Shown: piece by piece, positions 1-64,000 of the stretch | How the letters are laid out: each line of letters opens with the position of its first letter | Numbering within the stretch: position 1 is the stretch's first letter | IMG/VR virus record: IMGVR_UViG_3300035193_000067 | Span: 1 to 64,000 of that record | DNA from: a virus | Direction: 5' to 3' (one strand) | DNA: 64,000 nucleotides | Position numbers and translations under genes: made by a program | Notes under the pieces: model-generated | What the model was told of the DNA's origin: nothing | The model's database searches: none | Seen by the model: only the letters and a program-made list of their open reading frames with translations

Positions 1-419
1 ACCCCTCTGTCTCCGGCTGTGGCAACACCACTATCGCCTACAACAGCAGTTTGATAGTCCCCTACAGTTACCTCAACACAAGTTACTGTCGCAGAGTTGG
101 CACCTTTTCCAATAATGAAATTTGTAGCCTCTTTACGCCCACCGCAAAACTCTACATACCCTGCACGAAACTTCACAATATTTAAAGTGTTTAACTTCAC
201 CACAGGTCCCACAACCTTTACCACATACCAATTAGCCAAAGGTGATAAATCCATGTTTGCATAAAAGCCTTCACCCCAAAGATGCCCATGGAGACCGTTA
301 CCTGGTTTAAGAGAAGAATCCCAATCAAAAGCCTCTACGTACCCATCAGAAGGAATTTGGTACCTTTCGTTATACACGAAAGTTAGTATTACATACGTAC
401 CGGTCTTTTCAGTAGTCAT
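1..419 (-). CDS. Partial ORF (runs off left edge), paralog of 34955..35599, Gly/Ala-rich repeat phage protein
   Basis: Not in ORF track. Manual translation MTTEKTGTYV...GYVEAFDWD...GNGLHGHLWGEG...VKFRAGYVEFCGGRKEATNFIIGKGA; AGGAGG RBS upstream; aligns with 34955..35599. Confidence 0.85.
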   Translation of the reverse strand, partial: MTTEKTGTYVILTFVYNERYQIPSDGYVEAFDWDSSLKPGNGLHGHLWGEGFYANMDLSPLANWYVVKVVGPVVKLNTLNIVKFRAGYVEFCGGRKEATNFIIGKGANSATVTCVEVTVGDYQTAVVGDSGVATAGDRG

Positions 420-465
420 GGTAAAGCCTCCTTTTACTCTCGGCAGTTAATGCCTCACTGTCTCA

Positions 466-494
466 AACCTAACACCTGTCTGAGTACCTGTCAA
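466..494 (-). promoter_or_regulatory. sigma70-type early promoter
   Basis: TTGACA-17 nt-TAGGTT in the intergenic gap ahead of the ORF at 419. Confidence 0.7.
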
Positions 495-499
495 GAAAT

Positions 500-1069
500 T
501 TATGCAGCAAAATTAATTCTTCTTGAGTATTTTTCAAATGCCAACCCCGGAGTTTGGGCAGGAACTGAGTAATCTCTAACCCATTTCTCTTTATCGAACG
601 AAGGAAAAAAAGTATCGCCTTCAACAACTCTGTCTATTACTGTAAGATAAATTGTAGTTGCAACAGGAAGAGCTGCGGCATATACAGCGGATCCCCCTAT
701 TACAAAAGGAGTCATGTCTTGCAGGTATGCTGCGTTAAGAGCTGATTCAAAACTTGTGTGAATAATGCAACCTTTTGATGAATACCCTTTTTTCCTACTC
801 AAAACATAATTAATTCTACCAGGCAGCATACCACCAATCGATTCATGAGTAACCCTTCCCATAATAACAACATGACCGTATGTTATGCTTTTAAAATGGT
901 TCAAATCTTCAGGAAAACTCCATGGAAGGGAGTTATCAACTCCTATACAGTAATTACTACTCACTGCCGCGATAAGACAAAGTCCAGGGTCTTTTGCATA
1001 AGAAGCGCCACTATACTCAGATAAAACCTTTGGTAGTGACCCAAAACATTTTTTATTTTTATGCAGCAT
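500..1069 (-). CDS. folA: Dihydrofolate reductase
   Basis: LIAAV...IGVDNSLPW.FPEDLNHFK..T.GHVVIMGR.T.ESIG..LPGR.N.VLSR, IGGS..Y, GDTFFP motifs; start placed at the ATG overlapping the upstream gene end. Confidence 0.95.
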   Translation of the reverse strand: MLHKNKKCFGSLPKVLSEYSGASYAKDPGLCLIAAVSSNYCIGVDNSLPWSFPEDLNHFKSITYGHVVIMGRVTHESIGGMLPGRINYVLSRKKGYSSKGCIIHTSFESALNAAYLQDMTPFVIGGSAVYAAALPVATTIYLTVIDRVVEGDTFFPSFDKEKWVRDYSVPAQTPGLAFEKYSRRINFAA

Positions 1070-1562
1070 AATTAATTCTCCGGCAGATCTTTTCAAGATG
1101 CTCTTCTCTCTGAAGATTGTACACATAGACATTGTTGAAGGTAGCTATCGAAATAGCTGTACCGGTTCCTCCGGTCTCCCGAGATCTTTCATAGTGACTG
1201 ATACAGCCGTCAGGAGTCCAGCAGACTACAAACTTGGAAGGAGTCTTCAAATCCGGTCCAAGGATCTGTTTAACGTTTCTCCCATGCAACTTCCTGACAT
1301 ACGGATCCATACCTGACCATTTTGGATGAAATGTCTTGGCAATTCTCAGGCATTCTTCCGTGCAGTCAGCCACTGTAAAGATCTGCTTAGGTCCTGCCCC
1401 ACAACCTGTCTCAAAGGCTGTATCAGCTCCACGAGCTCCACCATATCTCAGACACCACCCCTGAGCTGCCAGAAAGGCTGCCACAGCCTGCATAACCTTC
1501 AGGATGTGCTGAGGTGTCTCCCTGGCACCGATTCCTGCATAATAACCAACCAGACCTTCCAC
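1059..1562 (-). CDS. SLOG/DprA-like nucleotide-binding protein
   Basis: YAGIGARETP, GGARGADTAFE, LHGRNV.QILG, VCWTPDG, GGTGTAI motifs. Confidence 0.8.
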   Translation of the reverse strand: MEGLVGYYAGIGARETPQHILKVMQAVAAFLAAQGWCLRYGGARGADTAFETGCGAGPKQIFTVADCTEECLRIAKTFHPKWSGMDPYVRKLHGRNVKQILGPDLKTPSKFVVCWTPDGCISHYERSRETGGTGTAISIATFNNVYVYNLQREEHLEKICRRINYAA

Positions 1563-1564
1563 AG

Positions 1565-1660
1565 CTATGCTCTGTTTATAAGATGGATTACTGCAATAAT
1601 CAAAACCATTACTATTACAGATCTGGCAGCGTCCGGAAGATTTACTAAATACTCAAACAT
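1565..1660 (-). CDS. 31-aa single-TM membrane peptide
   Basis: Not in track. MFEYLVNLPDAARSVIVMVLIIAVIHLINRA; GGAGG RBS; TAATG overlap with upstream ORF. Confidence 0.6.
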   Translation of the reverse strand: MFEYLVNLPDAARSVIVMVLIIAVIHLINRA

Positions 1661-1848
1661 TATTCCTCCTTACCTGTACTACTGCTCAACACTGTTTTTA
1701 CAGGTTCTGAACAGTTATCCTGTTTTACGAAGTCGATTTCTCCACTTATTACATCAAAATACAATGTAAAAAGATCTGTAAAAGCTATCAAAGGCATAGG
1801 TTCTTCTTTATGCGTACCTGGTATAATATACCCTTTTTCATACTTCAT
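1660..1848 (-). CDS. Hypothetical protein
   Basis: ORF with TAATG coupling to the upstream gene. Confidence 0.6.
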   Translation of the reverse strand: MKYEKGYIIPGTHKEEPMPLIAFTDLFTLYFDVISGEIDFVKQDNCSEPVKTVLSSSTGKEE

Positions 1849-2057
1849 TACCATGCCTCTTCCTCGAACCGAACAGTTCCACAGGAAGGACAAGCGTACA
1901 ACCACCCCTTGATACGATCATCGCTCTGAACACTTTGTGCAGACATCAACTTAATGAAGTCCTTTCCTCCTGGGTTTACTTCCTCGTATGTTTCGATGTA
2001 ATAATCATCACCTACCCAATCCCAACCTTTTTGATAACCACATGCTGTACATTTCAT
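1848..2057 (-). CDS. Small zinc-ribbon protein
   Basis: CTAC...CPSC; likely start MKCTACG. Confidence 0.7.
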   Translation of the reverse strand: MKCTACGYQKGWDWVGDDYYIETYEEVNPGGKDFIKLMSAQSVQSDDRIKGWLYACPSCGTVRFEEEAW

Positions 2058-2065
2058 AATTACAC

Positions 2066-2254
2066 TTACCCTTTCCCTACCCAATCTACCCAGACACTCA
2101 GTGAGATGAGCCGCGCCTGAGACTTGCCACACCTGTGACATACTCTCTTTTCACAAGGAGCTGAAACATCAGGAGTTAACTTCCAAGTAGACAGATGATG
2201 AGCCCAATCATGCAAACCTATTTTACAAAGAATTTTACATAACATCTTCATCAT
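2066..2254 (-). CDS. Small Cys/His protein (C..GLHDW...C.RCG type)
   Basis: LCKIGLHDW and CHRCG motifs. Confidence 0.65.
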   Translation of the reverse strand: MMKMLCKILCKIGLHDWAHHLSTWKLTPDVSAPCEKRVCHRCGKSQARLISLSVWVDWVGKG

Positions 2255-2700
2255 GGCTTCTTAACCATCTTTTCCATAGTGTCAATAAAATCAGAGAAAA
2301 CTTGTACAGATCTCCGCAATTCTTCCCAATCTACTCCAGAATCTGAAGAGGACCTTACTGGGAGTTTCTTTGGGCAATCAGTAAAACACCCTCTCCAGTT
2401 GGATTTTGCAAGAGTCTCATAAAGACTGCACAGATCTTCAAAACGGACTGCAGACATATCCTCTGGAGAAACAACCTCTAAAGAATTGTCTGAAAACAGC
2501 CACCAGTCCTCTTCCAAATGCTCTATGCCTGGGTAGTTAAACCCTACAATACTAACAACCCCATAGCACTCAACTATATCTTCATATACTGCACACGGAT
2601 CAAAAACCGCCAAAGGAAGAACCACACCAAACTTGTTCAGGCATACATCAGGAGCTCCATCAATATTACTGACTACTTTTACCAACGTTCCAATCTTCAT
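2251..2700 (-). CDS. Hypothetical protein, MKIGT family copy 3
   Basis: N-terminus MKIGTLVKVVSN...FGVV...WLF.D..LE.VS shared with the next two ORFs. Confidence 0.8.
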   Translation of the reverse strand: MKIGTLVKVVSNIDGAPDVCLNKFGVVLPLAVFDPCAVYEDIVECYGVVSIVGFNYPGIEHLEEDWWLFSDNSLEVVSPEDMSAVRFEDLCSLYETLAKSNWRGCFTDCPKKLPVRSSSDSGVDWEELRRSVQVFSDFIDTMEKMVKKP

Positions 2701-2702
2701 AA

Positions 2703-3236
2703 TTAAATCTCCTGAAGTTCCTTAAGTCTTTTTACAATTGCTTCAGCCTTTTCCTTCAATACAGAGGTACCGGAAAGGAGATCTTCGACCTGGATGAGAC
2801 GTTTATTGTACTCACCCATAACATTGTCAAATTCTTTCCACAGATCCTGAACAGATCCTTCAGGTGTGTAGTCTTTAGAGCAACCTTCCTTGGAAGAGAA
2901 AGACAGTTCTGCAGGAGCGCCTCGGAAGAGCGCTTTGTGCGCAGCTCTCAGCTTCTTGTAAGAACTGTTCATCCTGTCAAACAGATCCTTTGGCAGATCT
3001 TCTGAGCCTGATACAGGTTGCAGATCATCTTCACAGAAAAACCAAGGTTCACCTTGAAGATCTTCCGAAACATCTGAACCGTATGCAAATAAAACAGCAG
3101 AATCTTCTGCAGCAAAATCTTCTAAATCCCAACCCCACCAAATTTCTGCAGGCATAACAACACCGAACGCACCCAGAACCTCCTCAGATGCCAGTAAACT
3201 GTTTCCTGTCACTTTTACTATCGTTCCGATTTTCAT
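2703..3236 (-). CDS. Hypothetical protein, MKIGT family copy 2
   Basis: MKIGTIVKV...LQPVSGSEDLPKDLFDRMN. Confidence 0.8.
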   Translation of the reverse strand: MKIGTIVKVTGNSLLASEEVLGAFGVVMPAEIWWGWDLEDFAAEDSAVLFAYGSDVSEDLQGEPWFFCEDDLQPVSGSEDLPKDLFDRMNSSYKKLRAAHKALFRGAPAELSFSSKEGCSKDYTPEGSVQDLWKEFDNVMGEYNKRLIQVEDLLSGTSVLKEKAEAIVKRLKELQEI

Positions 3237-3246
3237 AGCACGCTCC

Positions 3247-3834
3247 TTAAGGCGTCAAAACATGCCAGGAATTTTCATGGATACACCATCGTATACATGC
3301 TTCAGCAACATCAAACACAGTATTAACCTCGTCTGAAGTCTCCACCCCACAGTATTTTGTAACATCGTGTTTTTTACCACCATGAGTAGAATCTGCATAA
3401 TTGGCAATTATTGCATACAATGTATCACGTGGTACTTTTTCCAAATTCACTTGATCAGACAAAGACGCATTCCCGGTAGTAGAAACCTCAGAAGAACCTT
3501 CCAAGGAAGGAAAGGACAACTCCTCCGGAGCACCTTGAAAAAGTCTTGTGTACCTCAATCTCAACCTTGTGTAGGATCCGTTCATCCTGTCAAACAGATA
3601 CTTTGGCAGATCTTCTGATCCTGAGACAGGCTGTAAGTCTTCTTCAGCAAAAATCCAAGGCATATAATGAAGATCTGAGGATACATCACTGTTGTAACAA
3701 AACAATACCGCAACATTACCCTCAGGAGACACCCACCACACCTCTTCAGGCATAACCACCCCATATGCTCCTACTGTGCATGCAGGTGCTGCCAGGCTGT
3801 TATCCACAACTTTTACTATCGTTCCAATTTTCAT
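3247..3834 (-). CDS. Hypothetical protein, MKIGT family copy 1
   Basis: MKIGTIVKV...LQPVSGSEDLPKYLFDRMN; AAGGAG RBS. Confidence 0.8.
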   Translation of the reverse strand: MKIGTIVKVVDNSLAAPACTVGAYGVVMPEEVWWVSPEGNVAVLFCYNSDVSSDLHYMPWIFAEEDLQPVSGSEDLPKYLFDRMNGSYTRLRLRYTRLFQGAPEELSFPSLEGSSEVSTTGNASLSDQVNLEKVPRDTLYAIIANYADSTHGGKKHDVTKYCGVETSDEVNTVFDVAEACIRWCIHENSWHVLTP

Positions 3835-3876
3835 AATAATCTCCTTTAAAATCGGGTTTAATTACCCTACACACTC

Positions 3877-3905
3877 AAGGTAATCCTGTTTCAGCAATCT
3901 GTCAA
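3877..3905 (-). promoter_or_regulatory. sigma70-type early promoter
   Basis: TTGACA-17 nt-TACCTT with a T-rich upstream element; shares TTCTTGACAG...ACAGG context with the promoter at 466-494. Confidence 0.7.
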
Positions 3906-3940
3906 GAAAAATAAAGGAAGGTTTTGATGCTTTTTAAAAA

Positions 3941-4150
3941 TTACTCAAGAGAATCCAGAAAATCCTTCACTTTCTTGATAATGCGATCTGTCGAATCTTT
4001 TGTAGACCATTCGATCTCCAACCAGTCTGCCAACATTTTCCAGTAAACTCTTCCCATTTGTTCTTCCATCTTTGCCTCTTTCCAGGTCTTTTTGACCCTT
4101 TTTAAACTCTCTTCAGTAAAAAACACTGAAGAATTATCCCAATCCTGCAT
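3941..4150 (-). CDS. Hypothetical protein
   Basis: ORF in operon, RBS. Confidence 0.65.
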   Translation of the reverse strand: MQDWDNSSVFFTEESLKRVKKTWKEAKMEEQMGRVYWKMLADWLEIEWSTKDSTDRIIKKVKDFLDSLE

Positions 4151-4154
4151 AAGA

Positions 4155-4457
4155 CTACCTTTCCTGGATAGCCTTGGACAGGTAGTTTTGAAGATTGATC
4201 AGCTGATCCCACAGATCCTCTGTAAGCCACCTTTTTTCATCTTCGTCGTGAGAGTCACAACCTTCGAGATGTCTCCAGGTATTTAGAAGGTCTGTTACAT
4301 TGTCATTAGCTGCTATCAGAATATCAAGCAGATCTGTCTCAGGACCTTTTTCAGGAACGGCCGCAGTTTTCTCCCGATTGCAGCCACATTTACGTAACCC
4401 GTCATAATCCTCAAGCCGGTACTCTCCACAATCAAGACAATAATAATTCTTTTCCAT
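4155..4457 (-). CDS. Hypothetical protein, N-terminal Cys cluster
   Basis: CLDC...CGC; coupled ORF. Confidence 0.65.
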   Translation of the reverse strand: MEKNYYCLDCGEYRLEDYDGLRKCGCNREKTAAVPEKGPETDLLDILIAANDNVTDLLNTWRHLEGCDSHDEDEKRWLTEDLWDQLINLQNYLSKAIQER

Positions 4458-4813
4458 TATACATCCCCTTCATATGCTAAAAGAGAATCCAACTTAAAGA
4501 ACCGAGTACGATCACCTGAATACATCGTAAGAACCAAAACCCCTTCTTTATCCTTCCACACCGAAGCGATTCCGCTATCACCCGGTTTACCCCAATCCTC
4601 CACAATCTTACCAAGACCCTCCTTATTAGGCTCATCTTGCTTTCCGTACAGAACCTTAGCCGCCTCATGAACATTGCATATACACCTGCTTACAGTTTTT
4701 TCGCAGAAGTTAAACATTGGACATTTTAAACAGATTTCTGGCTTTACTTTTATAGAACACTCAATAACTACCGCAGCTTCATCTTTAGTCATTATCTTCT
4801 CCTTATAAATCAA
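4457..4813 (-). CDS. Hypothetical Cys-rich protein
   Basis: C..CP...C motif; coupled ORF. Confidence 0.6.
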   Translation of the reverse strand: MIYKEKIMTKDEAAVVIECSIKVKPEICLKCPMFNFCEKTVSRCICNVHEAAKVLYGKQDEPNKEGLGKIVEDWGKPGDSGIASVWKDKEGVLVLTMYSGDRTRFFKLDSLLAYEGDV

Positions 4814-5378
4814 TTAACCAACGTCCCCATTGATCCGCCATAGCCTGTGCGATTCCGGGAAAGGTTTTTGATCTAAGTTTCGCACGATCTGCTGAAGGCG
4901 GCAGTTTCCATATTCTCTGCTCACGCCCTTCAACAATATCTGTAGGTTTCAGTTTAGGAAACCCATTCAACCATAGACAGGTTGCTTTGGTCTCTCCATG
5001 ACCAAACTGCCAGGGCTGTATGATCTGATCAGGCTTCCTGAAATTTGTCGACATTATCCCGACAGGGTTCTCGATAGCCCATGGATTGGTCAGTTTGGTA
5101 AACTGCAGGAAGAACTCAATTGATTTTTGCTGCCTGCCATCTTCCTGCTTCTGTTTAAACCAGCGAGCACCTGAAACTGCCAAATCTGTACAGGGAGGAA
5201 ATGCTATGACAGCATCCCAGGAGTCCTTCAGTACCTCTGTAACATCTTCCTGAATGTGCCACTCAGGATGTCCTCCAGAGCACTCAAGCAGGTCGCAGGA
5301 GTATGCTTCAAAGCTGTTCATACGAAATGCTGCAGTAACTGCCTGAGACTCTTCACAGGCTATTAGAATCTTTTTCAT
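4803..5378 (-). CDS. Short phage-type DNA cytosine-5 methyltransferase
   Basis: ILIACEES (motif I-like), AFPPCTDLA (catalytic PC), IENPVG (motif VI), RSKTFPGIAQAMADQWG. Confidence 0.8.
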   Translation of the reverse strand: MKKILIACEESQAVTAAFRMNSFEAYSCDLLECSGGHPEWHIQEDVTEVLKDSWDAVIAFPPCTDLAVSGARWFKQKQEDGRQQKSIEFFLQFTKLTNPWAIENPVGIMSTNFRKPDQIIQPWQFGHGETKATCLWLNGFPKLKPTDIVEGREQRIWKLPPSADRAKLRSKTFPGIAQAMADQWGRWLIDL

Positions 5379-5904
5379 CAGAGACCTCCTTAATTCTCCA
5401 GTAAAGCCTCATTCGCTTATCCACGATCCTGAAAAGCTTCCTTGAGTAGTAAACATCGCAGGTATACCCTGTAGCATAATGAGTAAGCCCTCCGGCAAGA
5501 CCTGCCTGACACTTGTCTATTGAATGTCTTAACCAGTGAGCTCCACAGATTACCTGATCCTTTGGAGACTTTACATCGATACGCCTTCCTTCAAGTCTCC
5601 TGCAGTATGTCACAGCACTTCCATGGATCTGCATAAGCCCAAAAGACTCACAACCATCACTACTTATCACGTTAGGTCTGAAAGCGCTCTCATGCCTGAT
5701 TATAGCTGTTACAAACTCCCAGGGTACCCCAGCCTTCAAAGAGCCATTAACGATAGTGTGAGCCATTCTCATGCGTTTCTCAGGGTATTTGACCATAGGA
5801 TGGTTTGAGTAATCTCCTACAGACATCAAAATAGCCGTATCAGCATGATCATAAGCCACTGCCACAGGTCTGAAAATCATGTATAATGCAAACAGAAATG
5901 TCAA
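5353..5904 (-). CDS. Lytic transglycosylase (SLT domain) with hydrophobic N-terminus
   Basis: AIIRHESAF.P...S...FGLMQI, GA.WL, GL.HY motifs. Confidence 0.85.
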   Translation of the reverse strand: MTFLFALYMIFRPVAVAYDHADTAILMSVGDYSNHPMVKYPEKRMRMAHTIVNGSLKAGVPWEFVTAIIRHESAFRPNVISSDGCESFGLMQIHGSAVTYCRRLEGRRIDVKSPKDQVICGAHWLRHSIDKCQAGLAGGLTHYATGYTCDVYYSRKLFRIVDKRMRLYWRIKEVSDEKDSNSL

Positions 5905-6004
5905 GCATTCACCTTGTAAAAATCTTCAAAGCAGTCAATACACTTGTTAATCATGTGTTTATATTTGTCTTCCACAATAACTCCGTAAATAGCGTATGAT
6001 TTTG

Positions 6005-6304
6005 CTACGCTTTTTGCTTTTTGAGGGTTTTCAAAACCTCACGTGTTTGCTTTTTAATGGATCTGAGGTCCTCCAGATCATCCTTAGCCAGATTAATCTT
6101 CAAATCAACCAATGTCAACAGCTTTTTCAGAGCATCCGAATATTTAGGAAGCACTGACTCCGCATCTATCAGAAAAGAATCTCCATCAGTATCTCTTACC
6201 CACAACTGAAAATCTTCCTCGTATATTACTTCAAGGGTTAAAACTCGGACATCATCAACGTAATCCCCAGTTACTGTATAAACTTCCTGACCTTTTGTGT
6301 ACAT
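6005..6304 (-). CDS. Hypothetical protein
   Basis: AGGAGG RBS, ORF. Confidence 0.7.
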   Translation of the reverse strand: MYTKGQEVYTVTGDYVDDVRVLTLEVIYEEDFQLWVRDTDGDSFLIDAESVLPKYSDALKKLLTLVDLKINLAKDDLEDLRSIKKQTREVLKTLKKQKA

Positions 6305-6321
6305 AATACCTCCTGGTTAAA

Positions 6322-6507
6322 CTATTTAATAATTATTGAAACATTTTTAGAAATATTTTCAAATACTTCAAGTTTCTGAAGAAAGTTAGGAATGTCATCA
6401 TTTTCGAAAGAAATATCATGAATTTCTATTAAATTAGAATTATTTAATTTAAGTTCTTTTAAGAAATCATTTCTTCTCTTGTCGAATTCTGTTTCTTCCT
6501 GTTTCAT
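6322..6507 (-). CDS. Hypothetical protein (very AT-rich)
   Basis: ATGA coupling; low GC. Confidence 0.55.
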   Translation of the reverse strand: MKQEETEFDKRRNDFLKELKLNNSNLIEIHDISFENDDIPNFLQKLEVFENISKNVSIIIK

Positions 6508-6701
6508 CTTTCCTCCGCTAAAGCTTGCCAGTAAGATACTGCTTTTCTCAGAGCAGCGTTTTCTTCAAGCAGAAAAAGAATATCTGAATGTGTATATTTA
6601 CTTATACTAGATTTAAAAGAATCTGCATAACCTGCTGCAATATCAATTTGCCTTGTAGCATCAGCTGCCTCACGCGCTTCTTTTATTGAAAAATCACTCA
6701 T
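6504..6701 (-). CDS. Hypothetical protein
   Basis: Likely start MSDFSIK overlapping the upstream stop. Confidence 0.55.
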   Translation of the reverse strand: MSDFSIKEAREAADATRQIDIAAGYADSFKSSISKYTHSDILFLLEENAALRKAVSYWQALAEER

Positions 6702-7266
6702 AGCCGCCACTCCATAAAGACAACTCTTGCTCAAGGTTCGAGTTCTTCTCTTCCAGGTTTGAGACATCCTGCTCAAGCTCTTTAAGCTTCTCCTTGTACT
6801 CCCCTACAGCCTCTTCAACAGCCTCTCTCACCACCTTGTCATCTATTGCACCATGCTCCGTAAGTATCGTGGAAGCCTTGTAATTCGGATAACTCAACAG
6901 TCCGTCAGTAAGATCATACGTGAGAGTCATCATCTCCTGAATCATGTTGTAATAATCACACAGTTCTTTTTTGACCTGTTCAAGATCCAGTACGCCATCA
7001 GTCTCAACCAGGTGTTTCCAGAACTCGTCATACACCTGCTGATAATTGTTTTCATCAAGCTCCACAGTACTCTGTTCCTTCCTGAAAGTTATTGCATCAA
7101 TTGTGGAAGGCTTAGGGGTCTCCACAGTCTCTTCCTCATACTTCAAAACAGCCTCAACCAGGTCTTTGCGTTCAGTCTTTACGCTTGCAACAGTTTCTTC
7201 CATTGACCAGATCTCGTCAAGTCTTTTCAGTGCCTGTTGATATTCTTCTTCATTTGTTATTTTCAT
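6694..7266 (-). CDS. HigA antitoxin N-terminal-like domain fused to acidic/coiled-coil region (no HTH)
   Basis: ITNEEEYQQALKRLDEIW...LVEAVLKYEEE...PSTIDAITFRKEQ resembles HigA I.TE..Y..AL..I..LW...L..L.E.YE...P.PIEAI.FRMEQ. Confidence 0.6.
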   Translation of the reverse strand: MKITNEEEYQQALKRLDEIWSMEETVASVKTERKDLVEAVLKYEEETVETPKPSTIDAITFRKEQSTVELDENNYQQVYDEFWKHLVETDGVLDLEQVKKELCDYYNMIQEMMTLTYDLTDGLLSYPNYKASTILTEHGAIDDKVVREAVEEAVGEYKEKLKELEQDVSNLEEKNSNLEQELSLWSGGYE

Positions 7267-7432
7267 TTAGTTCTCCTTTTCTGCTGATAACGTATTGCAG
7301 CATTTCTTCTGATAAGATATACGCCTCATCATTGGTAGATTTTAATTTTTCGTCCTGTTCTCTGATAGAGATCAATAATGATTGCAATACTTTAGATGCC
7401 TGTTGGTATTCTTCTTCATTGGTTATTTTCAT
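7250..7432 (-). CDS. KITNEEEY family mini-protein
   Basis: MKITNEEEYQQA start shared with neighbours. Confidence 0.7.
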   Translation of the reverse strand: MKITNEEEYQQASKVLQSLLISIREQDEKLKSTNDEAYILSEEMLQYVISRKGELNENNK

Positions 7433-7598
7433 TTAGTTCTCCTTGTTCATAATTATACATAGCTTCACGTATTCTACCTCTACGGTATGTATGAGTCCAG
7501 TTCTCCCATCCATACTTCGCTTGCTTCGAGATATATCTATCAAGATCATTCAGCTCCATCACTGCACCCTGGTATTCTTCTTCATTGGCTATTTTCAT
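7416..7598 (-). CDS. KITNEEEY family mini-protein
   Basis: MKIANEEEYQGA...YE; AAGGA RBS. Confidence 0.7.
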   Translation of the reverse strand: MKIANEEEYQGAVMELNDLDRYISKQAKYGWENWTHTYRRGRIREAMYNYEQGELNENNQ

Positions 7599-7611
7599 AG
7601 TTTTTCCTTGT

Positions 7612-7863
7612 TCATACTTTTTCATACGTTATGTTAAACACATCTCCTTCGCATTTCTCAAACTCCCCAATAGACTTCCTTATAATATAATCCCCTTTTG
7701 TAAATAATACAAAACCGTCTAAAGTTTCTACATAAAATGAGTTTGAGCCCATCTCCCCAGGCTTCCATTTAATATTTCGCAGTTTCATAATCTCATCCCA
7801 GGAGGTTTTAGAAGCCTCCCAACGAACAGCCTCCGAGTACCCTTCTTCATTTGCTATTTTCAT
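7612..7863 (-). CDS. KIANEEGY leader fused to TLEG/GDYII phage domain
   Basis: ETLDG....KGDYII....GEF..C..DVF..TYEKV matches 34687..34962. Confidence 0.7.
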   Translation of the reverse strand: MKIANEEGYSEAVRWEASKTSWDEIMKLRNIKWKPGEMGSNSFYVETLDGFVLFTKGDYIIRKSIGEFEKCEGDVFNITYEKV

Positions 7864-7876
7864 AATTTTTCCTTTT

Positions 7877-8188
7877 TCAATAACGCTCACTGTAACGTAA
7901 TTTAAGCTCATTAAATGCTTCAACAGGGGAATTGTTTAACGAAAGTACACTCGGGTCTTCAAAAGACAGTATCTTCTCACCTTCCTCAGGAGTCAGCAGG
8001 AAACAACATTTGAAATAGCTTCTCTGAGGATTCTGCATAACAAATACATTATCCTTCTCTTTTCCGGTATTATGATAATTGACACAGTAATCCAGGAATC
8101 CAATCTGCCACTGATCGTGAGGGTCTCTGTCAGAATACTTACAGCAAAGAACATAATCTCCATGCGCTGCTGAATACACCCTTCTCAT
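7877..8188 (-). CDS. Hypothetical phage protein
   Basis: GDYVLCCKYSD.DP.D.W.IGF; GGAGG RBS. Confidence 0.7.
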   Translation of the reverse strand: MRRVYSAAHGDYVLCCKYSDRDPHDQWQIGFLDYCVNYHNTGKEKDNVFVMQNPQRSYFKCCFLLTPEEGEKILSFEDPSVLSLNNSPVEAFNELKLRYSERY

Positions 8189-8356
8189 CTACTCCTCCAA
8201 ATCCTCCGGCAGATCTGTTTCAGTCAGCTGTTCCTCGTTCTCATCATTTTGTATCAGCGCTTTTGACAAGAGGTCTTCAGCTATTAGTGAGAAACCTCTG
8301 TATATATTTACCATACCCATAACCTTACTATAGCTTGTCCTTTTTCTAACCCGCAT
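8189..8356 (-). CDS. 55-aa hypothetical protein ending DLPEDLEE
   Basis: Not in track. MRVRKRTSYSKVMGMVN...TDLPEDLEE; GGAGGAG RBS; abuts the next ATG. Confidence 0.65.
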   Translation of the reverse strand: MRVRKRTSYSKVMGMVNIYRGFSLIAEDLLSKALIQNDENEEQLTETDLPEDLEE

Positions 8357-8371
8357 TTACTCCTCCAAATA

Positions 8372-8968
8372 CTACCAGTTTGATTCAGAATGTGCTGCTA
8401 GATATGATTGGTACCATAAATCAGATGCACGATCTTCTGCTTCTTCTGCACGTTTAATTCTACGTTGTTGTTCGCGAGTATACTCATAATACTGAGGAGC
8501 ATAAAGAGTACTGATCTCTGGTGTTTTACGATTATGAGGTAAAAAATTTACATAAGGCATACCACTTTCGATATAACCATAAAAGATTTTCCTATTTCCA
8601 GTTATTCTCGCACAAAATGTGAGTTTTGCATTTCCTCCAATAATAGCATTTTGTTCTACTGTTGCATGTGAATCTAATTCTGCATTATCAGTTACATGAC
8701 AATTTCCACGCAATTTTGCATAACCAGAAATATCTGCGTTTCCCGACACTATTGCATTTTCACTTACTTCAGCGTCTTCGTATACTTTAGCATTATCGTA
8801 AACGAAGCAAGACCCTTCATGAGATAAATTTGACTCCTTACGAATATAACCTCCTACTAAACCGTCCGTAATTCTTCTGATTCTGTATAAAGTACGACCT
8901 TTAAACTCAACTGTTTCACCTGTAAACTCGTATTTCTTTTCTAATTGTTTGTCAGAATTAATTACCAT
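8372..8968 (-). CDS. Left-handed beta-helix (hexapeptide repeat) phage protein
   Basis: KYEFTGE...LYRIR...GGYI..ESNLS.EG.C.VYDNAKVY followed by xxNAxV hexapeptides. Confidence 0.85.
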   Translation of the reverse strand: MVINSDKQLEKKYEFTGETVEFKGRTLYRIRRITDGLVGGYIRKESNLSHEGSCFVYDNAKVYEDAEVSENAIVSGNADISGYAKLRGNCHVTDNAELDSHATVEQNAIIGGNAKLTFCARITGNRKIFYGYIESGMPYVNFLPHNRKTPEISTLYAPQYYEYTREQQRRIKRAEEAEDRASDLWYQSYLAAHSESNW

Positions 8969-9166
8969 CTACTCCTCCAAGTCCTCCGGCAGATCTTCCG
9001 GAGAAGCTACCTGAAGAACAACCATGTTGTCAAGAAACTTGTCAATATCCGACAGTACTGCATCAATGCTCTCCATTTTCCTGGAACGGGCAATCTCACT
9101 GATAATGAGAACGATGAAAACAAACACTGACAGATAATTATTCACTAATTCAATTAAATACTCCAA
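8969..9166 (-). CDS. Small membrane-anchored protein ending DLPEDLEE
   Basis: AGGAGG then TTG at 9166; TM segment YLSVFVFIVLIIS. Confidence 0.65.
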   Translation of the reverse strand: MEYLIELVNNYLSVFVFIVLIISEIARSRKMESIDAVLSDIDKFLDNMVVLQVASPEDLPEDLEE

Positions 9167-9206
9167 GATAATCCTCCTGTTTGAGAGCAATTAATACGAC
9201 ACTATT

Positions 9207-9235
9207 TATATAAGGATTGTTTAAAGACTTGTCAA
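9207..9235 (-). promoter_or_regulatory. sigma70-type early promoter heading the accessory region
   Basis: TTGACA-17 nt-TATATA(AAT). Confidence 0.6.
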
Positions 9236-9360
9236 GGGAGAGTTTTGATAAATGCGAGAACAAGTACCAGGAACTGGGCAAAAAGAAGACTTGTCCAAAC
9301 CTTGGTCAACGGGCTGTGCCTGTGAAATACTACAATCTTGTTGGCTAGAGATTTCATCAT
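9232..9360 (-). CDS. 42-aa single-TM protein
   Basis: Not in track. MMKSLANK...VWTSLLFAQFLVLVLAFIKTLP; ATGA overlap with upstream stop; AAGGA RBS. Confidence 0.55.
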   Translation of the reverse strand: MMKSLANKIVVFHRHSPLTKVWTSLLFAQFLVLVLAFIKTLP

Positions 9361-9557
9361 AATATTCCTTTTTTGCGCAGATCTGCCAAAACCTGTTGAA
9401 CAAGCTCACGAGACTCAAACTTTTCATTGGCTGCTACAAGTATGTCAAGATCCTCCAATCCTGCATCAATCATTTTAAGAATGAACGATTTTACCACAGG
9501 ATAGGATTCTCGGGAAGTCTGGGCAGATCTGGTTGAGGCGGACATGGTTCTTACCAT
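9357..9557 (-). CDS. Small putative virion protein with ASTRSAQ leader
   Basis: Linker motif shared with ASRRSAQ in 9551..10453. Confidence 0.65.
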   Translation of the reverse strand: MVRTMSASTRSAQTSRESYPVVKSFILKMIDAGLEDLDILVAANEKFESRELVQQVLADLRKKGIL

Positions 9558-10453
9558 GCTTCCAGGAAATCCTGGGCAACTTCCTGCCAGTTTACCTCAG
9601 AAACAGCACCTCTCATAAGGTCTGCATAAACACCATCAAGTTCAGGAGCCATCTCATCAAACATAGACTCAATGTACTGTCCCAGAGCATAAGCATCTTC
9701 TGATTCTGCAGCAGCTTCCTGTACCATATCATACAAGCCTTGATCATTACTGATCCACAAAGCTACCGCCCATGTGGAATAATTCGACCAACCCTGGTAC
9801 TCTTGAGCAGATCTGCGGGAGGCAACCAGACCATAAGCTTGAGCGTAATCGCTCGAAGAATACCCGGCTTCTTCCAGAGCTGACAGTACTTCAGGATTAC
9901 CTGAATCAATTGCCAACCGCATTGCCTCCGCGTCATCAACGGTAGGATCTGCCCCTTGAGAAAGCAGAGAAGCCACCTGTGCAGCATCTCCTGAGTCTAC
10001 AGCCTGTTTAAGCTCGTCATCCAAACCCCACTGATCATAACTGCCCTGATCCCAACCTTCCATCTGTGCCAGCTTGGTAGGTGCACCCTGTGCAGATCTG
10101 CGGGAGGCTCTCATACCTTTACTCTCCCAGAAAGGAGCATACGCAAAAGGAACATCCAACCACCTACCGGATCCATCATCTGCATTGAAGGGCTCATAGC
10201 TATCCCCAAACTCTTCAATTATAGCACGTGCTTCAGGACTGTCTTTTACATACAAATCACTCTCATGATTATCTGTCTCAATACCTGCTTCCTGTAAAGC
10301 CTGATACAGAGAAGATCCACCCTCTTCCTGAGCCTTCTTAGCATAAGGAGAATCTTCCCCATACTGAGCATACCCTTCCCCGGCTTCTGTTGCAATGCGC
10401 TGAATAGCATCAGCTCCCAGCGGTTTACGTTTGTTCAATTGTCTGTAATCCAT
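9551..10453 (-). CDS. Modular acidic protein (DNHESDLY module + ankyrin-like module + YQGWSNY module), putative head-internal polyprotein
   Basis: Three acidic modules each preceded by KKAQ / RRSAQ..KLAQ / RRSAQ. Confidence 0.75.
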   Translation of the reverse strand: MDYRQLNKRKPLGADAIQRIATEAGEGYAQYGEDSPYAKKAQEEGGSSLYQALQEAGIETDNHESDLYVKDSPEARAIIEEFGDSYEPFNADDGSGRWLDVPFAYAPFWESKGMRASRRSAQGAPTKLAQMEGWDQGSYDQWGLDDELKQAVDSGDAAQVASLLSQGADPTVDDAEAMRLAIDSGNPEVLSALEEAGYSSSDYAQAYGLVASRRSAQEYQGWSNYSTWAVALWISNDQGLYDMVQEAAAESEDAYALGQYIESMFDEMAPELDGVYADLMRGAVSEVNWQEVAQDFLEAW

Positions 10454-10465
10454 TTTTAAAACCTC

Positions 10466-10909
10466 TTAAAATTTTGTTGAGGGCTTGTTGTATACCCTGT
10501 TAAACACATTTACACTACTCTGCAGTGATCTGTCAAGCAAACCATCCAGCAAATCGATAATTTCTTCCTGAGAAAGTTTATTCAGATCTCCGTATTCCTC
10601 TCTCAGCTGCTGTACAAGCTCCGGAGGTGCATACTGAAGAATCTCACTCTCCAGGACATCCACCAGTCCTTCACCGGTCTCCAGATTGATTTCAGCAGAT
10701 ATTTTCAACTTCTCCTCCATCTGCTCCAACCCGTCATAGTAATCTGAGAACTCCTCCAGATGATCTGTTGCAATCTCCAAAGCAGTCTCAACATCATCAG
10801 TATGCTCAAACTCCACCAGAATACCCTTCAACAGCTGCTTCTGATCATACTTTGACAGATCCTTACCATCCGCCTTGCCGCCTGGTATTTTATCCGTCAA
10901 GACAGGCAT
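10466..10909 (-). CDS. DUF5661-like protein
   Basis: QL.KGI.VE.EHT.D...A.EIA.DHL.E..DYY..L..ME. Confidence 0.75.
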   Translation of the reverse strand: MPVLTDKIPGGKADGKDLSKYDQKQLLKGILVEFEHTDDVETALEIATDHLEEFSDYYDGLEQMEEKLKISAEINLETGEGLVDVLESEILQYAPPELVQQLREEYGDLNKLSQEEIIDLLDGLLDRSLQSSVNVFNRVYNKPSTKF

Positions 10910-11208
10910 TACTGCACTTCCTCCTGTGTCTGTGTATCTATAGTGTACTGATTGAGTTCCTGGTTGGGTACTGCTGTAGTACCCTCAGGAACCTCTTCTC
11001 CGGCTGGAGCAAGGACTACGTTGGGATCAGTAGGTTCATTTTCAACAACCTGCATCTGATTTCCCATCTGATCTGTGACAATCTGCCCAGGCTGCACCAT
11101 GTTTGGATCTGTTACAGTCTGCTGCTGGGCTAAAAAGGTCCTGCATACATCATCTGCAACAGTTCTTTTATAGGTGTATTTTTTGTTTTTTGACGCCGTT
11201 AATTGCAT
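10909..11208 (-). CDS. Hypothetical putative virion protein
   Basis: Start MQLTASK with AGGAG RBS; basic N-terminus then acidic domain after FLAQ. Confidence 0.7.
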   Translation of the reverse strand: MQLTASKNKKYTYKRTVADDVCRTFLAQQQTVTDPNMVQPGQIVTDQMGNQMQVVENEPTDPNVVLAPAGEEVPEGTTAVPNQELNQYTIDTQTQEEVQ

Positions 11209-11236
11209 TTTATCTCCTAAAAAAGACAATGTTTTT

Positions 11237-11260
11237 ATACTACCACAAATCAATGCGAAA
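11237..11260 (-). promoter_or_regulatory. Putative phage late promoter TTTCG-N13-TAGTAT
   Basis: TTTCG CATTGATTTGTGG TAGTAT; same spacing as 22841 and 24555. Confidence 0.65.
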
Positions 11261-11279
11261 CACTTAATAAATAAGCTGT

Positions 11280-11519
11280 TTAGTCATTTTCTCTGAAATA
11301 TGACTCGAAATCCAGCTGCTCAGTCTTCCCGCAGCCTTGACAGATCTTTGACAGCTCCACTCCAAAGGCTATACATTTCCAGGTAGCCTCTGCCCAGAAG
11401 TGTCCGCCAACGCTGATACAGTACTCCTGCAGCTCTCTCCAGGAGATCTTGTTAAAGTCTGCGGTAGCCTTGTGGATAAGATCACGCCGTGCCTGATCTA
11501 TCTCAAATTTCTTACGCAA
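11280..11519 (-). CDS. Hypothetical small Cys/His protein
   Basis: C...GGH.W...C..CG. Confidence 0.6.
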   Translation of the reverse strand: MRKKFEIDQARRDLIHKATADFNKISWRELQEYCISVGGHFWAEATWKCIAFGVELSKICQGCGKTEQLDFESYFREND

Positions 11520-11570
11520 AACCTTTCGGATCCCCTCATGAGACAGTTAAAAACCCTTCCTGAAACAGGA

Positions 11571-12071
11571 TTACTCTTCAGAGACTTCTTCAGTTTCTGC
11601 ATCAGTGCTGCCAAAACCTCCAGTACGTACTTCCGAGACTTCATCATCCTCCACCAAACCATACTGAAGAAAGATTCCCTGCATAAATGCTTTACCGCAT
11701 TCCAACTCCAGGAACTTGCTTTCATTCGTATCGTTGGTAACCTTTGCCCAGATATGCCCCTCATTGTCTGCGTAGAAATAATCAGAATCTATAACACCAA
11801 CTGTGTTATCAAGTTGAATACGGTACTTAAAGCCAAGACTTGAACGAGGAAAAAGCAGCAATACCCATCCCGGATCCATCTCAACCCGTATACCTGTAGG
11901 AATCTTTACAGACTGATTAGGCCCTACAGAGATGGAATAGGGCATGAAGAAGTCATAACCAGCACTTCCGGCAGTAGCTCTTTTTGGCAGTTTGAGGTCT
12001 CTGTACGATCCATGGAACTTTTCTAAATCCTCCAACCACCGCTCTTCACTAACCTTATGAAACTTTAACAT
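11571..12071 (-). CDS. dut: dUTPase (trimeric)
   Basis: LPKRATAGSAGYD, PRSS.G, GVIDSDY, QGIF, RTGGFGST. Confidence 0.95.
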   Translation of the reverse strand: MLKFHKVSEERWLEDLEKFHGSYRDLKLPKRATAGSAGYDFFMPYSISVGPNQSVKIPTGIRVEMDPGWVLLLFPRSSLGFKYRIQLDNTVGVIDSDYFYADNEGHIWAKVTNDTNESKFLELECGKAFMQGIFLQYGLVEDDEVSEVRTGGFGSTDAETEEVSEE

Positions 12072-12082
12072 TTTTAACCTTT

Positions 12083-12565
12083 CTATGAAACTTTTACAGC
12101 ATACTGATTTTTTGATGCAAGACGCACACCCAGAACCTCATCAAACACTGATTCAGTATCTGGAATATATCTCCCGAATTTAATAACCACGTTTGGAAAA
12201 TCTGTCAAGAGCTTTAGCATCGCATCTACCTCAGATTCTGTATACCCTGTATAAATTACAAAATCATCAGAAACTCCCTGAGATCTGAAGTAACTCAACA
12301 GATCCAGAACTTCCCAGAACTGATCAAACGGCTCCAGCCCACCAACTACAACAGCCTGTGTCAACGGGTTGGACAGGTACCTCTCCAGAACCTCTTCCTT
12401 TGGGATCTTTACAGTCTTCAAACGTGCCTGAAGAGAGTTCTGACAGATCTCGACAGGGAATCCTCCTTCTTTGCAGCACTTCCAGGTACAACCAATTGAG
12501 ACAAGCAGCATGGATGTCTTTTTGTAATCCTGGAAGACTTCATCAACTATCTGCTTAACTCTCAT
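12083..12565 (-). CDS. nrdG: Anaerobic RNR activating enzyme (radical SAM)
   Basis: CTWKC...CQN, GGLEPF, IYTGY, KFGRY, LASKNQ; adjacent to nrdD. Confidence 0.85.
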   Translation of the reverse strand: MRVKQIVDEVFQDYKKTSMLLVSIGCTWKCCKEGGFPVEICQNSLQARLKTVKIPKEEVLERYLSNPLTQAVVVGGLEPFDQFWEVLDLLSYFRSQGVSDDFVIYTGYTESEVDAMLKLLTDFPNVVIKFGRYIPDTESVFDEVLGVRLASKNQYAVKVS

Positions 12566-14481
12566 TTAAAGAAGTCCTCTTTTATGGAGTACCACTGTCT
12601 CTTGTCAAATTCAATCTTGCGCTCTTTCGAGTACGATGATTGAGGTACAAGAAAGCCTACAACCCGTGAGTAAGTGTCTACCTTTGGCTTACCGCATTCC
12701 GGACAGATCTCCCCGAAGAATCCGTGAGATGCTTCGCAGACTGAAATCCTGGTATTGTATGCATGATAGATAACACCTGAAGCAGCAACATGATTGAGCA
12801 TCTCCCAGGCCTGATCAGTATCTGCAAAAGGTCCGTCAATATTAATGTGAGAGATCTGCCCGCCTCCACACTTCCTGTCAAGAATTGATCCTAAACGGAT
12901 CTTTTCAGCAATTGTACATTTCTCCATCAGAGGTATCCACTGGTTTGAATAGATGAAATGTTGATTGTGTTGAGGATATAACCAGTTGTCTTTGCTGCAC
13001 AGAACCACGTTAGCCCTTTCAGCAGGAACCGCTTCAACATTCAGTGAATAATCAAAAGTGTAGGAGTCCTTTACCTGGTTGATTGTGTCAAGAATCCTTG
13101 AAGCAAACTCAAGACCTTTTTCAGAATAAGACTTGTTGCCAAACAGATCTGTGTCAATGTACCCAAAATGATCAACCGCTTCAAACATTGCAGTAATACC
13201 GATAGTGTTGTACTGCTTACTCAACTCTATCAACCCGTGAGTATAATTTGGAAGAAGACCCTTTTCAATATTTCTTCTGATGATATTTCGCACAACATCC
13301 AAAACCGTAATGCAGATGTCCAAACGATCTTTCAGTATACTGATGAAGGCTTCCTCAGATCTGGATTCCAGTGCAATTCTCCTGAGGTTGATTGTATTGA
13401 CCTTTACGCTTCCAATTGACAGAGAAGTACCGCCGATAGAGTTAATGAATGCATCCAGTTTCGTGAGATCTGTAGTAAGTCTGCAGCAGGAACTTAAGCT
13501 GGTGACAGATTCTCCTACATAGAAATTGGAATCGTACCAAAGAGTATTGTGATCACTGCACCATCTCGCAAACTCTTCATCCACAAACTTACCATCCTGA
13601 TAGAGCAATGAAAAAGTCAGTACAGGGAACGTAAACATGTGTTTTCTGCGGACTTCTGCAACAACCTCCATAAAAGCTTTCTGATGCTCAATGATACCTT
13701 CTATGTGGTCTATTACGTACTCACCGTTTGGAAACTTCCTGCCTCCAAACAGCTCTGTCAGATACTCCCTGTCCATAATTGTGATATTCGTAAAGGCGCA
13801 TTCAGTTACTCTCAAATATTCCTGATTCAGATCGTAAAGAGTCTTCTGGAAACACTGTCTGCGATAGTATTCAGGATCTTTCAGATAGAATCCTTCAGAC
13901 ACGTCCTTGTGCCAGAAATAGTAAGAGTATAGCAGGTAACTGGGAAGACCCACAGCTCCGGCAGTTCTGTTTGCAGTCCAGCTGACAAACTCCAGCACAT
14001 GATCGCTGAAAGTTGTTAGGTGTTGAGGAGGATCTGTCTTCATATTGTTCATAAAGAACAGTCCTTTCTCAACAACCTGATCAAGATCATACGCGTAACA
14101 GTATGAAATCATTGAAGAATTTGAGCTATCGTGAATATATAAAGACCCGTTCCATTCCTCTTCCAGCCACTGCTCAGCCTTCTTCAAACTGTAAAGTTTT
14201 GATATTTCGTAAAAAATCTTGTTGAAAGAAAGCAGTTTTGTGTGAGGCTTCACCATATCTGAAAGAAGGGTTCTAATGTCGTGCGTACTGCTGTTTGCAT
14301 TTGCATCAATGGTAGTGTCTGCCACTGTATCAGCATCAATAAAATTATCTATGAAATCTGTAAAGTTTAAGTTCTCTGTATGGAAGCCATTCATTCTCTC
14401 GAAGTCTTCCCCGTATTTCTCCTTCATTCTGTTGAGAGCTGTCACAAAAGGCTTGTATAATTTTAAAGACTTAATGTCCAT
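12562..14481 (-). CDS. nrdD: Class III anaerobic ribonucleoside-triphosphate reductase, no ATP-cone
   Basis: TFPV, SSCCRL, TINL, PAE, GG.I.H, CPECG, glycyl-radical SRVVGFL. Confidence 0.95.
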   Translation of the reverse strand: MDIKSLKLYKPFVTALNRMKEKYGEDFERMNGFHTENLNFTDFIDNFIDADTVADTTIDANANSSTHDIRTLLSDMVKPHTKLLSFNKIFYEISKLYSLKKAEQWLEEEWNGSLYIHDSSNSSMISYCYAYDLDQVVEKGLFFMNNMKTDPPQHLTTFSDHVLEFVSWTANRTAGAVGLPSYLLYSYYFWHKDVSEGFYLKDPEYYRRQCFQKTLYDLNQEYLRVTECAFTNITIMDREYLTELFGGRKFPNGEYVIDHIEGIIEHQKAFMEVVAEVRRKHMFTFPVLTFSLLYQDGKFVDEEFARWCSDHNTLWYDSNFYVGESVTSLSSCCRLTTDLTKLDAFINSIGGTSLSIGSVKVNTINLRRIALESRSEEAFISILKDRLDICITVLDVVRNIIRRNIEKGLLPNYTHGLIELSKQYNTIGITAMFEAVDHFGYIDTDLFGNKSYSEKGLEFASRILDTINQVKDSYTFDYSLNVEAVPAERANVVLCSKDNWLYPQHNQHFIYSNQWIPLMEKCTIAEKIRLGSILDRKCGGGQISHINIDGPFADTDQAWEMLNHVAASGVIYHAYNTRISVCEASHGFFGEICPECGKPKVDTYSRVVGFLVPQSSYSKERKIEFDKRQWYSIKEDFFK

Positions 14482-14693
14482 TATTTACCCCCGTTGGCAG
14501 CAACCCAGGCAACCGCATCTCTGAATAGTAATCTCTCTCCTTTTACGTTCAGCACCGGTACTGATTTTACTCCTATCGATATTAAATAATCCTTGTCGGT
14601 AACTTCTGTGTAGGACACTTCAGCAGCATCCAGCTTCTCCTGCAGAACTTTGCATTTTGGACATCCTGTATGGTACAGCACTATTTCAGACAT
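14481..14693 (-). CDS. Glutaredoxin/NrdH-like redoxin
   Basis: GCPKC and SVPVL (cis-Pro) motifs; start MSEIVLY. Confidence 0.85.
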   Translation of the reverse strand: MSEIVLYHTGCPKCKVLQEKLDAAEVSYTEVTDKDYLISIGVKSVPVLNVKGERLLFRDAVAWVAANGGK

Positions 14694-14730
14694 TAAAAAA
14701 ACCTTTCTATTGAGCAAACGCTACCACAGA

Positions 14731-14769
14731 CTTAAACAGACCTGCCGCATACTGACAGATCTGTTTAAG
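14731..14769 (-). other. 16-bp RNA hairpin between the virion block and the nrd cassette
   Basis: CTTAAACAGATCTGTC-AGTATGC-GGCAGGTCTGTTTAAG, fully paired on the minus strand using two G-U pairs; no U tract. Confidence 0.65.
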
Positions 14770-14795
14770 CAAAATTAACAGTATCTATTTAAATA

Positions 14796-15998
14796 TTATT
14801 TTGACTTTGTCAAGCTCTTCCCAGGAACCTTGGTAAGAGTCATCTTCCCTTTATCATCCTTCAGGTTCACAAGATAAACAAGATTAGCCTTGTCATACAG
14901 ATCATCAACAACCCCTTTGGTACCCTTAGGGAATTTCTTTGAAGTACCCCAGCCTCTGACAATAACTTCCTTGGTTAAAGACACTTTGTCACCATTGTTC
15001 CAGGACTTTCCTTCAGGATACTCGACCTCTGCAGGGTCAAGACCTTCGGTATACTCACCCAGTTCCTCCACACGCTCCTCCACAGGCACGTAATCATCCT
15101 TCTCATCCTCTTTGGTAGTTTTTGAAGCTGTCAGTACGTCTGCCATAGGAACGAGCTCAGAACCCAAACTGATGCCTGACATCATCTCTGCAACATCAAC
15201 AGCCATTCCAGGAAACGCTTCCATCCCTTCCGTAGGAATTTTGGCATCCACAACAGCCTGAAGAGATTCAAGAGAAAGTGCTTTCATTTGTCCTTTAATC
15301 TCAGACAGGGAGTCCCAGACATCTCCGGCAGACTCTTCATGAACATTGATAGCTTCACAGATGTCAAGATACTCAGAAATGAGACGAACCGCTTCAGGTT
15401 CCTGGGCAGATCCTTCAAACTTGTCCAAATATGCTGCAATGTCTTCAGCTTCATAAATATTGGAAGACTTGCTGAAAGCCTGGATAACAATTATCTGAGG
15501 AGCTACCGGAGAGTTTTTCATTCTTTCGAGATTGAGTTTTTTCAGCTTGTACTCCATCTCATCCTTCTGCTTATACAGATCCTTCAGCTCAGATCCTGAA
15601 AAACCTTCATATTCTGTATCAAGATAGCTGTTTAGAAGGTTGTATGCCTGTTCTTCGTAAGGGGTACCTTTAAGACTCAGGAACCACTCCTCTCCGAAAC
15701 AATCCAAATATGATTTCTTTTTCATCTTTTTCCTTTTAGCCTGAGCACCCATTCCAAGAGTACCCCGCTCAGCTTCGTACAGGTCTATGGCAGCCTGTGC
15801 CACATCTTCAAGTATCTGCTCTTCTGTTTCGTCAGGATCTGCAGACGAGTTTGGAATTTCTCTTTTAAATACAGGAGCCCCACCTTCCTCCAGAATAACT
15901 GAATAGTACTCAGGGTTCTCTTCCGAAGGTTTAACGGTTACGTTGTACCCTTTCAGAAGCAGTTGGTAGTCTGTATCGTATGTGTATGAGCCTGCCAT
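14796..15998 (-). CDS. Acidic putative virion protein with internal duplicated helical module
   Basis: WFLSLKGTPYEEQAYNLLNSYLD vs YLDKFEGSAQEPEAVRLISEYLD; basic linkers between acidic blocks. Confidence 0.7.
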   Translation of the reverse strand: MAGSYTYDTDYQLLLKGYNVTVKPSEENPEYYSVILEEGGAPVFKREIPNSSADPDETEEQILEDVAQAAIDLYEAERGTLGMGAQAKRKKMKKKSYLDCFGEEWFLSLKGTPYEEQAYNLLNSYLDTEYEGFSGSELKDLYKQKDEMEYKLKKLNLERMKNSPVAPQIIVIQAFSKSSNIYEAEDIAAYLDKFEGSAQEPEAVRLISEYLDICEAINVHEESAGDVWDSLSEIKGQMKALSLESLQAVVDAKIPTEGMEAFPGMAVDVAEMMSGISLGSELVPMADVLTASKTTKEDEKDDYVPVEERVEELGEYTEGLDPAEVEYPEGKSWNNGDKVSLTKEVIVRGWGTSKKFPKGTKGVVDDLYDKANLVYLVNLKDDKGKMTLTKVPGKSLTKSK

Positions 15999-17494
15999 TA
16001 CTTGTACATTTTCTTGAACGTGCTGGGGAGAGGGTCTACCGCATCAACTTCAACACGATATTCCATCCCTTTTGATTTGACGATGAGATAATCATTGGCA
16101 TCATCAATCTCCACAATTACTCCACGAGTCCGGTTTTTAGGCTCACCAAAACGAACACCATCCTCAAGCTCTATAGGAGTCTTTGTATCTCGGTAGAAAC
16201 GGGAAGGTTTGACAGGTTCTTCAGAAACCTCCATTTCAATTTCCTTCTCCATCTGCTGAGCTCTTTTAAACCTGTCCAGCTCCTGAAGAGAAGATGCCTT
16301 ACGTGTTCTCAGGTTCTGTCCATAGGGATTCAGGCAGAAACCTTCATTAATCAAGTGAGGCATCCAGGCATCCTGAGAAGCCGTATTAACAACATTCAGG
16401 ACGTAATTTCTCAGGATATGGATCCAGGGACGAGGGAAAGTATCTGTACCATCCTTTTCAGCCTTCTCAAGCAGCTCTTTTACAGCTGCATAAGCAGAAG
16501 GAGCAGTTCTGGCTGCTCGCTTACCTCTTACAGGATACTGACGCTCATACAAATCTTCGTAATCAGTGGTATCCAGCTGATCCTTGGTAAGAACCACCTG
16601 AGTCTCCATTACAAGAGGCTCCTGACCCATTTCAACATCCATCAGTTCTGCAACAACCTCTGAAGGAGTGGAAGTCAGCTTTATCTCAGTGGATTCATCC
16701 GATGTGGTTACGATTACTTCATCCGTATCGAGAACATCAACATCACCTAGAGTAAAGCCATAGCCCTGAGCAAAGTCCTGGAGATTTTCCTTGATTGCAT
16801 CAATGTTCTCAGGAATGTTAATGGGATTCTCATCATCAGCACTCCAAAACTCTGCAAGCTTGACATTTTCAGGATCCTTGCTTTGATTCTTACGGCTCAT
16901 GTAATTTTTGAAATTGCTGGTGTTAGGTCTCCAGCCTGTATCATTGCGCACTTCAGTAGCAAGAGCCCGTTCATCAGATCTTAGAGGAAGCTCATATCCT
17001 TCTCGTACAGAAGGAAGTACATAGGATGTTGCATTCTCCAGCATACCTTCCACGGCATGAGCAGAGATTACTGAAACTGTGTTATCCACTTCCATAACGG
17101 AAGGAGGTGTCACTTCCCCATCAATAACTGTAACAGGAACTGTAGCAACCCTTTTAACGTTTGTAGCAGTGCGGAAGGTTACTGAAAAGTCCAGAGTGCT
17201 TGAATCAATCTGTCCCTGAGAAGCATACCTGGTGTCTCTGTTGTTCAGGAATCGTACTTCAGGCATTGTAGGCAGATCAAAGGCTGCAAAAGCATCCTGC
17301 ACTGCATAAGTGGCATCTGCCACAACACTGCGAAGATCTCTGGATTTCTTTTTACCGTAGGACTTACCCATCTCTGAAAAGATATCAGTCAGCTCATCGG
17401 CTTCTTCCCAGTTTTCCTCTTCCCAGGAGGAATACCCTGCCAGAAGAGGATGAGAAGCTACTCGCTTATCTTTAATTAGTTTATCAAATTTCAT
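15998..17494 (-). CDS. Modular putative virion protein
   Basis: Acidic blocks separated by KRVAS, KRAARTA, RKASS, KRAQ. Confidence 0.7.
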   Translation of the reverse strand: MKFDKLIKDKRVASHPLLAGYSSWEEENWEEADELTDIFSEMGKSYGKKKSRDLRSVVADATYAVQDAFAAFDLPTMPEVRFLNNRDTRYASQGQIDSSTLDFSVTFRTATNVKRVATVPVTVIDGEVTPPSVMEVDNTVSVISAHAVEGMLENATSYVLPSVREGYELPLRSDERALATEVRNDTGWRPNTSNFKNYMSRKNQSKDPENVKLAEFWSADDENPINIPENIDAIKENLQDFAQGYGFTLGDVDVLDTDEVIVTTSDESTEIKLTSTPSEVVAELMDVEMGQEPLVMETQVVLTKDQLDTTDYEDLYERQYPVRGKRAARTAPSAYAAVKELLEKAEKDGTDTFPRPWIHILRNYVLNVVNTASQDAWMPHLINEGFCLNPYGQNLRTRKASSLQELDRFKRAQQMEKEIEMEVSEEPVKPSRFYRDTKTPIELEDGVRFGEPKNRTRGVIVEIDDANDYLIVKSKGMEYRVEVDAVDPLPSTFKKMYK

Positions 17495-17499
17495 AATAT

Positions 17500-17847
17500 T
17501 TACCTATCCCGTCGAATAGACCGCCCAACACTCTTAGGAGGAGCTTGAGCAGGTTTAGTGTTGCCGTTAAATACGGATGCTACCAGTACTCCCTTACGAT
17601 CTTCAATCAATAACGGATCTTTGGATAGAGCATCAATCGCTACAATTTTGCTGGAGTCCACTACAGCAGATTTTACTTTGTTCTGATGATCGGTAAACAA
17701 CCAGAAAGAAGGAAACCCTGTTTTTACGAAATCAAAAGCTGCCACATCATCCTTCTCAGGAAGTAAAGCTTTAAAGACATGACCACCTTCACAGAAAACT
17801 CGATATGTGTACAGAGGAACATTGATGAACTGTTTAACAGTACTCAT
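17500..17847 (-). CDS. Hypothetical protein
   Basis: ORF in operon. Confidence 0.7.
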   Translation of the reverse strand: MSTVKQFINVPLYTYRVFCEGGHVFKALLPEKDDVAAFDFVKTGFPSFWLFTDHQNKVKSAVVDSSKIVAIDALSKDPLLIEDRKGVLVASVFNGNTKPAQAPPKSVGRSIRRDR

Positions 17848-18470
17848 AGCAGCTCATAATCCACTTCTGAAGTAATGGAAGGACAGTAGCCCTTGCCTGC
17901 GGCAGTTTGGAAGTACTCTTCTTCCTCTACTGGTTTCTGTTTTGCAAAATCTGCAATATCCTTGGCAGTCAATCCAATAAAAGCAATTGTATCTCCTACC
18001 TGTACATCATTGACCTGACAAAAACCTCCCTGAACCTCCACCACTGCATCACAGGATGAACAGGACCATTTATCAGAACTGCCCGGCTTCGTATCCGCCT
18101 GAATCTTAACAACCTCATCATTCCTGATGAATAGAATGTCAAGCGGATAAGAAACGCTTCCTTGATGAAATGTTACATCAGCGCTGGGGGCATACGGAAA
18201 ATACATCCCTCTGTTTGCAGGAAGCTCCGGCGTATTCTGAAGACCTGCCATTTTTTCCGAGTGAGTATAAGCCACTTCACAAGCAATTTTAACATCCTTG
18301 TCAACCCACCAGCATACCATACGCTCAATAGGCTTCATTCTAGCTTGTTTATTTCTCATACGTGATGTCAATTTAATCTCATCTTCTGTATACGCATAAA
18401 AGGACAGGGAGTTGTCTGAGCCCTTCCACGCATAAATTTCATTACCATCTCCCTGAAGACGACACAGCAT
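17844..18470 (-). CDS. DUF192-domain protein
   Basis: EVA.T..EK..GL.....LP...GM.F........F......PLDILFI....V..I.....VVEV.GG......VGD. Confidence 0.8.
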   Translation of the reverse strand: MLCRLQGDGNEIYAWKGSDNSLSFYAYTEDEIKLTSRMRNKQARMKPIERMVCWWVDKDVKIACEVAYTHSEKMAGLQNTPELPANRGMYFPYAPSADVTFHQGSVSYPLDILFIRNDEVVKIQADTKPGSSDKWSCSSCDAVVEVQGGFCQVNDVQVGDTIAFIGLTAKDIADFAKQKPVEEEEYFQTAAGKGYCPSITSEVDYELL

Positions 18471-19139
18471 CTACCTTTTGCCGTATTTCTTCTTGGATTT
18501 TTTAGGAGACTTTGTAACAGCTTTCTTTTTCGGTGTTACTTTCTTTTCAGTAGTATCTTCCAGATCTGCAAAAATCTCAGACTCATCAATAACGTCCTCG
18601 GAGCTTACTGCATCAGGGTGTTCAACAGACTCTTCTTCAATAATGGCAGGAGCAGCCTCCTCCAGAGCAGTCTTGATTCCTGAAATAGCATCCAGGAGAT
18701 CTGCATCAGCTTCTTCAGAATCCTTGGTGGATACTTCAACAGTAACTTCTACAGGTGCTTCCACTGGCTCTACAGATGCTTCCACGGGTACAACTTCCTC
18801 TTTAACCTCTTCAGGTACATCTACAGGAACTGAAGTGCCAGGTGCGCCGATCTTGAACCTTTCAGTGTTAGCTTCATTGACAACTATCAGTTTGTTGGTC
18901 TTCAGAGCTGCCTGAACCTCAGGACTTAACTGAACGTCCATAGCAGTGTAGCCAGTCTCTTTGACAAGATCAACAGCATGTACAGCAGGAACAGTTACGC
19001 TGGCAGTCTTCCCTTTGAGAGATCTGCGTCTGTGGTGAGATGACTGTTCAAGTATTGGCAAGATTTTAGTCATCTCTTTAACAATAAGCGAAAGATTCTT
19101 TTTACCTGGATTAAATACTACAAATGCTTCCTTTTTCAT
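18471..19139 (-). CDS. Hypothetical protein, acidic middle and Lys-rich tail
   Basis: AGGAGG RBS; composition. Confidence 0.75.
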   Translation of the reverse strand: MKKEAFVVFNPGKKNLSLIVKEMTKILPILEQSSHHRRRSLKGKTASVTVPAVHAVDLVKETGYTAMDVQLSPEVQAALKTNKLIVVNEANTERFKIGAPGTSVPVDVPEEVKEEVVPVEASVEPVEAPVEVTVEVSTKDSEEADADLLDAISGIKTALEEAAPAIIEEESVEHPDAVSSEDVIDESEIFADLEDTTEKKVTPKKKAVTKSPKKSKKKYGKR

Positions 19140-19153
19140 AAAATACCTCCTGT

Positions 19154-21550
19154 TTATGATTTAAAAAGATCAGCCAAATTATCTTTTCCCAGAAACTTTT
19201 TCAGCTCTTCAGGAGGCATACCAACCTCAGATAGAACTCGCTGAGAAAGCATCAACGCTTTGCTCATAGCAATCTCTGTCTCATTGGATGCGGGAACATC
19301 CGCGCTTTCCACGTCTTTATATATCTTAAGAACCTGTCCTTCCTGCGAATTAGGATCTACTAGAGGATCTGCAGCAGGTGCCGCAGGAGCTGCCGGAGCA
19401 GCAGGAGCTTCCGCAGGTGCTTCAGCAGGAGCTTCCGCAGGAGCTGCCGGAGCAACTTCTTCCTGTGCAGACTTCAACAGTTTCTGAAAAGCTTTACGCT
19501 TCTTCTGAGCTTCAGCAGCCTCACGCAGAACTCTGGCAGCTGTTGGAGCAGGCTGTGCAGGAGCTGCCGGAGCCGCCGGGGCAGCAGGCGCTTGAGGTGC
19601 CGCAGGTGCTGCGGGAGCCTTTGGAGCAGGTGTTACAGGTGCGGGTTTAGCATTTCCTGCAGGAGCTGTACCAGGTTTCTGCAACTGAATCTGTATAATT
19701 TTCTGTTTCTGATCAGGCTGCATCCCCATAATGTCTTCCGCAGTCCACCCAAGAGTCTTCAAACCTTCATCACCAGCACCTGCCGCAGGGGTTGGTGCAG
19801 GAGCTGCCGGAGCTGCAGGAGCCTTTGGAGCAGGTGTCTTCTTGTCACCACCAGCAGGGGCTGCAGGAGCTGCAGGAGCAGGTGTCTGAGGTGCAGCAGG
19901 AGCTGCCTGAGCTTTAATAGGATTCTTGGGCAGTTTCTGCTGACCATGAGTTTCAGGAGTTGTTTGAATCTCCGGTTCATAAACCTTGGCAGAATCTCCT
20001 TCACCTTTATTACCACGATCCTCATCTTTGTTCGAATCATCTTTATCAGGAGCTGAAACATCTACTCCCATGTCATCCGTCAGATCTTCACCGTACCACC
20101 CAAAATAACCTGCCCAATAATCCTGGGCAAACTCATCAGCAGCTGTTTTAGTGGCTGTTATGCCATAAGTCTGAGCAACTTCACTCCAGTTTACAGAATC
20201 CAAAGAATTTTCCGCAAGGTCTGCGTAAAAACCTTCCAATTCAGGAGCACCTTCACTCACAGCAGCAACTACCGCATTCTGTATACTCAACTCAATACTC
20301 TGAGACCCATCAGATTCAACAGCACTCTGGACACGCTGTCTTAGATCATCATCATGCATAACCCATGCAGCTACTATTTTAGTAGAATCATTAGACAAAC
20401 TATCATATACCTGCGCTGTTTTAGCCTGTACTTCACCCATCTCCTCAGACGTAGCATCTCCAGGCATTCTTGGGGCAAGTTTTGACCAATCATAGTCATC
20501 TTCCGTACCCATCGATCTCACCAGGTGATACAGCTCTTCTGCAGATTCTGCTTCAAGATCCCGCATATACTGACCGGAATCTCCCCAATTCTCTTTGATC
20601 TTTACTGAAGTTTTACCCTGTTGCTTGTTGTAGGTGTCCCAGGCAAGTGCATAAGGATTGTCAACATCAGGATCCTTTTTCAGTTTCTTAACCAGTTCTT
20701 CCATTCCAGGAGGTGCTACAGATGCCTTGTCACAAACTGTATCACTTTTGGAATCCATCATCTCTGCTACACGATCCAGCATCCATGATTCAGGATCTGT
20801 GATATTGACCAGATATTTGTTATCCGGTACAGCAGCCACTCTCTGGTCATAAGACATACCTCTGCGAGGAGCCGCAAAAGTGTCTACAATTAAGGAAGAA
20901 CGTTTGGCAGTTAAAGGAGACTCATCTTCTTCGTCTTCTTCGTCTTCTTCATAAGGATCTGTATCTTCCTCATCCTCCACACCTTCAAAATCTTCCACCA
21001 GCTCATACATGTCCTCAAGGTGCTCCTCCATCTCTTCAATGAAGTCTTCCTCATACTCGTCATCCATGTCTTCCTGAGCAAACCTGCTGTAAGCCTTCAT
21101 CTCTCGGGAATCACTGTCTCTCCCCAGATCTGTATCAGTAAACCCACCACGCTCCACTGAAGTCTGTGGATTCTTATTGACTGCAGGACTCTTGAAGACA
21201 ATACTGCCGGTATCTGCTCCAGTTCCTTTTTCAACAGAAACCTGATCAGCTTTGGGACCCTTGTCAACCTTGGGAGACTTGAAAGCCTCGTCAGTGCTTG
21301 TGTCAGGCCCCAGAACGCCTTTAGGAGGTGCTGGGTAGGTAACAGGCTTGGGAGTCTTCTCCGGGATTCCAGCAGCCTTGCAGAAGTCTTTTACAGAACT
21401 CTCGAAATGGAAAAATGAAGATTTCCTGGAGGCTCCGGAAGGATCGGTCAAAACAACCTGGTCATCAGCATTGACCGAAATTGACCATTTGTTGTGAGAG
21501 ACTTTGTTGCCTTTAAGCAAATCACTTTTTACTGTATTATATGTTTTCAT
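19154..21550 (-). CDS. Large modular head-internal/scaffold-like protein with Pro/Ala-rich and acidic tracts
   Basis: Modules bounded by RFAQ, KTAQ, KTAA, IKAQ, KSAQ; contains a degenerate copy of the VNWxEVAQ module and a DYW.GYFG.YG module. Confidence 0.75.
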   Translation of the reverse strand: MKTYNTVKSDLLKGNKVSHNKWSISVNADDQVVLTDPSGASRKSSFFHFESSVKDFCKAAGIPEKTPKPVTYPAPPKGVLGPDTSTDEAFKSPKVDKGPKADQVSVEKGTGADTGSIVFKSPAVNKNPQTSVERGGFTDTDLGRDSDSREMKAYSRFAQEDMDDEYEEDFIEEMEEHLEDMYELVEDFEGVEDEEDTDPYEEDEEDEEDESPLTAKRSSLIVDTFAAPRRGMSYDQRVAAVPDNKYLVNITDPESWMLDRVAEMMDSKSDTVCDKASVAPPGMEELVKKLKKDPDVDNPYALAWDTYNKQQGKTSVKIKENWGDSGQYMRDLEAESAEELYHLVRSMGTEDDYDWSKLAPRMPGDATSEEMGEVQAKTAQVYDSLSNDSTKIVAAWVMHDDDLRQRVQSAVESDGSQSIELSIQNAVVAAVSEGAPELEGFYADLAENSLDSVNWSEVAQTYGITATKTAADEFAQDYWAGYFGWYGEDLTDDMGVDVSAPDKDDSNKDEDRGNKGEGDSAKVYEPEIQTTPETHGQQKLPKNPIKAQAAPAAPQTPAPAAPAAPAGGDKKTPAPKAPAAPAAPAPTPAAGAGDEGLKTLGWTAEDIMGMQPDQKQKIIQIQLQKPGTAPAGNAKPAPVTPAPKAPAAPAAPQAPAAPAAPAAPAQPAPTAARVLREAAEAQKKRKAFQKLLKSAQEEVAPAAPAEAPAEAPAEAPAAPAAPAAPAADPLVDPNSQEGQVLKIYKDVESADVPASNETEIAMSKALMLSQRVLSEVGMPPEELKKFLGKDNLADLFKS

Positions 21551-21561
21551 TACTGTATCCT

Positions 21562-22806
21562 TTAAAGATATTCTGCTCGTTCTATGTAATCTTCTACACC
21601 AAACTCTTTGATAGCCTCTACTGCCTGCATAATAACTTCCAAAGGCTGATCTTCTATTGAATCATACTCTCCAAAACCACTTGCATCGTAGATAGACCCA
21701 TCAACTTCATCAATCTTACTCTGAACCTCTTCCAAGCTCATGTCCGATAGGTCTAACCAGAAGCTGGAAACATCTCCTTCAGGGGTTTTATGTGCTATCT
21801 CTATACTAGGAGGACCTTCTTCAGCTCCATCCTCATCATCCCAGTCCGCATCCCATCCTTGAGCTTTCTTGTCAGACGATCCAGTTTTACCATAAACTTC
21901 TTCAAAACCAGCCATTGAGTAACCGTACTCTTCAAACAAAGACACAAACTTATCAAAAGGATAGGGATAGCTACCCTGAGAAGCGTCTTGCATCTTAAAC
22001 ATCGTCATAAAAGCTTCTGCACCATTTGCTGAAGGATCTGCACCCCTATCCAGATAACGTTTTGCAGCGCCAAGATCCATATCCTTAACCGCATCAACAA
22101 GAGCCCAGTCAAGATCATCCTGAGTAGACTCTTCTTCAGGAGAATCCCATTCTGCGTACTGCTCAGGATCCCAACCTTCCATCTGTGCACGCTTGTTTAC
22201 CATCTCAATAATAAAGTCACGAGCTTTCTTGTTTTGAGGATTGTTCACCGACAGACCATTAACACGCATCATGTAGTCAAAATCATCCTGATCATGAATG
22301 GAAGCAGCAATTCCCATCAGTTTGGTCATATCCAGCTTCACGTACCCATTGGCTGCAGAATTCTCCAGGCAGTCAACTGCTGCAGATTTGGGGAATCTTG
22401 CACTATAATGATCACGAATCTCTGCAAAGGTTGCATAATCCACAGAACCTGTCCGATTCTTCTCCCACAGTTTCTTCACATGAGCATACAGAGCTTTCAG
22501 CCCCACATCCCGCTTATCCGCTGTCATAGCCTGTTTCACAGCATTATGCAGATCAAAGGTGGATACTACCGGAAGATCTCCATCAATCTCAGAAGCCTCC
22601 TCCTCAACCCGCTCAGCCAGCTTCTCCCGCAACATGGACAGTTTGTCCATTGTGTTGTCAGGCTCATAATAAGATCTCATACGAGCCTCATCACGTTCTT
22701 CAGCAGCTTTGATGTCAGAAGCATAATGCTGAGACAATTTCCCAAAATCCAAAAGGTCGAAAGACTCTCCTGAATATTCCTTTAGTTTACTTAAAACAGA
22801 TTTCAT
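21562..22806 (-). CDS. Modular protein: N-terminal domain + ankyrin-like module + ArdA-like acidic module
   Basis: KRAQ-MEGWD...GADP module shared with 9551..10453; KKAQ then acidic C-terminal domain. Confidence 0.75.
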   Translation of the reverse strand: MKSVLSKLKEYSGESFDLLDFGKLSQHYASDIKAAEERDEARMRSYYEPDNTMDKLSMLREKLAERVEEEASEIDGDLPVVSTFDLHNAVKQAMTADKRDVGLKALYAHVKKLWEKNRTGSVDYATFAEIRDHYSARFPKSAAVDCLENSAANGYVKLDMTKLMGIAASIHDQDDFDYMMRVNGLSVNNPQNKKARDFIIEMVNKRAQMEGWDPEQYAEWDSPEEESTQDDLDWALVDAVKDMDLGAAKRYLDRGADPSANGAEAFMTMFKMQDASQGSYPYPFDKFVSLFEEYGYSMAGFEEVYGKTGSSDKKAQGWDADWDDEDGAEEGPPSIEIAHKTPEGDVSSFWLDLSDMSLEEVQSKIDEVDGSIYDASGFGEYDSIEDQPLEVIMQAVEAIKEFGVEDYIERAEYL

Positions 22807-22840
22807 TTATTATCTCCGTAAAATTAAAAAATCCTGTACA

Positions 22841-22864
22841 ATTCTAGCACAATCACTGACGAAA
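22841..22864 (-). promoter_or_regulatory. Putative phage late promoter TTTCG-N13-TAGAAT
   Basis: TTTCG TCAGTGATTGTGC TAGAAT. Confidence 0.65.
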
Positions 22865-22866
22865 AA

Positions 22867-23112
22867 CTAAGAAGCCTTCAACAAATCAACAAGACTGGAT
22901 TGCTGTCCACAGGAACTGCACACAACTTGAAGAGGTGCAGTCCCTGGAACAATACTGACTGATTTCTGACAGCACCTTGAAAGCAACTCACCACAATCCT
23001 CTGTCTCGCAGGGATCATTGTTTTGAGATCTTTTCATGAGATCTGTCAAAACATGGTCAAGCTGTTCAAGTTCTTCCGGGAAATCAGTCATCTCTTTAGC
23101 AGACCTTATCAA
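22867..23112 (-). CDS. Small zinc-binding protein
   Basis: SRCC...CSSC. Confidence 0.65.
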   Translation of the reverse strand: MIRSAKEMTDFPEELEQLDHVLTDLMKRSQNNDPCETEDCGELLSRCCQKSVSIVPGTAPLQVVCSSCGQQSSLVDLLKAS

Positions 23113-23157
23113 GCTTAATCAGGTTGAACAGATCTTTTTCATTAAAAGTTTTCATTG

Positions 23158-24210
23158 TTACTCCGTGAGGAAATCCTGGGCAACTTCCTGCCAATTTACC
23201 GCAGAGATAGACTCTTCATTGATAGCATCAGAGAAGGCTTCCAATACCCCGAAGTTGTCTTCTGACAAAGACTTTATATACTCAGCAAGACTCTGCACAT
23301 CTCCTTCAGCTGCAACACCCTGTACCTGCTTGTAAATCTCATACTCATTGTTGATCCACAAAGCTACTGCCCATGTAGCATAATTTGTCCAGCCCTGATA
23401 TTCCTGAGTTTCCCAATCCTCTTGAGCTTTTTTAGACTGTGCTTTCTTACGGTCCTTAACATCCTTGGTCATATCTGCCCCGTAACCAGTATCTGAATAA
23501 TAAGCCGACCAGTACTCTGCAGCAGCTTCATCTACACCCTGCTTAACCATCCACAGCTTCACCAGATCTGCCTTAACTCTCTTCTTGACTTCCTTAACCA
23601 GAGACTCCCCAAAAGGCCCATAATAAGCCTTGTAGTACTCTGCAGCAGCCTGATCAATAGCAATCTTCGGAATAGAGCTGGACAGGACCTGTCTTACTTT
23701 TTTGACAAGTGCTTTAGGTGCTGAAGAGGTCTTACCTTCTTTAACTGTATCAACAATCTCCTTCAAAACAGCTGTCCCAACCTTTTCCCAGTCTTCAACC
23801 AGATCTGCCGCCATTACAAAAGGAATGTTCAGTTCTTTGGAAGCCAAACGAGCTTTCATACCAAACTCAACGCTTTCCTTCACAGAAGCTACTTTATCCG
23901 CGCCAAAAGCCTTGCTCAGCTTTGCCCAGGACATTACCTTCGGAGCAGTCTCTCCGGCATCCTGCAGCTCTTTAGCAACTTTTGAATAATGTTTGGAAGC
24001 ATTGTGAGGCAATCGAGAGAACTGCCGCAGATCGGTCATGGAAGCTCCCCACATGCCAAGACTTGCCGCAGCCTTTGCCTGATACAGCTCCAGATCGTCA
24101 AGATCCTCTCGCTCAGCCTTGGTACGATTAACGATGACGTCTCCATCACGTGTGGCATTCGACTGCCAGAGATGATGAGACTGTTTAGTTGTTTTACGCC
24201 TTTTAACCAT
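23158..24210 (-). CDS. Modular protein with two AAAEY(W/Y).AYY modules and a C-terminal YQGWTNY module
   Basis: KKAQSKKAQ precedes a module homologous to the end of 9551..10453. Confidence 0.75.
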   Translation of the reverse strand: MVKRRKTTKQSHHLWQSNATRDGDVIVNRTKAEREDLDDLELYQAKAAASLGMWGASMTDLRQFSRLPHNASKHYSKVAKELQDAGETAPKVMSWAKLSKAFGADKVASVKESVEFGMKARLASKELNIPFVMAADLVEDWEKVGTAVLKEIVDTVKEGKTSSAPKALVKKVRQVLSSSIPKIAIDQAAAEYYKAYYGPFGESLVKEVKKRVKADLVKLWMVKQGVDEAAAEYWSAYYSDTGYGADMTKDVKDRKKAQSKKAQEDWETQEYQGWTNYATWAVALWINNEYEIYKQVQGVAAEGDVQSLAEYIKSLSEDNFGVLEAFSDAINEESISAVNWQEVAQDFLTE

Positions 24211-24222
24211 TTTTTTACTCCA

Positions 24223-24546
24223 TTAATAAAAATTACCAGGGTTGTACACATTATTGGGATAACCTGAATCATCCCAGGAAGCAGCCCCATACTCTGTGAT
24301 TTGCTTCTGCTTGTCTGCCTCATTTTTCTTGTCCTGAGCCCAGACCTGCAGCATTTTGATGATGGCAGTGAGTTTAATGTCGAAAGATGCCAACGCTACC
24401 ATTTCAAGACCCTTAAGAGCGCCCATAATCAAACGAGCATGCATATCGTTCTCCATAGGATTCATAAAAGCTTTTTTGGCAGGAAGATCTTCCCAACCAT
24501 TCTCAATTGCCACTTTCCTTAAAAATTTTGAATATGATTTATCCAT
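24223..24546 (-). CDS. Hypothetical protein (probably leaderless, start MDKSYSK)
   Basis: ATG 8 nt downstream of the -10 element; no SD; the longer track ORF overlaps the upstream gene. Confidence 0.6.
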   Translation of the reverse strand: MDKSYSKFLRKVAIENGWEDLPAKKAFMNPMENDMHARLIMGALKGLEMVALASFDIKLTAIIKMLQVWAQDKKNEADKQKQITEYGAASWDDSGYPNNVYNPGNFY

Positions 24547-24554
24547 AGTATACC

Positions 24555-24578
24555 AGTTTACCACACCGCGCTTCGAAA
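24555..24578 (-). promoter_or_regulatory. Putative phage late promoter TTTCG-N13-TAAACT
   Basis: TTTCG AAGCGCGGTGTGG TAAACT. Confidence 0.65.
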
Positions 24579-24580
24579 AA

Positions 24581-25204
24581 CTAAAGCCGATCAAAATGCA
24601 CAGGAGTATAACCCCGTACAACAGTTATGCTGGAAAAGTTAATAATTCTAACAGGTTTTGCATGAAAAAACTTCACAGGTGATGGTGACATTGCATAATA
24701 TCCATCAGAGATCTTTTTCAGTTCAGGACTTCCTGAAAGAAGCTCCCGCAGTTCATTGATGGTAGCACTTGTCATAATGTACGAAGAATTCATCGAATTG
24801 ATGCAGGCGCATTTGCCTTTATTTCTAATCTTCCGTACAATGTAATCAGGTCTGTGGTAGGTACTCTTTCGAATGTCCAAGAGAATGCAACGCTTGGGTT
24901 TGCAGATGTAATCTCTGCGAAACTCCTGAAAAGTCATCCCCTCTCCCTCTTCATTCAAAAAATACTTCCTGATCCAATCATACAGGGTCACAAAAGTAAC
25001 CCCGATGTAATCAGCCATTCCGTTGGCATTTTTAAAAATTCTGGAATCCAGAATAATCTCTCTGATAGGTTTTTCATGCTCTACCTGAAGCATGAGGACG
25101 TTCTTGCTATGTGCGCTGCGGCAATCTTCGCAAAAATAATAATCTTCAACAGATTTTAAGTTGGAAGTATTGAGGCACCCTGGGGAGTTGCATGTGATAG
25201 TCAA
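24581..25204 (-). CDS. Putative transcription regulator (Zn finger + HTH)
   Basis: CNSPGC...CEDC; NANGMADYIGVTFVTLYDWIRKY HTH pattern. Confidence 0.65.
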   Translation of the reverse strand: MTITCNSPGCLNTSNLKSVEDYYFCEDCRSAHSKNVLMLQVEHEKPIREIILDSRIFKNANGMADYIGVTFVTLYDWIRKYFLNEEGEGMTFQEFRRDYICKPKRCILLDIRKSTYHRPDYIVRKIRNKGKCACINSMNSSYIMTSATINELRELLSGSPELKKISDGYYAMSPSPVKFFHAKPVRIINFSSITVVRGYTPVHFDRL

Positions 25205-25205
25205 A

Positions 25206-25259
25206 AGGATCTCCTTATGAAAAATATTCTACTCATGACTTACCACGTAAGGAGATCCT
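25206..25259 (-). promoter_or_regulatory. RBS-sequestering hairpin with a promoter-like element in its loop
   Basis: Perfect 12-bp inverted repeat AGGATCTCCTTA/TAAGGAGATCCT covering the AAGGAG SD; loop contains TAGAAT. Confidence 0.7.
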
Positions 25260-25269
25260 CATTGAAAAA

Positions 25270-26406
25270 TTAAAGTGATACGTTATCTACCATATGCTTC
25301 AGCAGGTCCTCATGCTTAATATCAGCAGAGAGTCCCCAGACATTTATATAACAACTCATTGCCATCATGTCAACCGTCTGCTTATAGATCTGTTGACCTA
25401 CATAACGTAACAATTCAGGATCTTCCGACTGCTGCCCACTCAGCATCTTGTTAATGCTCACATCAATAAATCTTTCAGGAATAGGATCCATCTCAGCATT
25501 GTTCAAAATGAAATTTACTACGGTGTCGTAGACGTGTCCTTCAATTGCATTTTTGGTATAGCTTGAGTACTGATCCTCAAAAGATTTGACAAAACTCTCC
25601 CGATCACTGAAACCTGCTTTAATATATAGATCATCCTTATTAGGATCGAGGTACTGAAGCGAGTAAATACCACGGATTGTCACTTCAGCTTTAACCGTGC
25701 ACTCTTTCCCTTCAACAGCTTCATCAAAATGTACTATAACACACTCATCCACTTTCAATCCTGGAACATTCTCTTTAAGCTCTGCCGGAGTGATTTCAGA
25801 TACACGGCATCTGGTCAGCTTTGTCATACCTTTCTCATACCGCTCTCCGTTCACTGAAGTATATACATCAAATACCACTTCGCTGTCTTCAGTAACCTCT
25901 TCAGCACTTGTACGAATCGGATGTTCTTCCTGCAATTCCTTAATACGCTGATCCAGAGACTCCTGCAAACTGGGGAGATCCAAATCATCCGCTTTCAGGG
26001 ACTTCAACAGATCTGCATTAGCCTCAGACAGCCTGCACTCAGGCCAGGCAAACACTTCCATACTCAGATAAGGAGACTCTGTATCTTCTCCCTGCAACCT
26101 GCAAGTATTTACAAGCATTACACGAGTATCTGTGCTTTCCTCAATAAGAGAGCTGCCGTACATTGCCAATTCAGATCCATACACCTGGTAGAAACCCAAA
26201 GCCTTTTCAACCGCTCCACGTGCCTGAGAGTAATTAACCTTACCACCTTTACCTTTTTTACCTTTGTACTTGGCAGCTTTTGTCAAATGTTCCTTGTGCT
26301 GTTCCCACACCTCATCACAAACTTTAGTGATCTCCTCTTTCTTCACAGGTACAGTGAAGTGGTAAGGTGTTGCCTTAGGTGTGTATTTAATGCCTCTTTT
26401 TTCCAT
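25270..26406 (-). CDS. tig: Trigger factor homolog
   Basis: Three-domain TF pattern: FTVPV..EEI...; EVFAWPE; VVFDV...VNGERYEKG (FKBP); KAEVTIRGIY...L....DD; GF...E.F; V...L.NAEM.PIPE..ID. Confidence 0.7.
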   Translation of the reverse strand: MEKRGIKYTPKATPYHFTVPVKKEEITKVCDEVWEQHKEHLTKAAKYKGKKGKGGKVNYSQARGAVEKALGFYQVYGSELAMYGSSLIEESTDTRVMLVNTCRLQGEDTESPYLSMEVFAWPECRLSEANADLLKSLKADDLDLPSLQESLDQRIKELQEEHPIRTSAEEVTEDSEVVFDVYTSVNGERYEKGMTKLTRCRVSEITPAELKENVPGLKVDECVIVHFDEAVEGKECTVKAEVTIRGIYSLQYLDPNKDDLYIKAGFSDRESFVKSFEDQYSSYTKNAIEGHVYDTVVNFILNNAEMDPIPERFIDVSINKMLSGQQSEDPELLRYVGQQIYKQTVDMMAMSCYINVWGLSADIKHEDLLKHMVDNVSL

Positions 26407-26909
26407 TAGTCCTCCTGAAAATAATCCTTTGTCGGATCATACGGCCGTATTATAAACTCTGATCTCTCCTCATCATCCCACTTCTCATCCCCTTTTACTA
26501 TTTTTTCCTCCATCTGAAAACGTACAAGTTTGTCATCCATCAAAGTCTTGTCCAGAACATCATATACCTGTTTACCATTTTCATCCTTCACAAGTCTGTT
26601 ATTCTCCTTCCGTTTAACCTTCCTTCCTTGCATGGCATCCAGAAGCACTGCAGGAAGATTGTCCAGATCCGGCTCCCACTGCCGTCTGTGGTAGAATTTA
26701 TACCAGATCTCAACCAGGTAGTCAATAGGAGCTTCACCACCCTGCTCAAGGAACTGTTGGTGAATATCTGCACAGATCTCATCACGTCTCTTGGTAAAGT
26801 CTGAAGAATGCCCTACCGCATAATGTTTTCCTCTCTTCTGAACCTTGATATTATTCTTTTGAGAGAGCGGTCTTCCGTATACTACGAACTTGTAAACTCG
26901 ATCTTTCAT
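26406..26909 (-). CDS. rusA: RusA-like Holliday junction resolvase
   Basis: V.GRP.S..N, PDLDNL...LLDAM, DDKLV. Confidence 0.8.
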   Translation of the reverse strand: MKDRVYKFVVYGRPLSQKNNIKVQKRGKHYAVGHSSDFTKRRDEICADIHQQFLEQGGEAPIDYLVEIWYKFYHRRQWEPDLDNLPAVLLDAMQGRKVKRKENNRLVKDENGKQVYDVLDKTLMDDKLVRFQMEEKIVKGDEKWDDEERSEFIIRPYDPTKDYFQED

Positions 26910-27181
26910 TGTGGAATCTCTGAGGTACAGAGAAGACCTCTGCCGTACAAAGCTGCCCACTCCGGAGCTTTCTTTGTAGTCAGCTTTTTACCAGCAGGAT
27001 CCATAAAGATAATATCTACGCTATCATCAACTTTAGAGAACATAAAAGAAGCATTACCTTTTGTTTCTCTGCATTCTTTAAAATCCTCCCCAAAAAAATC
27101 ACACCATACCTTTAATGCATCTTCCGCACTATACGCTATTACAGTATTCCAAACATTAGACCAAACACTCAACTTTTTCAT
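26906..27181 (-). CDS. MKKLSVW family copy 3
   Basis: MKKLSVW...AYSAEDAL.VW...EW..L.GRG.LC.SE. Confidence 0.8.
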   Translation of the reverse strand: MKKLSVWSNVWNTVIAYSAEDALKVWCDFFGEDFKECRETKGNASFMFSKVDDSVDIIFMDPAGKKLTTKKAPEWAALYGRGLLCTSEIPQ

Positions 27182-27197
27182 TTTGCACAACACCTTT

Positions 27198-27458
27198 CTA
27201 AAACTCCGAGGTACAAAGAATACCTCTGCCGTTTAAACCTACCCACTCACAAGCTTTCATGGTAGTTCTCCCTTCCGTATCAAGATCCATAATTGTAATC
27301 TCTTGATCATCAGGTACTTCAGAAAATACATAACCTATCCTTCCTTCGAACGCAATAAAGTCCTCACCAAAGAAATCACACCATACAGTTAATGCATCTT
27401 CTGCACTGTACGCGACAATACTATCCATTTCACTTTTCCAAACACTCAACTTTTTCAT
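27198..27458 (-). CDS. MKKLSVW family copy 2
   Basis: Same motifs as copy 3. Confidence 0.8.
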   Translation of the reverse strand: MKKLSVWKSEMDSIVAYSAEDALTVWCDFFGEDFIAFEGRIGYVFSEVPDDQEITIMDLDTEGRTTMKACEWVGLNGRGILCTSEF

Positions 27459-27474
27459 TTTGCACAACACCCTT

Positions 27475-27735
27475 CTAAAACTCCGAGATGCAAAGAAGAC
27501 CACGACCGTTCAGAGCAACCCATTCATAAGCTTTCATCGTAACCTCTTCTTTTGTATTTCTGTCAAAAATTGACAAATCTACACTATCTGCAACTTCAGT
27601 AAAAACGTACTTAACTTTACCGTCAAACAAATCGTACTTACCTCTGAATAAACCTTCCCATAAAGACAGAGCATCATCCTCGCTGTAAGCTGCCACAACT
27701 CCCACTGCACACACCCAAACACTCAACTTTTTCAT
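27475..27735 (-). CDS. MKKLSVW family copy 1
   Basis: Same motifs; ATGA overlap with upstream stop. Confidence 0.8.
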   Translation of the reverse strand: MKKLSVWVCAVGVVAAYSEDDALSLWEGLFRGKYDLFDGKVKYVFTEVADSVDLSIFDRNTKEEVTMKAYEWVALNGRGLLCISEF

Positions 27736-27980
27736 TTTGCACAACACCTTACTAAAATCTCCCTGGCAGCAGGGTCTTTTTTCCAAAACTCCTTAAACAA
27801 AAAATCACGATCATCAGCAGTACCGTTTTTCCAAAGATCCGTTATCTTACGATCTGTATAAGGACCTGTAATAATAACAATATCACCATCAATGTACCTG
27901 TAGGCAGTCTTGGATTTAGACTGTCCAGCCGCCTGTGCACGCTTGTGTGCTTCGTGATTATATGTTGGTTTATTTTCCAC
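27732..27980 (-). CDS. Hypothetical protein
   Basis: Coupled ORF. Confidence 0.65.
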   Translation of the reverse strand: MENKPTYNHEAHKRAQAAGQSKSKTAYRYIDGDIVIITGPYTDRKITDLWKNGTADDRDFLFKEFWKKDPAAREILVRCCAK

Positions 27981-28524
27981 TGTGAATCGTTGCCATGTCA
28001 GAAGAAGATGGTGTTACCAAACCACTCTTTCGAGTTCTTACCTCCACCAAGCTGTTCACATAGGATTCATACAACTTTAAATCATCCTGACTGGATCTTC
28101 TGAGCATGTACAGAAAATCGAAATCAATAAACACTTCTTCAAACAAAAAACCTGCCTTATGAATAGTGGTAATTGCTACCTGCAAGGAAGGACCTTCTGA
28201 AGGAACTGCTGAAGACTCAACCCATTCAATATACAGCATTGGGTATTTGTAGTAACCACTCTCTTCAGTCAGACACGCCAGGTAATCAACTCCTTCAGAC
28301 TTACCAAACAGAACAGGACAACCTTCAAACAAAAGAGCATCTTCAAGCAGGGAAGAATCCTTAGAGTCTGATTCAGAACTGTCACCAGGCCCTATATTTG
28401 ACTCTTTGAAGGAGTATGTACTACTTTCCTTGGAAGGAGCTGCCTGAGCTTTACTGGCAGCTGCAGCAGTTCTTTCTTCATATCGTCTCAACATCTCACT
28501 AACTTTATCATCCATAATATTCAC
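27970..28524 (-). CDS. Hypothetical protein
   Basis: ORF in operon. Confidence 0.7.
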   Translation of the reverse strand: MNIMDDKVSEMLRRYEERTAAAASKAQAAPSKESSTYSFKESNIGPGDSSESDSKDSSLLEDALLFEGCPVLFGKSEGVDYLACLTEESGYYKYPMLYIEWVESSAVPSEGPSLQVAITTIHKAGFLFEEVFIDFDFLYMLRRSSQDDLKLYESYVNSLVEVRTRKSGLVTPSSSDMATIHSGK

Positions 28525-28543
28525 CTTTCAACTAACGTACACT

Positions 28544-30643
28544 TTACTGTACAGCTGATCCAATTTCTATCTGAGTACATCCATTGGACTTACGAGCTGT
28601 CCAGGTACCATTAAACGTAACCAGATCTCGAACCTTGTCACTGTTGTCTGTCAAAAACACAGTACCTTTGGTAAGCATTGCCTGAAGACTCTGTGCAACC
28701 CTCTGAGCATTATTCCCATCCATGTAGCCAAAGATCTCATCAAGCAGCATCAAATTACAGCCCTGACCGGACTTCCTTGCCATCTCATACATAGCCTTGG
28801 CAACCGCAAGAGACACTTTGGCAATCTCCCCTTCAGAATACAACTTGGGATGGATATTCTTCTTACCATCATAGATCTCCAGCTTTACTTCATTCTTCAA
28901 CAGATCCATGGTGGAAGCTGCATTCCTGGAAGAGGACTTCTCATTAAATGCTGAAACATTGACTCTCATCGAATCCCCCATATTTGACAGAAACTCATTG
29001 GCCAGATCTGTAATATCCTTCATGGATTCAGACAGCTTCAGCAGCTTTATTGAAGGTATGTTGGAGATAAGCCACTCATACAGCGCAACTTCCTTCAACA
29101 GCTCCTGCATGGATCCCTTGTGCTGCTTAATTCCTTTTCCTCTTTCCTGAATCTGTATCTCAAGAGAATTTATGTCATTGATCTTTTGCTCTATCAAAAC
29201 CACTTCAGATTTTTTGTTGGATCCCAGCTGACGAATCCTACCCAGATCCTCCTGAGCTTCCTGGACAGCCTCTCCAGCCTCTCTAATAACTCCATCATAT
29301 GCAGAATAAGCTTCGTACTCACTGGTAAGTCTTTTACCCAGATCCTGAAGAGATCCTCTCAGCTCCTGAGCACGCAAGTACAGCGAATTAACCCGAGACT
29401 CTTCTTCCGAGGTTTTCTTATCAAGATCCTGCTGCATACAGGTCTGCTTTTTTGCAATCTCCTCATTAAGCTGATTGATCCTTTCCTGATAAGCTTCCAC
29501 ACGAGTCTGACGCTCATTTAGTATTGACTGCTTCTTGTCGGAAGAGATACCCTGTGCACACACTGGACAGGTATCTATTGACAGGATGTTATCTCCTTCA
29601 TGCAAAGCAGAATTCAGAGTTCCCTGGGTGCGGTGCAGATCTCTGGTAAGGTCATTCAACTCTTTTTGCAGATTAGGATCAGCACTTACAGGACGGGATA
29701 CCATCGATCTCTCAACGCCTGCCAGATCTGTCTTGATTGAAAGCTCTTCCTGATTAAGCTGATTAATGATGTCCACATTTAAAGTGGATTTGCGCTTCTC
29801 CTCCAAATCTGTATAAGCAGCTTTTTTGCTCTTCAGCAAAGTCTCTCCTGCTGCATACTCATCACGGAGATCCTGCAGTTCCTTTTTCGCCTCGGACAAC
29901 TTACCTACATAGTCAAGAGATCTTAATGACTCCAGTTGAGATTTAAGAGTGTCGACAGATCCCTGCTCATGAGAAATCTTCAGATTTAACTGAGTGATCT
30001 GATCCTGCAGCTGTTTTCGGCTTTTTCTGGCCTTGTCCTGTATTGAATCCCATTCTTCCACTCCAGTAATACCTGAAAGAAGTGTCATTCGCTCCTTATT
30101 GGTTCCTCTTAAGAACCTGGAACCCACTCTGGGAGACAGAAAAGAGATAGCCAGAAAATTTGCATAAGAAATCCCAATAATCTCCTTGATCTTCTCTTTT
30201 GTTTGAGGCATGCCGGATCCTCTGCAATCAATCCACTGACGAGCCTCTGAATCAAATCTGTCAAGGTATAGACCGGTTCCTACATAATTGGTTGAAGTAT
30301 CATTATCAACTTCGTAAAAAGCCTTTTTCCACTTCCTGGTGTATGTGATCCTCCAGTGCGTTTGATCTGTAGTAGTAAACAACAACCTTCCTGCCATACC
30401 CTGACCCCAAACAGAATTAATGACATCGTCACCTTTCATTTCTGTGGGATTGTCCTGAAACAGCATTTCACATATTGCATAGAACAGAGAAGACTTCCCG
30501 GATCCGTTGCTGTCACCACCTTTATCATCATTCACTCCCTGAAGATGAATCAAACCCTTGTTCATCAAATGAACAGGTTGTGGGCAGAGTCCGTAGGAAA
30601 ACATCCCGGTTGGGTTTACTGCATGAATGGTTAGTACACTCAT
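28544..30643 (-). CDS. sbcC: SbcC/Rad50/gp46-like SMC ATPase
   Basis: NGSGKSS Walker A, coiled coil with CPVC zinc hook, YSEGE signature, LLDE Walker B. Confidence 0.92.
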   Translation of the reverse strand: MSVLTIHAVNPTGMFSYGLCPQPVHLMNKGLIHLQGVNDDKGGDSNGSGKSSLFYAICEMLFQDNPTEMKGDDVINSVWGQGMAGRLLFTTTDQTHWRITYTRKWKKAFYEVDNDTSTNYVGTGLYLDRFDSEARQWIDCRGSGMPQTKEKIKEIIGISYANFLAISFLSPRVGSRFLRGTNKERMTLLSGITGVEEWDSIQDKARKSRKQLQDQITQLNLKISHEQGSVDTLKSQLESLRSLDYVGKLSEAKKELQDLRDEYAAGETLLKSKKAAYTDLEEKRKSTLNVDIINQLNQEELSIKTDLAGVERSMVSRPVSADPNLQKELNDLTRDLHRTQGTLNSALHEGDNILSIDTCPVCAQGISSDKKQSILNERQTRVEAYQERINQLNEEIAKKQTCMQQDLDKKTSEEESRVNSLYLRAQELRGSLQDLGKRLTSEYEAYSAYDGVIREAGEAVQEAQEDLGRIRQLGSNKKSEVVLIEQKINDINSLEIQIQERGKGIKQHKGSMQELLKEVALYEWLISNIPSIKLLKLSESMKDITDLANEFLSNMGDSMRVNVSAFNEKSSSRNAASTMDLLKNEVKLEIYDGKKNIHPKLYSEGEIAKVSLAVAKAMYEMARKSGQGCNLMLLDEIFGYMDGNNAQRVAQSLQAMLTKGTVFLTDNSDKVRDLVTFNGTWTARKSNGCTQIEIGSAVQ

Positions 30644-30819
30644 GCGTCTCTCCAGCGCTCTCGTTGGCAGTTGTTCTTGACATTAAGACCTTTTTGAAGT
30701 ACTCCTCCACACTTCTCACAACGCCTGTCCAGATGCTCTGCAGGCACCTCTGTGTCGTTGTAGATTTCCTCCACAGGATTGGAGCATTCAAGACAAAAAT
30801 ATTCCACAAGCTTTGCCAT
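30640..30819 (-). CDS. FmdB-like zinc-ribbon protein (59 aa)
   Basis: Not in track. MAKLVEYFCLECSNPVEEI...CEKCGG; GAGG RBS; ATGA overlap with sbcC. Confidence 0.75.
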   Translation of the reverse strand: MAKLVEYFCLECSNPVEEIYNDTEVPAEHLDRRCEKCGGVLQKGLNVKNNCQRERWRDA

Positions 30820-30837
30820 CTTATTAACCTCTCAATT

Positions 30838-31938
30838 CTACGATTTTTTCAATTCTATAACTTTTTCAATAATAGCGACTTTAGACAAGCTGCCTATACA
30901 GGAAAAATTACTATCAATGTATCTTTCAACATCATCTTCAGGAGACCCGTCTTTTTCCAAATCACACACTGATTCATATCTCTGAGCAGAGTATCCACGA
31001 AGGACATCCACTCTACGGGCATTTAACTGCCTGCTTAGCTTATTCCAATAATCATCATCTGCCAATCTGTCAACATCGCTTTTATCTCCATATAGACGAA
31101 CCTCAACCAGCTGATCCACCACCTGATCATCAGGTATGGTCAGATCTGTTATAGCAGTAGCGGCAGTTACGTCAAAAGAGACCTTGGTGAAGAAATTTCG
31201 AATAGGCTGAAAACGTTCTTCTATTTCCCATGTGCTTCCTGGTGTTTTTCTTGTGATAGTATACTCTGTCCAACCTCTTTCAACATTGGCATCCGCTTTA
31301 TTGCGCTGTATTGCAGACCCTAAATACCTGCCTTTAGTATTGTTTAAGTTAAGCACCTGACGGATATGAATATCACCTGCCAGAACAAGATCAAACTCAG
31401 GCAGATCTATTAAAGATGGATCAAGACCTCCATCAGAGGATCTAACATGATCTTCATCAAAGAAGCAACCTCTTAAGGAATCATGAAAAGTGAACAGATT
31501 GAAGCAATCCAGATCAATTTCATATGCAGACTTGTCCATCCTGAAATCTGCAGGAAGTGCATGAATCCTTATATTCTTAAAAGGATACGTCTTTGATTCA
31601 TCCATTACCACTACATTGTTGTAGCTCTTAAGAGACTCTGAAGTATGCCAGCGCATTGTGGCATCCACCCAGTCATGGTTACCGATCAGATGGTAATGAG
31701 GGATCTTTCCAGTATGCACGTTCTCTTCAATGACTCTATCAGCTCTCACCTTAACTTCATCATGAGGCTCTCTTTTTAGATACCGATCACCTGGAAAGAG
31801 TGTAAAATCAGCTCCCCATTCCCTGGCTCTGTTGAAGATGGCGGTTTCCAGTGCAACTGTGTCATTGATAGTAATACACTTAGCCCCGTTTTCATCATGG
31901 TGTATATCTGACCAGGCTATAAACTTATAGCATTCCAT
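30838..31938 (-). CDS. sbcD: SbcD/Mre11/gp47-like metallophosphoesterase nuclease
   Basis: SDIH, GD, GNHD, GDIH, YLGS motifs; next to sbcC. Confidence 0.9.
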   Translation of the reverse strand: MECYKFIAWSDIHHDENGAKCITINDTVALETAIFNRAREWGADFTLFPGDRYLKREPHDEVKVRADRVIEENVHTGKIPHYHLIGNHDWVDATMRWHTSESLKSYNNVVVMDESKTYPFKNIRIHALPADFRMDKSAYEIDLDCFNLFTFHDSLRGCFFDEDHVRSSDGGLDPSLIDLPEFDLVLAGDIHIRQVLNLNNTKGRYLGSAIQRNKADANVERGWTEYTITRKTPGSTWEIEERFQPIRNFFTKVSFDVTAATAITDLTIPDDQVVDQLVEVRLYGDKSDVDRLADDDYWNKLSRQLNARRVDVLRGYSAQRYESVCDLEKDGSPEDDVERYIDSNFSCIGSLSKVAIIEKVIELKKS

Positions 31939-31952
31939 AAAACAGAACCTCC

Positions 31953-32234
31953 TTAAAACACTATATCCATGCTACATTTTTCAGCATCTTTTTCCAAAGA
32001 CTCCGCTAGCCTGTAACACCACTCTGAAAGCTTAAGCATAGCTTCTTTTGTTGTAGGCTTCTCACACTCAGTAATATGCAGCTCAGCTTTTACACAAGGC
32101 TTTTCGCAGTAATGACCATAAATCTTTAAAGACATGTCCTGACTAAGAGTATTGTCGTCATTAGTATGCAGCACTTCATAATCCAGGCGTAAGATCTCTC
32201 CAGAAGCCTTCTCTATGTTTTTCAGCTTAATCAT
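31953..32234 (-). CDS. Hypothetical protein
   Basis: GGAGG RBS. Confidence 0.65.
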   Translation of the reverse strand: MIKLKNIEKASGEILRLDYEVLHTNDDNTLSQDMSLKIYGHYCEKPCVKAELHITECEKPTTKEAMLKLSEWCYRLAESLEKDAEKCSMDIVF

Positions 32235-32248
32235 TGCGTAGCCCCTCC

Positions 32249-33256
32249 TTAAAAGCCGTAGTGCTCTTTTACGCCCTTTTCAAGCACTGCAAACACTTCA
32301 GGAGCCTCTTTTAGCGCTTCAACAAAATTACCCAAACCCTGTGCTTTCAACTCCCCATAGGAATACCAACCACCACCACTTTTACTTACTAAATCAAGCC
32401 CTTCAGCAAGATCAACAATCTCCTCTTCATAAGGAATACCTTCCCCGTACCTGACAATAGTCGAAGCTTCCCTGAATGGAGGTGCCAATTTGTTTTTGAT
32501 AAACTTAACACGTACGTCATTATGGGTAGCAATACCGTCCTTGTCCTTATGTGTTTTGGTTCTTCGAATATCCAACCGCATAGAAGCAAAAAACTTAAGA
32601 GCATTTCCCCCAGAGGTTGTTTCATTACTTCCGTACGTAACCCCTAGCTTACTTCTAATCTGATTAACCCATAAAAGAATCACACCAGAACTGCCAACAA
32701 TGGAATTGAGCTTTCTGCATGCCTGGGACATCAACCGTGCCTGCGCACCCATTTGAGCATCACCCATCTCCCCATTAATTTCAGAGACAGGAGTAATAGC
32801 TGCAACAGAATCAATCACAATAATATCACCTTCACCAAAAACCTTGCACATATCCTCAACAGAGTTCAAGCCCTGCTCACCTGAATCAGGCTGAAGGAGT
32901 AACGCTTTGCTTAAATCAAACCCGAGATTGGAACAGTAGGAAGGATCCAAAGCATGCTCGAAATCGCAGTAAAAAACCATCCCACCTTTCTTTTGCACTT
33001 CTGCACAGGTCTGGATACAGATTGTGCTTTTCCCTGAACTCTCCGGTCCAAAGATCTCCACCATCCTCCCATGAGGTGCTCCACCGATTCCTGATGCAAT
33101 ATCCAGTTTCAGAGATCCGAAAGAGGTGTGCGGGACTTCATTTTTAATATCCGTCTCATCCATTACCATAATCTCTGTTTTATTCAACTTATTGAACTGC
33201 TGCAAAATATCCTGTACAGATCGTGTTGCAACTTTTTCACTCTTTTTCTTAGCCAT
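32249..33256 (-). CDS. recA: RecA recombinase
   Basis: GPESSGKST, DFEHALDP, IDSVAA, QARLMSQA.RK, NQIR, GGNALKF..S.RLD. Confidence 0.98.
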   Translation of the reverse strand: MAKKKSEKVATRSVQDILQQFNKLNKTEIMVMDETDIKNEVPHTSFGSLKLDIASGIGGAPHGRMVEIFGPESSGKSTICIQTCAEVQKKGGMVFYCDFEHALDPSYCSNLGFDLSKALLLQPDSGEQGLNSVEDMCKVFGEGDIIVIDSVAAITPVSEINGEMGDAQMGAQARLMSQACRKLNSIVGSSGVILLWVNQIRSKLGVTYGSNETTSGGNALKFFASMRLDIRRTKTHKDKDGIATHNDVRVKFIKNKLAPPFREASTIVRYGEGIPYEEEIVDLAEGLDLVSKSGGGWYSYGELKAQGLGNFVEALKEAPEVFAVLEKGVKEHYGF

Positions 33257-33273
33257 AAAGACCTCCTGAAAGG

Positions 33274-33321
33274 AAAAACACAGGTCTTGAGGTACCTATT
33301 GAGTTAGTACCAAAAGACCTG
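33274..33321 (-). terminator. Putative intrinsic terminator/attenuator upstream of recA
   Basis: CAGGTCTT-tt-GGTAC...GTACC-tc-AAGACCTG followed by TGTTTTT. Confidence 0.6.
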
Positions 33322-33339
33322 CATTATTTTATTGAAAAA

Positions 33340-34674
33340 TTACCATTTTTCAGGCTGGTCGCCTGCTTCACCCCTGTCAGGAAGATCAAACACATCAGGC
33401 TCAGCGTCTGCAGACATTCCAGGAACACTGGGAACCATAGGAGGAGCTGTCTGAGCTACAGGAGGAGCTGTCTGAGCTACAGGAGGAGCTGTCTGAGCTA
33501 CAGGAGGAGCTGTTTGAGCTACAGGAGGAGCTGTCTGAGCTACAGGAGGAGCTGTTTGAGCTACAGGAGGTGCTGTCTGAGCTACAGGAGGTGCTGTCAT
33601 ACCTGGAACCATAGGAGGTGCTGCAGGAGCTGCCACAGCTGCCTGTTTAGGGATATACGCGTTCATACTCTGGGCAGGAACGTTGGCAGACGAAGAAGAC
33701 CCCCCAATGTACTGCTGCATTTCTTCAGCAGTGAGGATGCTAATAATCTCTGAAGGATCAGCCATGTTGGAAAGGCTTGTCATATAGGTCTTCCAAGCCT
33801 CTTCAGGTTGCACATAATCCCCGAGAGTTACTGTATAATCAGTATCTCTGAAATTATTATTGCTGCATTTGGTTGTATCCTTATCTACTTCAATCAAACG
33901 CAACCCTTCTGGATCATCAAAAACAAAAAACGGAAGATGGCCTTTATCAGCTGCTTTCTCATAAAACTTGTTAAGCATTTTAACAATGCTTGTAGGAGTA
34001 ATCCAGTACTGATAGCCTGCATCTTCCCCCTCAGGGATCTGAACAGTTCCTTTGATTCGTCCGTAGTCAACTACCTGAGTAATATACTTGTCAGATACTT
34101 CATACGTCCTGGTAGCAGCGATAAAAGTCTCACTGAGAATCGGATCAGAATCAACAATGGATTTGTAAGCCTTTCCTTTAGGCTTCTCTATCAGTCCACG
34201 ATCCTCCAGTACCTGTGTCCAGCGCTCATTGTGATCATCCCAGGCCTGTTTACGTGCTTTACAGAACGGGCAGGACCCGTCCTTGAACATCTTGGATTTT
34301 CCCCAGACCTGAGTAAGGTACTTGTTGAACTCATTGGGACAAATGAAAGTATGGAAACCTGTAGACCCGTCCTCACGCTCGTACTTGTCAATGGAGTGTA
34401 CAGGAATCTTGAAGTGATAGGTGTAGACAGGATCCTCTCCCTGACGAGGTGCCAGTGGGTTTCCTGCAACAAGGCCCAGTGCTTCCGCCTCTTCAGGTGT
34501 CTTGTTAAAGATCTTCCACATATCCGGTTGATACAGAGGAATATACAGTTCATTGGTGAATGATTTACCCGTCTGATGGGGCAGGGGTTTATACATTCTG
34601 GTCAGTTTTGTTGCGGAGGAAGTACCTTCAACTTCAGTACGTGCTGCCGCAGGTGCGTTGTAAGTTATTTTCAT
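33340..34674 (-). CDS. gp32-like single-stranded DNA-binding protein with Pro-rich linker
   Basis: CP...CPFC, Y..QV, W..P..I, DPEG..I...K, T.Y.V pattern; acidic C-terminal tail; beside recA. Confidence 0.6.
   Translation of the reverse strand: MKITYNAPAAARTEVEGTSSATKLTRMYKPLPHQTGKSFTNELYIPLYQPDMWKIFNKTPEEAEALGLVAGNPLAPRQGEDPVYTYHFKIPVHSIDKYEREDGSTGFHTFICPNEFNKYLTQVWGKSKMFKDGSCPFCKARKQAWDDHNERWTQVLEDRGLIEKPKGKAYKSIVDSDPILSETFIAATRTYEVSDKYITQVVDYGRIKGTVQIPEGEDAGYQYWITPTSIVKMLNKFYEKAADKGHLPFFVFDDPEGLRLIEVDKDTTKCSNNNFRDTDYTVTLGDYVQPEEAWKTYMTSLSNMADPSEIISILTAEEMQQYIGGSSSSANVPAQSMNAYIPKQAAVAAPAAPPMVPGMTAPPVAQTAPPVAQTAPPVAQTAPPVAQTAPPVAQTAPPVAQTAPPVAQTAPPMVPSVPGMSADAEPDVFDLPDRGEAGDQPEKW
33439..33597. 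repeat. Coding VNTR, 7 x 21 bp (APPVAQT)
   Basis: ggaggagctgtctgagctaca units, tgagctac every 21 bp from 33452 to 33578. Confidence 0.95.
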
Positions 34675-34686
34675 AAAATACTCCTT

Positions 34687-34962
34687 TTAGATAACCTTGT
34701 CATAGGTTTGTTCAAAAATGTCAGGCTTGCAGGGATAGAATTCACCCTGTACACCTTTAATTATATAATCACCAATAGATGCAACCATTACCCCTTCCAG
34801 AGTGGTAATCTTAAACTGACCATCCGCAGGATCAATTCCGTAACCACATTCATGAAAAGCTCCCAAGCCTTTCACTCCCATAAAATCAAGGACATCCTCA
34901 ACATTATGAGTGTTTAATTTTATTGCATCAACTTCTACAGGCTTCTTTCTGTACTTAGCCAT
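34687..34962 (-). CDS. Conserved phage protein (KYRKKPV...TLEG...GDYIIKG..GEFYPCKPDIF)
   Basis: Widespread phage family motif. Confidence 0.85.
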   Translation of the reverse strand: MAKYRKKPVEVDAIKLNTHNVEDVLDFMGVKGLGAFHECGYGIDPADGQFKITTLEGVMVASIGDYIIKGVQGEFYPCKPDIFEQTYDKVI

Positions 34963-35599
34963 TGTTTACCTCATTTTCTACAGGAATGAAATCATTTTCT
35001 TCATTCAGTTTGTATAGTACATTAGGGAGAAGTCCGTTCTCTCCGATATACCCTGTCTTTAACCGGTAACGACCTTCCTCATAATCTGCATATACAATAG
35101 AAACCATCCCCCTCCACCCAGCAGAAACAGATCCACCTAACCCCGCTGTAGCAAACCCATAGAACCCCGCTTTAGCAACCCCTCCAAACCCAGCTGTTGC
35201 AAACCCCCCATAACCTACAACAGCTGTTTGGTTATCTGCAACAGCAATTATTGCACCTGCAACATTGGCAGGGTCAGCCCCTTTCTCGATAATAAAATCT
35301 GTGGCAGCTTTGCGGTCCCCGCAGAACTCTACATAACCTGATTTAAATTTTACCATACCATTCAGACCTACAACACCGCCATCCACACGAACAACCACCC
35401 ACTTAGCGTTAGGAGACCAGTCTAATGCTACACCTGCACCAGAGCCCCACAACAATCCGTGGAGACCTTTACCGAAGATGGGTTCAGGATCCCAGTCAGG
35501 AGCTTCCACGTAACCGTAGGAAGGCCATTGGAAACCGTTATAAGATGTCAAGTCCTCATTGCAGGTCCTTAAAACATACACTGGTTTGTTTTCTTTCAT
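34955..35599 (-). CDS. Gly/Ala-repeat phage protein, paralog of ORF 1..419
   Basis: FQWP..G.VEAPDW...GLHG.LWG.G; ATAG repeats; GYIGENGL.P.V.Y.L. Confidence 0.8.
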   Translation of the reverse strand: MKENKPVYVLRTCNEDLTSYNGFQWPSYGYVEAPDWDPEPIFGKGLHGLLWGSGAGVALDWSPNAKWVVVRVDGGVVGLNGMVKFKSGYVEFCGDRKAATDFIIEKGADPANVAGAIIAVADNQTAVVGYGGFATAGFGGVAKAGFYGFATAGLGGSVSAGWRGMVSIVYADYEEGRYRLKTGYIGENGLLPNVLYKLNEENDFIPVENEVNNG

Positions 35600-35603
35600 T
35601 ACA

Positions 35604-36269
35604 TTACCTCATCTTCGGTGCAAAAGACTGCATCGATTGTGCACGATCAACATCTGACATAGGTCCTACATTTCCGTGCTTTTCCATTACCAATTCTTTC
35701 AAATCCTTCATGTGGAAAGATCTGGCTTCCAGACGCTTTGCTATATTCTGAAGAGTTTCCACCTGCTTCTTCATCTCTGACAAGGATCTCACCAAAGCTT
35801 CATAATACCAGACAGAAGTACCGGACACATACTTATACATGTCTTCAGAGAAATCCTCAAAAGTATCATGATGCACTCCACCACGCTTGGAGTAAGCATC
35901 GTATGCAAGCATGGCATACTTCTGTCTCAAAGACTCTGCAGTATTCTCTGAATAAATCATGATTACGTTGTCTTTAATAGATTCCATCGTAGGAGTCTTC
36001 TCACCATACGCTAGAGACAGCAATTTAGCAAATTTCTTATTATGTGCCCACCAGCTCTTCTCAAATTCGTTTTTAAAAAGGTCATAGCGGTTGTTATAAT
36101 TGATTGCCAGTTGCTCCCAACGTGCCTGGACAGCTGCATGAGTCTTGTACAGAGACTCTATCTGAGTTTCATCAAACTCAAGCAGATCGATGATATCCGT
36201 CTCAGGGACTTCCTCTTCAGACACTAAAGAGAATATCCCATTAGTGATTGCTACACGGAAGTTGCTCAT
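35604..36269 (-). CDS. Possible UvsY-like recombination mediator
   Basis: Helical; L.FDE......W...A N-terminus and L..I.K.LE.RSF..K C-terminus; near recA/SSB. Confidence 0.4.
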   Translation of the reverse strand: MSNFRVAITNGIFSLVSEEEVPETDIIDLLEFDETQIESLYKTHAAVQARWEQLAINYNNRYDLFKNEFEKSWWAHNKKFAKLLSLAYGEKTPTMESIKDNVIMIYSENTAESLRQKYAMLAYDAYSKRGGVHHDTFEDFSEDMYKYVSGTSVWYYEALVRSLSEMKKQVETLQNIAKRLEARSFHMKDLKELVMEKHGNVGPMSDVDRAQSMQSFAPKMR

Positions 36270-36790
36270 CAGTCAGATTCCTCCATTATCATATCGGAAA
36301 TAGCTCCAGCAGTCCAATAAGGCCCAAAACGATTAACCAGTACTGAAAAATCCTCCAGATCATGAGGTACAAGCTTATCACCGCTTGGATCGATATGCAT
36401 CAGCTCGTGTACCAGTGTCAGATCCTCCACCTGATCAGGGTTGTCCTGTACCATGTTCAACTTGTCATCATTCAATGCAATGAGAAAACGCAAATCAAAC
36501 AAATCCTCATCCACATTAGATACCGCTGAAAGATTCAACATGTTGTTTTGAGCCAGGAAACCTATGACGTACTTTGAGATAAGTGTCATAGGAGCTTTAC
36601 CAAAGTAGAAGCATTTACCCATCCATTTTGCTTTAGTGTTGCTAATTCTGACAAAGATCACCTGATCCAGATCCACATGACTGATCAGATCAATGTAGTC
36701 AGTATCCTGCTGCAGCTGCCTTGCACGGTTTTTCAGACCCATGTCAACTTCCCAAACTGCCCCTGATTTATCGATATCTTTCATAACCAA
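36269..36790 (-). CDS. Putative phage metallopeptidase
   Basis: LVHELMHI...HDLEDF...V.RFG. Confidence 0.8.
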   Translation of the reverse strand: MVMKDIDKSGAVWEVDMGLKNRARQLQQDTDYIDLISHVDLDQVIFVRISNTKAKWMGKCFYFGKAPMTLISKYVIGFLAQNNMLNLSAVSNVDEDLFDLRFLIALNDDKLNMVQDNPDQVEDLTLVHELMHIDPSGDKLVPHDLEDFSVLVNRFGPYWTAGAISDMIMEESD

Positions 36791-36795
36791 ACCTC

Positions 36796-37182
36796 CTAGA
36801 AAGGAATACTATCCTCTTCTGTAAATGACTCTTTTGAGCCAATATATTTCTCAAATATTATTTTCAACGTTTTCTTCTGAGGACCTGAAAAATCTGTCTT
36901 TCTTCGCAGATCTTCCTGACACCTTAGCAGAAACGCCCTGTCCTGCACAGTAACTGATGTAGTCCTGTCCATTAAAGCTTTCAGCTCTACAAGCATCCTC
37001 TCAGAGTCAACCTGCGAAACAAAAGTAAGCATGTCTTTTTGAAAGTCAACAAGCCGATCCACAACTTCGTAACTCAGAAAAAGTGAAACATCTCCAGTAT
37101 CCAGCATGACTCCGTTTATCTCATCAAAATTGGTACTGCGCATATTCTTAATATCAGATCCTTTTACTATCAGAGACAACAT
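36796..37182 (-). CDS. Hypothetical protein ending in an SSB-like tip (EEDSIPF)
   Basis: C-terminus FTEEDSIPF. Confidence 0.7.
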   Translation of the reverse strand: MLSLIVKGSDIKNMRSTNFDEINGVMLDTGDVSLFLSYEVVDRLVDFQKDMLTFVSQVDSERMLVELKALMDRTTSVTVQDRAFLLRCQEDLRRKTDFSGPQKKTLKIIFEKYIGSKESFTEEDSIPF

Positions 37183-38274
37183 CTAATTGTTACCAAATGC
37201 AGCAGCAAAAAACATGGTGAAAATACTTTTTGGGTAACCAGATTCTTCCATCATAGAAGAGAACTCCTTCCATACATTTGTTAAATACTTGATATGATCA
37301 GCGTTTAATTTCATCTTCTTCCTAAAAGATTCCACAGGAATTCCTGACAAAAAAGGAGGAGCCTTCCCATCAAAACCGTTCAAATAAAGCAACATGTCTC
37401 TCAGCAAGTTAGGAATTCCGTCAAGATACAACTTCTGCAGATCAACCCCATTTGAATACCAGTTCTCCAGAGTTTGCAATGCGTACTTAACGTTCCAAAA
37501 ATTAAGAACCCCTGCCAGATCCCTGTAAACACTTCCTGAGAGAATACCAAACATACTCTCCAACAAACCAGAATCCAAAGTATCCCCGTTCGATGCCAGA
37601 ATAACCTGATCAAGATATTGCTGGACGTCCCTTAAAGATCCGTCACTCAGTAAAGATATGTCAGAGATAAAAGAATCTGTAAAGGGGATATTTTCACTCT
37701 GAAGAATTCTTTTTACTGATTCTGCCACACCTTCCACCGTAAGAGGAGTTAAAGGCATGGACAGACACCTGGAACGCACTGTTCTGACAAGCTTTTCAGG
37801 ATCTGTGGTTACCAGAATGAAAGTAACACCCTGAGGCGGCTCTTCAAGCAGTTTCAGGAAAGCTGCCTGAGCCTGAGGAGTGAACATGTGCACTTCATCG
37901 AAAATAAACACTTTCCTGTTGTAGGTCTTGACACGTAACACGTAATCCTCGAAGGATCGGACAAAATCAACCCCGTTGTTTGAGGCTGCATCAAACTCAA
38001 AAATATCCGGATGAGTGTCGTTTTCAGCATCTATACAAGACGGGCAGGTTCTGCAAGGATCTTCCCCAGGAGGAGAACTCTGGCAGTTTAATGACTTTGC
38101 GTAAATTCTTGCCAGAGTCGTCTTACCTGTACCACGTACCCCTGAGATAAGCATACCTGAAGGAACTCTGCCCATTTTAATGGAGTTCTTCATAATGGTA
38201 ACTGAGACATCCTGCCCGATTACCTCTGAATATACCTGTGGCCTATACTTCCTGGCAAGAACCTGATAAGACAC
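37183..38274 (-). CDS. dnaX: DNA polymerase III gamma/tau-like clamp loader
   Basis: YQVLARKYRP, G.RGTGKTT.AR, C..C.SC, DAASN.GVD, DEVHM, LK.LEEPP, SRC, GSLRD. Confidence 0.95.
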   Translation of the reverse strand: MSYQVLARKYRPQVYSEVIGQDVSVTIMKNSIKMGRVPSGMLISGVRGTGKTTLARIYAKSLNCQSSPPGEDPCRTCPSCIDAENDTHPDIFEFDAASNNGVDFVRSFEDYVLRVKTYNRKVFIFDEVHMFTPQAQAAFLKLLEEPPQGVTFILVTTDPEKLVRTVRSRCLSMPLTPLTVEGVAESVKRILQSENIPFTDSFISDISLLSDGSLRDVQQYLDQVILASNGDTLDSGLLESMFGILSGSVYRDLAGVLNFWNVKYALQTLENWYSNGVDLQKLYLDGIPNLLRDMLLYLNGFDGKAPPFLSGIPVESFRKKMKLNADHIKYLTNVWKEFSSMMEESGYPKSIFTMFFAAAFGNN

Positions 38275-38276
38275 TT

Positions 38277-38546
38277 CTAATACCTCACGTGCTCTCTATT
38301 GATTCTTGTTTGAGCCTCTGTCAGTTCCTTACAGCAACCTCCACAGGAGCACTCGTCAGACTCTTCTTCAAGGTCACAGAACTCAGTCAGCTCATAAATG
38401 CCCTGTTCCCCATCAAGATCAACAAGAACCTTCAGGTAAAAATTATTAGGTTGTGCACCCAGCTCCAGAACTTCATAAGAAGCTCCTGCAGCATCAAGAG
38501 CTGTATATAAGAGTCTCTGTAACTTATCAAACTGTTTTCCACTCAT
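38277..38546 (-). CDS. Hypothetical protein
   Basis: Coupled ORF. Confidence 0.65.
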   Translation of the reverse strand: MSGKQFDKLQRLLYTALDAAGASYEVLELGAQPNNFYLKVLVDLDGEQGIYELTEFCDLEEESDECSCGGCCKELTEAQTRINREHVRY

Positions 38547-39409
38547 TAGAATTTCTCCACAAATTTGTAAAACTGATTAGCAACATCAGTTTGGAATTTT
38601 TCCAGATCCTGAATACCTGCAAGATCCCACTTTGATTTTTTGGAATTTGCATGAAGAAGCTGACCCTCATGATGCTTGTAGTCTGGTGAGAAGTCCTTCA
38701 AGACTGATCCATTTCCTGAAGGATTTCTCATGAAATACGGAGGTACCGGATCTTTGAAGTTCAGAATATCTTCATAAGCCAGAGCTGCCCAGATACCTGC
38801 TGTCAACTTAATCAGGCATTCAAGCTGCTTCTCAGTCAGTAGAAATACTTTATGAGTGCTTCCCTGAATATACACCTTACCAACTTCATGAGGATCCAAA
38901 CCAAGCCTTTTACAGCGCTCTTCCGAGTATGCTTCAGGTTTTGTAGCAGCACTTGGGTACAGAGCATTCTCAATTCCTATTGAAGTCCTGTTAAGATCTC
39001 CGGCATGCCAGGCACATTCTACTGCATCAAGAGGCTGATAAATAACCCCTTTATCATCTGTCAAAAACTGAACAGATAACTTTCTTTCGAAATGCAGTGT
39101 ATTAAAGGCCTGACGAGCAGTGAAGCCTCCAGTATGGTGCTGGACTATCTGTTTGATGGCTGCAAGACCACCTTTTCGCTTACTGTAGCGCTTTCCCTTA
39201 ATTGAATGCTTAATGCGTTTTCCTGTTTTTCGACAGTCTTCATACCAGACACGTTTAGACGTATCATAACTGTTCAAACCCATTGCATCATCCCATTTAA
39301 GAACTTTTGTACCAATGTCGTAATAAACGCCATTCACACAAATAGCATTGTCACGATTAAAAGGCTCTCCTGTAAAGGATACAAACTTCTCATTTAATTC
39401 TTTTTTCAT
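38546..39409 (-). CDS. N-acetylmuramoyl-L-alanine amidase (endolysin candidate)
   Basis: IVQHHTGG, SVQF..D..G.IYQ, AWHAG..N..SIGIE, H......K.D. Confidence 0.85.
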   Translation of the reverse strand: MKKELNEKFVSFTGEPFNRDNAICVNGVYYDIGTKVLKWDDAMGLNSYDTSKRVWYEDCRKTGKRIKHSIKGKRYSKRKGGLAAIKQIVQHHTGGFTARQAFNTLHFERKLSVQFLTDDKGVIYQPLDAVECAWHAGDLNRTSIGIENALYPSAATKPEAYSEERCKRLGLDPHEVGKVYIQGSTHKVFLLTEKQLECLIKLTAGIWAALAYEDILNFKDPVPPYFMRNPSGNGSVLKDFSPDYKHHEGQLLHANSKKSKWDLAGIQDLEKFQTDVANQFYKFVEKF

Positions 39410-39430
39410 GTAAAATTCCTTCTCAAAATG

Positions 39431-40207
39431 TTAAAATATTTCATTAGACCACAACCACCACACATACCACTGACTCAACATTTGTGGATACAGATGAGGT
39501 TTAGAAAAACCATAAAGACCACAGGAGTAAAAATTATGAACTTCTATAACATACAGATTCCCATTGTAAACTCCTATATCTAAAGTGTACGCAGAAGGAT
39601 ATTCTGTAGGCTTTACCTTCTCGTATTCACGATCACATTCACGTGCAAAAGCCTGAATATCACAAGCCTGTTTAAACAGTTCTCCTTCATACTGCTTTAT
39701 GTCCAAAAGTAAACCGTTAAAAATAAAACATCGATACTCTGCATCAAAACCTGAAGGCAAGTATTCTGTTACCTGCCATCTTCCTGCAGGAATGTCAACA
39801 GACACTCCATTTAAAGGATGTTTTATCTTCTCCATAGACTTAATAAACACAGGAGCACTATATCCACATAGAGGCACATCCTGCTGGTTAAACACAGAGA
39901 TATCTTTCACAGCAATATAAGGATTCAAACCATAAAGATAAAGAGCTTTAGGAACATTTACAGGAGAAGGTACAGGTATATCGTTTAACTCAAAAAACCT
40001 GTGAACAAATTCAACAGATCCTACAGGCACACTACTGCAGACATCTTCCACTTTTTCAGGAGCTATACACAACTCCCACACCTTCTCCTTGTAAGAAGTA
40101 AGCGCACCATCATATACTCTATTCTGATACTTAATAGAATTAATAAGCTCCACCTGCCAATCAAACATAGGTAATCCATCAGTATCGCATTGAATTAAAA
40201 ACCTCAT
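39431..40207 (-). CDS. ATP-grasp domain protein (DUF4343/R2K-like)
   Basis: PVGSVEFV, FIK, EYRCFI, Y.G, YTLDIG, IEVH..YSCGLYG. Confidence 0.75.
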   Translation of the reverse strand: MRFLIQCDTDGLPMFDWQVELINSIKYQNRVYDGALTSYKEKVWELCIAPEKVEDVCSSVPVGSVEFVHRFFELNDIPVPSPVNVPKALYLYGLNPYIAVKDISVFNQQDVPLCGYSAPVFIKSMEKIKHPLNGVSVDIPAGRWQVTEYLPSGFDAEYRCFIFNGLLLDIKQYEGELFKQACDIQAFARECDREYEKVKPTEYPSAYTLDIGVYNGNLYVIEVHNFYSCGLYGFSKPHLYPQMLSQWYVWWLWSNEIF

Positions 40208-42396
40208 TTATCACCCCAGCATTTGTGAACTTCCAGATCTGCAATAAGAGGAACTGAAAACCCTGTAAAATCTCTGAGCCAGTCTGTCATGTAGTACTGC
40301 ATTATCTGACCAACCCTCTCAACCTCATCCTTATGAGTAATGCAGCAAATTTCGTCATGCACAATATTACCTACCGCAGATCTCAGCTTCTCTTTCCTAA
40401 TCTGTTCATCAATTTTAATCAAAGATAATGCCGCCATGTCTGAAGCAGATCCCTGTACAATTGTATTAACTGACTGTCTGAGTGCATGCTTCTTCGTTTG
40501 GTCAATGTAACGAGTCTCCGAGTTTGGAAAACAACTTCCCAGGTACTGACAGTCTGCACACTTAAAGTAGTGAGGCTTCCCGGAAGATTTAATCATTCTT
40601 TTCAAACTGTCAAGATCAACTTCGTACGCATCGTTCTGGCTCAACCCGATATCCATAGGTTTGATGCAGAATTTGTAGCACTCAGGGCGATCATTGTACT
40701 TTGGCATACTCCTGTAATGAGGTACCTGTAGCTGTGCTGTGGGCAGGTGTCTACGTCTGCCGAACATATTGACTACATATCCGTTTTCCTGAACGAAAGA
40801 ATGAATGTAATCAATCCATTCTTTCAGCACAGGCGCGTTTCCAAAATAGTCCACATTTACAAGCTTTTCAGCTTCCTCTATCTCCATATCAAGAGACTTT
40901 GACAAAGACCATACGCTCTCTCCGTAAATAATACCAAAGTTAATAGTTTTTGCACGGCTTCTCAAGTGACTGGGGACCTCTGCAACATCACAATCAAGCT
41001 TGAATACAGATTTTGCTGTAGCTGAGTGCATATCTTCACCACGATTAAATGAATCAATCCACACAGGCTCCTGAGATACATGAGCAGCTACCCGCAACTC
41101 CATCTGCGAAAAGTCACTGAAAATAAAAACATAGTCATCCGGACACTCCCACATACCTTTAACGATCTTTCCTCCGTTCTCTTTCCGGGGAAGATTCATC
41201 AGGTTTGGATCACTACCTTTCAACCGGCCTGTCAGAGAATCCATAAACACAGAAGGATGCACCCATCCAACCTTTCCACCATCTGAGACTTCATCAACCT
41301 TTACAATAGCAGGTGAAGCGTATGTAGACTGAATCTGTTGAGCTCTTCTGTATTTGGACAGAGGCTCTTTGACAGGATGTTCCAGCTCCTTCAGAACGGA
41401 ATCATCCACAACCCAACCATGTTTATTACGCCGTCCACCAGGAAGCTGCAAGTCCTCAAACAGAACCTTACCGAGCTGAGGATTGGAAGAAACCTTGAAC
41501 TCCTGTCCTGTCAGCTCCCAGATTTCTGCCTCAAGACTCTTCATATCTCGAAGCATGTTTGATTCCACTTCCCTGGCCTTTTGAATATTTAGAGGCATTC
41601 CTTTGGACTCCATACGCACCAAAGCGTCAGACAAAGGAAGAGAAATGTTATTAAACACCCAGTAAGTCTTCTCCTCAATAAGACGAGGACGCATAATGAA
41701 CATCAGAGACAATGTCAAATCAGCATCTGCGCAAGCATATGGATACAAAACCTCCAAAGGAACTTTGTGATACCTCTTCAGATCAGGATCAAAATGAACC
41801 AAAGCATCCTGAAGATCTTCTTTAAACGCTGAAGCGCCTAAATCCAGGTACTTATCCGCCATTCCCAATTTGGTTACTTTTCCATCAGGGGCAAAATCTG
41901 ATTTCAAAGCATGTGAGCACTCTCTGCGCTCTTCGTCCAGGAGAGCATGTGCAAGCATTGTGTCAAACTTAAAATTCTGAACCTCAATGCCTTTTTTTCT
42001 GAGCAGTTCCCTAGAGTCGAATTTCCCATTATGAGCCACCTTTGCAACAGGACTCTCCAAAATACCTTTTAAGGCCTTATCAACGTTCTTTTGATTAGAA
42101 CGCCAGAAAGGAGATTCATCCATACGTATTAAAGGTAAATAAGCCCCTGTACCAGGCTCCCAGGGAGTACTTACAGAGGTTCTTCCCCATGAAAACGCCA
42201 CACCAGCAACTCTAACAGGAGTTCCCGAAACATAATCCTGTTTTTTATCCTTACTCTTAACTGTTGGATGTGTTGTTTCAATATCATACGCCATGTAAGG
42301 AGTCTTCAATAGAGTATTGTACATCCATGACAGCTTCTTTGGCGTGTCGACAAGATGGTAACTCTTAGGGATCTTTAGTTTGTTAAAAAAATTCAT
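40204..42396 (-). CDS. Family A DNA polymerase with 3'-5' exonuclease
   Basis: DIET, HNGKFD, YACAD, TGRL...PNL.N, DFSQMELR, RAKTINFGIIYG, QGSASD, VHDE. Confidence 0.95.
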   Translation of the reverse strand: MNFFNKLKIPKSYHLVDTPKKLSWMYNTLLKTPYMAYDIETTHPTVKSKDKKQDYVSGTPVRVAGVAFSWGRTSVSTPWEPGTGAYLPLIRMDESPFWRSNQKNVDKALKGILESPVAKVAHNGKFDSRELLRKKGIEVQNFKFDTMLAHALLDEERRECSHALKSDFAPDGKVTKLGMADKYLDLGASAFKEDLQDALVHFDPDLKRYHKVPLEVLYPYACADADLTLSLMFIMRPRLIEEKTYWVFNNISLPLSDALVRMESKGMPLNIQKAREVESNMLRDMKSLEAEIWELTGQEFKVSSNPQLGKVLFEDLQLPGGRRNKHGWVVDDSVLKELEHPVKEPLSKYRRAQQIQSTYASPAIVKVDEVSDGGKVGWVHPSVFMDSLTGRLKGSDPNLMNLPRKENGGKIVKGMWECPDDYVFIFSDFSQMELRVAAHVSQEPVWIDSFNRGEDMHSATAKSVFKLDCDVAEVPSHLRSRAKTINFGIIYGESVWSLSKSLDMEIEEAEKLVNVDYFGNAPVLKEWIDYIHSFVQENGYVVNMFGRRRHLPTAQLQVPHYRSMPKYNDRPECYKFCIKPMDIGLSQNDAYEVDLDSLKRMIKSSGKPHYFKCADCQYLGSCFPNSETRYIDQTKKHALRQSVNTIVQGSASDMAALSLIKIDEQIRKEKLRSAVGNIVHDEICCITHKDEVERVGQIMQYYMTDWLRDFTGFSVPLIADLEVHKCWGDK

Positions 42397-42866
42397 GAAT
42401 TTCTGATAATTTTGAAGAAAGCATATTTTGAAATTTCATCATCCTGAGGTTCCTGAAGAATTTCATTATGCTTATCAATTATCACATCCCATGTACCAGG
42501 CTCATAAACTCTCGGCTCATCTCTTCTACGATCCTTGGCAGTATCAATGTCAGTAATAACCCAAATAAGCCAGGACTCCACACCCATTTCTTCAGCAACG
42601 GCTACCAGAGAAAGACGGGAGGACTCAAACACGTTCGTTTCATCCACAATAACACTAAATCCATCCTCCAGAGCTTTTTTGATTGCGTACCTGTCAAGAT
42701 CCTTAATGAAAGGCTCATACTTGTCATCAAACACATATTCACCACGGATCATTTCTCTCAAGGAATCTCTGCTGATAATAACGGTATTCTCGTCAAGATA
42801 TTTTTTGGCATGTGTGGATTTTCCAGATCCAGGAACTCCCATCATCAAAATAAGTTTCTGTTTCAT
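42393..42866 (-). CDS. Polynucleotide kinase-like P-loop kinase
   Basis: GVPGSGKST, SRD..R, VIVD.TN. Confidence 0.85.
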   Translation of the reverse strand: MKQKLILMMGVPGSGKSTHAKKYLDENTVIISRDSLREMIRGEYVFDDKYEPFIKDLDRYAIKKALEDGFSVIVDETNVFESSRLSLVAVAEEMGVESWLIWVITDIDTAKDRRRDEPRVYEPGTWDVIIDKHNEILQEPQDDEISKYAFFKIIRNS

Positions 42867-43546
42867 TTTTTCCCCCGTCTTTTAAAAGTTGAACAAAACT
42901 TCTTCAGTTCTTCCTGAGTTACATACTCCTTACCGTCTGACTCCACTGTAGTAGCGATCCGCCCATCCTTAGAAGCTTTTTTCATCGTTGGATAAGAGAT
43001 ACTCTCCTGAATACCGGCTTTCCATAATGTAATCGGATCTTCACTAGAGGTTTTCTCTTCAGGCACATCTTCTTCAACAGGCTCTTTCACTTCTTCAGGA
43101 GCAGTCTCACTCAAAACCTCCTGAACAAACTCTGCCAGCCCACTGCTTTTAGGAAGTGCATCTATACCACAGGAAAGCACCAGAGTTACTTCATCATACA
43201 ACTGTTCAGGAGTTCTCTTATACAGATTCCTGTGCAAGGCTTTTTCAAAATCCTCTCCTCCAATTCCCAACCTGTATGCATAAGTAGCCAAGCAAAAGGT
43301 CTGAACATCACAGGAAATTGCACAAGGCACATCCACGTTACCACGACATTCTGAACACTGTCGGTTTCCTGGGAGCATCACTCTTGAATTGCAGGCATGC
43401 TGCTCCAATGCTGGCTCAGAAAAAAGATTGCAGGGTTTGAAGTCAGGACTCTCAAAAGGATCTTTTTTAAGCTTGTAGTATGCCACAATTCTTTTTAGGA
43501 TATCCGGAGCCATTTTAATTATTTGCTTTGTAGTAGGTTCTGTCAT
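42863..43546 (-). CDS. Cys-rich protein with C-terminal excisionase-like HTH
   Basis: Several CxxC/CxxxC; ITL.KA.....SY.T..K...DGRI......G..YV..EEL..F. Confidence 0.55.
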   Translation of the reverse strand: MTEPTTKQIIKMAPDILKRIVAYYKLKKDPFESPDFKPCNLFSEPALEQHACNSRVMLPGNRQCSECRGNVDVPCAISCDVQTFCLATYAYRLGIGGEDFEKALHRNLYKRTPEQLYDEVTLVLSCGIDALPKSSGLAEFVQEVLSETAPEEVKEPVEEDVPEEKTSSEDPITLWKAGIQESISYPTMKKASKDGRIATTVESDGKEYVTQEELKKFCSTFKRRGKK

Positions 43547-44703
43547 ATTGCCGCCTTTACGAGTAATGAGACCCTGTACCCTTCCGCATCAGTAAAAGCC
43601 GCTACAGAGGAGTTTAGATCACATAAATATATTTCATCCTTAAACAGGTTTAAAGCCTTTGACAGCCTTTCCTTGTTTAACATAAACCCTTCAACAACCT
43701 TCCCGTGAGAGCTCAGTATTTTCTCTGAAACCTCCACACCTTTGTGAGATTTTCCTGAAATCTCCCACACAAGACTGTCACCGGATTGTCCGAGTATCTT
43801 AAAAGTTATCCAGGAATCAGTAGGACCTAATGAAGAAGTGACCAAATCAACTGCTGAAGCCAATGCTGAAGCGTCCAGTTTGTAGCACTCTCTTAGCTCC
43901 TGCAAACGTGAATTGTTGGTTAGTGAGAAATGGCTTGCATATTCCAACGGGTATGAATCATGAGGAACAGGTAGAGTTATCAAAGTACCATTGGTGAGCT
44001 CAACTCCGGCAATATTGGTGGAGGAAGAAAGCACTATGCTCTTTACAGACTTTTTAAAAGATCTGCACACCTTTGCCAACGTATCAGGAAGAATAAACCG
44101 AGAATCCCCAGTAAATAATGCATTTCCTGTTTTAAGATAAAAGGATATTTGAGAGAATTTACAGATCCTGCTGACACCCCCTTTAGTATCCACAAGAATT
44201 CCTGCAAATTTATTGACAGATCCCTTTTTTGAAGTCTCGGAAATGGCAGACAAACAATCTCCAACACCTTCAACTATCCATTGACAGGAATCTCCTTCAA
44301 TCCTATTGAGCTCAGGTAATCTAATTCTTCTCTTTTTCGCCACAACCACAAAAGATGCTTTTATGTTGTCTTCCTTAAATTCTACCGTATTGCCTTTTTT
44401 GTTGTTTTTCAGAGTAATAGTGACTTCACCTGGATACAGTTTTTTAAAAAATGCAACAACACGCTCTGCATCCACTCCAAAGTAAAAAGGCTCACATGCT
44501 GCAGGTACTTTGGTATTCAAAGATACAGATACTCCTGCAGAGATTCCGTCAATCTTGTCTTCAGAGTACATTGAAAGAGTGTTGTCTTCAACTGATATGT
44601 AAACAATTCCTTTGTCAGCAATGGAGGTATCCACAGCTTTGAAGAAATCTGAAAAGAAATCGAATGACCCTTTTATCTTTTTATCAGCAATAACTAAACT
44701 CAT
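43543..44703 (-). CDS. dnaN: DNA polymerase III beta-like sliding clamp
   Basis: 386 aa; I.ISVEDNTLSM....I; V.A.R....FKKL..GEVTI; L.SAVDLV; N..RL..AL; position in the replication block with dnaX. Confidence 0.6.
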   Translation of the reverse strand: MSLVIADKKIKGSFDFFSDFFKAVDTSIADKGIVYISVEDNTLSMYSEDKIDGISAGVSVSLNTKVPAACEPFYFGVDAERVVAFFKKLYPGEVTITLKNNKKGNTVEFKEDNIKASFVVVAKKRRIRLPELNRIEGDSCQWIVEGVGDCLSAISETSKKGSVNKFAGILVDTKGGVSRICKFSQISFYLKTGNALFTGDSRFILPDTLAKVCRSFKKSVKSIVLSSSTNIAGVELTNGTLITLPVPHDSYPLEYASHFSLTNNSRLQELRECYKLDASALASAVDLVTSSLGPTDSWITFKILGQSGDSLVWEISGKSHKGVEVSEKILSSHGKVVEGFMLNKERLSKALNLFKDEIYLCDLNSSVAAFTDAEGYRVSLLVKAAI

Positions 44704-45515
44704 CTCAGCACCGTATCCGTGTTGAAAAATACAGGAGACCTTCCTCCCAGACCAACCATAAGTTCTTTTTGATCATTGTCAACATCTGAAAACATCACTT
44801 TGTTGAATACTCTGTGCACTTCCGCTTCAGCGTGCCGCAGTTCCTTCATGTAAAGCTTTGATGGTTTTGACCAACCCTCAAGAGGACCTGGTGGAAGGTA
44901 TTCAATCATGTCAAGGTACCTTTTAGCTTTATTTGACAAACGTTGATATAATTTTTCCCGGATCTCTTCACAGATCAGGATGCTCTCAGGATCCCCTTTG
45001 TCACCCTGTGTTACATCCATTAAAGTGTAACCGTCATCATCGTCTGAACAGGAACTGGTGTCCAATGAGTAGATGTCAACCTTTGAACCTCTTTTTTCCC
45101 TGTTACAGTATGCTGCATAATCTGCACACATCTGACCAATACGTCGATAAAAGAATGCAACATATATTTTCCAGGTAGCAGGAAAAACCTGATCCTTTGG
45201 TACAATGCTCTTAATCTTGTGATGCTGCACGTAAACACCCTCAGGAGTCTCTCCAAGCTTCCGACAAACCACACCATCCACCAGCACGTTCTTGTCGTAA
45301 AAACCGCCCATATCCTCCCACAGACGTATTACAAGGTACTGCAGTATCTCATCAGGATCTGTTTTGAACTGACGAGCAGTTATAAGTGCTTTTTTAACCA
45401 TAACCTTCTGATGCTCCATAACCGCCTTACGGAAGGAATCATCAAAGTCTTTTGATTTTGAGATGGCTTTAAGATATGATGCCATCCGGGACAATAAATC
45501 TTCTGAAAATTTCAC
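44700..45515 (-). CDS. Phage-encoded sigma70-family sigma factor
   Basis: D.DEILQ...I.LW (region 2), F..RI......Y..R.KR, SLD......DG.TL.DV......DPE..LI.EE...L...LS (SigH-like); region 4 looks degenerate. Confidence 0.6.
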   Translation of the reverse strand: MKFSEDLLSRMASYLKAISKSKDFDDSFRKAVMEHQKVMVKKALITARQFKTDPDEILQYLVIRLWEDMGGFYDKNVLVDGVVCRKLGETPEGVYVQHHKIKSIVPKDQVFPATWKIYVAFFYRRIGQMCADYAAYCNREKRGSKVDIYSLDTSSCSDDDDGYTLMDVTQGDKGDPESILICEEIREKLYQRLSNKAKRYLDMIEYLPPGPLEGWSKPSKLYMKELRHAEAEVHRVFNKVMFSDVDNDQKELMVGLGGRSPVFFNTDTVLR

Positions 45516-46447
45516 AAGAGCTCCTTTAGTATTTGCTGAAACTGATCATGAGTAAGGTCTCCAGGATCACCTGTTTCAAGCCTGACTATTTTAGGACCAA
45601 GACCCATCGCCTCAATCTCATAATATAATTTCTGTGCAGCTTCCCATGCATCTGAGTCGAGACAAACTACAGGCACCTTGTGATACAGTCTGCAAAGAGT
45701 TAGAAGGCGCTTCATCTGTCCTGGGGAAGCTTCTTTGGTATTCAGTCCCACCGCTTGTCCTCCCAGAGAAGCAACTTTCCAGGTGTCGGAAGCGCCTTCC
45801 ACAACAAAAAGATAACCACCTTCCGAGATAAGCCAACCCCCGTAAAGTAAATCTTGTATAGGCGATTCTTCAGGATTCTTCCATCTGACATATGCCTTTT
45901 CAGATATGCACCTTAACTGAAAAGTTCTGTACTCTCCGTCAATATCCCAAACAGGTGCTACTATAGTCTGCCAAAGACTTATCCCTTTATGCTCACCGAT
46001 CTCACCATACCTTCCGCCTTTCCCGTACTGCAGACCGAACTCACGAATAATGTTCTCATCAAGACCTCTGTCAGCAAGATACTTTACTACTGACAAAGGC
46101 TCCAGACAGGCCTGATTAGGGAACTCATTGATGATCTTGTCAGATTTTCTGAAGCCTTTTTTAGCTCCAAACAGATCTTCGAATTTAAAATCTGTGGAGG
46201 TCTCCTTGAGCCTGTCAAAAACCTCCCGCCAGTTGGACAGGTTCTCTGACAGTTTGTAAAACAGAGGGAAAGTTCCACGGACTCCACAGGAGCTTGATCC
46301 GCAGATAAACAGACCATCATCAACATTTATGGAGAATGACGGACGACTGTCATTATGAAAAGGGCAGTACGTGTGAATCTTCCCACTGTGGTTTGGAGAA
46401 GCATCAGGAAACTTGGAGATAATGTATGAAGAGATGTCAACGCTCAT
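45512..46447 (-). CDS. dnaG: DNA primase (CHC2 zinc finger + TOPRIM)
   Basis: CPFH.D..PSF.I, YL..RG, VVEG..D, CLDSD, DPGD. Confidence 0.9.
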   Translation of the reverse strand: MSVDISSYIISKFPDASPNHSGKIHTYCPFHNDSRPSFSINVDDGLFICGSSSCGVRGTFPLFYKLSENLSNWREVFDRLKETSTDFKFEDLFGAKKGFRKSDKIINEFPNQACLEPLSVVKYLADRGLDENIIREFGLQYGKGGRYGEIGEHKGISLWQTIVAPVWDIDGEYRTFQLRCISEKAYVRWKNPEESPIQDLLYGGWLISEGGYLFVVEGASDTWKVASLGGQAVGLNTKEASPGQMKRLLTLCRLYHKVPVVCLDSDAWEAAQKLYYEIEAMGLGPKIVRLETGDPGDLTHDQFQQILKELL

Positions 46448-46862
46448 GTTTAATAATACTAGATAGTCGAGGATAAGGGTTTGTTACAAGGTAACCAGAA
46501 CTTCTATGTACGTTAATAGCCTCAATTAAATCGTTGGGTTGATACACCTCCTTAATATACTTCTCCTTAAGACAAGGAGGTCGCTTTAACCACCATACAA
46601 AACGGTTAAAACAATTTATAGTATGCTGTGATTCTTCTTGTAAAATATCAAACAAATTATGCTCTACCTGAGCAAAAGGGTTAGCACAATAGTCATAATC
46701 ATATGAATAATAACCCTCCGTACCTCTATTATACCCACACATTGTCTGCCACAGGAACAAGGTCTTTCTCTGAAGGTAATATTTATCCTCTAAACCTGCA
46801 TTAAAGCAAATTACGCGATATCTAAGGTTATCTCTTTCATTAACGAACTGTAGCTTTTCCAT
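46437..46862 (-). CDS. Hypothetical protein (AT-rich)
   Basis: GAGG RBS, ORF. Confidence 0.6.
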   Translation of the reverse strand: MEKLQFVNERDNLRYRVICFNAGLEDKYYLQRKTLFLWQTMCGYNRGTEGYYSYDYDYCANPFAQVEHNLFDILQEESQHTINCFNRFVWWLKRPPCLKEKYIKEVYQPNDLIEAINVHRSSGYLVTNPYPRLSSIIKHER

Positions 46863-46879
46863 CTATTTACCTCTTCTGC

Positions 46880-47377
46880 TTATAAAAATTTAATAGGATC
46901 GGTATGCACGCGGACAGTACCGGCTTTACTGTTATATTCTTTCCTGTAATATTCCTGCTCTTGAGCAAAATGGTCTATGAATATTTCTCTGAAGTTGTAA
47001 CCTACTAAGTTTCTTGACCATGTGGAAAAAATAACCTTAGTATGGTTATCGAAAGACCCTCCAGACATTATAGGCACATAAATGCAGTGACCACAAGGTT
47101 CTTTCTGAGCATTAACGCCCCAGAACCACCTTGACGTACCTACACCAGGTATATCAAGATTAGGAAACTCATGGCCTTTACACAATCCTAAAAACCTCAT
47201 AGCAAGATCCTTGGCATAATGGTCAGAATGAGCGATCACAAGAATTGGATACTCCTCTATACCCTCCGGCAGGAGACTCAGCACATCAATAAGCATCCTG
47301 GTAGTATTGCCTCTTACTTCTGAATATTCAGTAACTTCTTCATGTATCATATATGTACTTCCTTTGCTATCTCCCAC
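46880..47377 (-). CDS. Hypothetical protein
   Basis: ORF, likely start MIHEE coupled to the helicase stop. Confidence 0.6.
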   Translation of the reverse strand: MGDSKGSTYMIHEEVTEYSEVRGNTTRMLIDVLSLLPEGIEEYPILVIAHSDHYAKDLAMRFLGLCKGHEFPNLDIPGVGTSRWFWGVNAQKEPCGHCIYVPIMSGGSFDNHTKVIFSTWSRNLVGYNFREIFIDHFAQEQEYYRKEYNSKAGTVRVHTDPIKFL

Positions 47378-48714
47378 AGGTAATCAACATCTCGGGAGAC
47401 CATCATCTTTGGAATGTCACAGTCCAAATAAACTTCTCGCTGTTTAATATCACCATCACGCACAAGCAACGCCTCAAGCATGATTATCTGCTCCTCTTTC
47501 TCCTGAGGAGTCTGATTAATGGCAAAAGTATAATCCACTGCCTGGGAAATATCAATAGCCTTTCCCTGGTGAGTAGAGTCAACACGCTTTTTGGTCAGCT
47601 CATTTTTGGAAATCTGACGTACTGCCTTATTCCCTTCCTGGTTTGTCTGAGTCGCTGTAAAGAATGGACACTTCCTTTTCTCAACCAGGTATTTAATGTC
47701 CCACAGAATCTGCCCCTGCTTCAGGTTTTCCTCACGTATGGATCTATCTGAACATGCAAGAATGTTCGCATAGTCAAGAGTTACCACGTCAGGTACAAAT
47801 CCTTCCTTCTCCTCAAGACGTGCCAATCTGTCTTCAATATCATAAATATTGGTTTTCTTGGAAACGCCTTTAATGATCTTCAGCCGGTTTGACCAGCTGT
47901 TCACCCAACCCATACGCTCTTTCAGCGTACCCAGCTCATCAGGAGTCAAAGCACCTGCCTTCAACCTATCGTAGTTAATCTGATTGAAATACGCATCATA
48001 TCTGTTCTGAGTCATCTCAACAGAGTTTTCGAGAATTATGTGAACAACGTTGAACCCCTGCATAAGAGCCGCAGCACTGATATCATTGAGAAATATGGAC
48101 TTGTATGATTTGAACGGTGCCAGAAAGTTGACAATTACAGCACCTTTTATCTCAAACTGGTCATCCATTTCTCTAAAACCCATTTTAACAACGGGATTCA
48201 CATCAGGGTTATCCCGCAAATACAAACGCTCTTTCTGACGCTCATCAAAACCATCCGCATAATCCACCACTTCTATTCCAGATCCCTCAAGAATAGATCT
48301 ACCACTTGCCAACTCCTTATTGATTCCATGAAACAGAAAATCAGCTCTGTTTGATTTCTCGAAGGAATCAAAGGAATCCTTGATACCTGCCTTTACTTTT
48401 GAGACTGCAACAAACTGAACAAAATCCCGTACTGCATCTTCCTTGAAAGTAAGTTCTCTTCCATACAGATTCCATATCTGATTTCTGTAGACTTCCAGTT
48501 TGTCTTCATCCTCTTTAAAAGACTCAACCAGCAACGGATCTACATACTCCCAGACAACAGGCTGCCACTTACGATCTTTTAGAATCTTCACAAGCCATTT
48601 ATAAGAATCCACATTAAAAAAACCAGGCTCTACATGAGAGAGAACATCTCTGTCAGAGAAGTCACCTTTTAAAACAGCTGCCAGGATCTCTGATTGAATA
48701 TTTACATGAAGCAA
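47347..48714 (-). CDS. DnaB/gp41-like replicative helicase
   Basis: LAPFKSYKS (atypical P-loop), LEN, LDY..I, TATQTN, D....INQ. Confidence 0.85.
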   Translation of the reverse strand: MLHVNIQSEILAAVLKGDFSDRDVLSHVEPGFFNVDSYKWLVKILKDRKWQPVVWEYVDPLLVESFKEDEDKLEVYRNQIWNLYGRELTFKEDAVRDFVQFVAVSKVKAGIKDSFDSFEKSNRADFLFHGINKELASGRSILEGSGIEVVDYADGFDERQKERLYLRDNPDVNPVVKMGFREMDDQFEIKGAVIVNFLAPFKSYKSIFLNDISAAALMQGFNVVHIILENSVEMTQNRYDAYFNQINYDRLKAGALTPDELGTLKERMGWVNSWSNRLKIIKGVSKKTNIYDIEDRLARLEEKEGFVPDVVTLDYANILACSDRSIREENLKQGQILWDIKYLVEKRKCPFFTATQTNQEGNKAVRQISKNELTKKRVDSTHQGKAIDISQAVDYTFAINQTPQEKEEQIIMLEALLVRDGDIKQREVYLDCDIPKMMVSRDVDYLWEIAKEVHI

Positions 48715-48715
48715 A

Positions 48716-49468
48716 TTAAACCTCCCACTGTGACAAGGACAGTCTCAAATCTTCAGCACCAGACACTTTAACAGCTCTGTAATACTGTCCACCCATATCC
48801 CCGGAAGGCTGTATCTCCAACAGGCTGTCAAGGACTCCTTCATACCTACCGCTCAGATCACCTGGTGAATAGTTGGAAGTAATTACCGTAGGAAGCTGAT
48901 GGTTCCTTCTATACTGCAGCATCTTCTGAAGTTCTGAAATCATCTGATCCTTCTTCCAGGCAGGAGTGGAAGGCTCGTTCCCCAGGTCATCCAAAACATA
49001 CCATACTGCATGAAAGGGTTTGTCACCTGACTCATCCCTGGAATTAACCAAAAATGAATGAGCATCTTCAAACGCATAACTTCTATGGGAACTGTACAGA
49101 GACAAGTTTGAAAAACATCCTACCACTTTACTCATAATGAAATGTGCCAGAGTTGTTTTACCTCTACCACGATCTTTAGAGTAAATGTACAGACTCAGAC
49201 CCTTTTTATCAACTTCAACGATATTGTTCAAAAAATACTTTACAAAATTCTCTCCAGACTCAATCTCAGGCCACTCATAGTTATCGTAGACAATATCCAG
49301 CGAGTTCTTGTAGAAACCACCATCAATAAGACGGTTGTACACCCTGAAGCGCTTCATGCACTCACAAGGTACAAGTCTGTCAATGAACCCGTCCGAGCAC
49401 TTAGTGCAGGCTCCTACAATTTCATCCTTTAAGCTCATTAGAGAGACTCCAGGTACAGCTTTGACCAA
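48716..49468 (-). CDS. DnaC/IstB-like helicase loader
   Basis: C.KC...C.C, GRGKTTLA, LDDLG.E, R.....PT.ITSN. Confidence 0.85.
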   Translation of the reverse strand: MVKAVPGVSLMSLKDEIVGACTKCSDGFIDRLVPCECMKRFRVYNRLIDGGFYKNSLDIVYDNYEWPEIESGENFVKYFLNNIVEVDKKGLSLYIYSKDRGRGKTTLAHFIMSKVVGCFSNLSLYSSHRSYAFEDAHSFLVNSRDESGDKPFHAVWYVLDDLGNEPSTPAWKKDQMISELQKMLQYRRNHQLPTVITSNYSPGDLSGRYEGVLDSLLEIQPSGDMGGQYYRAVKVSGAEDLRLSLSQWEV

Positions 49469-50106
49469 TCTGTTAAGGAATCAGGAGATTTCAAAAGATC
49501 CTCCCGACAGAACCACTCAAGAGTTTTGCTGTCTGAAGAAAAATCAATGCGTCTCTTAATGTCTTCACTTACTTTTATCAAGTAGACGATGCCTAAATGA
49601 TTGGATGCATCAAAAGAACCATCTGCAGCAAAATCCGAATAAATAAAACAAGTAGGGTGTCTAAAATTTGCCTTCATCATTAAATCATCAAAAGGTACAC
49701 TATCCTTTATTGAAAACTCATTAGAGAACCTGCGGTAAACTGCATTGGTTATATAGGAGTACATGTCACGATTTCCAGGCATCTTATCAAGATCTGTTAC
49801 ATGGCAGGAGATGCCTATGGAAATTTTCCCGTAATTACGACTGGTAGACTTTTCAACCGAATGAATTGCATACAAGTCTCCATAATTCAGTACCAAGTAA
49901 GGAACAAACTGCTTGAACTCTAACTCCTTTTCTGCAAAAGTTCTGTCCATGAAATATGCATGCGTAGTTATATACTTAAAGTAATTAATGTCCCTGGAGC
50001 AACCTGTAAAATATATATTCTCAGTTCTTTCCATGTCGAAGAAACCTGTCATAAACTTACCATCAAAACCAAGCACCAAATCCAAATTTTTCATTTCTTT
50101 CTCCAT
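49438..50106 (-). CDS. Degenerate NUDIX-fold protein
   Basis: R..AE....FKQ.VPY, SIG...HV, HLG.VY, L..WS; Nudix box weak. Confidence 0.6.
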   Translation of the reverse strand: MEKEMKNLDLVLGFDGKFMTGFFDMERTENIYFTGCSRDINYFKYITTHAYFMDRTFAEKELEFKQFVPYLVLNYGDLYAIHSVEKSTSRNYGKISIGISCHVTDLDKMPGNRDMYSYITNAVYRRFSNEFSIKDSVPFDDLMMKANFRHPTCFIYSDFAADGSFDASNHLGIVYLIKVSEDIKRRIDFSSDSKTLEWFCREDLLKSPDSLTDWSKLYLESL

Positions 50107-51131
50107 GTAACAGGTTTTCCTCTCTCGTTTATACTGGATCCGTCTTCAGCCCAGTATTTATCTTCAGGACCATATTTTGAATACTCTTCCCAGGTTGGCA
50201 TTTTAGCCAACAGACGTGGATCATCCCATGAGCCTTTAAATTCTTCAAAGTTTTCAGGAGTGCAGTTTATTACCATATAAGCGTTATTCATATAATGTCT
50301 CTTACCCCTCCTTTGCGAACCATCAGGGTAATAGTAATAACCATCCTTTGTTATTTTGACAATATCCTCAATCTTATCTCTGTCACCTGATGCAGGTCTC
50401 CAGCCTTTTGGGACAGTTCCATCAGGAAATTCACAAGACAAAGACACCCCTAAAAACTGTCGAACACCTCTCCATGCATCATTGGCTTCCAGCTTCAACT
50501 TTTTCATATCAGGTTCAAGCGAATTGTTATTAGCAAGTACTGAAAATGCTATATTATCCTTAAATGCTTTGATACATTTTTCGTATTTAGCAACGATCCA
50601 CAATTTAGGGTCAACCCGATCCTCCTTCAGATCAGAAATCCTGTCAACAAGCGTGTAATATGTCTGAAGATACTTTGCTCCTCTTTCAGAGTTACTTCCC
50701 AGGAAGACATCAACATCCTTCAGCAGGTTATTGAACGTAAAAAACACTGATTTATGATCACCTGGTGGAAGGTTCCCTTGATACTCCAATAGATGGTAAA
50801 TTAATCCAGCAACTTCAACAAAGCTCTCAGAGCTCCCACAATACTCCCTGAGCCCTTTTAACTGTTCCATAAGGTCTACTCTTCCGTAAAGCCTCATAGG
50901 GCTGCGAAAGTGCTCGGAACGTGCCAGAGTGCATGCCAGTATACAGTAGGAAGGTAGATCAAGATCATGATCAGACAGATACTGATAGAACTCTCCTATA
51001 TGCTTTTTGTACTGGGTTTGGTTAAAGTGGTATTCAGCCTTGTCATGCCACCCAGAACCTTTTGCAGATCCCCGCAGCAATGTGTACATTGTCCTTGATA
51101 TTCCTGTCATTATTTGTTGATAACTGTCCAC
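50091..51131 (-). CDS. Hypothetical protein in the replication block
   Basis: Long ORF with GGAGG RBS. Confidence 0.75.
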   Translation of the reverse strand: MDSYQQIMTGISRTMYTLLRGSAKGSGWHDKAEYHFNQTQYKKHIGEFYQYLSDHDLDLPSYCILACTLARSEHFRSPMRLYGRVDLMEQLKGLREYCGSSESFVEVAGLIYHLLEYQGNLPPGDHKSVFFTFNNLLKDVDVFLGSNSERGAKYLQTYYTLVDRISDLKEDRVDPKLWIVAKYEKCIKAFKDNIAFSVLANNNSLEPDMKKLKLEANDAWRGVRQFLGVSLSCEFPDGTVPKGWRPASGDRDKIEDIVKITKDGYYYYPDGSQRRGKRHYMNNAYMVINCTPENFEEFKGSWDDPRLLAKMPTWEEYSKYGPEDKYWAEDGSSINERGKPVTWRKK

Positions 51132-51139
51132 AGATCCTC

Positions 51140-52939
51140 CTACAGAAATTTAGAAATTGATTTTTTGGATATTGAAGGCGTTACTGTTTCAGACATCGAA
51201 TCCTTCTCCCTCATTCTCTCAGCAATGTACTCATCCACAGTACCTTTAGCCTGCAGCTGAATAATGGTACAAGGTTGTGCTCGCATCTTGTCCAACCAGG
51301 TCAACTCTCCCTCTGTTTTCACTCTTCTGTGAATCCTGTCAATAGACTGGTTCTTCTCTGTTGAAGACCTGATATAGTCTATAAAAACGCTTGTACGAGC
51401 TCTTGCCAGAAAATCCACACCTGTACCTGCTTTCTTAGGAAGTGCTGCCGCAATCCTAATCTCATTACCGTATACAAACTTTTTCTCAAGATCCTCATCG
51501 ATGTCAACTCCACCGTACAGCTTCATTACACCATACTGATCATTCCACAGCTCATGAATCAGATCTACCGCAGCTCTGTATTCTGTCCACAGTATTATCT
51601 TCTGATCAGGATCTGAAAGGACCTCCTCCAGGATCTCAGACAAGGCTTCATATTTGGCGGACTTCGTAGCTTCACCGATTAACCTTGGATGGTTAAGCAG
51701 CTGTATCAACCTGATCCCTGCATTATTGACAGAAAAAAACGTATCCAGATCTTCCCGATCTGTCAAGGAGCTTTTAACGCCATCAGACAGATCCTTGTAC
51801 AAGGTTTTCTGCCTTCCTGAGAGTATTACAGTTCTTGTCTGCATTGTCTTGTCAGGGAAACCTTTCAGATCTGCTTTGGTTCTCCGGATAGAGCAGGACT
51901 CCAACCTCTCTCTGAGAATATCAAGATTTTTGTAGCCAACCACTTTAGGTATACTGATCTTGTAGGTCTTGCCTGTCTTAGGATCCATACGAGGTACCTG
52001 TATTTCCTTAATAATATTAAAATACTTCTCGTACTTTACCTGTGTCGGAAGGTTACCGTTACCCATAATCTGAAGAGCAAAGTATGCATTCAATGGATTC
52101 TCAGACACAAGAGTACCTGTCATAGGATGCACCCTGGGAGGTTTACCTTCCAAAGTCTTTATGCGCCTGAGCATGCTTGACAGAACTTTCGATCTCTTTG
52201 CATCAGTATTTTTATACCAATGGAACTCGTCTATCAGTACTGTCTCAAAAGGAATCCTGCAAATAATACCGGTAAGTTCACTCTCAAGTTCTTTTTTATA
52301 CCCTATGATATTTTCAGGATGAACAAGCAGCACATTCCAGTCACCTTTTAAGTTCTTCTTGAGAGCTTTAGCAGCTGCCTTGCGCCCTGAAGGTACTACG
52401 TAAGGTTTCAAATAGGTATGCTCTAGTACTTCCTTCTCAAAACCCAGAAGTACCGGCAGAGGGGCTACTACAAGCGTCCTGGATGACTCTGAGGATACTA
52501 TAGCAGATACTGCCAGGGCTTGTAGAGTCTTACCAATACCCATTGAATCCATAAGCATGCTTCTAGGATTTTTGTACAGGAAAGCAATACCTGATAGCTG
52601 ATCCTCATAAGGTACGGTTTTTAGCTTACCGTCAAGCAGTTCCAGAACCTTACCGTTGTACTCTCCATGCTTTAATCTCTGGTTGAAAGCTTCCATCTTG
52701 GAATAATGCTTCAGCAATGCAAATGCCTCAGAGGAAGCTGTACGACCTTCAACCAGACCAGCTTCATCAAGTTTTCGTTTCAGTACTTTAAAATCCGCAT
52801 AATCCACTACCCACTCACCTGTTACATTCTCATACGTCGATAACAGTGATCGTATAATCATGTAACAGGTCCTGTAATTAGGATCAGCAGGATCAATTTT
52901 TACAAGAAAAAATTTCCCGTCAGTTCTGGTTTGCAGCAC
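51140..52939 (-). CDS. SNF2-family helicase
   Basis: DSMGIGKT, IDEFH, MTGT...N, RR.K, K..AL..IL, G.G.D, Q..DRIHR. Confidence 0.9.
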   Translation of the reverse strand: MLQTRTDGKFFLVKIDPADPNYRTCYMIIRSLLSTYENVTGEWVVDYADFKVLKRKLDEAGLVEGRTASSEAFALLKHYSKMEAFNQRLKHGEYNGKVLELLDGKLKTVPYEDQLSGIAFLYKNPRSMLMDSMGIGKTLQALAVSAIVSSESSRTLVVAPLPVLLGFEKEVLEHTYLKPYVVPSGRKAAAKALKKNLKGDWNVLLVHPENIIGYKKELESELTGIICRIPFETVLIDEFHWYKNTDAKRSKVLSSMLRRIKTLEGKPPRVHPMTGTLVSENPLNAYFALQIMGNGNLPTQVKYEKYFNIIKEIQVPRMDPKTGKTYKISIPKVVGYKNLDILRERLESCSIRRTKADLKGFPDKTMQTRTVILSGRQKTLYKDLSDGVKSSLTDREDLDTFFSVNNAGIRLIQLLNHPRLIGEATKSAKYEALSEILEEVLSDPDQKIILWTEYRAAVDLIHELWNDQYGVMKLYGGVDIDEDLEKKFVYGNEIRIAAALPKKAGTGVDFLARARTSVFIDYIRSSTEKNQSIDRIHRRVKTEGELTWLDKMRAQPCTIIQLQAKGTVDEYIAERMREKDSMSETVTPSISKKSISKFL

Positions 52940-53361
52940 TAGAACCCCTCATTTAAAAAATCTTCAATTTCCTGTTCGCGCTCATCTGCTGCACTGAAGG
53001 AATACACCTCCTGCAACCTACCTTTAAGAAGAGGATAACCCCGTTTACCCACTTTCGGGTTAGAGATCTCCTCTACATCCACTGAAGAGTTGACATAATA
53101 TACATTCTCAAACGTCAAGTCTTCATCTTTCCCCGCATCAGTAATGAACGTTTTAACAACTAGTTTAATCTGATCCCCGTCTTCCAAATCAAACTTTGAC
53201 ATATACCAACGAAGACCTCTCTGCTGAGCTTCTGCAAAAGATGTTATGAATTTCCCTTCACCGGAGTCCCAGGAAACCGGTTCATCATTTACAAAAGCTT
53301 CCACAATCTGAGTCCGTTTTCTCGACCTTTCGCTTCCTATTTGTACGATAATTTTAGTCAT
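52939..53361 (-). CDS. Hypothetical protein
   Basis: Coupled ORF. Confidence 0.7.
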   Translation of the reverse strand: MTKIIVQIGSERSRKRTQIVEAFVNDEPVSWDSGEGKFITSFAEAQQRGLRWYMSKFDLEDGDQIKLVVKTFITDAGKDEDLTFENVYYVNSSVDVEEISNPKVGKRGYPLLKGRLQEVYSFSAADEREQEIEDFLNEGF

Positions 53362-53367
53362 TGCAAA

Positions 53368-54018
53368 CTACCGTTCATGAATTCTGTCAGAGAACAAAAA
53401 CTTATGATCCTCAGGCAGCATGTCTACCATTTCATAAGCAATATCGCGAATCTCCCACAGGGCTCTGTTTGAAGTCCGTAGGCAAAACCAGTTCCGGAGA
53501 CTTCTGGCATTTACTGTCCATTGCACCTGCGTTTTAAAAGCTTCGGGCAGTGCATATTTAATAATATCATTAGGTTTACGATCCCACTTTTCAGCATTCG
53601 ACCATTTGGCTATTTGCCAAATCTGAGACCTTACTGATTCATCTATCTCAGCATCTCCGGTATGAGTAAAGAAAGCATCCAGTTTGTCGGGAGAAGCGTT
53701 TTTAAGTACTCGCTTTAATGCCCACCTGGTACTCTCCACACTAGGAGACGCTATACGATGTTTTGCCAGCTGCTGAAGTACTGCACGTGAAAAATCCATA
53801 CCAAATGTGTAAACAGCATGTTCAAGCACTGATTCATGAGGAGGATTGAGAGGATCGAAGTCTTTACCTCTCTGCAGAATTCTTTCCTCAATTACTTTTC
53901 GATCCTTCAGACCTAAGTAATCGACTGTAGAATCCATTTTACTCAAAGTACCAGTACAGAGCCGTACAGCTCTGGCAACCAAATAAACAGGACTGTTATA
54001 AATTAATTCAACACTCAT
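53368..54018 (-). CDS. thyX: Flavin-dependent thymidylate synthase
   Basis: HESVLEH, SRAV..QL.KHRIAS.SVESTR, LP, N.RSL.N...LR...A.WEIR. Confidence 0.93.
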   Translation of the reverse strand: MSVELIYNSPVYLVARAVRLCTGTLSKMDSTVDYLGLKDRKVIEERILQRGKDFDPLNPPHESVLEHAVYTFGMDFSRAVLQQLAKHRIASPSVESTRWALKRVLKNASPDKLDAFFTHTGDAEIDESVRSQIWQIAKWSNAEKWDRKPNDIIKYALPEAFKTQVQWTVNARSLRNWFCLRTSNRALWEIRDIAYEMVDMLPEDHKFLFSDRIHER

Positions 54019-54812
54019 TTTACCCTCTCAAACAATTCATTCAAGTCTACCTGCCAAACCCACTTACCTGTCAAAGCTCTGACAAAATAATTAATAGCCT
54101 TCTTCAGCTCCTTCTCCCAATCGTTGTCTTTTTTAAGACCAAGTCTGATTAAGTGTTTAATACCCATGCAGACGAGATACCGAGACTTTACAGGAACATC
54201 CACATTGTTCTCCATTATCTGCTCAGCAATATCAGTGGCCTGAATATTCATTTTCCTGTAATGATTGTCAGATACCTGGGTAGGAGATTCAAGCTCGTAT
54301 GGAAGTACTTCTACTACGCTTTCTTTAATGACACCATCCTCCTTTTTCTCAGAAATTGGATTTCCCCCACAAACGTCACAGATTAACTCATCTCTACATG
54401 AAGTATCATGAGTGTTTGCATGATCTGTCGAAGAAGGCTCTGATGTATCTATATGAAAAGTAGTACTACCGTCCCAAGGATAGCTTACCGACAAACTTTC
54501 CAAAACACCATCCTTATGGGAAAATTTAATGGAATGTAATTCTTTAAGTTGTTTTCCAGATAACCACTTGCGCACTAGCGAAGCAACCCTCCCTACTAAA
54601 AAAACATACTCAGGGTGGATAAAATATTCAACTACAGAACACCGTCTCAAACCTCTCCTCCAATAAACAAGCCCTTTTTGCGCTAAAGATTTCACCTCAT
54701 CAAACCTTTGATCCTCTGACTTAAAACTTCCGTAAGTTCCCTCAAAAGCTCTATTAAGTATGAAAAACTCATCACCCGTTAATGTTACATCTTTTACCAA
54801 ATCTTCACTCAT
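54015..54812 (-). CDS. Protein with C-terminal DUF3310-like domain
   Basis: HY....IQ..DI...IK...R.G.K......L.KA..Y. Confidence 0.6.
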   Translation of the reverse strand: MSEDLVKDVTLTGDEFFILNRAFEGTYGSFKSEDQRFDEVKSLAQKGLVYWRRGLRRCSVVEYFIHPEYVFLVGRVASLVRKWLSGKQLKELHSIKFSHKDGVLESLSVSYPWDGSTTFHIDTSEPSSTDHANTHDTSCRDELICDVCGGNPISEKKEDGVIKESVVEVLPYELESPTQVSDNHYRKMNIQATDIAEQIMENNVDVPVKSRYLVCMGIKHLIRLGLKKDNDWEKELKKAINYFVRALTGKWVWQVDLNELFERVK

Positions 54813-56290
54813 TGCTGCTCCCTTTTCTTTCTAAAAAATTCCATAACCTTCTGCACACCAAACATCCAATCAACCCTTCGCTGATCACTCCTCAATGCCA
54901 GATCAGGATCTATAAGCACTGAAACAATACTGTCAACCTTTCCAAAGATTCCTTCAGGCCTGTCAAGGATCTCACCGGAGTGCTTTGAAGGCCTTCCTTT
55001 CAAAGGAGTGAGCACTGACATAGCTTCCAACCCCAGAGCAAAAATCATCTTAGGTTTAATGCTGTGGATTTCCGTCATCAAAAAATCTGAACAGCACTTC
55101 ATTCTTCCGTAAGTCAAAGGTAGCTTTCCAGGGCATTTACTGACATACGTCCACCAAACCCTCTCAGGAGCTATCTCAAGCCCGTCAAGAACTTTCTGCA
55201 CCATAGACCTGTCTGAGGAAGATGAGCGTGTTACAACCATAAAATCAGCGCCTACACGACCTTCAGGAAGAACAGGTTTAACACCTGTCATGCACCGTTG
55301 GCAGGAAGCAATACATCTGTCAAGGTCCTTCAAAAGGAGATCTATGTAAACCCTAAAAGGATTCAACCAGGTTTTGGAGAACTCCTGCAGTTCTGCATCA
55401 AGACCACTAAAACCATCTCGGGGACAATTGCCCATTGAGATTCCAAGAAGGTCCGCTTCTGTACGAGCTCTGATTAAATCCTTCGATAGAACCCTGGTAC
55501 ATTGATCTTTCAAGGAATCCAATTCTTCATCGTTGAGGTAATAAGAGAAATTATACAGATTTGGTAATTTTACCAATTGATAGGAGAGCTCCATATCCTC
55601 CGACAGGTTGAGAATCTTTTCAGTTGTCTTTCTCTTCTTCAGTTCCTTGGCATTCTCTGCTGACATAAGACCCTCCAGACCACCAAAATCCTGAAGAAGT
55701 TTACCTGCTGTTTTCTCCCCGATCCCTTTGACGCCTTTAATGTTGTCTGACGGATCTCCCACAAGGGCTTTGATGCTTCCAATCTCCTCAGGTCCTGCTG
55801 AAAAGTATTCATGGACCCCATTCAGATCTGTATAAGATCTCCCCATTGGATCGTAAAGAGATACCGATCCTGTTACCAGCTGCCACAGATCGTGATCCTT
55901 TGATGCGATAATAACCTGATCATAATTCAAACATTTGGAAAAGTACTCTGAAAGTACTGCTATTACGTCATCCGCCTCCACACCATTTACGCAGAGATTG
56001 CGTAAACCAAAGTACTCCAGATACTTCCTGGCATCGTTTTTCTGCCTCTTAAGCTCTGCCATATCAAAGTTTTTCTTGGTCTCCTCCCTGTGCTCCTTGT
56101 ACTGCGTATAATGATCAGATCTCCAACGAGATTTACCCTCATCCCAAAATACGATAAACTCAAAGTCAGAAAAAGTACCTACTATATTGAAAAAATACTT
56201 CAGGATGTTCTCAGTAACCGTAGAAACCCCTTTGGAATATGCAGCTCTCCACATTAAAGGGTTGCCATCAACCAACACTATTCGCTTCAT
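54809..56290 (-). CDS. 5'-3' exonuclease (FEN/PolI-N) fused to a family-4 UDG-like domain
   Basis: LVDG, WD...R...Y..YK..R, EADD, S.D.D..QL, GD.SDNI.GV.GIG.KTA; C-terminal C..C, KC, C..FL..EI..IKPK.I..LG..A. Confidence 0.88.
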   Translation of the reverse strand: MKRIVLVDGNPLMWRAAYSKGVSTVTENILKYFFNIVGTFSDFEFIVFWDEGKSRWRSDHYTQYKEHREETKKNFDMAELKRQKNDARKYLEYFGLRNLCVNGVEADDVIAVLSEYFSKCLNYDQVIIASKDHDLWQLVTGSVSLYDPMGRSYTDLNGVHEYFSAGPEEIGSIKALVGDPSDNIKGVKGIGEKTAGKLLQDFGGLEGLMSAENAKELKKRKTTEKILNLSEDMELSYQLVKLPNLYNFSYYLNDEELDSLKDQCTRVLSKDLIRARTEADLLGISMGNCPRDGFSGLDAELQEFSKTWLNPFRVYIDLLLKDLDRCIASCQRCMTGVKPVLPEGRVGADFMVVTRSSSSDRSMVQKVLDGLEIAPERVWWTYVSKCPGKLPLTYGRMKCCSDFLMTEIHSIKPKMIFALGLEAMSVLTPLKGRPSKHSGEILDRPEGIFGKVDSIVSVLIDPDLALRSDQRRVDWMFGVQKVMEFFRKKREQQ

Positions 56291-57513
56291 TCACCCTCCT
56301 TCACAGCATCTATCCGTTTCACAGTAAGATCACGAACAGGCTTTAGTGTCTTTTTATATTCAAGCATTTCAATTTCGTCCTCTGTAAAGACTCCCCGCTT
56401 CTTCAAATCTCTCCAGAGCTGCTCATCAACAACATACTCTGTCTTCATCAAATGACGCAAGCCTTTATTTTTTAAAGTTGCAATTAATGCGTCAGTTCTA
56501 ACCATAGGCTTGGTACGACCTTCTTCATATGAATAATAGGCTTCAAAGCCTGAGTCTTTAATCAGGCGATCTTTACCACCTTCTGCCAGAGGCAGCCCGT
56601 ACTCTTCCAGGTAATCTTTTATAATATAACCTGTCTGATATTTCACCCAATCCCAATGTTTCTTTGCTGACTCATATCGATCCTGAGCCTCATAATAATG
56701 ATTCAATGCATTATAGAACTTAAGAGACTCTGCATCGGTCCCAATTGATTTTTTAGTATACAGATCCTTATGCTCACCATACTGAAGAATCTTTATCTGT
56801 GACTCCCCAAAAACAGGTATCACCAGCAACTCACTGACAACAAAAACCCCGTCGTCTGTAGACACGTCCAGGTAAATAACATCCTGAGCGTCTGCCCATC
56901 TCCTGGAAACCAGTCCGACAGTAGGGGAATCAATATCTGTATAAGTAAATGAGTTATCGGGAGACTTCACCAACACCCTCCCCAGCAGCCTGAGAACAGT
57001 ACCTGGGTGAACGGCTTTAATGCCACAAACAACAGGATCTATAAAAGTCTCTTTCTTTTCTTTCTCAACCAAATCAGAAATGTACAGCTCTTTCCTTAGT
57101 TCTGACTTGTCTTCTTCAGATAAAACTGGTATTTTCTCCGCAAGCCTCGCAACGGTCTCCAGCTCCTGAGTCTTCAAATAGATATTACGATGTCTATCCT
57201 TCATCGCCTTATCCACCATCTTTTTCAGAACTTTCTCAGTATTGGGAGACTCCGGCTGCACTGAAGCAGCACTGGACTCCACTTCAACAGTAGATGGCAG
57301 ATCTGGGGCAATGAGCTGCTTAAAAGCTTCCTTACGGGCTGCCTCTACCCTTTCCTGCATCGCTTTATCTGGTTTAGCAGACCAATGATGTGCACGTGTT
57401 TTGTGCCTCTGAAGGCCTCCTTCTGTTGAATAAGTGCTGCCGCAGCTCTTGCACGTCAAAAATTCCTTTTCCCATTTTGTCAGTTTTTTGTTTTTATCTT
57501 TAGCTTTTCGCAA
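56287..57513 (-). CDS. C2H2 zinc-finger-containing protein, first gene of the replication operon
   Basis: CKSCGSTYSTEGGLQRHKTRAH; GGAGG RBS + TTG start. Confidence 0.7.
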   Translation of the reverse strand: MRKAKDKNKKLTKWEKEFLTCKSCGSTYSTEGGLQRHKTRAHHWSAKPDKAMQERVEAARKEAFKQLIAPDLPSTVEVESSAASVQPESPNTEKVLKKMVDKAMKDRHRNIYLKTQELETVARLAEKIPVLSEEDKSELRKELYISDLVEKEKKETFIDPVVCGIKAVHPGTVLRLLGRVLVKSPDNSFTYTDIDSPTVGLVSRRWADAQDVIYLDVSTDDGVFVVSELLVIPVFGESQIKILQYGEHKDLYTKKSIGTDAESLKFYNALNHYYEAQDRYESAKKHWDWVKYQTGYIIKDYLEEYGLPLAEGGKDRLIKDSGFEAYYSYEEGRTKPMVRTDALIATLKNKGLRHLMKTEYVVDEQLWRDLKKRGVFTEDEIEMLEYKKTLKPVRDLTVKRIDAVKEGE

Positions 57514-57539
57514 AACGATAGACCTCCTTAAGCTGTTAA

Positions 57540-57567
57540 AGCTTAACCACTACACAAAAAATGTCAA
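57540..57567 (-). promoter_or_regulatory. sigma70-type promoter for the replication block
   Basis: TTGACA-16 nt-TAAGCT in the intergenic gap. Confidence 0.6.
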
Positions 57568-57582
57568 GAGTTTTAAAAAAGA

Positions 57583-60500
57583 TTACCAGGGAGCTACTAA
57601 AACTGCATCAGTATTAGTACCTAGAGAGAATATTGAACTATAATCACTAACCACTGCAACATGTGAGGACCCAATTACTTCTGTCTGATGAGTAATATTA
57701 TTGGAAATCACATATCTGGCCGTACCTGCTGAAGGAAGTGGAAGATCCGCGAAATAGATAACAGTAGGCTCGTTGGCAGAGTTGTATAAAACAGGCAAAG
57801 AACCACCTACATAATTTCCTCCTACAATAGTATTCCCTTGTACCGAAATTGCATGAGTTCTTGCTGAATTGTAGTAGGCACCTACTGTAAAATAAATACC
57901 GGACATGGAATAGTTTCCTGAGTTGGTACCCTGACTGACCATATCTAAATAATTATTATCGACTACATACATTCGTCCTACAGAAGCGGATACAGAATCA
58001 CCAATCTCTGCAATAATATGATATGCTTTGTACGTAGCCGTTGGAAGGTTACCTCCTATACGCTCAACAGTATCTGTAGTAGATGTATGATTACGAGAAA
58101 TATTAAAACCTCCCCGAGAGAATACTCCAATACACCACGCTCCGTTAGGTACATTATTCAAACCAGCAGAAGGGTAATCTGCCCTCGGAATAAGCGCTAC
58201 ATCGTTATCACATACTTCAACAAAACCTGTATTGAAAGACGCAAATATCCCTGAAGTACTGCTCTGTATTTTATTAGAAAGAACCCGCACACCATTACAC
58301 TCATTTAACGTAATACCCCACTGATGAGCTTTTATAGAGTTTCCTCTGATCTCTCCTGTAGCCAAGGCTTCTTCAATTACAATACCGCCCCCACTCAAAG
58401 CATAATAAGATCCTGAGTCCAGGTAATCTATAACATTATCTGCCAAAAGAAATTCCAAAAAGCCAGAAAGCTTTAATGCAACAGGCTTGTATGATGCAGA
58501 AGAAGTATCTACATAGGAAGATTTAACATTTATTGTATTCCCTTGAACAACCGCCTTCCCTGCACTTGAATTACCTGCTAACGAAATGCCATATGACTGA
58601 ACACTGTCTGCTCCAGTGTCATTGAATATAGTGTACCCAATAGAATTACCTTCCACTGTAAACGTTGATTTTGTACCTGACGAAGGGTTGCTTAACAGAT
58701 TCATCATAGTTACATGATAATTTGTAGAAAAGAACCCGGAAAATATATTTTTAGAAATATCTACATTATAAATATTAACTCCATTTATCGCTGCCGAAAT
58801 TCCATATAAAGGAAGTTTTGAAGAAGAGGTATACTCAAAAGAATCAAAAACATTACTGTTTATTGTTATTGACCTAGTATTACATTGGGAACTGCAGTTG
58901 ATGAGTATACCGCCTAAGGACACATCAGATGACTGGAAATCTGACAGGTTGTTCCCTGATATAACCAACCCATCAACGGAAGAACCAACCCCCCCAACTG
59001 CCACTCTTATTCCTGCTATATAAGGGTAGGAAGATAATGAAGAGGAGCTGTACCTGAAATCGCTTGCGGTGTTGTTCGAGATAGAAACACCTGAACAAGT
59101 GATCGCAGCTACGTTTACCATACTACCGTACATCTCTCTAAAATTATTTGAAGAGATAGATACATTATACAGCGCTGCATCGTACTCAAACAATACACCA
59201 GTATGCAACCCTCGGAAAGTGTTTCCTGTAATCGATAAATCCGTAATATCAGAAGTATCATAAGCATAAACGCCTATAGCTGCACGAGTAGTACTGGAAG
59301 AGTACCTGCTTACAACATTCCCGCTGATATTTACTGAGGTTGTTTCCTTCAGTATTATAGCAGGCTCTTCGACAGAACCAGAACTCTCATCTATTTCAAT
59401 AGTATTCCCTGTAATGCTGACATTTGATGATGTGTACAGAGATATTGCACCTCCTACAAAACTACCCTTACCTTCAACAAAAAACGTATTGTTGGAAATA
59501 GTTGAGTTGGAAAAAGGTCCTGCAACCAACCCTGCATATTGAACAGTAAAACCTGTATTAGATGTGTAAAAAGTATTTCCAGAGACAACCCAATAATCCG
59601 CCTTGCTGGGAGAAAAAGTGTTTGGATTTACCAACCCCTGTGCTTCAACGGTATTATTAACAAAACGAACGCTATCTACAGTAGCGACTGAAGCTCCGTT
59701 AAACACAAAAGTATCATAAGTACAAGATATGACACAGTTTTGAATAGAAACCTTTGTATTTATCCCGAAAATGTACTCAACGTTACTCACAGTAGAAGAT
59801 ATTGACAAATCTTTTACAATACTACCGCTAGATAAACGCCACACATAATTAGAAGGAGTCCATGTTCCATAATTAGCAAATGACACTGAAGCGTCTGCGG
59901 AGGTACCGGACACTGTAACGTGAGAAGGTTGGGTGATTTCTTCTTTGACAACAACATCTCCCAGTACCTTAATCTCTACACAAGATCCATCATAAAGGTT
60001 TGCATAAAGAAAGGCAGCCTCCAGAGAAGTAAATGCAGTTTTAAAAGAAGACCCTACACTCCAGATATCCGAAACCTCATTAACATTTCTCACCAGTTCT
60101 ATTGTAGCAGTAACGTCTAATGAGGATGAATCTGTGGTAAATATATGAAGAGGTACACCTCTTTCAGGACTACCCTGCCCTGCATACACAGCTGTAGCAG
60201 TATAATCGGAAGAAACATTAGGCCTAAAAGATCCATCTCCTACGAGATACCTCAAAGCCTCCAATCGAGATCCTGCAAAATCATCTGTTATATTCAAATA
60301 CTGCAAAGATCCTGTACCCGCCTCAACATATGTCATAAACTCTTTATTAGCCAAGAGTGTTAGTACAGTATCTTCTGAAGATAGTCTTTTTCCTCTACAA
60401 TAAGAGCTGCCTCCTTTTACTGAAACAGAAAAACCAGTGGTGTTCACATAGGAAAAACTGTGATACCCTTTAGAGTCCCTCTCCAGAAGTACCCCTGAAG

Positions 60501-62250
60501 CACTTAACTCATCGTTTGCGTGATAAATGTAATCCTGAAGAAAAGAATCACTAATATTATCAGCACAAATATTACCAAATACCCTTCTATCTACAACAGA
60601 TCTGGCCACAGAATACGGAGCATAACCGACAAAAGTTTGTAAAGTAACTGCGTCATACCAGTATGGAATATTTCCCAGCAAAAGATTATCATTCCACGAA
60701 GGAGAGTCATATACCGTAATAGAATCTTGATAGGTTCCTGGTGAGGAAGGGAGATATGCATCAGTTATCCCGGAAGAAGCTGTGCGAACCCATATATCAA
60801 TGTACTGATAACCGTTTGCTGAGTAAAGACGTATTACCTGATCTGCTGATCCTTCTTTTATAAGAACGCTAGGACCACCATCCCACGAAAAAAAGAAGCT
60901 TAACGGGGATGTTCCTGATACAACAACTTTTAGTAAATAAGACCCTGCAGGGTAGTTATCCGAGGAATTAACTATCCAAGTCCCTCTAAGCAGACGCGCT
61001 GGAGGATATTCCATTTTTTTATTAACATCTGCACCACCTTCATCTGTAGCATACACCTCCCACATGGAGCTGACAACACCAGCAGTAGCAGGAGTAAATG
61101 CAAAAGATGAAGCATCTAGATCTGTTAATTTTTTTCCATTAATATAATAAAGATCACCTGTTGCAGGAACGTTTATGCCAAGAGTATCATAAGGTGACGA
61201 AGGGATAACATAAGGTAGAAGTACTGTACTCGTAGAGCCTTTCCATACTCCGTTGCAATGCATTACATCCTGATGCTCATCCAGTAAAAACAAAGACTCT
61301 CCAGATAAATCATTCAGACTGGATCCGTGAGGATTCTTTTCAGAAACGATACCTGTACCACGTAATTTCCTATGAAGCCAATCCTCTGCTGTATTTCTAG
61401 GGACATCTTGTTTATATAAATCTACAATCTCAATTAACTCAACAAAAGGAAAGGTTCCAGTGGTGCTCATTTGAGAGATTGCCATATAAACGGATATGTA
61501 TCTACCTGATGCATCTGTTACTGTTTTTTCCCCATCCACAGTCCAATTCACCCAAGCACCTGCAACATTACCAGGTGATGCCCACCTCAACTGATAACCG
61601 GATAATGTGTACTGATACTCAAGAGTTCCTGTGCCTGTTTCCGTAAGAACATCTACAAATTGAATATTCACACCTGCCATAGAAGGGATATCTACAGGAT
61701 TGGTATACAAAAGATTGTTAAAAGGGATAGGCCCTTCAATATTGGCAGCAGTCAGAGATCCTCCTGTCGCAGTTACTATACCCAACAAAAGCGCTCTGTC
61801 AACAGCATTGTTAGCTAAGTTATTGTCAGAAGGTGAGATCTCTGAAGGATTGTTATACTCTGCTTCTGTCAGCACTACGATCCTGTATGAAGCGTTTATA
61901 TGAGTAGAATAAGTCAACCCGTTAGACTCATGAGGCTTGCTGCCTGTAAGAATTTCCGTATATATCGCAAGAACGTAGTTACGAGTGCCTGCAACGCTGC
62001 TGGAGAGTGGTACATTGTTTGTAGCAGCAGTAGCGCTGACATAATCACCTCTAGGAGTATAACCAGAGAACGCAGCAATATCAACCCTATCCGTATTAAG
62101 AGCATTTACAGTTATAGAACCACCACTAACAACACCACGAGACGCCAGGTCATACCTAGTACGCAGTATCTGAGAACCTTTGGCAGCTTCACTGCGATCA
62201 AGGTCAACCTCGGTCACCAACACGCCATTTTTAAAATTAGTACCTTCCAT
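57583..62250 (-). CDS. Tail fibre/spike with C-terminal right-handed beta-helix
   Basis: 1555 aa, Ser/Asn/Gly-rich, repeated (I/V)S(G/N)N parallel beta-helix turns in the C-terminal half; H...H motifs in the N-terminal part. Confidence 0.8.
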   Translation of the reverse strand: MEGTNFKNGVLVTEVDLDRSEAAKGSQILRTRYDLASRGVVSGGSITVNALNTDRVDIAAFSGYTPRGDYVSATAATNNVPLSSSVAGTRNYVLAIYTEILTGSKPHESNGLTYSTHINASYRIVVLTEAEYNNPSEISPSDNNLANNAVDRALLLGIVTATGGSLTAANIEGPIPFNNLLYTNPVDIPSMAGVNIQFVDVLTETGTGTLEYQYTLSGYQLRWASPGNVAGAWVNWTVDGEKTVTDASGRYISVYMAISQMSTTGTFPFVELIEIVDLYKQDVPRNTAEDWLHRKLRGTGIVSEKNPHGSSLNDLSGESLFLLDEHQDVMHCNGVWKGSTSTVLLPYVIPSSPYDTLGINVPATGDLYYINGKKLTDLDASSFAFTPATAGVVSSMWEVYATDEGGADVNKKMEYPPARLLRGTWIVNSSDNYPAGSYLLKVVVSGTSPLSFFFSWDGGPSVLIKEGSADQVIRLYSANGYQYIDIWVRTASSGITDAYLPSSPGTYQDSITVYDSPSWNDNLLLGNIPYWYDAVTLQTFVGYAPYSVARSVVDRRVFGNICADNISDSFLQDYIYHANDELSASGVLLERDSKGYHSFSYVNTTGFSVSVKGGSSYCRGKRLSSEDTVLTLLANKEFMTYVEAGTGSLQYLNITDDFAGSRLEALRYLVGDGSFRPNVSSDYTATAVYAGQGSPERGVPLHIFTTDSSSLDVTATIELVRNVNEVSDIWSVGSSFKTAFTSLEAAFLYANLYDGSCVEIKVLGDVVVKEEITQPSHVTVSGTSADASVSFANYGTWTPSNYVWRLSSGSIVKDLSISSTVSNVEYIFGINTKVSIQNCVISCTYDTFVFNGASVATVDSVRFVNNTVEAQGLVNPNTFSPSKADYWVVSGNTFYTSNTGFTVQYAGLVAGPFSNSTISNNTFFVEGKGSFVGGAISLYTSSNVSITGNTIEIDESSGSVEEPAIILKETTSVNISGNVVSRYSSSTTRAAIGVYAYDTSDITDLSITGNTFRGLHTGVLFEYDAALYNVSISSNNFREMYGSMVNVAAITCSGVSISNNTASDFRYSSSSLSSYPYIAGIRVAVGGVGSSVDGLVISGNNLSDFQSSDVSLGGILINCSSQCNTRSITINSNVFDSFEYTSSSKLPLYGISAAINGVNIYNVDISKNIFSGFFSTNYHVTMMNLLSNPSSGTKSTFTVEGNSIGYTIFNDTGADSVQSYGISLAGNSSAGKAVVQGNTINVKSSYVDTSSASYKPVALKLSGFLEFLLADNVIDYLDSGSYYALSGGGIVIEEALATGEIRGNSIKAHQWGITLNECNGVRVLSNKIQSSTSGIFASFNTGFVEVCDNDVALIPRADYPSAGLNNVPNGAWCIGVFSRGGFNISRNHTSTTDTVERIGGNLPTATYKAYHIIAEIGDSVSASVGRMYVVDNNYLDMVSQGTNSGNYSMSGIYFTVGAYYNSARTHAISVQGNTIVGGNYVGGSLPVLYNSANEPTVIYFADLPLPSAGTARYVISNNITHQTEVIGSSHVAVVSDYSSIFSLGTNTDAVLVAPW

Positions 62251-62311
62251 TATATCTCCTTAAAGAGCTCACCCGCAAATACGAGGGTATTTTAAATAAA
62301 CAAGTGGTCTT

Positions 62312-62334
62312 ACTATAATCAGCAAACCACGAAA
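62312..62334 (-). promoter_or_regulatory. Putative phage late promoter TTTCG-N12-TATAGT
   Basis: TTTCG TGGTTTGCTGAT TATAGT just after the upstream stop. Confidence 0.5.
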
Positions 62335-62340
62335 AAATAA

Positions 62341-64000
62341 TCAGGAACCTATCCATGTAGTTGTAGAGGTCAACCCCGGAATTGCAGATACACCTCCTGA
62401 CATACTGAGACCTTTAATAGACATTGATCTCATTTTAAAATCCCTAAGATCACGTATACCTGAAATACTCAACCTTAGCTGATGGTATCCATGAGGAGTT
62501 GTCTGATAAATATCTACAATAGAATTCTTACTTACAGTGGACCATGCAGCAGAAACACAATCAACAGCGGTAGCTCCTGACCTGTGCTCAAAAGTAATGT
62601 TTAACCTACTCTGCTCATATACACGAGATTCCTGATGCTGTAAAAAGTACTGGCCGTTAACGAGATAGTTTAAATCAATCTCTACAGTAGTATCATCCAC
62701 AAAACGCCAATAAGACTTCGGGATCTCTCTTTGGATTTCCGCCTGTTGCAGCAGTAAATTACTTCTACTTTTATTTGCCGCAGATCTCTTATCCAGAACA
62801 GCTCTCCCAGTATCCTGATTAAAAAACAACTGAGAAGTGGCATCGAATTCTCCCTGAACACTGTCGTACCTTTCGTATATGCTATAATCAACCCACCATG
62901 CATAATCATGCCAGGAAGCATTTACAATAGGCATATCCAGAACCGTTGAAGTAACCTGATAAATTAGGTGGTAGTCTATAGTGTAAGAAGAAGAAATACT
63001 TAAATGCCCCGCAGTAATAACAGATGCAGGTATACTGACAGTGTTACCTGCGGAAAAACTCCACCAGGTATTTGGAACAGGTATGCCATTTTCGTAAAGA
63101 GTAGCCTCAACCTGATCTGAATTACTGTAATAGGACAGCGTAGCCTCATAGCTCAAACCTACCAGAGAAAAAGTTAGTTGCTCCCCTCTGACTGGACTTT
63201 CAAATTCTGGATAGACAAATGCATACTTGAAAGGATCTCTAGGAGAGATATCACAATTGACCAACCCGCATAGAGAAAAGTCATCTTCTCCAATCACTCC
63301 TATTAAATTCTTGCACAACCCACCAGTGCCATACTCTGAAACATCATGAATAGACAAAGAAGTATAACAAGGGCTTATCTCTCTTGTCTGCCCTCTGTAT
63401 GTGGTTTCATCTGAGATAACAAGAACTCTGCTCCTACTATCTGTAGGTAGAATATTGTATGTGCAGTTTACCTGTAGGTAACTACCATCCGGAGCAGTAA
63501 GTGTATATACACCATCAGCAGTAACAGTAACATAACCAACACCAGACCCCCAAACAGTACCGTAAGGAGTCCAACGCAATTTTTTAATAGTGGACAAAGA
63601 AGTGTATTCATACTCCATGGTACCATTACCTGCAGGGGTATCTAAAGACACATGAGTTATTGAGACTCCTGCATAAGGAGTTGTTTTATTGACTATCTTG
63701 TGAGGAAGCCCTAAGTATTTTTTCTCATTAAGTGACAATGGATCTTTTGACCAGACAAAAGTTAAATCTTCCATATACTGACTATGAAGGCTTCGGGGAA
63801 CTGTAGCATTTCCCAAAAAACCTGAAGATATATATTTTACCTGGGCATTGACACAATCAGTTATTACATCTATATTGCCAGTAAGCTTCTCAAACAGAAC
63901 AGATACCAGAACATCACCTGTACAAGGCTGTATCGGAGTGACAAACTCAATATAAGTAAAATCTGCTGCAAACAACCCGCCAGTGTCCGTATTGACAACT
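62341..64000 (-). CDS. Virion structural (baseplate/tail) protein, 5'-truncated by the window edge
   Basis: Frame stays open beyond 63975 to the edge; beta-rich; shares an AGV.I..V...T..G.GT.EY.Y...LRW domain with 57583..62250. Confidence 0.7.
   Translation of the reverse strand, partial: VVNTDTGGLFAADFTYIEFVTPIQPCTGDVLVSVLFEKLTGNIDVITDCVNAQVKYISSGFLGNATVPRSLHSQYMEDLTFVWSKDPLSLNEKKYLGLPHKIVNKTTPYAGVSITHVSLDTPAGNGTMEYEYTSLSTIKKLRWTPYGTVWGSGVGYVTVTADGVYTLTAPDGSYLQVNCTYNILPTDSRSRVLVISDETTYRGQTREISPCYTSLSIHDVSEYGTGGLCKNLIGVIGEDDFSLCGLVNCDISPRDPFKYAFVYPEFESPVRGEQLTFSLVGLSYEATLSYYSNSDQVEATLYENGIPVPNTWWSFSAGNTVSIPASVITAGHLSISSSYTIDYHLIYQVTSTVLDMPIVNASWHDYAWWVDYSIYERYDSVQGEFDATSQLFFNQDTGRAVLDKRSAANKSRSNLLLQQAEIQREIPKSYWRFVDDTTVEIDLNYLVNGQYFLQHQESRVYEQSRLNITFEHRSGATAVDCVSAAWSTVSKNSIVDIYQTTPHGYHQLRLSISGIRDLRDFKMRSMSIKGLSMSGGVSAIPGLTSTTTWIGS

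Follow-up and report, generated by a model that had tools for sequence, protein, structure and literature searches.

A K/R-x-A-Q/S motif joins exchangeable acidic modules in large proteins of an uncultured phage clade and recurs in its head-assembly proteins

Large acidic proteins made of exchangeable small modules joined by the short motif K/R-x-A-Q/S are encoded in a gene block conserved in a clade of large uncultured phages. This motif is a real signal, acting at the peptide level and present across the clade, which is specific to the block proteins and to proteins of head assembly. The modules exchange between carrier proteins, and both the swap points and the ends of stand-alone proteins coincide with the motif. 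From these sequences we propose that the block proteins may be polyproteins that are loaded into the capsid and processed by the head protease, whose specificity would be new, an idea that seems to us evenly poised between right and wrong. Such processing would probably be a new version of a known phage strategy.

A conserved block of modular carriers

We analysed a window of 64,000 nucleotides (positions 1 to 64,000 of IMG/VR record IMGVR_UViG_3300035193_000067), in which all genes lie on the minus strand. The region from 9.3 to 26.4 kb is a conserved gene block of the clade, and the same block with the same motif was found in 12 related complete genomes of uncultured phages of ~160-210 kb. 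The nearest database record to the clade is a virus from an enrichment culture, and database comparison revealed no known cultured relative. The block genes considered here are:

9357..9557, minus strand: small ORF, 66 aa; N-terminal leader ending in TRSAQ (residues 9-13), then a small helical body
9551..10453, minus strand: predicted four-motif polyprotein, 300 aa, from its sequence layout
10466..10909, minus strand: stand-alone DUF5661 protein, 147 aa (Pfam)
14796..15998, minus strand: acidic protein of 400 aa, conserved in the block; C-terminus judged SH3-like by eye
15998..17494, minus strand: carrier, 498 aa; KRAQ at residue 410 (nt 16256-16267)
17844..18470, minus strand: DUF192 protein, 208 aa, conserved block member (Pfam, 72.5 bits)
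19154..21550, minus strand: largest carrier, 798 aa
21562..22806, minus strand: carrier, 414 aa; conserved N-domain 1-204
23158..24210, minus strand: carrier, 350 aa; residues 1-254 form a basic helical core that contains the conserved site GMK-x-R-x-ASK
25270..26406, minus strand: trigger-factor-like protein, 378 aa, the first conserved gene of the block

Across genomes the carriers measure 203-1737 aa and combine several unrelated domains per polypeptide in variable order, with DUF7249, ankyrin-like, ArdA-like, DUF5661 and other modules moving between them. DUF7249, assigned with the Pfam gathering cut-off of 27, was located as follows:

ORF 9551, residues 216-292: DUF7249 (PF23907), Pfam 50.0 bits
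ORF 23158, residues 268-342: DUF7249 (PF23907), Pfam 36.4 bits
ORF 19154, residues 377-462: DUF7249, by BLASTP

The AF2 model of this module has a pLDDT of 92.6 and matched no solved fold convincingly, the top Z being 5.3 for the MCM N-terminal helical subdomain.

ORF 9551 starts with a basic leader (residues 1-42) ending in KKAQ (nt 10328-10339), followed by an acidic module A (43-118), the sites RSAQ (10088-10099) and KLAQ (10064-10075), an ankyrin-like module (131-213), another RSAQ (9803-9814) and the DUF7249 part (218-300). In G001 a separate gene encodes module A, behind a KKAQ leader of its own, whereas G008 and G009 have it within giant carriers. DUF5661 is likewise embedded in proteins of 1737 aa (G010) and 1141 aa (G012), and DUF192 is fused into motif-rich carriers of 561-1134 aa in G010, G011, G012 and G014. 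ORF 9357, with its motif at nt 9519-9530, is one of several small clade proteins carrying it 7-28 residues from the start. The protein encoded at 14796..15998 contains no AQ site in its own sequence; its orthologues were found in 8 relatives (382-578 aa), and that of G001 begins with MVFKVMKKAQ.

ORF 15998 has three [KR]xAS sites (residues 11, 89 and 398) in addition to that at residue 410, whose position is kept in G001 as YRRSAQ, and its orthologues (475-1098 aa) hold 3-4 AQ sites against ~0.4 expected. In ORF 19154, a basic N-terminal part is followed by RFAQ (21074-21085) and a poly-acidic stretch, and KTAQ (20411-20422) by DUF7249; Pro/Ala-rich spacers, KSAQ (19463-19474) and an A-x-x-Y-W-x-x-Y-F-G-x-Y-G element are also present. 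Its orthologues range from 785 to 1737 aa, that of G001 (1218 aa) having added modules each flanked by RKAQ. G001 orthologues show clearer sites still, including three tandem 39-aa modules each ending in ASRKKAQ. The core of ORF 23158 leads through KKAQSKKAQ (23422-23448), a linker region modelled with pLDDT <50, into its DUF7249 part (264-350); stand-alone cores of 255-297 aa have 0-1 AQ site and long relatives up to 13 [KR]xA[SQ] sites. ORF 21562 continues after its N-domain with KRAQ (22183-22194), the ankyrin-like module, KKAQ (21859-21870) and an ArdA-N-like acidic module (residues 317-414), while in 4 relatives it consists of the N-domain alone (203-216 aa), ending at the linker position. 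The C-terminal module has an ArdA cluster as structural neighbour in the Atlas (TM 0.54 over 80 residues, from a low-confidence model) and no Pfam or PDB sequence match to ArdA (PF07275), a weak, structural link that concerns this one module only.

We also found ORF 25270 to resemble trigger factor in the Atlas, both by features (0.93, 185 shared) and by structure (TM 0.66 over 333 residues), although it had no Pfam match at E<0.1. It has orthologues in 7 relatives and might possibly encode a dedicated chaperone. Pfam and PHROGs searches of 30 carriers, drawn from this phage and from related genomes, detected no peptidase or enzyme domain; divergent ones can escape such searches.

Module borders coincide with the motif

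The pieces ahead of the first motif are basic (pI 8-10) and those after a motif are acidic (pI 4.1-4.9), several of 80-108 aa and others of 221-413 aa. The initial annotation had described acidic blocks of 60-100 aa, which is true for the C-terminal modules only, because the leading pieces are basic and some later pieces are much longer. Its claim that homology between ORFs starts at or just after the linkers was borne out: every shared module begins no more than a few residues past an AQ, as does the ankyrin-like module common to ORFs 9551 (126-222) and 21562 (204-318; BLASTP/Pfam), two proteins that also have AQMEGWD in common. So was the reported duplication of linker DNA, since the 17-mer GCAGATCTGCGGGAGGC, which encodes the duplicated ASRRSA linker of ORF 9551, occurs in exactly 2 copies (9807-9823 and 10092-10108) against 0 expected.

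Comparison of module order with relatives likewise agreed with the suggestion that modules are swapped between carriers. The swap point between ORF 23158 and its G001 orthologue falls exactly at KKAQ, identity with P0003 falls ~10 residues past KRAQ, and stand-alone DUF7249 proteins start with the residue right after the linker. Some junctions in relatives, however, lack the motif, which counts against processing in the capsid.

The motif is constrained at the peptide level

The excess of K/R-x-A-Q linkers noticed in the initial annotation proved real, although the motif had been defined too narrowly because Ser alternates with Gln; its general form in the clade is [KR]-x-A-[S/Q], and the linker is frequently extended to A-S-[KR]-[KR]-x-A-Q. 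Per-protein shuffling of ORFs 9551, 15998, 19154, 21562 and 23158 predicts 1.35 occurrences of [KR]xAQ, whereas the real sequences contain 12, a number that none of 2000 shuffles attained; the remaining window ORFs (17.7 kaa) contain 4 against 3.9 expected. The whole genome has 23 against 11.4 expected, with the excess lying in the five ORFs named first. Long homologues of the 23158 core are enriched in both [KR]xAQ (48 versus 8.4) and [KR]xAS (83 versus 13), the controls [KR]xAE, [KR]xSQ, [KR]xGQ and [DE]xAQ being flat. The same holds for the block ORFs of 10 further genomes (77 versus 18.5 for [KR]xAQ and 59 versus 25 for [KR]xAS, with flat control patterns). When 8000 gapped patterns were scanned without bias, only Pro/Ala repeats and a zinc-ribbon pattern scored above R.AQ (z 12.9) and K.AQ (z 11.9).

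Synonymous codons differ between motif sites, so that the constraint acts on the peptide, and the motif persists in homologues of <35% identity with unalignable flanks. Stand-alone genes keep it as an N-terminal leader; leaders ending at the motif are found in ORFs 9357 and 9551, in h97260, h126341, h126780 and h86095 of G001, and in P0048 and P0059. Over the whole genome, N-terminal motif sites are not enriched (10 against 7.0 expected), which counts against the processing that we propose.

The same motif marks capsid, scaffold and protease

The initial annotation had suggested looking for the motif in the capsid propeptide and the protease, and it was found in both. In the major capsid protein (MCP) of this phage and its relatives, the basic extension at the N-terminus contains 71 [KR]xA[SQ] sites against 15.4 expected; the head protease family, which includes an N-terminal motif, has 46 against 7.0 and the scaffold family, with sites throughout, 40 against 10.5. 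Shared ancestry inflates all three counts, some sites being simply conserved columns. An adjoining protein of 262 aa is flat (2 versus 1.7). In the MCP extension the sites occupy conserved spots amid otherwise variable sequence, and the MCP of one relative opens with tandem ASRKS repeats similar to the linkers. Protease-scaffold fusions in G010-G012 carry 8-9 sites with Ser and Gln mixed. Since capsid, scaffold and protease have the same motif, capsid loading of the block proteins and their cutting by the head protease are probable.

The protease matched PHROG 18299 ('head maturation protease') at 8e-28 and is 29% identical to annotated prohead core proteases, although it showed no match to Pfam S77 (Peptidase_S77) at E<=1 or in a PDB profile search. 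In every studied prohead protease of the T4/phiKZ/SPN3US kind, cleavage follows the Glu of S/A/G-x-E (PMC5694885), which counts against the detail of our proposal.

A possible pathway of loading and processing, and its alternatives

The block proteins would be co-assembled into the procapsid, where the head protease would cut at or next to the motif Ala, a site of the assemblin-like A↓S type unlike the x-x-Glu of T4/phiKZ. Basic leaders and cores would be split from acidic modules of 40-130 aa (DUF7249, ankyrin-like, ArdA-N-like, DUF5661 and others), which would remain in the head and probably be delivered with the DNA. We infer in this way cleavage, packaging, ejection and an anti-defence role of the block proteins. 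A tentative, more general rule would be that any module behind a [KR]-x-A-[S/Q] linker or a basic leader of 10-30 aa enters the procapsid and is freed by a head protease of new, assemblin-like specificity. The trigger-factor-like chaperone would keep long carriers loadable, tandem module copies would set the dose, and the phage would possess an evolvable set of cassettes for injecting acidic proteins such as DNA mimics, a view that we consider possible but doubtful.

Very acidic cargo is unusual in a DNA-filled head, and this counts against capsid loading. So does the position of the block, downstream of the replication module and amid nucleotide-metabolism genes (NrdD/NrdG, dUTPase), as well as the lack at the block of the late-type promoter motif ATCCCGACA-N-TATAAT found ahead of head and tail genes. 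Position and promoter would fit polyvalent-like proteins of the early or middle phase that stay in the cell and never enter the head, with any cutting done in the cytoplasm by a host or other phage protease and the likeness to head proteins due to a shared protease or linker style. ArdA-like and ankyrin-like modules are typical of early anti-defence genes, and polyvalent proteins of variable architecture are known (PMC5512222). We nevertheless regard this explanation as unlikely, since Pfam and PHROGs detected no peptidase domain in any of the 30 carriers searched, and outside the block the motif marks the proteins of head assembly and is lacking in those of replication. Moreover, the genes of T4 internal proteins also lie outside the head gene cluster. 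The motif might instead be a docking site that is bound, rather than cut, by the trigger-factor-like chaperone, the scaffold or the portal, which would hold or recruit long, partly unfolded proteins. The chaperone-like gene at the head of the block and the placement of the motif in low-confidence linker regions agree with this, as do extended motifs that pair aromatic and basic residues (F-R-K-S-A-S, Y-K-R-I-A-Q), a combination that trigger factor prefers in peptides. However, a near-invariant Ala plus Ser/Gln between variable flanks is better explained by an active-site pocket than by the groove of a promiscuous chaperone, and scaffold and protease, where sites are many, are classic protease substrates; docking alone therefore seems quite unlikely.

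Two further explanations concern the motif itself. Modules could recombine together with a linker piece, the basic-Ala-Gln stretch being passively inherited and having no biochemical role, as the identical 17-nt duplicate, the AQMEGWD of two ORFs and identity breakpoints adjoining the linker in relatives would suggest. This is very unlikely, given that codons differ at nearly all sites, that the motif survives where flanks are unalignable and is retained by stand-alone genes, and that it precedes unrelated modules and is found, too, in proteins without any shuffling, namely MCP, protease and scaffold. Finally, the true site might be A-x-E of the T4/phiKZ type, read as A-Q-E and cut after Glu like the substrates of the characterised enzymes, with basic residues and Gln secondary. 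Glu or Asp indeed follows 12 of the 28 AQ sites of G000 and G001. The wider family, however, shows no acidic preference after Gln and no conserved Glu behind the motif, [KR]xAE shows no excess, Glu is missing behind the Ser variant, and there is no invariant Glu where the conserved MCP body begins (G-E/Q/N/H/K-x-N-A), which leaves this explanation with hardly any likelihood.

Comparison with known systems

Herpesvirus assemblin cuts maturation sites of the form (V/L)-x-A↓S in the scaffold and protease precursors. The block motif shares with them the small P1 Ala followed by Ser and the location in scaffold and protease precursors, and the tie of the protease to the scaffold recalls the fusions of G010-G012. 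Its upstream determinant is basic, whereas that of assemblin is hydrophobic, and Gln alternates with Ser; Pfam S77 and PDB profile searches gave the protease no match that would tie it to assemblin or to T4 gp21.

The inner-head proteins of giant phages (phiKZ, 201phi2-1, SPN3US) and T4 IPI-III/Alt resemble the block proteins by a short motif in capsid, scaffold/core and internal proteins, N-terminal leaders with several sites each, paralogous families of internal proteins and a proposed delivery with the DNA, and they carry capsid-targeting propeptides (PMC5694885). In contrast, the block motif has no conserved Glu, its putative substrates are chains of exchangeable small acidic modules on conserved carriers, its genes adjoin replication genes, and the block is known from sequence alone. 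Polyvalent proteins of phages and conjugative elements (Iyer, Burroughs, Anand, de Souza and Aravind 2017), with ArdA among their domains, are also multi-domain and of highly variable architecture, and both delivery along with the DNA and cleavage into functional units have been proposed for them (PMC5512222). The block differs in its small, non-enzymatic modules, in 30 carriers without an embedded metallopeptidase or enzymatic domain detected by Pfam/PHROGs, and in unit borders marked by a conserved linear motif common to head proteins. The anti-restriction proteins DarA/DarB/DdrB of phage P1 are packaged in the head, undergo processing and shield the entering DNA (as cited in PMC5512222). 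They are enzymes of large size rather than strings of small modules. We found no sequence or domain relation between them and the block proteins.

Implications

Even without cleavage, the motif is the strongest pattern apart from low-complexity repeats and a zinc-ribbon pattern, and it ties the block proteins to capsid, scaffold and protease, a link that needs explaining. If the proposed processing is true, a new cleavage specificity of a phage head protease would have been predicted from sequence alone, and DUF7249, DUF5661 and DUF192 would be assigned a setting in phages. The T4 capsid-targeting sequence has served as a tool, and the block would be its natural counterpart, a set of cassettes by which foreign modules could be loaded into capsids. 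Pfam and PHROGs recognise almost nothing in these uncultured phages; a simple sequence rule would then flag likely head-internal, possibly injected proteins in hundreds of their 160-210 kb genomes.

Genome organization and promoter motifs

The window forms the opening 64 kb of the 163,407-bp genome of an uncultured phage and carries all its genes on the minus strand. In transcription order, the main gene groups are:

Genome 90-108 kb: head genes (terminase, portal, protease, scaffold and capsid), first in order.
After the head genes: tail genes.
28-57 kb (-): replication module (SbcC-like protein, clamp loader, family A polymerase, DnaB, SNF2 and FEN), after the tail genes.
9.3-26.4 kb (-): the block studied here, last in order, with NrdD, NrdG, dUTPase and glutaredoxin genes interspersed.

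The motif ATCCCGACA-N-TATAAT, which precedes head and tail genes, is absent from the block. A candidate late promoter, (A/T)TCCCGA(C/A)A-N13-14-TATAAT, was found solely before head and tail genes (genome positions 83695, 89032, 103934 and 109575; loci L002 and L003). TTGACA-N17-TAnnnT promoters are dense across 112-163 kb. Promoters of a third kind, TTTTTCG...TAGAAT, lie at 22864 and 62334. The "virion promoter" TTTCG-N13-TAnnnT of the initial annotation proved weak, with 15 loose matches genome-wide, few of them intergenic, and it differs from the motif preceding head and tail genes. No RNA families were detected in 8-26 kb with Rfam. Two arrays, each of three tandem paralogous small genes (identities of 27-61% and 47-55%), lie at 2251-3834 and 26906-27786 (-). 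The gene at 18471-19139 (-), flanked by ORF 19154 and the DUF192 gene, encodes 222 aa; the middle of the protein is rich in Glu, Val and Pro, and its C-terminal tail, KKVTPKKKAVTKSPKKSKKKYGKR, is rich in lysine and DNA-binding in appearance.

A peptide motif at module borders

Five ORFs of the block, named by their lower coordinates (9551, 15998, 19154, 21562 and 23158), carry modules separated by short basic linkers, and had initially been read as virion polyproteins cut by a prohead protease at (K/R)-x-A-Q. The [KR]xAQ signal is real, with 12 sites in these carriers against 1.35 expected and 4 against 3.9 in the remaining window ORFs, and the reported 17-nt linker duplicate is exact and unique. 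The N-terminus of ORF 9357-9557 reads MVRTMSASTRSAQ. DUF7249 occurs in three carriers, preceded by RSAQ, KKAQ and KTAQ, and an ankyrin-like module in two, preceded by K(L/R)AQ-MEGWD. Since the codons for K/R, A and Q vary from site to site, the constraint lies on the peptide, and a DNA-level signal or recombination site was rejected; chance or composition was likewise rejected by shuffles, control motifs and an unbiased pattern scan.

The motif signal is peptide-level and clade-wide. In G001, a 175-kb relative with a 65% identical capsid protein, block order is the same and the motifs are clearer (consensus (S/A)-(S/K)-(R/K)-(R/K)-A-Q): three 39-aa modules in tandem are each closed by ASRKKAQ, and the orthologue of ORF 19154 (1218 aa) has modules bracketed by RKAQ. 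A full HMMER search divided the relatives of ORF 23158 into short stand-alone cores (255-282 aa), essentially motif-free, and long multi-module proteins with 48 [KR]xAQ sites (8.4 expected) and 83 [KR]xAS sites (13 expected), 13 sites falling in a single 804-aa protein. The controls [KR]xAE, [KR]xSQ, [KR]xGQ and [DE]xAQ were flat in these long proteins, so that the motif is best written [KR]-x-A-[S/Q]. The block was present in all ten further complete genomes examined (158-212 kb), where pooled counts were 77 against 18.5 for AQ and 59 against 25 for AS, again with flat controls. When all 8000 'a.bc' patterns were scanned in 94 block proteins, only Pro/Ala repeats and a zinc-ribbon pattern ranked above R.AQ and K.AQ. 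The clade is large, with 493 capsid homologues at E<=1e-10. The block is absent from the distant relatives G002-G004; searching the phage collection with the region by megablast gave no match, nor did viral-contig scans with ORFs 21562 and 9551 singly, or with alignment A1, reveal a relative.

As had been predicted, module borders coincide with the motif in relatives. The alignment of ORF 23158 with its G001 orthologue runs to KKAQ, with different modules beyond, and a protein related to ORF 21562 at 72% identity overall stays >90% identical as far as KRAQMEGWDPEQY and diverges after it. Four genomes encode the N-domain of the 21562 family only, ending at the linker position of ORF 21562, and stand-alone DUF7249 proteins (~80-100 aa) start at the first residue after the linker. 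In G001, module A, the acidic module of ORF 9551, is encoded by a gene of its own behind a KKAQ leader, and in G008 and G009 it forms part of giant carriers; DUF5661 and DUF192, which are free proteins here, are embedded in relatives. Some module junctions have no motif. P0007, an 86% identical relative of ORF 23158, has two inserted modules, one splitting the middle of the core, both beginning KKAQ-S(L/M)(N/D)LF, which resembles the bacterial beta-clamp-binding pentapeptide, QL(S/D)LF. Across the 23158 family, the element A-x-x-Y-W-x-x-Y-(Y/F)-G-x-Y-G-x-x-L-(V/T)-x-(E/D)-V-K-K-R is conserved most widely of all; it also occurs in the 19154 family, usually immediately upstream of a linker (23158-24210, 19154-21550 and many relatives).

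The motif in head proteins

The same motif is enriched in the N-terminal extension of the capsid protein, in the protease and in the scaffold, where it was sought because of the proposed cleavage by a head protease. Ahead of the part alignable to distant capsid proteins, the capsid protein carries an extension of 40-110 aa that is basic and variable; the capsid gene of phage G has no such extension and so offers no experimental anchor. Sites recur at conserved positions, NP-Y/F-RK-h-A-S around residue 10 and [KR]-h-A-S-[KR]-x-[DE]-E-x-L-F; variants with Q are present, and one protein has linker-like tandem ASRKS repeats. The head protease is encoded at genome 93731-94657 (-) and has an FSMG box with a conserved Ser. 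At its N-terminus two sites are conserved: F-x-K-x-A-[S/Q], spanning residues 3-8, and W-x-[KR]-x-A, around residue 22. Counts reached 71 [KR]xA[SQ] sites (15.4 expected) across the capsid extensions and, in 11-12 genomes, 46 (7.0) in the protease and 40 (10.5) in the scaffold family, all of them inflated figures, since relatedness alone keeps some sites as conserved columns; the adjacent 262-aa protein has 2 (1.7 expected). Despite this inflation, the pattern still singles out the proteins that a head protease would classically cut. Protease and scaffold are separate adjacent genes here and in nine other relatives, and fused in three (G010-G012; loci L141, L142 and L143) into proteins of 884-909 aa with 8-9 sites, S and Q mixed. 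The portal gene of G001 (L014, 2458-7329) encodes 1623 aa, compared with 599 aa here, with three long intein-like insertions (Cys after the junction, ...HN/YNS ends).

Nature of the modules

Cutting the carriers in silico at the motif bore out the proposed acidity of the pieces (pI 4.1-4.9) and, for several, their small size (80-108 aa), but others measured 221-413 aa; leaders and cores were basic (pI 8-10). Almost none of the block and head proteins had a match in Pfam or PHROGs. DUF7249 has a confidently predicted fold (pLDDT 92.6), a small helical domain for which the fold search gave no convincing solved relative, and fold searches with the ORF 23158 helical core likewise turned up nothing credible. 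The C-terminal module of ORF 21562 had an ArdA cluster as its closest neighbour in structure (TM 0.54, low-confidence model); the ankyrin assignment comes from a weak Pfam hit and the sequence pattern. Literature searches on DUF7249 and DUF192 yielded nothing useful. Among the conserved genes of the block, the first is:

25270-26406 (-): trigger-factor-like protein (Atlas features, 0.93; TM 0.66 over 333 residues), no Pfam hit, conserved in 7 relatives.

This suggests a dedicated chaperone.

A possible role in the phage head

The most likely mechanism, to which we give about even chances, is that block proteins enter the procapsid, where the head protease would cleave them at the motif, freeing small acidic modules that would be kept in the head and likely delivered together with the DNA. 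Against this prediction from sequence stand the non-structural neighbourhood of the block, which lacks the head and tail promoter motif, and the protease itself, whose only ties to 'prohead core proteases' are its PHROG assignment and a tblastn identity of 29%, its profile having no match in PDB or to Pfam S77. Moreover, the characterised prohead proteases of the T4, phiKZ and SPN3US type cut after Glu. The motif might then be an A-x-E site, and in G000 and G001 Glu or Asp indeed comes after ~40% of the AQ sites; this is nevertheless unlikely because no such acidic preference is seen in the wider family and [KR]xAE shows no enrichment. Recognition by a kinase (R-x-x-S) is also unlikely, since Gln freely replaces Ser, and the trigger-factor-like gene at the head of the block raised the alternative that the motif is a docking site.

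In herpesvirus assemblin sites, Ser comes after a small P1 residue, Ala, and the Ala-then-Ser of our motif recalls them. Processed head-internal proteins are already known in T4, phiKZ and SPN3US, and polyvalent proteins are a known class. If cleavage in the head holds, what would be new is the motif specificity, the cassette-like array of small non-enzymatic modules bounded by the motif, and the spread of this arrangement through a large uncultured clade.

Follow-up and report, generated by a model that had tools for sequence, protein, structure and literature searches.

The 64,000-nt stretch of DNA analysed here (hereafter the window), which makes up positions 1 to 64,000 of a 163-kb IMG/VR virus record whose estimated completeness is 93%, carries on its minus strand a 414-aa open reading frame (21562-22806) that encodes a multi-module protein with a net charge of -46 and ends in a strongly acidic C-terminal module. 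A sequence-only reading had taken this module, located behind a KKAQ tetrapeptide, for an ArdA-like DNA mimic. This raises the question of whether the module is related to the antirestriction protein ArdA, how much of ArdA it retains, and what it may do at the end of a larger phage protein. The residues on which that reading was built are present as written at the C-terminus of the 414-aa protein, with KKAQ at residues 313-316 and the module running from there to the stop codon.

Genomic setting and modular architecture of the 414-aa protein

All genes around the 414-aa ORF lie on the same strand as it does. They encode an anaerobic ribonucleotide reductase (12562-14481), an SbcCD-like nuclease (28544-31938), RecA/UvsX (32249-33256) and a family A DNA polymerase (40204-42396), together with a DnaB-like helicase and an SNF2 helicase. 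Flanked by these replication and nucleotide-metabolism genes, the 414-aa gene is ~65-70 kb away from the head module, which encodes the portal, prohead protease and capsid protein at ~90-98 kb of the genome. Among described phages, the uncultured 'Virus Rctr197k' is nearest, its capsid protein being 57% identical. No R-M-related or other anti-defence genes were identified beside the 414-aa gene. A promoter-like site, TTTCG-N13-TAGAAT, was found 35 nt upstream of the ORF (22841-22864, minus strand), where TGc preceding TAGAAT gives the look of an extended -10 element. The pattern TTTCG-N12-13-TAnnnT is not enriched genome-wide (12 sites vs 17 expected), and scans for sigma-70 promoters and terminators gave nothing informative.

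Small tandem paralogous genes without assigned function were also observed in the window, in two groups of three at 26906-27786 and 2251-3834, with identities of about 47-55% and 27-61%, respectively. Separately, a 222-aa protein whose centre is acidic and rich in Val, Glu and Pro and whose tail is lysine-rich (..KKAVTKSPKKSKKKYGKR) is encoded at 18471-19139, adjoining a DUF192 (PF02643) protein at 17844-18470, and both are kept in the ortholog contig L106.

The 414-aa protein consists of at least three modules. Its N-terminal helical part, or 'carrier' (residues 1-203; 22198-22806, minus strand), is common to an ortholog sharing 85% identity (P0002), a metagenomic protein of 461 aa (P0003) and Rctr197k_034. 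An ankyrin-like middle module (residues 204-310; 21877-22197, minus strand) opens at the second junction, KRAQ (residues 205-208), and is paralogous to residues 126-212 of a 300-aa protein encoded in the same window (blastp, 34% identity, E 7e-6), on which a weak Ank match was found. The KKAQ junction (21859-21870, minus strand) comes next and is conserved in P0002, followed by an acidic disordered linker (residues 317-331, GWDADWDDEDGAEEG; 21814-21858, minus strand) with pLDDT <50, which leads into the C-terminal module. P0003 resembles the window protein over its N-terminal ~215 residues, departs from it directly after KRAQMEGWDPEQY and has another, repeat-containing C-terminal half, which looks like a natural module swap at the junction.

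Exchange of modules at the junctions was also observed among the paralogs, whose homology begins at these sites. The 300-aa modular protein (9551-10453, minus strand) has a leader-like N-terminus (..AIQRIAT..), a KKAQ and two RRSAQ junctions, the Ank-like module and a C-terminal DUF7249, which occupies the place of the ArdA-N-like module in the 414-aa protein. In a 350-aa neighbour (23158-24210, minus strand), DUF7249 comes after a KKAQSKKAQ junction. The window thus encodes DUF7249 (PF23907), characterised by the motif W-[ST]-N-Y-[AS]-T-W-A-V-A-L-W, in three copies: the two just described, C-terminal behind RRSAQ or KKAQ, and one internal to a 798-aa Ala/Pro-rich acidic protein (19154-21550). 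For DUF7249, neither a sequence relative in the PDB nor any literature was found. Among the modules of the 414-aa protein, only the ArdA-N-like one has a conflict-related relative, and no ArdC-N, methylase or peptidase (zincin) domain was detected in the protein.

Relationship of the C-terminal module to ArdA

The window sequence alone gave no ArdA match in Pfam and no family in PHROGs, and the ArdA HMM of Pfam had zero matches anywhere in the 163-kb genome. Moreover, BLASTP of the window module against Tn916 Orf18 ArdA gave nothing, and no ArdA match was obtained in the PDB with phmmer for the window protein or with the module profile. When 1.8 billion representatives were searched exhaustively with HMMER, a very small module family emerged, consisting of the fused ortholog P0002 and five small proteins of 83-216 aa (P0005, P0006, P0007, P0008 and P0011), and the module alignment comprised seven sequences. 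Three further HMMER matches (P0004, P0009 and P0010) were discarded as repeat-summed false positives, being Calx-beta/Kelch repeat proteins. The tblastn matches in phiCD211 and phi36, considered as candidates for 'N-terminal only' ArdA, were likewise rejected, as both are full ArdA by profile.

The family member that matched Pfam ArdA best was P0005, at positions 17-79 with 13.8 bits (E 0.094), which is under the cut-off. No member of the module family reached the gathering threshold of PF07275 (27 bits), and the window protein gave no match. By profile-profile comparison with hhalign, the seven-sequence module family aligned to 25 diverse ArdA, a set of R64 ArdA, the Tn916-type Orf18 from pCF10, and enterobacterial, Bacteroidota and phage ArdA, with a score of 28.75 (P 1.9e-4 local, 5.7e-5 global) and a probability of 38-47% over 71-84 columns. 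Module residues 331-402 were placed on Orf18 residues 2-75, reproducing the register that had been proposed by eye. None of 300 column-shuffled controls with composition kept reached this score (mean 11.4, sd 2.2, maximum 20.0), and the reversed module alignment scored 15.8. Significance was obtained only with the diverse ArdA profile; against a narrow enterobacterial ArdA profile the comparison was not significant (P 0.05-0.18). Furthermore, when the diverse-ArdA HMM was searched against 586 ORFs and proteins from the genome, the sister contig and the family, the top six included five of the eight module-family entries. The window's own module copy is the most diverged one and ranked low with this HMM.

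AF2 run on the seven-sequence alignment gave a model of the module (m031d567715ec) with a confident core (pLDDT ~90); a single-sequence AF2 model of the whole 414-aa protein was poor (pLDDT 47). When the module model was compared by VIA-align 2 with every one of 48,161 PDB representatives, the ArdA structure 2w82_A ranked first (Z 4.2, rmsd 3.1 Å, 67 aligned residues, 24% identity), with model residues 18-87 on ArdA residues 3-75. The matches after ArdA had Z <= 3.4 and identities of 3-17%. Although a Z of 4.2 is weak alone, ArdA was an a priori candidate and came first among 48,161 structures, and we therefore counted this result as support. Foldseek, with which the sequence-only reading had proposed to compare the module with ArdA structures, gave another outcome: the module model found no ArdA and nothing significant in PDB and BFVD, the best PDB matches being the phage p56 UDG inhibitor and other small phage inhibitor folds (Gp2) at E ~0.3 or higher. 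A search of the ESM Atlas with the module gave nothing informative.

One and the same register resulted from three methods, namely Pfam, structural alignment and profile-profile alignment. In addition, the module and ArdA have two motifs in common, W-x-[DE]-L, which follows the second strand, and D-x-E-G-F, which follows the third. Because the window copy goes undetected by Pfam, BLASTP and the ArdA HMM, the case for homology depends on the family, which has only seven sequences. At the level of this family, the claimed resemblance to the N-terminus of ArdA goes beyond chance (VIA-align rank 1, hhalign P ~2e-4, 0/300 shuffles), and the module is very likely a genuine remote homolog of the N-terminal part of ArdA.

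Extent, fold and charge of the module

[quoted passage not shown] 2009, PMC2731889). In the 414-aa protein, residues 332-401 (21604-21813, minus strand) align structurally with ArdA residues 3-75, that is, with domain 1 and the first helix of domain 2. The AF2 model has a beta-beta-alpha-beta arrangement followed by two helices (strands 20-26 and 32-38, helix 44-54, strand 57-62, helices 75-88 and 90-97). AF2, VIA-align and hhalign all indicated the three-stranded antiparallel sheet with one short helix that makes up ArdA domain 1 (Orf18 3-61). Instead of the four-helix bundle of domain 2, only two helices (model 75-88 and 90-97) precede the stop codon, and domain 3, with the anti-restriction motif, the VF motif and the dimer interface, is absent. 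The alignments stop at ArdA residue ~75-85, and the 414-aa protein terminates 13 residues further on, at the equivalent of ArdA ~85-90. Based on the family alignment and the AF2 model, these last residues (402-414; 21565-21603, minus strand) comprise a short helix and the C-terminus, with a G..DY motif conserved across the module family. The module is ArdA domain 1 with the start of domain 2, an ArdA-N-like short form and not a full ArdA. As it is below the Pfam threshold and lacks the essential motifs of the family, we did not file it as ArdA.

The net charge of the module is about -20 (-18 over 82 aa, -26 over 98 aa), compared with -15 for residues 1-75 of Orf18 ArdA, so that in net charge, the only measure of acidity considered, the module has the high negative charge of ArdA. 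Of the proposed ArdA-like DNA mimic, the N-terminal kinship and the strong acidity, a property of DNA mimics, thus hold, but VIA-align and hhalign confine the likeness to domain 1 and the first domain 2 helices.

On balance, we favour the explanation that a truncated ArdA-type domain has become an exchangeable acidic end-module, probably a decoy. The C-terminal ~85 residues would represent ArdA domain 1, with its three-stranded sheet and helix, and two helices of domain 2, without domain 3. Within a group of modular phage proteins, of which others bear DUF7249, it would serve as an exchangeable acidic end, attached behind the conserved basic-Ala-Gln junction. As for function and target, we infer that it is most likely an acidic decoy for a host protein of defence or DNA handling, in which it would occupy a DNA-binding surface. 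Domain 1 of full ArdA has been modelled as a mimic of the DNA contacted by HsdR. The retained part is without demonstrated activity of its own, since domain 1 is reported to be dispensable, its deletion leaving anti-restriction activity, and since the methyltransferase core is bound by domains 2 and 3 (PMC2731889). The domain occurs as a mobile unit in its own right, as a leader-bearing stand-alone protein in one phage and as part of a larger protein in another, and this argues for a function of its own despite the reported dispensability.

Junction motif, leader and possible packaging

A delivery route would be added to the decoy explanation, with which it is compatible, if the module were virion cargo. 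The modular proteins would be packaged in the prohead, the protease would cut [KR][KR]x0-1A[QS] between the Ala and the Gln or Ser, and the freed ArdA-N-like module would be ejected with the DNA as a ready-made anti-defence factor, similar to T4 Ip1-3. We regard this as possible but doubtful, with indirect support for the picture of the sequence-only reading, in which a late-expressed carrier would deliver the module from behind a putative cleavage site. In its favour, four neighbouring modular proteins contain 11 copies of the motif [KR][KR]x0-1A[QS], while 0.48 are expected from residue shuffles (0/5000). This regular expression was defined post hoc on the modular proteins, which weakens the argument, but it was already fixed when the N-termini of the capsid protein (genome 90013-91179) and the prohead protease (93731-94657), both outside the window, were counted. 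Here, four copies were found against 0.25 expected (1/5000), two in each protein, and the two N-termini have the heptad-like string RKSASK in common. It is possible, judging from these motif matches, that [KR][KR]x0-1A[QS] in the capsid protein and the protease is a maturation-cleavage motif identical to the window junctions. Herpesvirus assemblin, which is counted among the relatives of phage prohead proteases, prefers Ala at P1 and Ser at P1', in agreement with such a cut, and the beginning of paralog homology at the junctions fits it as well. On the other hand, the capsid protein of Rctr197k conserves the motif only in part.

Further support for packaging comes from a sister contig, IMGVR_UViG_3300031673_000407 (L004), the late module of which is colinear with that of this genome, including the protease, a large head protein, the capsid protein (65% identity) and seven more genes. 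There, a small gene of its own (7899-8264), located between conserved late-region genes, encodes the ArdA-N-like module, and the protein starts with a ~15-residue leader, M[KR]xG[IL][ST]xxG[MI]xR[IL]A[QK]. At least 11 ORFs of L004 (6480-15719) have this leader, their bodies being unrelated and mostly acidic, and they are interleaved with the conserved late-region genes. The leader is also reused between modules inside two longer L004 ORFs (13171-13905 and 14586-end). The metagenomic relatives P0005, P0006, P0008 and P0011 bear an L004-type leader, and an acidic linker similar to that of the window protein comes after the leader in stand-alone relatives. T4 internal proteins are likewise recognised by an N-terminal signal (PMC12373910).

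Several observations speak against packaging of the 414-aa protein itself. Its gene is amid replication genes, distant from the head module, and the upstream site resembles a host-type extended -10 promoter. In addition, this genome essentially lacks the L004 leader, the sole copy being a weak one at the N-terminus of the 300-aa protein, and the alignment of the leader to GYSMAGFEEVYG, upstream of KKAQ, is about as good as its alignment to KKAQ.

As a separate observation, a DUF5661-like 147-aa protein encoded at window 10466-10909 is homologous to L004:13171-13905 from residue 22 of the latter on, that is, the same cargo without the leader.

A wider form of the packaging reading, which we consider unlikely, is that a large uncultured phage lineage, comprising the 163-kb genome, L004 and Rctr197k-like phages, possesses short acidic cargo modules, one of them derived from ArdA domain 1. 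These would be addressed to the capsid by a conserved leader or junction, released by the protease at [KR][KR]xA[QS], again between the Ala and the following residue, and concatenated into polyproteins in this genome.

Possible antirestriction activity and possible chance resemblance

It is improbable that the module, alone or as an oligomer, is a functional equivalent of ArdA that inhibits Type I R-M enzymes. Its ArdA homology and its DNA-like charge density would be consistent with such an activity, and ArdA mutants impaired in dimerisation are reportedly still active against restriction. However, the module covers about one third of the 42-bp-equivalent mimic, and the methyltransferase-core-binding domains 2-3 and the essential anti-restriction and VF motifs are missing. 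Moreover, it is the retained domain 1 whose deletion ArdA activity survives (PMC2731889). Because the methyltransferase-binding domains are missing, Type I inhibition in the manner of full ArdA is unlikely.

A chance resemblance, in which composition and the common beta-beta-alpha-beta arrangement yield matches for a small acidic alpha/beta domain unrelated to ArdA, is improbable: a Z of 4.2 falls in the range that the tool calls common, Foldseek lists p56 and Gp2 instead of ArdA, and the hhalign probability and the comparison with the narrow enterobacterial profile are both modest, but ArdA, the a priori candidate, combines rank 1 with the highest identity, three independent methods agree on one register, composition-preserving shuffles never come near the real score, the score climbs with the diversity of the ArdA profile, and the W-x-D/E-L and D-x-E-G-F motifs are in common.

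Comparison with known systems

The truncated ArdA-type end-module, which we favour as a decoy, resembles ArdA (PF07275; Tn916 Orf18, PDB 2w82; ColIb-P9/R64) in the domain 1 fold and the first domain 2 helices, in the W-x-[DE]-L and D-x-E-G-F motifs, in its very acidic surface and in its home in mobile elements and phages. Different from ArdA, which is a stand-alone protein of ~165 aa, it is the C-terminal domain of a 414-aa protein, is under the Pfam threshold, and is without the four-helix bundle, domain 3, the anti-restriction motif, the VF motif and the dimer interface.

An ArdA-like phage protein limited to the N-terminal half is already known. Gp4 of Bacillus phage Mgbh1 (YP_009595149, 179 aa), annotated as an anti-restriction protein, matches the ArdA profile only at positions 4-79 of 155, which is the span also covered by the module, and is the closest annotated analogue of the latter. 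Unlike the module, it gives a clear ArdA match (67 bits), and its ArdA part is N-terminal, with an unrelated C-terminal part. It is a small stand-alone early-region protein encoded directly upstream of an ocr-like gene (gp5).

The occurrence of ArdA domains in larger proteins is known as well. They are fused in multidomain polyvalent proteins of phages and conjugative elements, and for some of these proteins, delivery with the DNA and proteolytic processing have been proposed or are known (Iyer, Burroughs, Anand, de Souza and Aravind 2017, PMC5512222). Like the 414-aa protein, polyvalent proteins carry several modules in one polypeptide, in their case conflict-related ones including ArdA. Their usual partner domains were, however, undetected in the 414-aa protein, in which the modules are short, acidic and without assigned function (DUF7249 in the set, Ank-like). 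What is new here is that an unstudied phage lineage has a family of short ArdA-N-only modules, occurring either fused or tagged with the leader.

T4 internal proteins have a common N-terminal packaging signal by which they are recognised, and the delivery of anti-restriction cargo together with the DNA is the proposed logic of Ip1-Ip3 (PMC12373910). The many small late-region proteins of L004, with their one N-terminal leader, are similar to T4 Ip1-Ip3 with their capsid targeting sequence. The two sets have no sequence relation, and the module of the 414-aa protein is fused behind a 314-residue protein and not behind a ~10-residue signal. In this genome, a shared packaging signal of the T4 type would be limited to the internal [KR][KR]xA[QS] junctions and the one weak leader-like N-terminus. 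If the junction motif is a prohead-protease site, injected anti-defence proteins could be sought in metagenomes with a second system definable by sequence, on a par with the signal of the T4 internal proteins. If the cargo reading holds for the whole lineage, these phages would possess an injected anti-defence arsenal like that of the T4 internal proteins, with a different signal and a different decoy fold.
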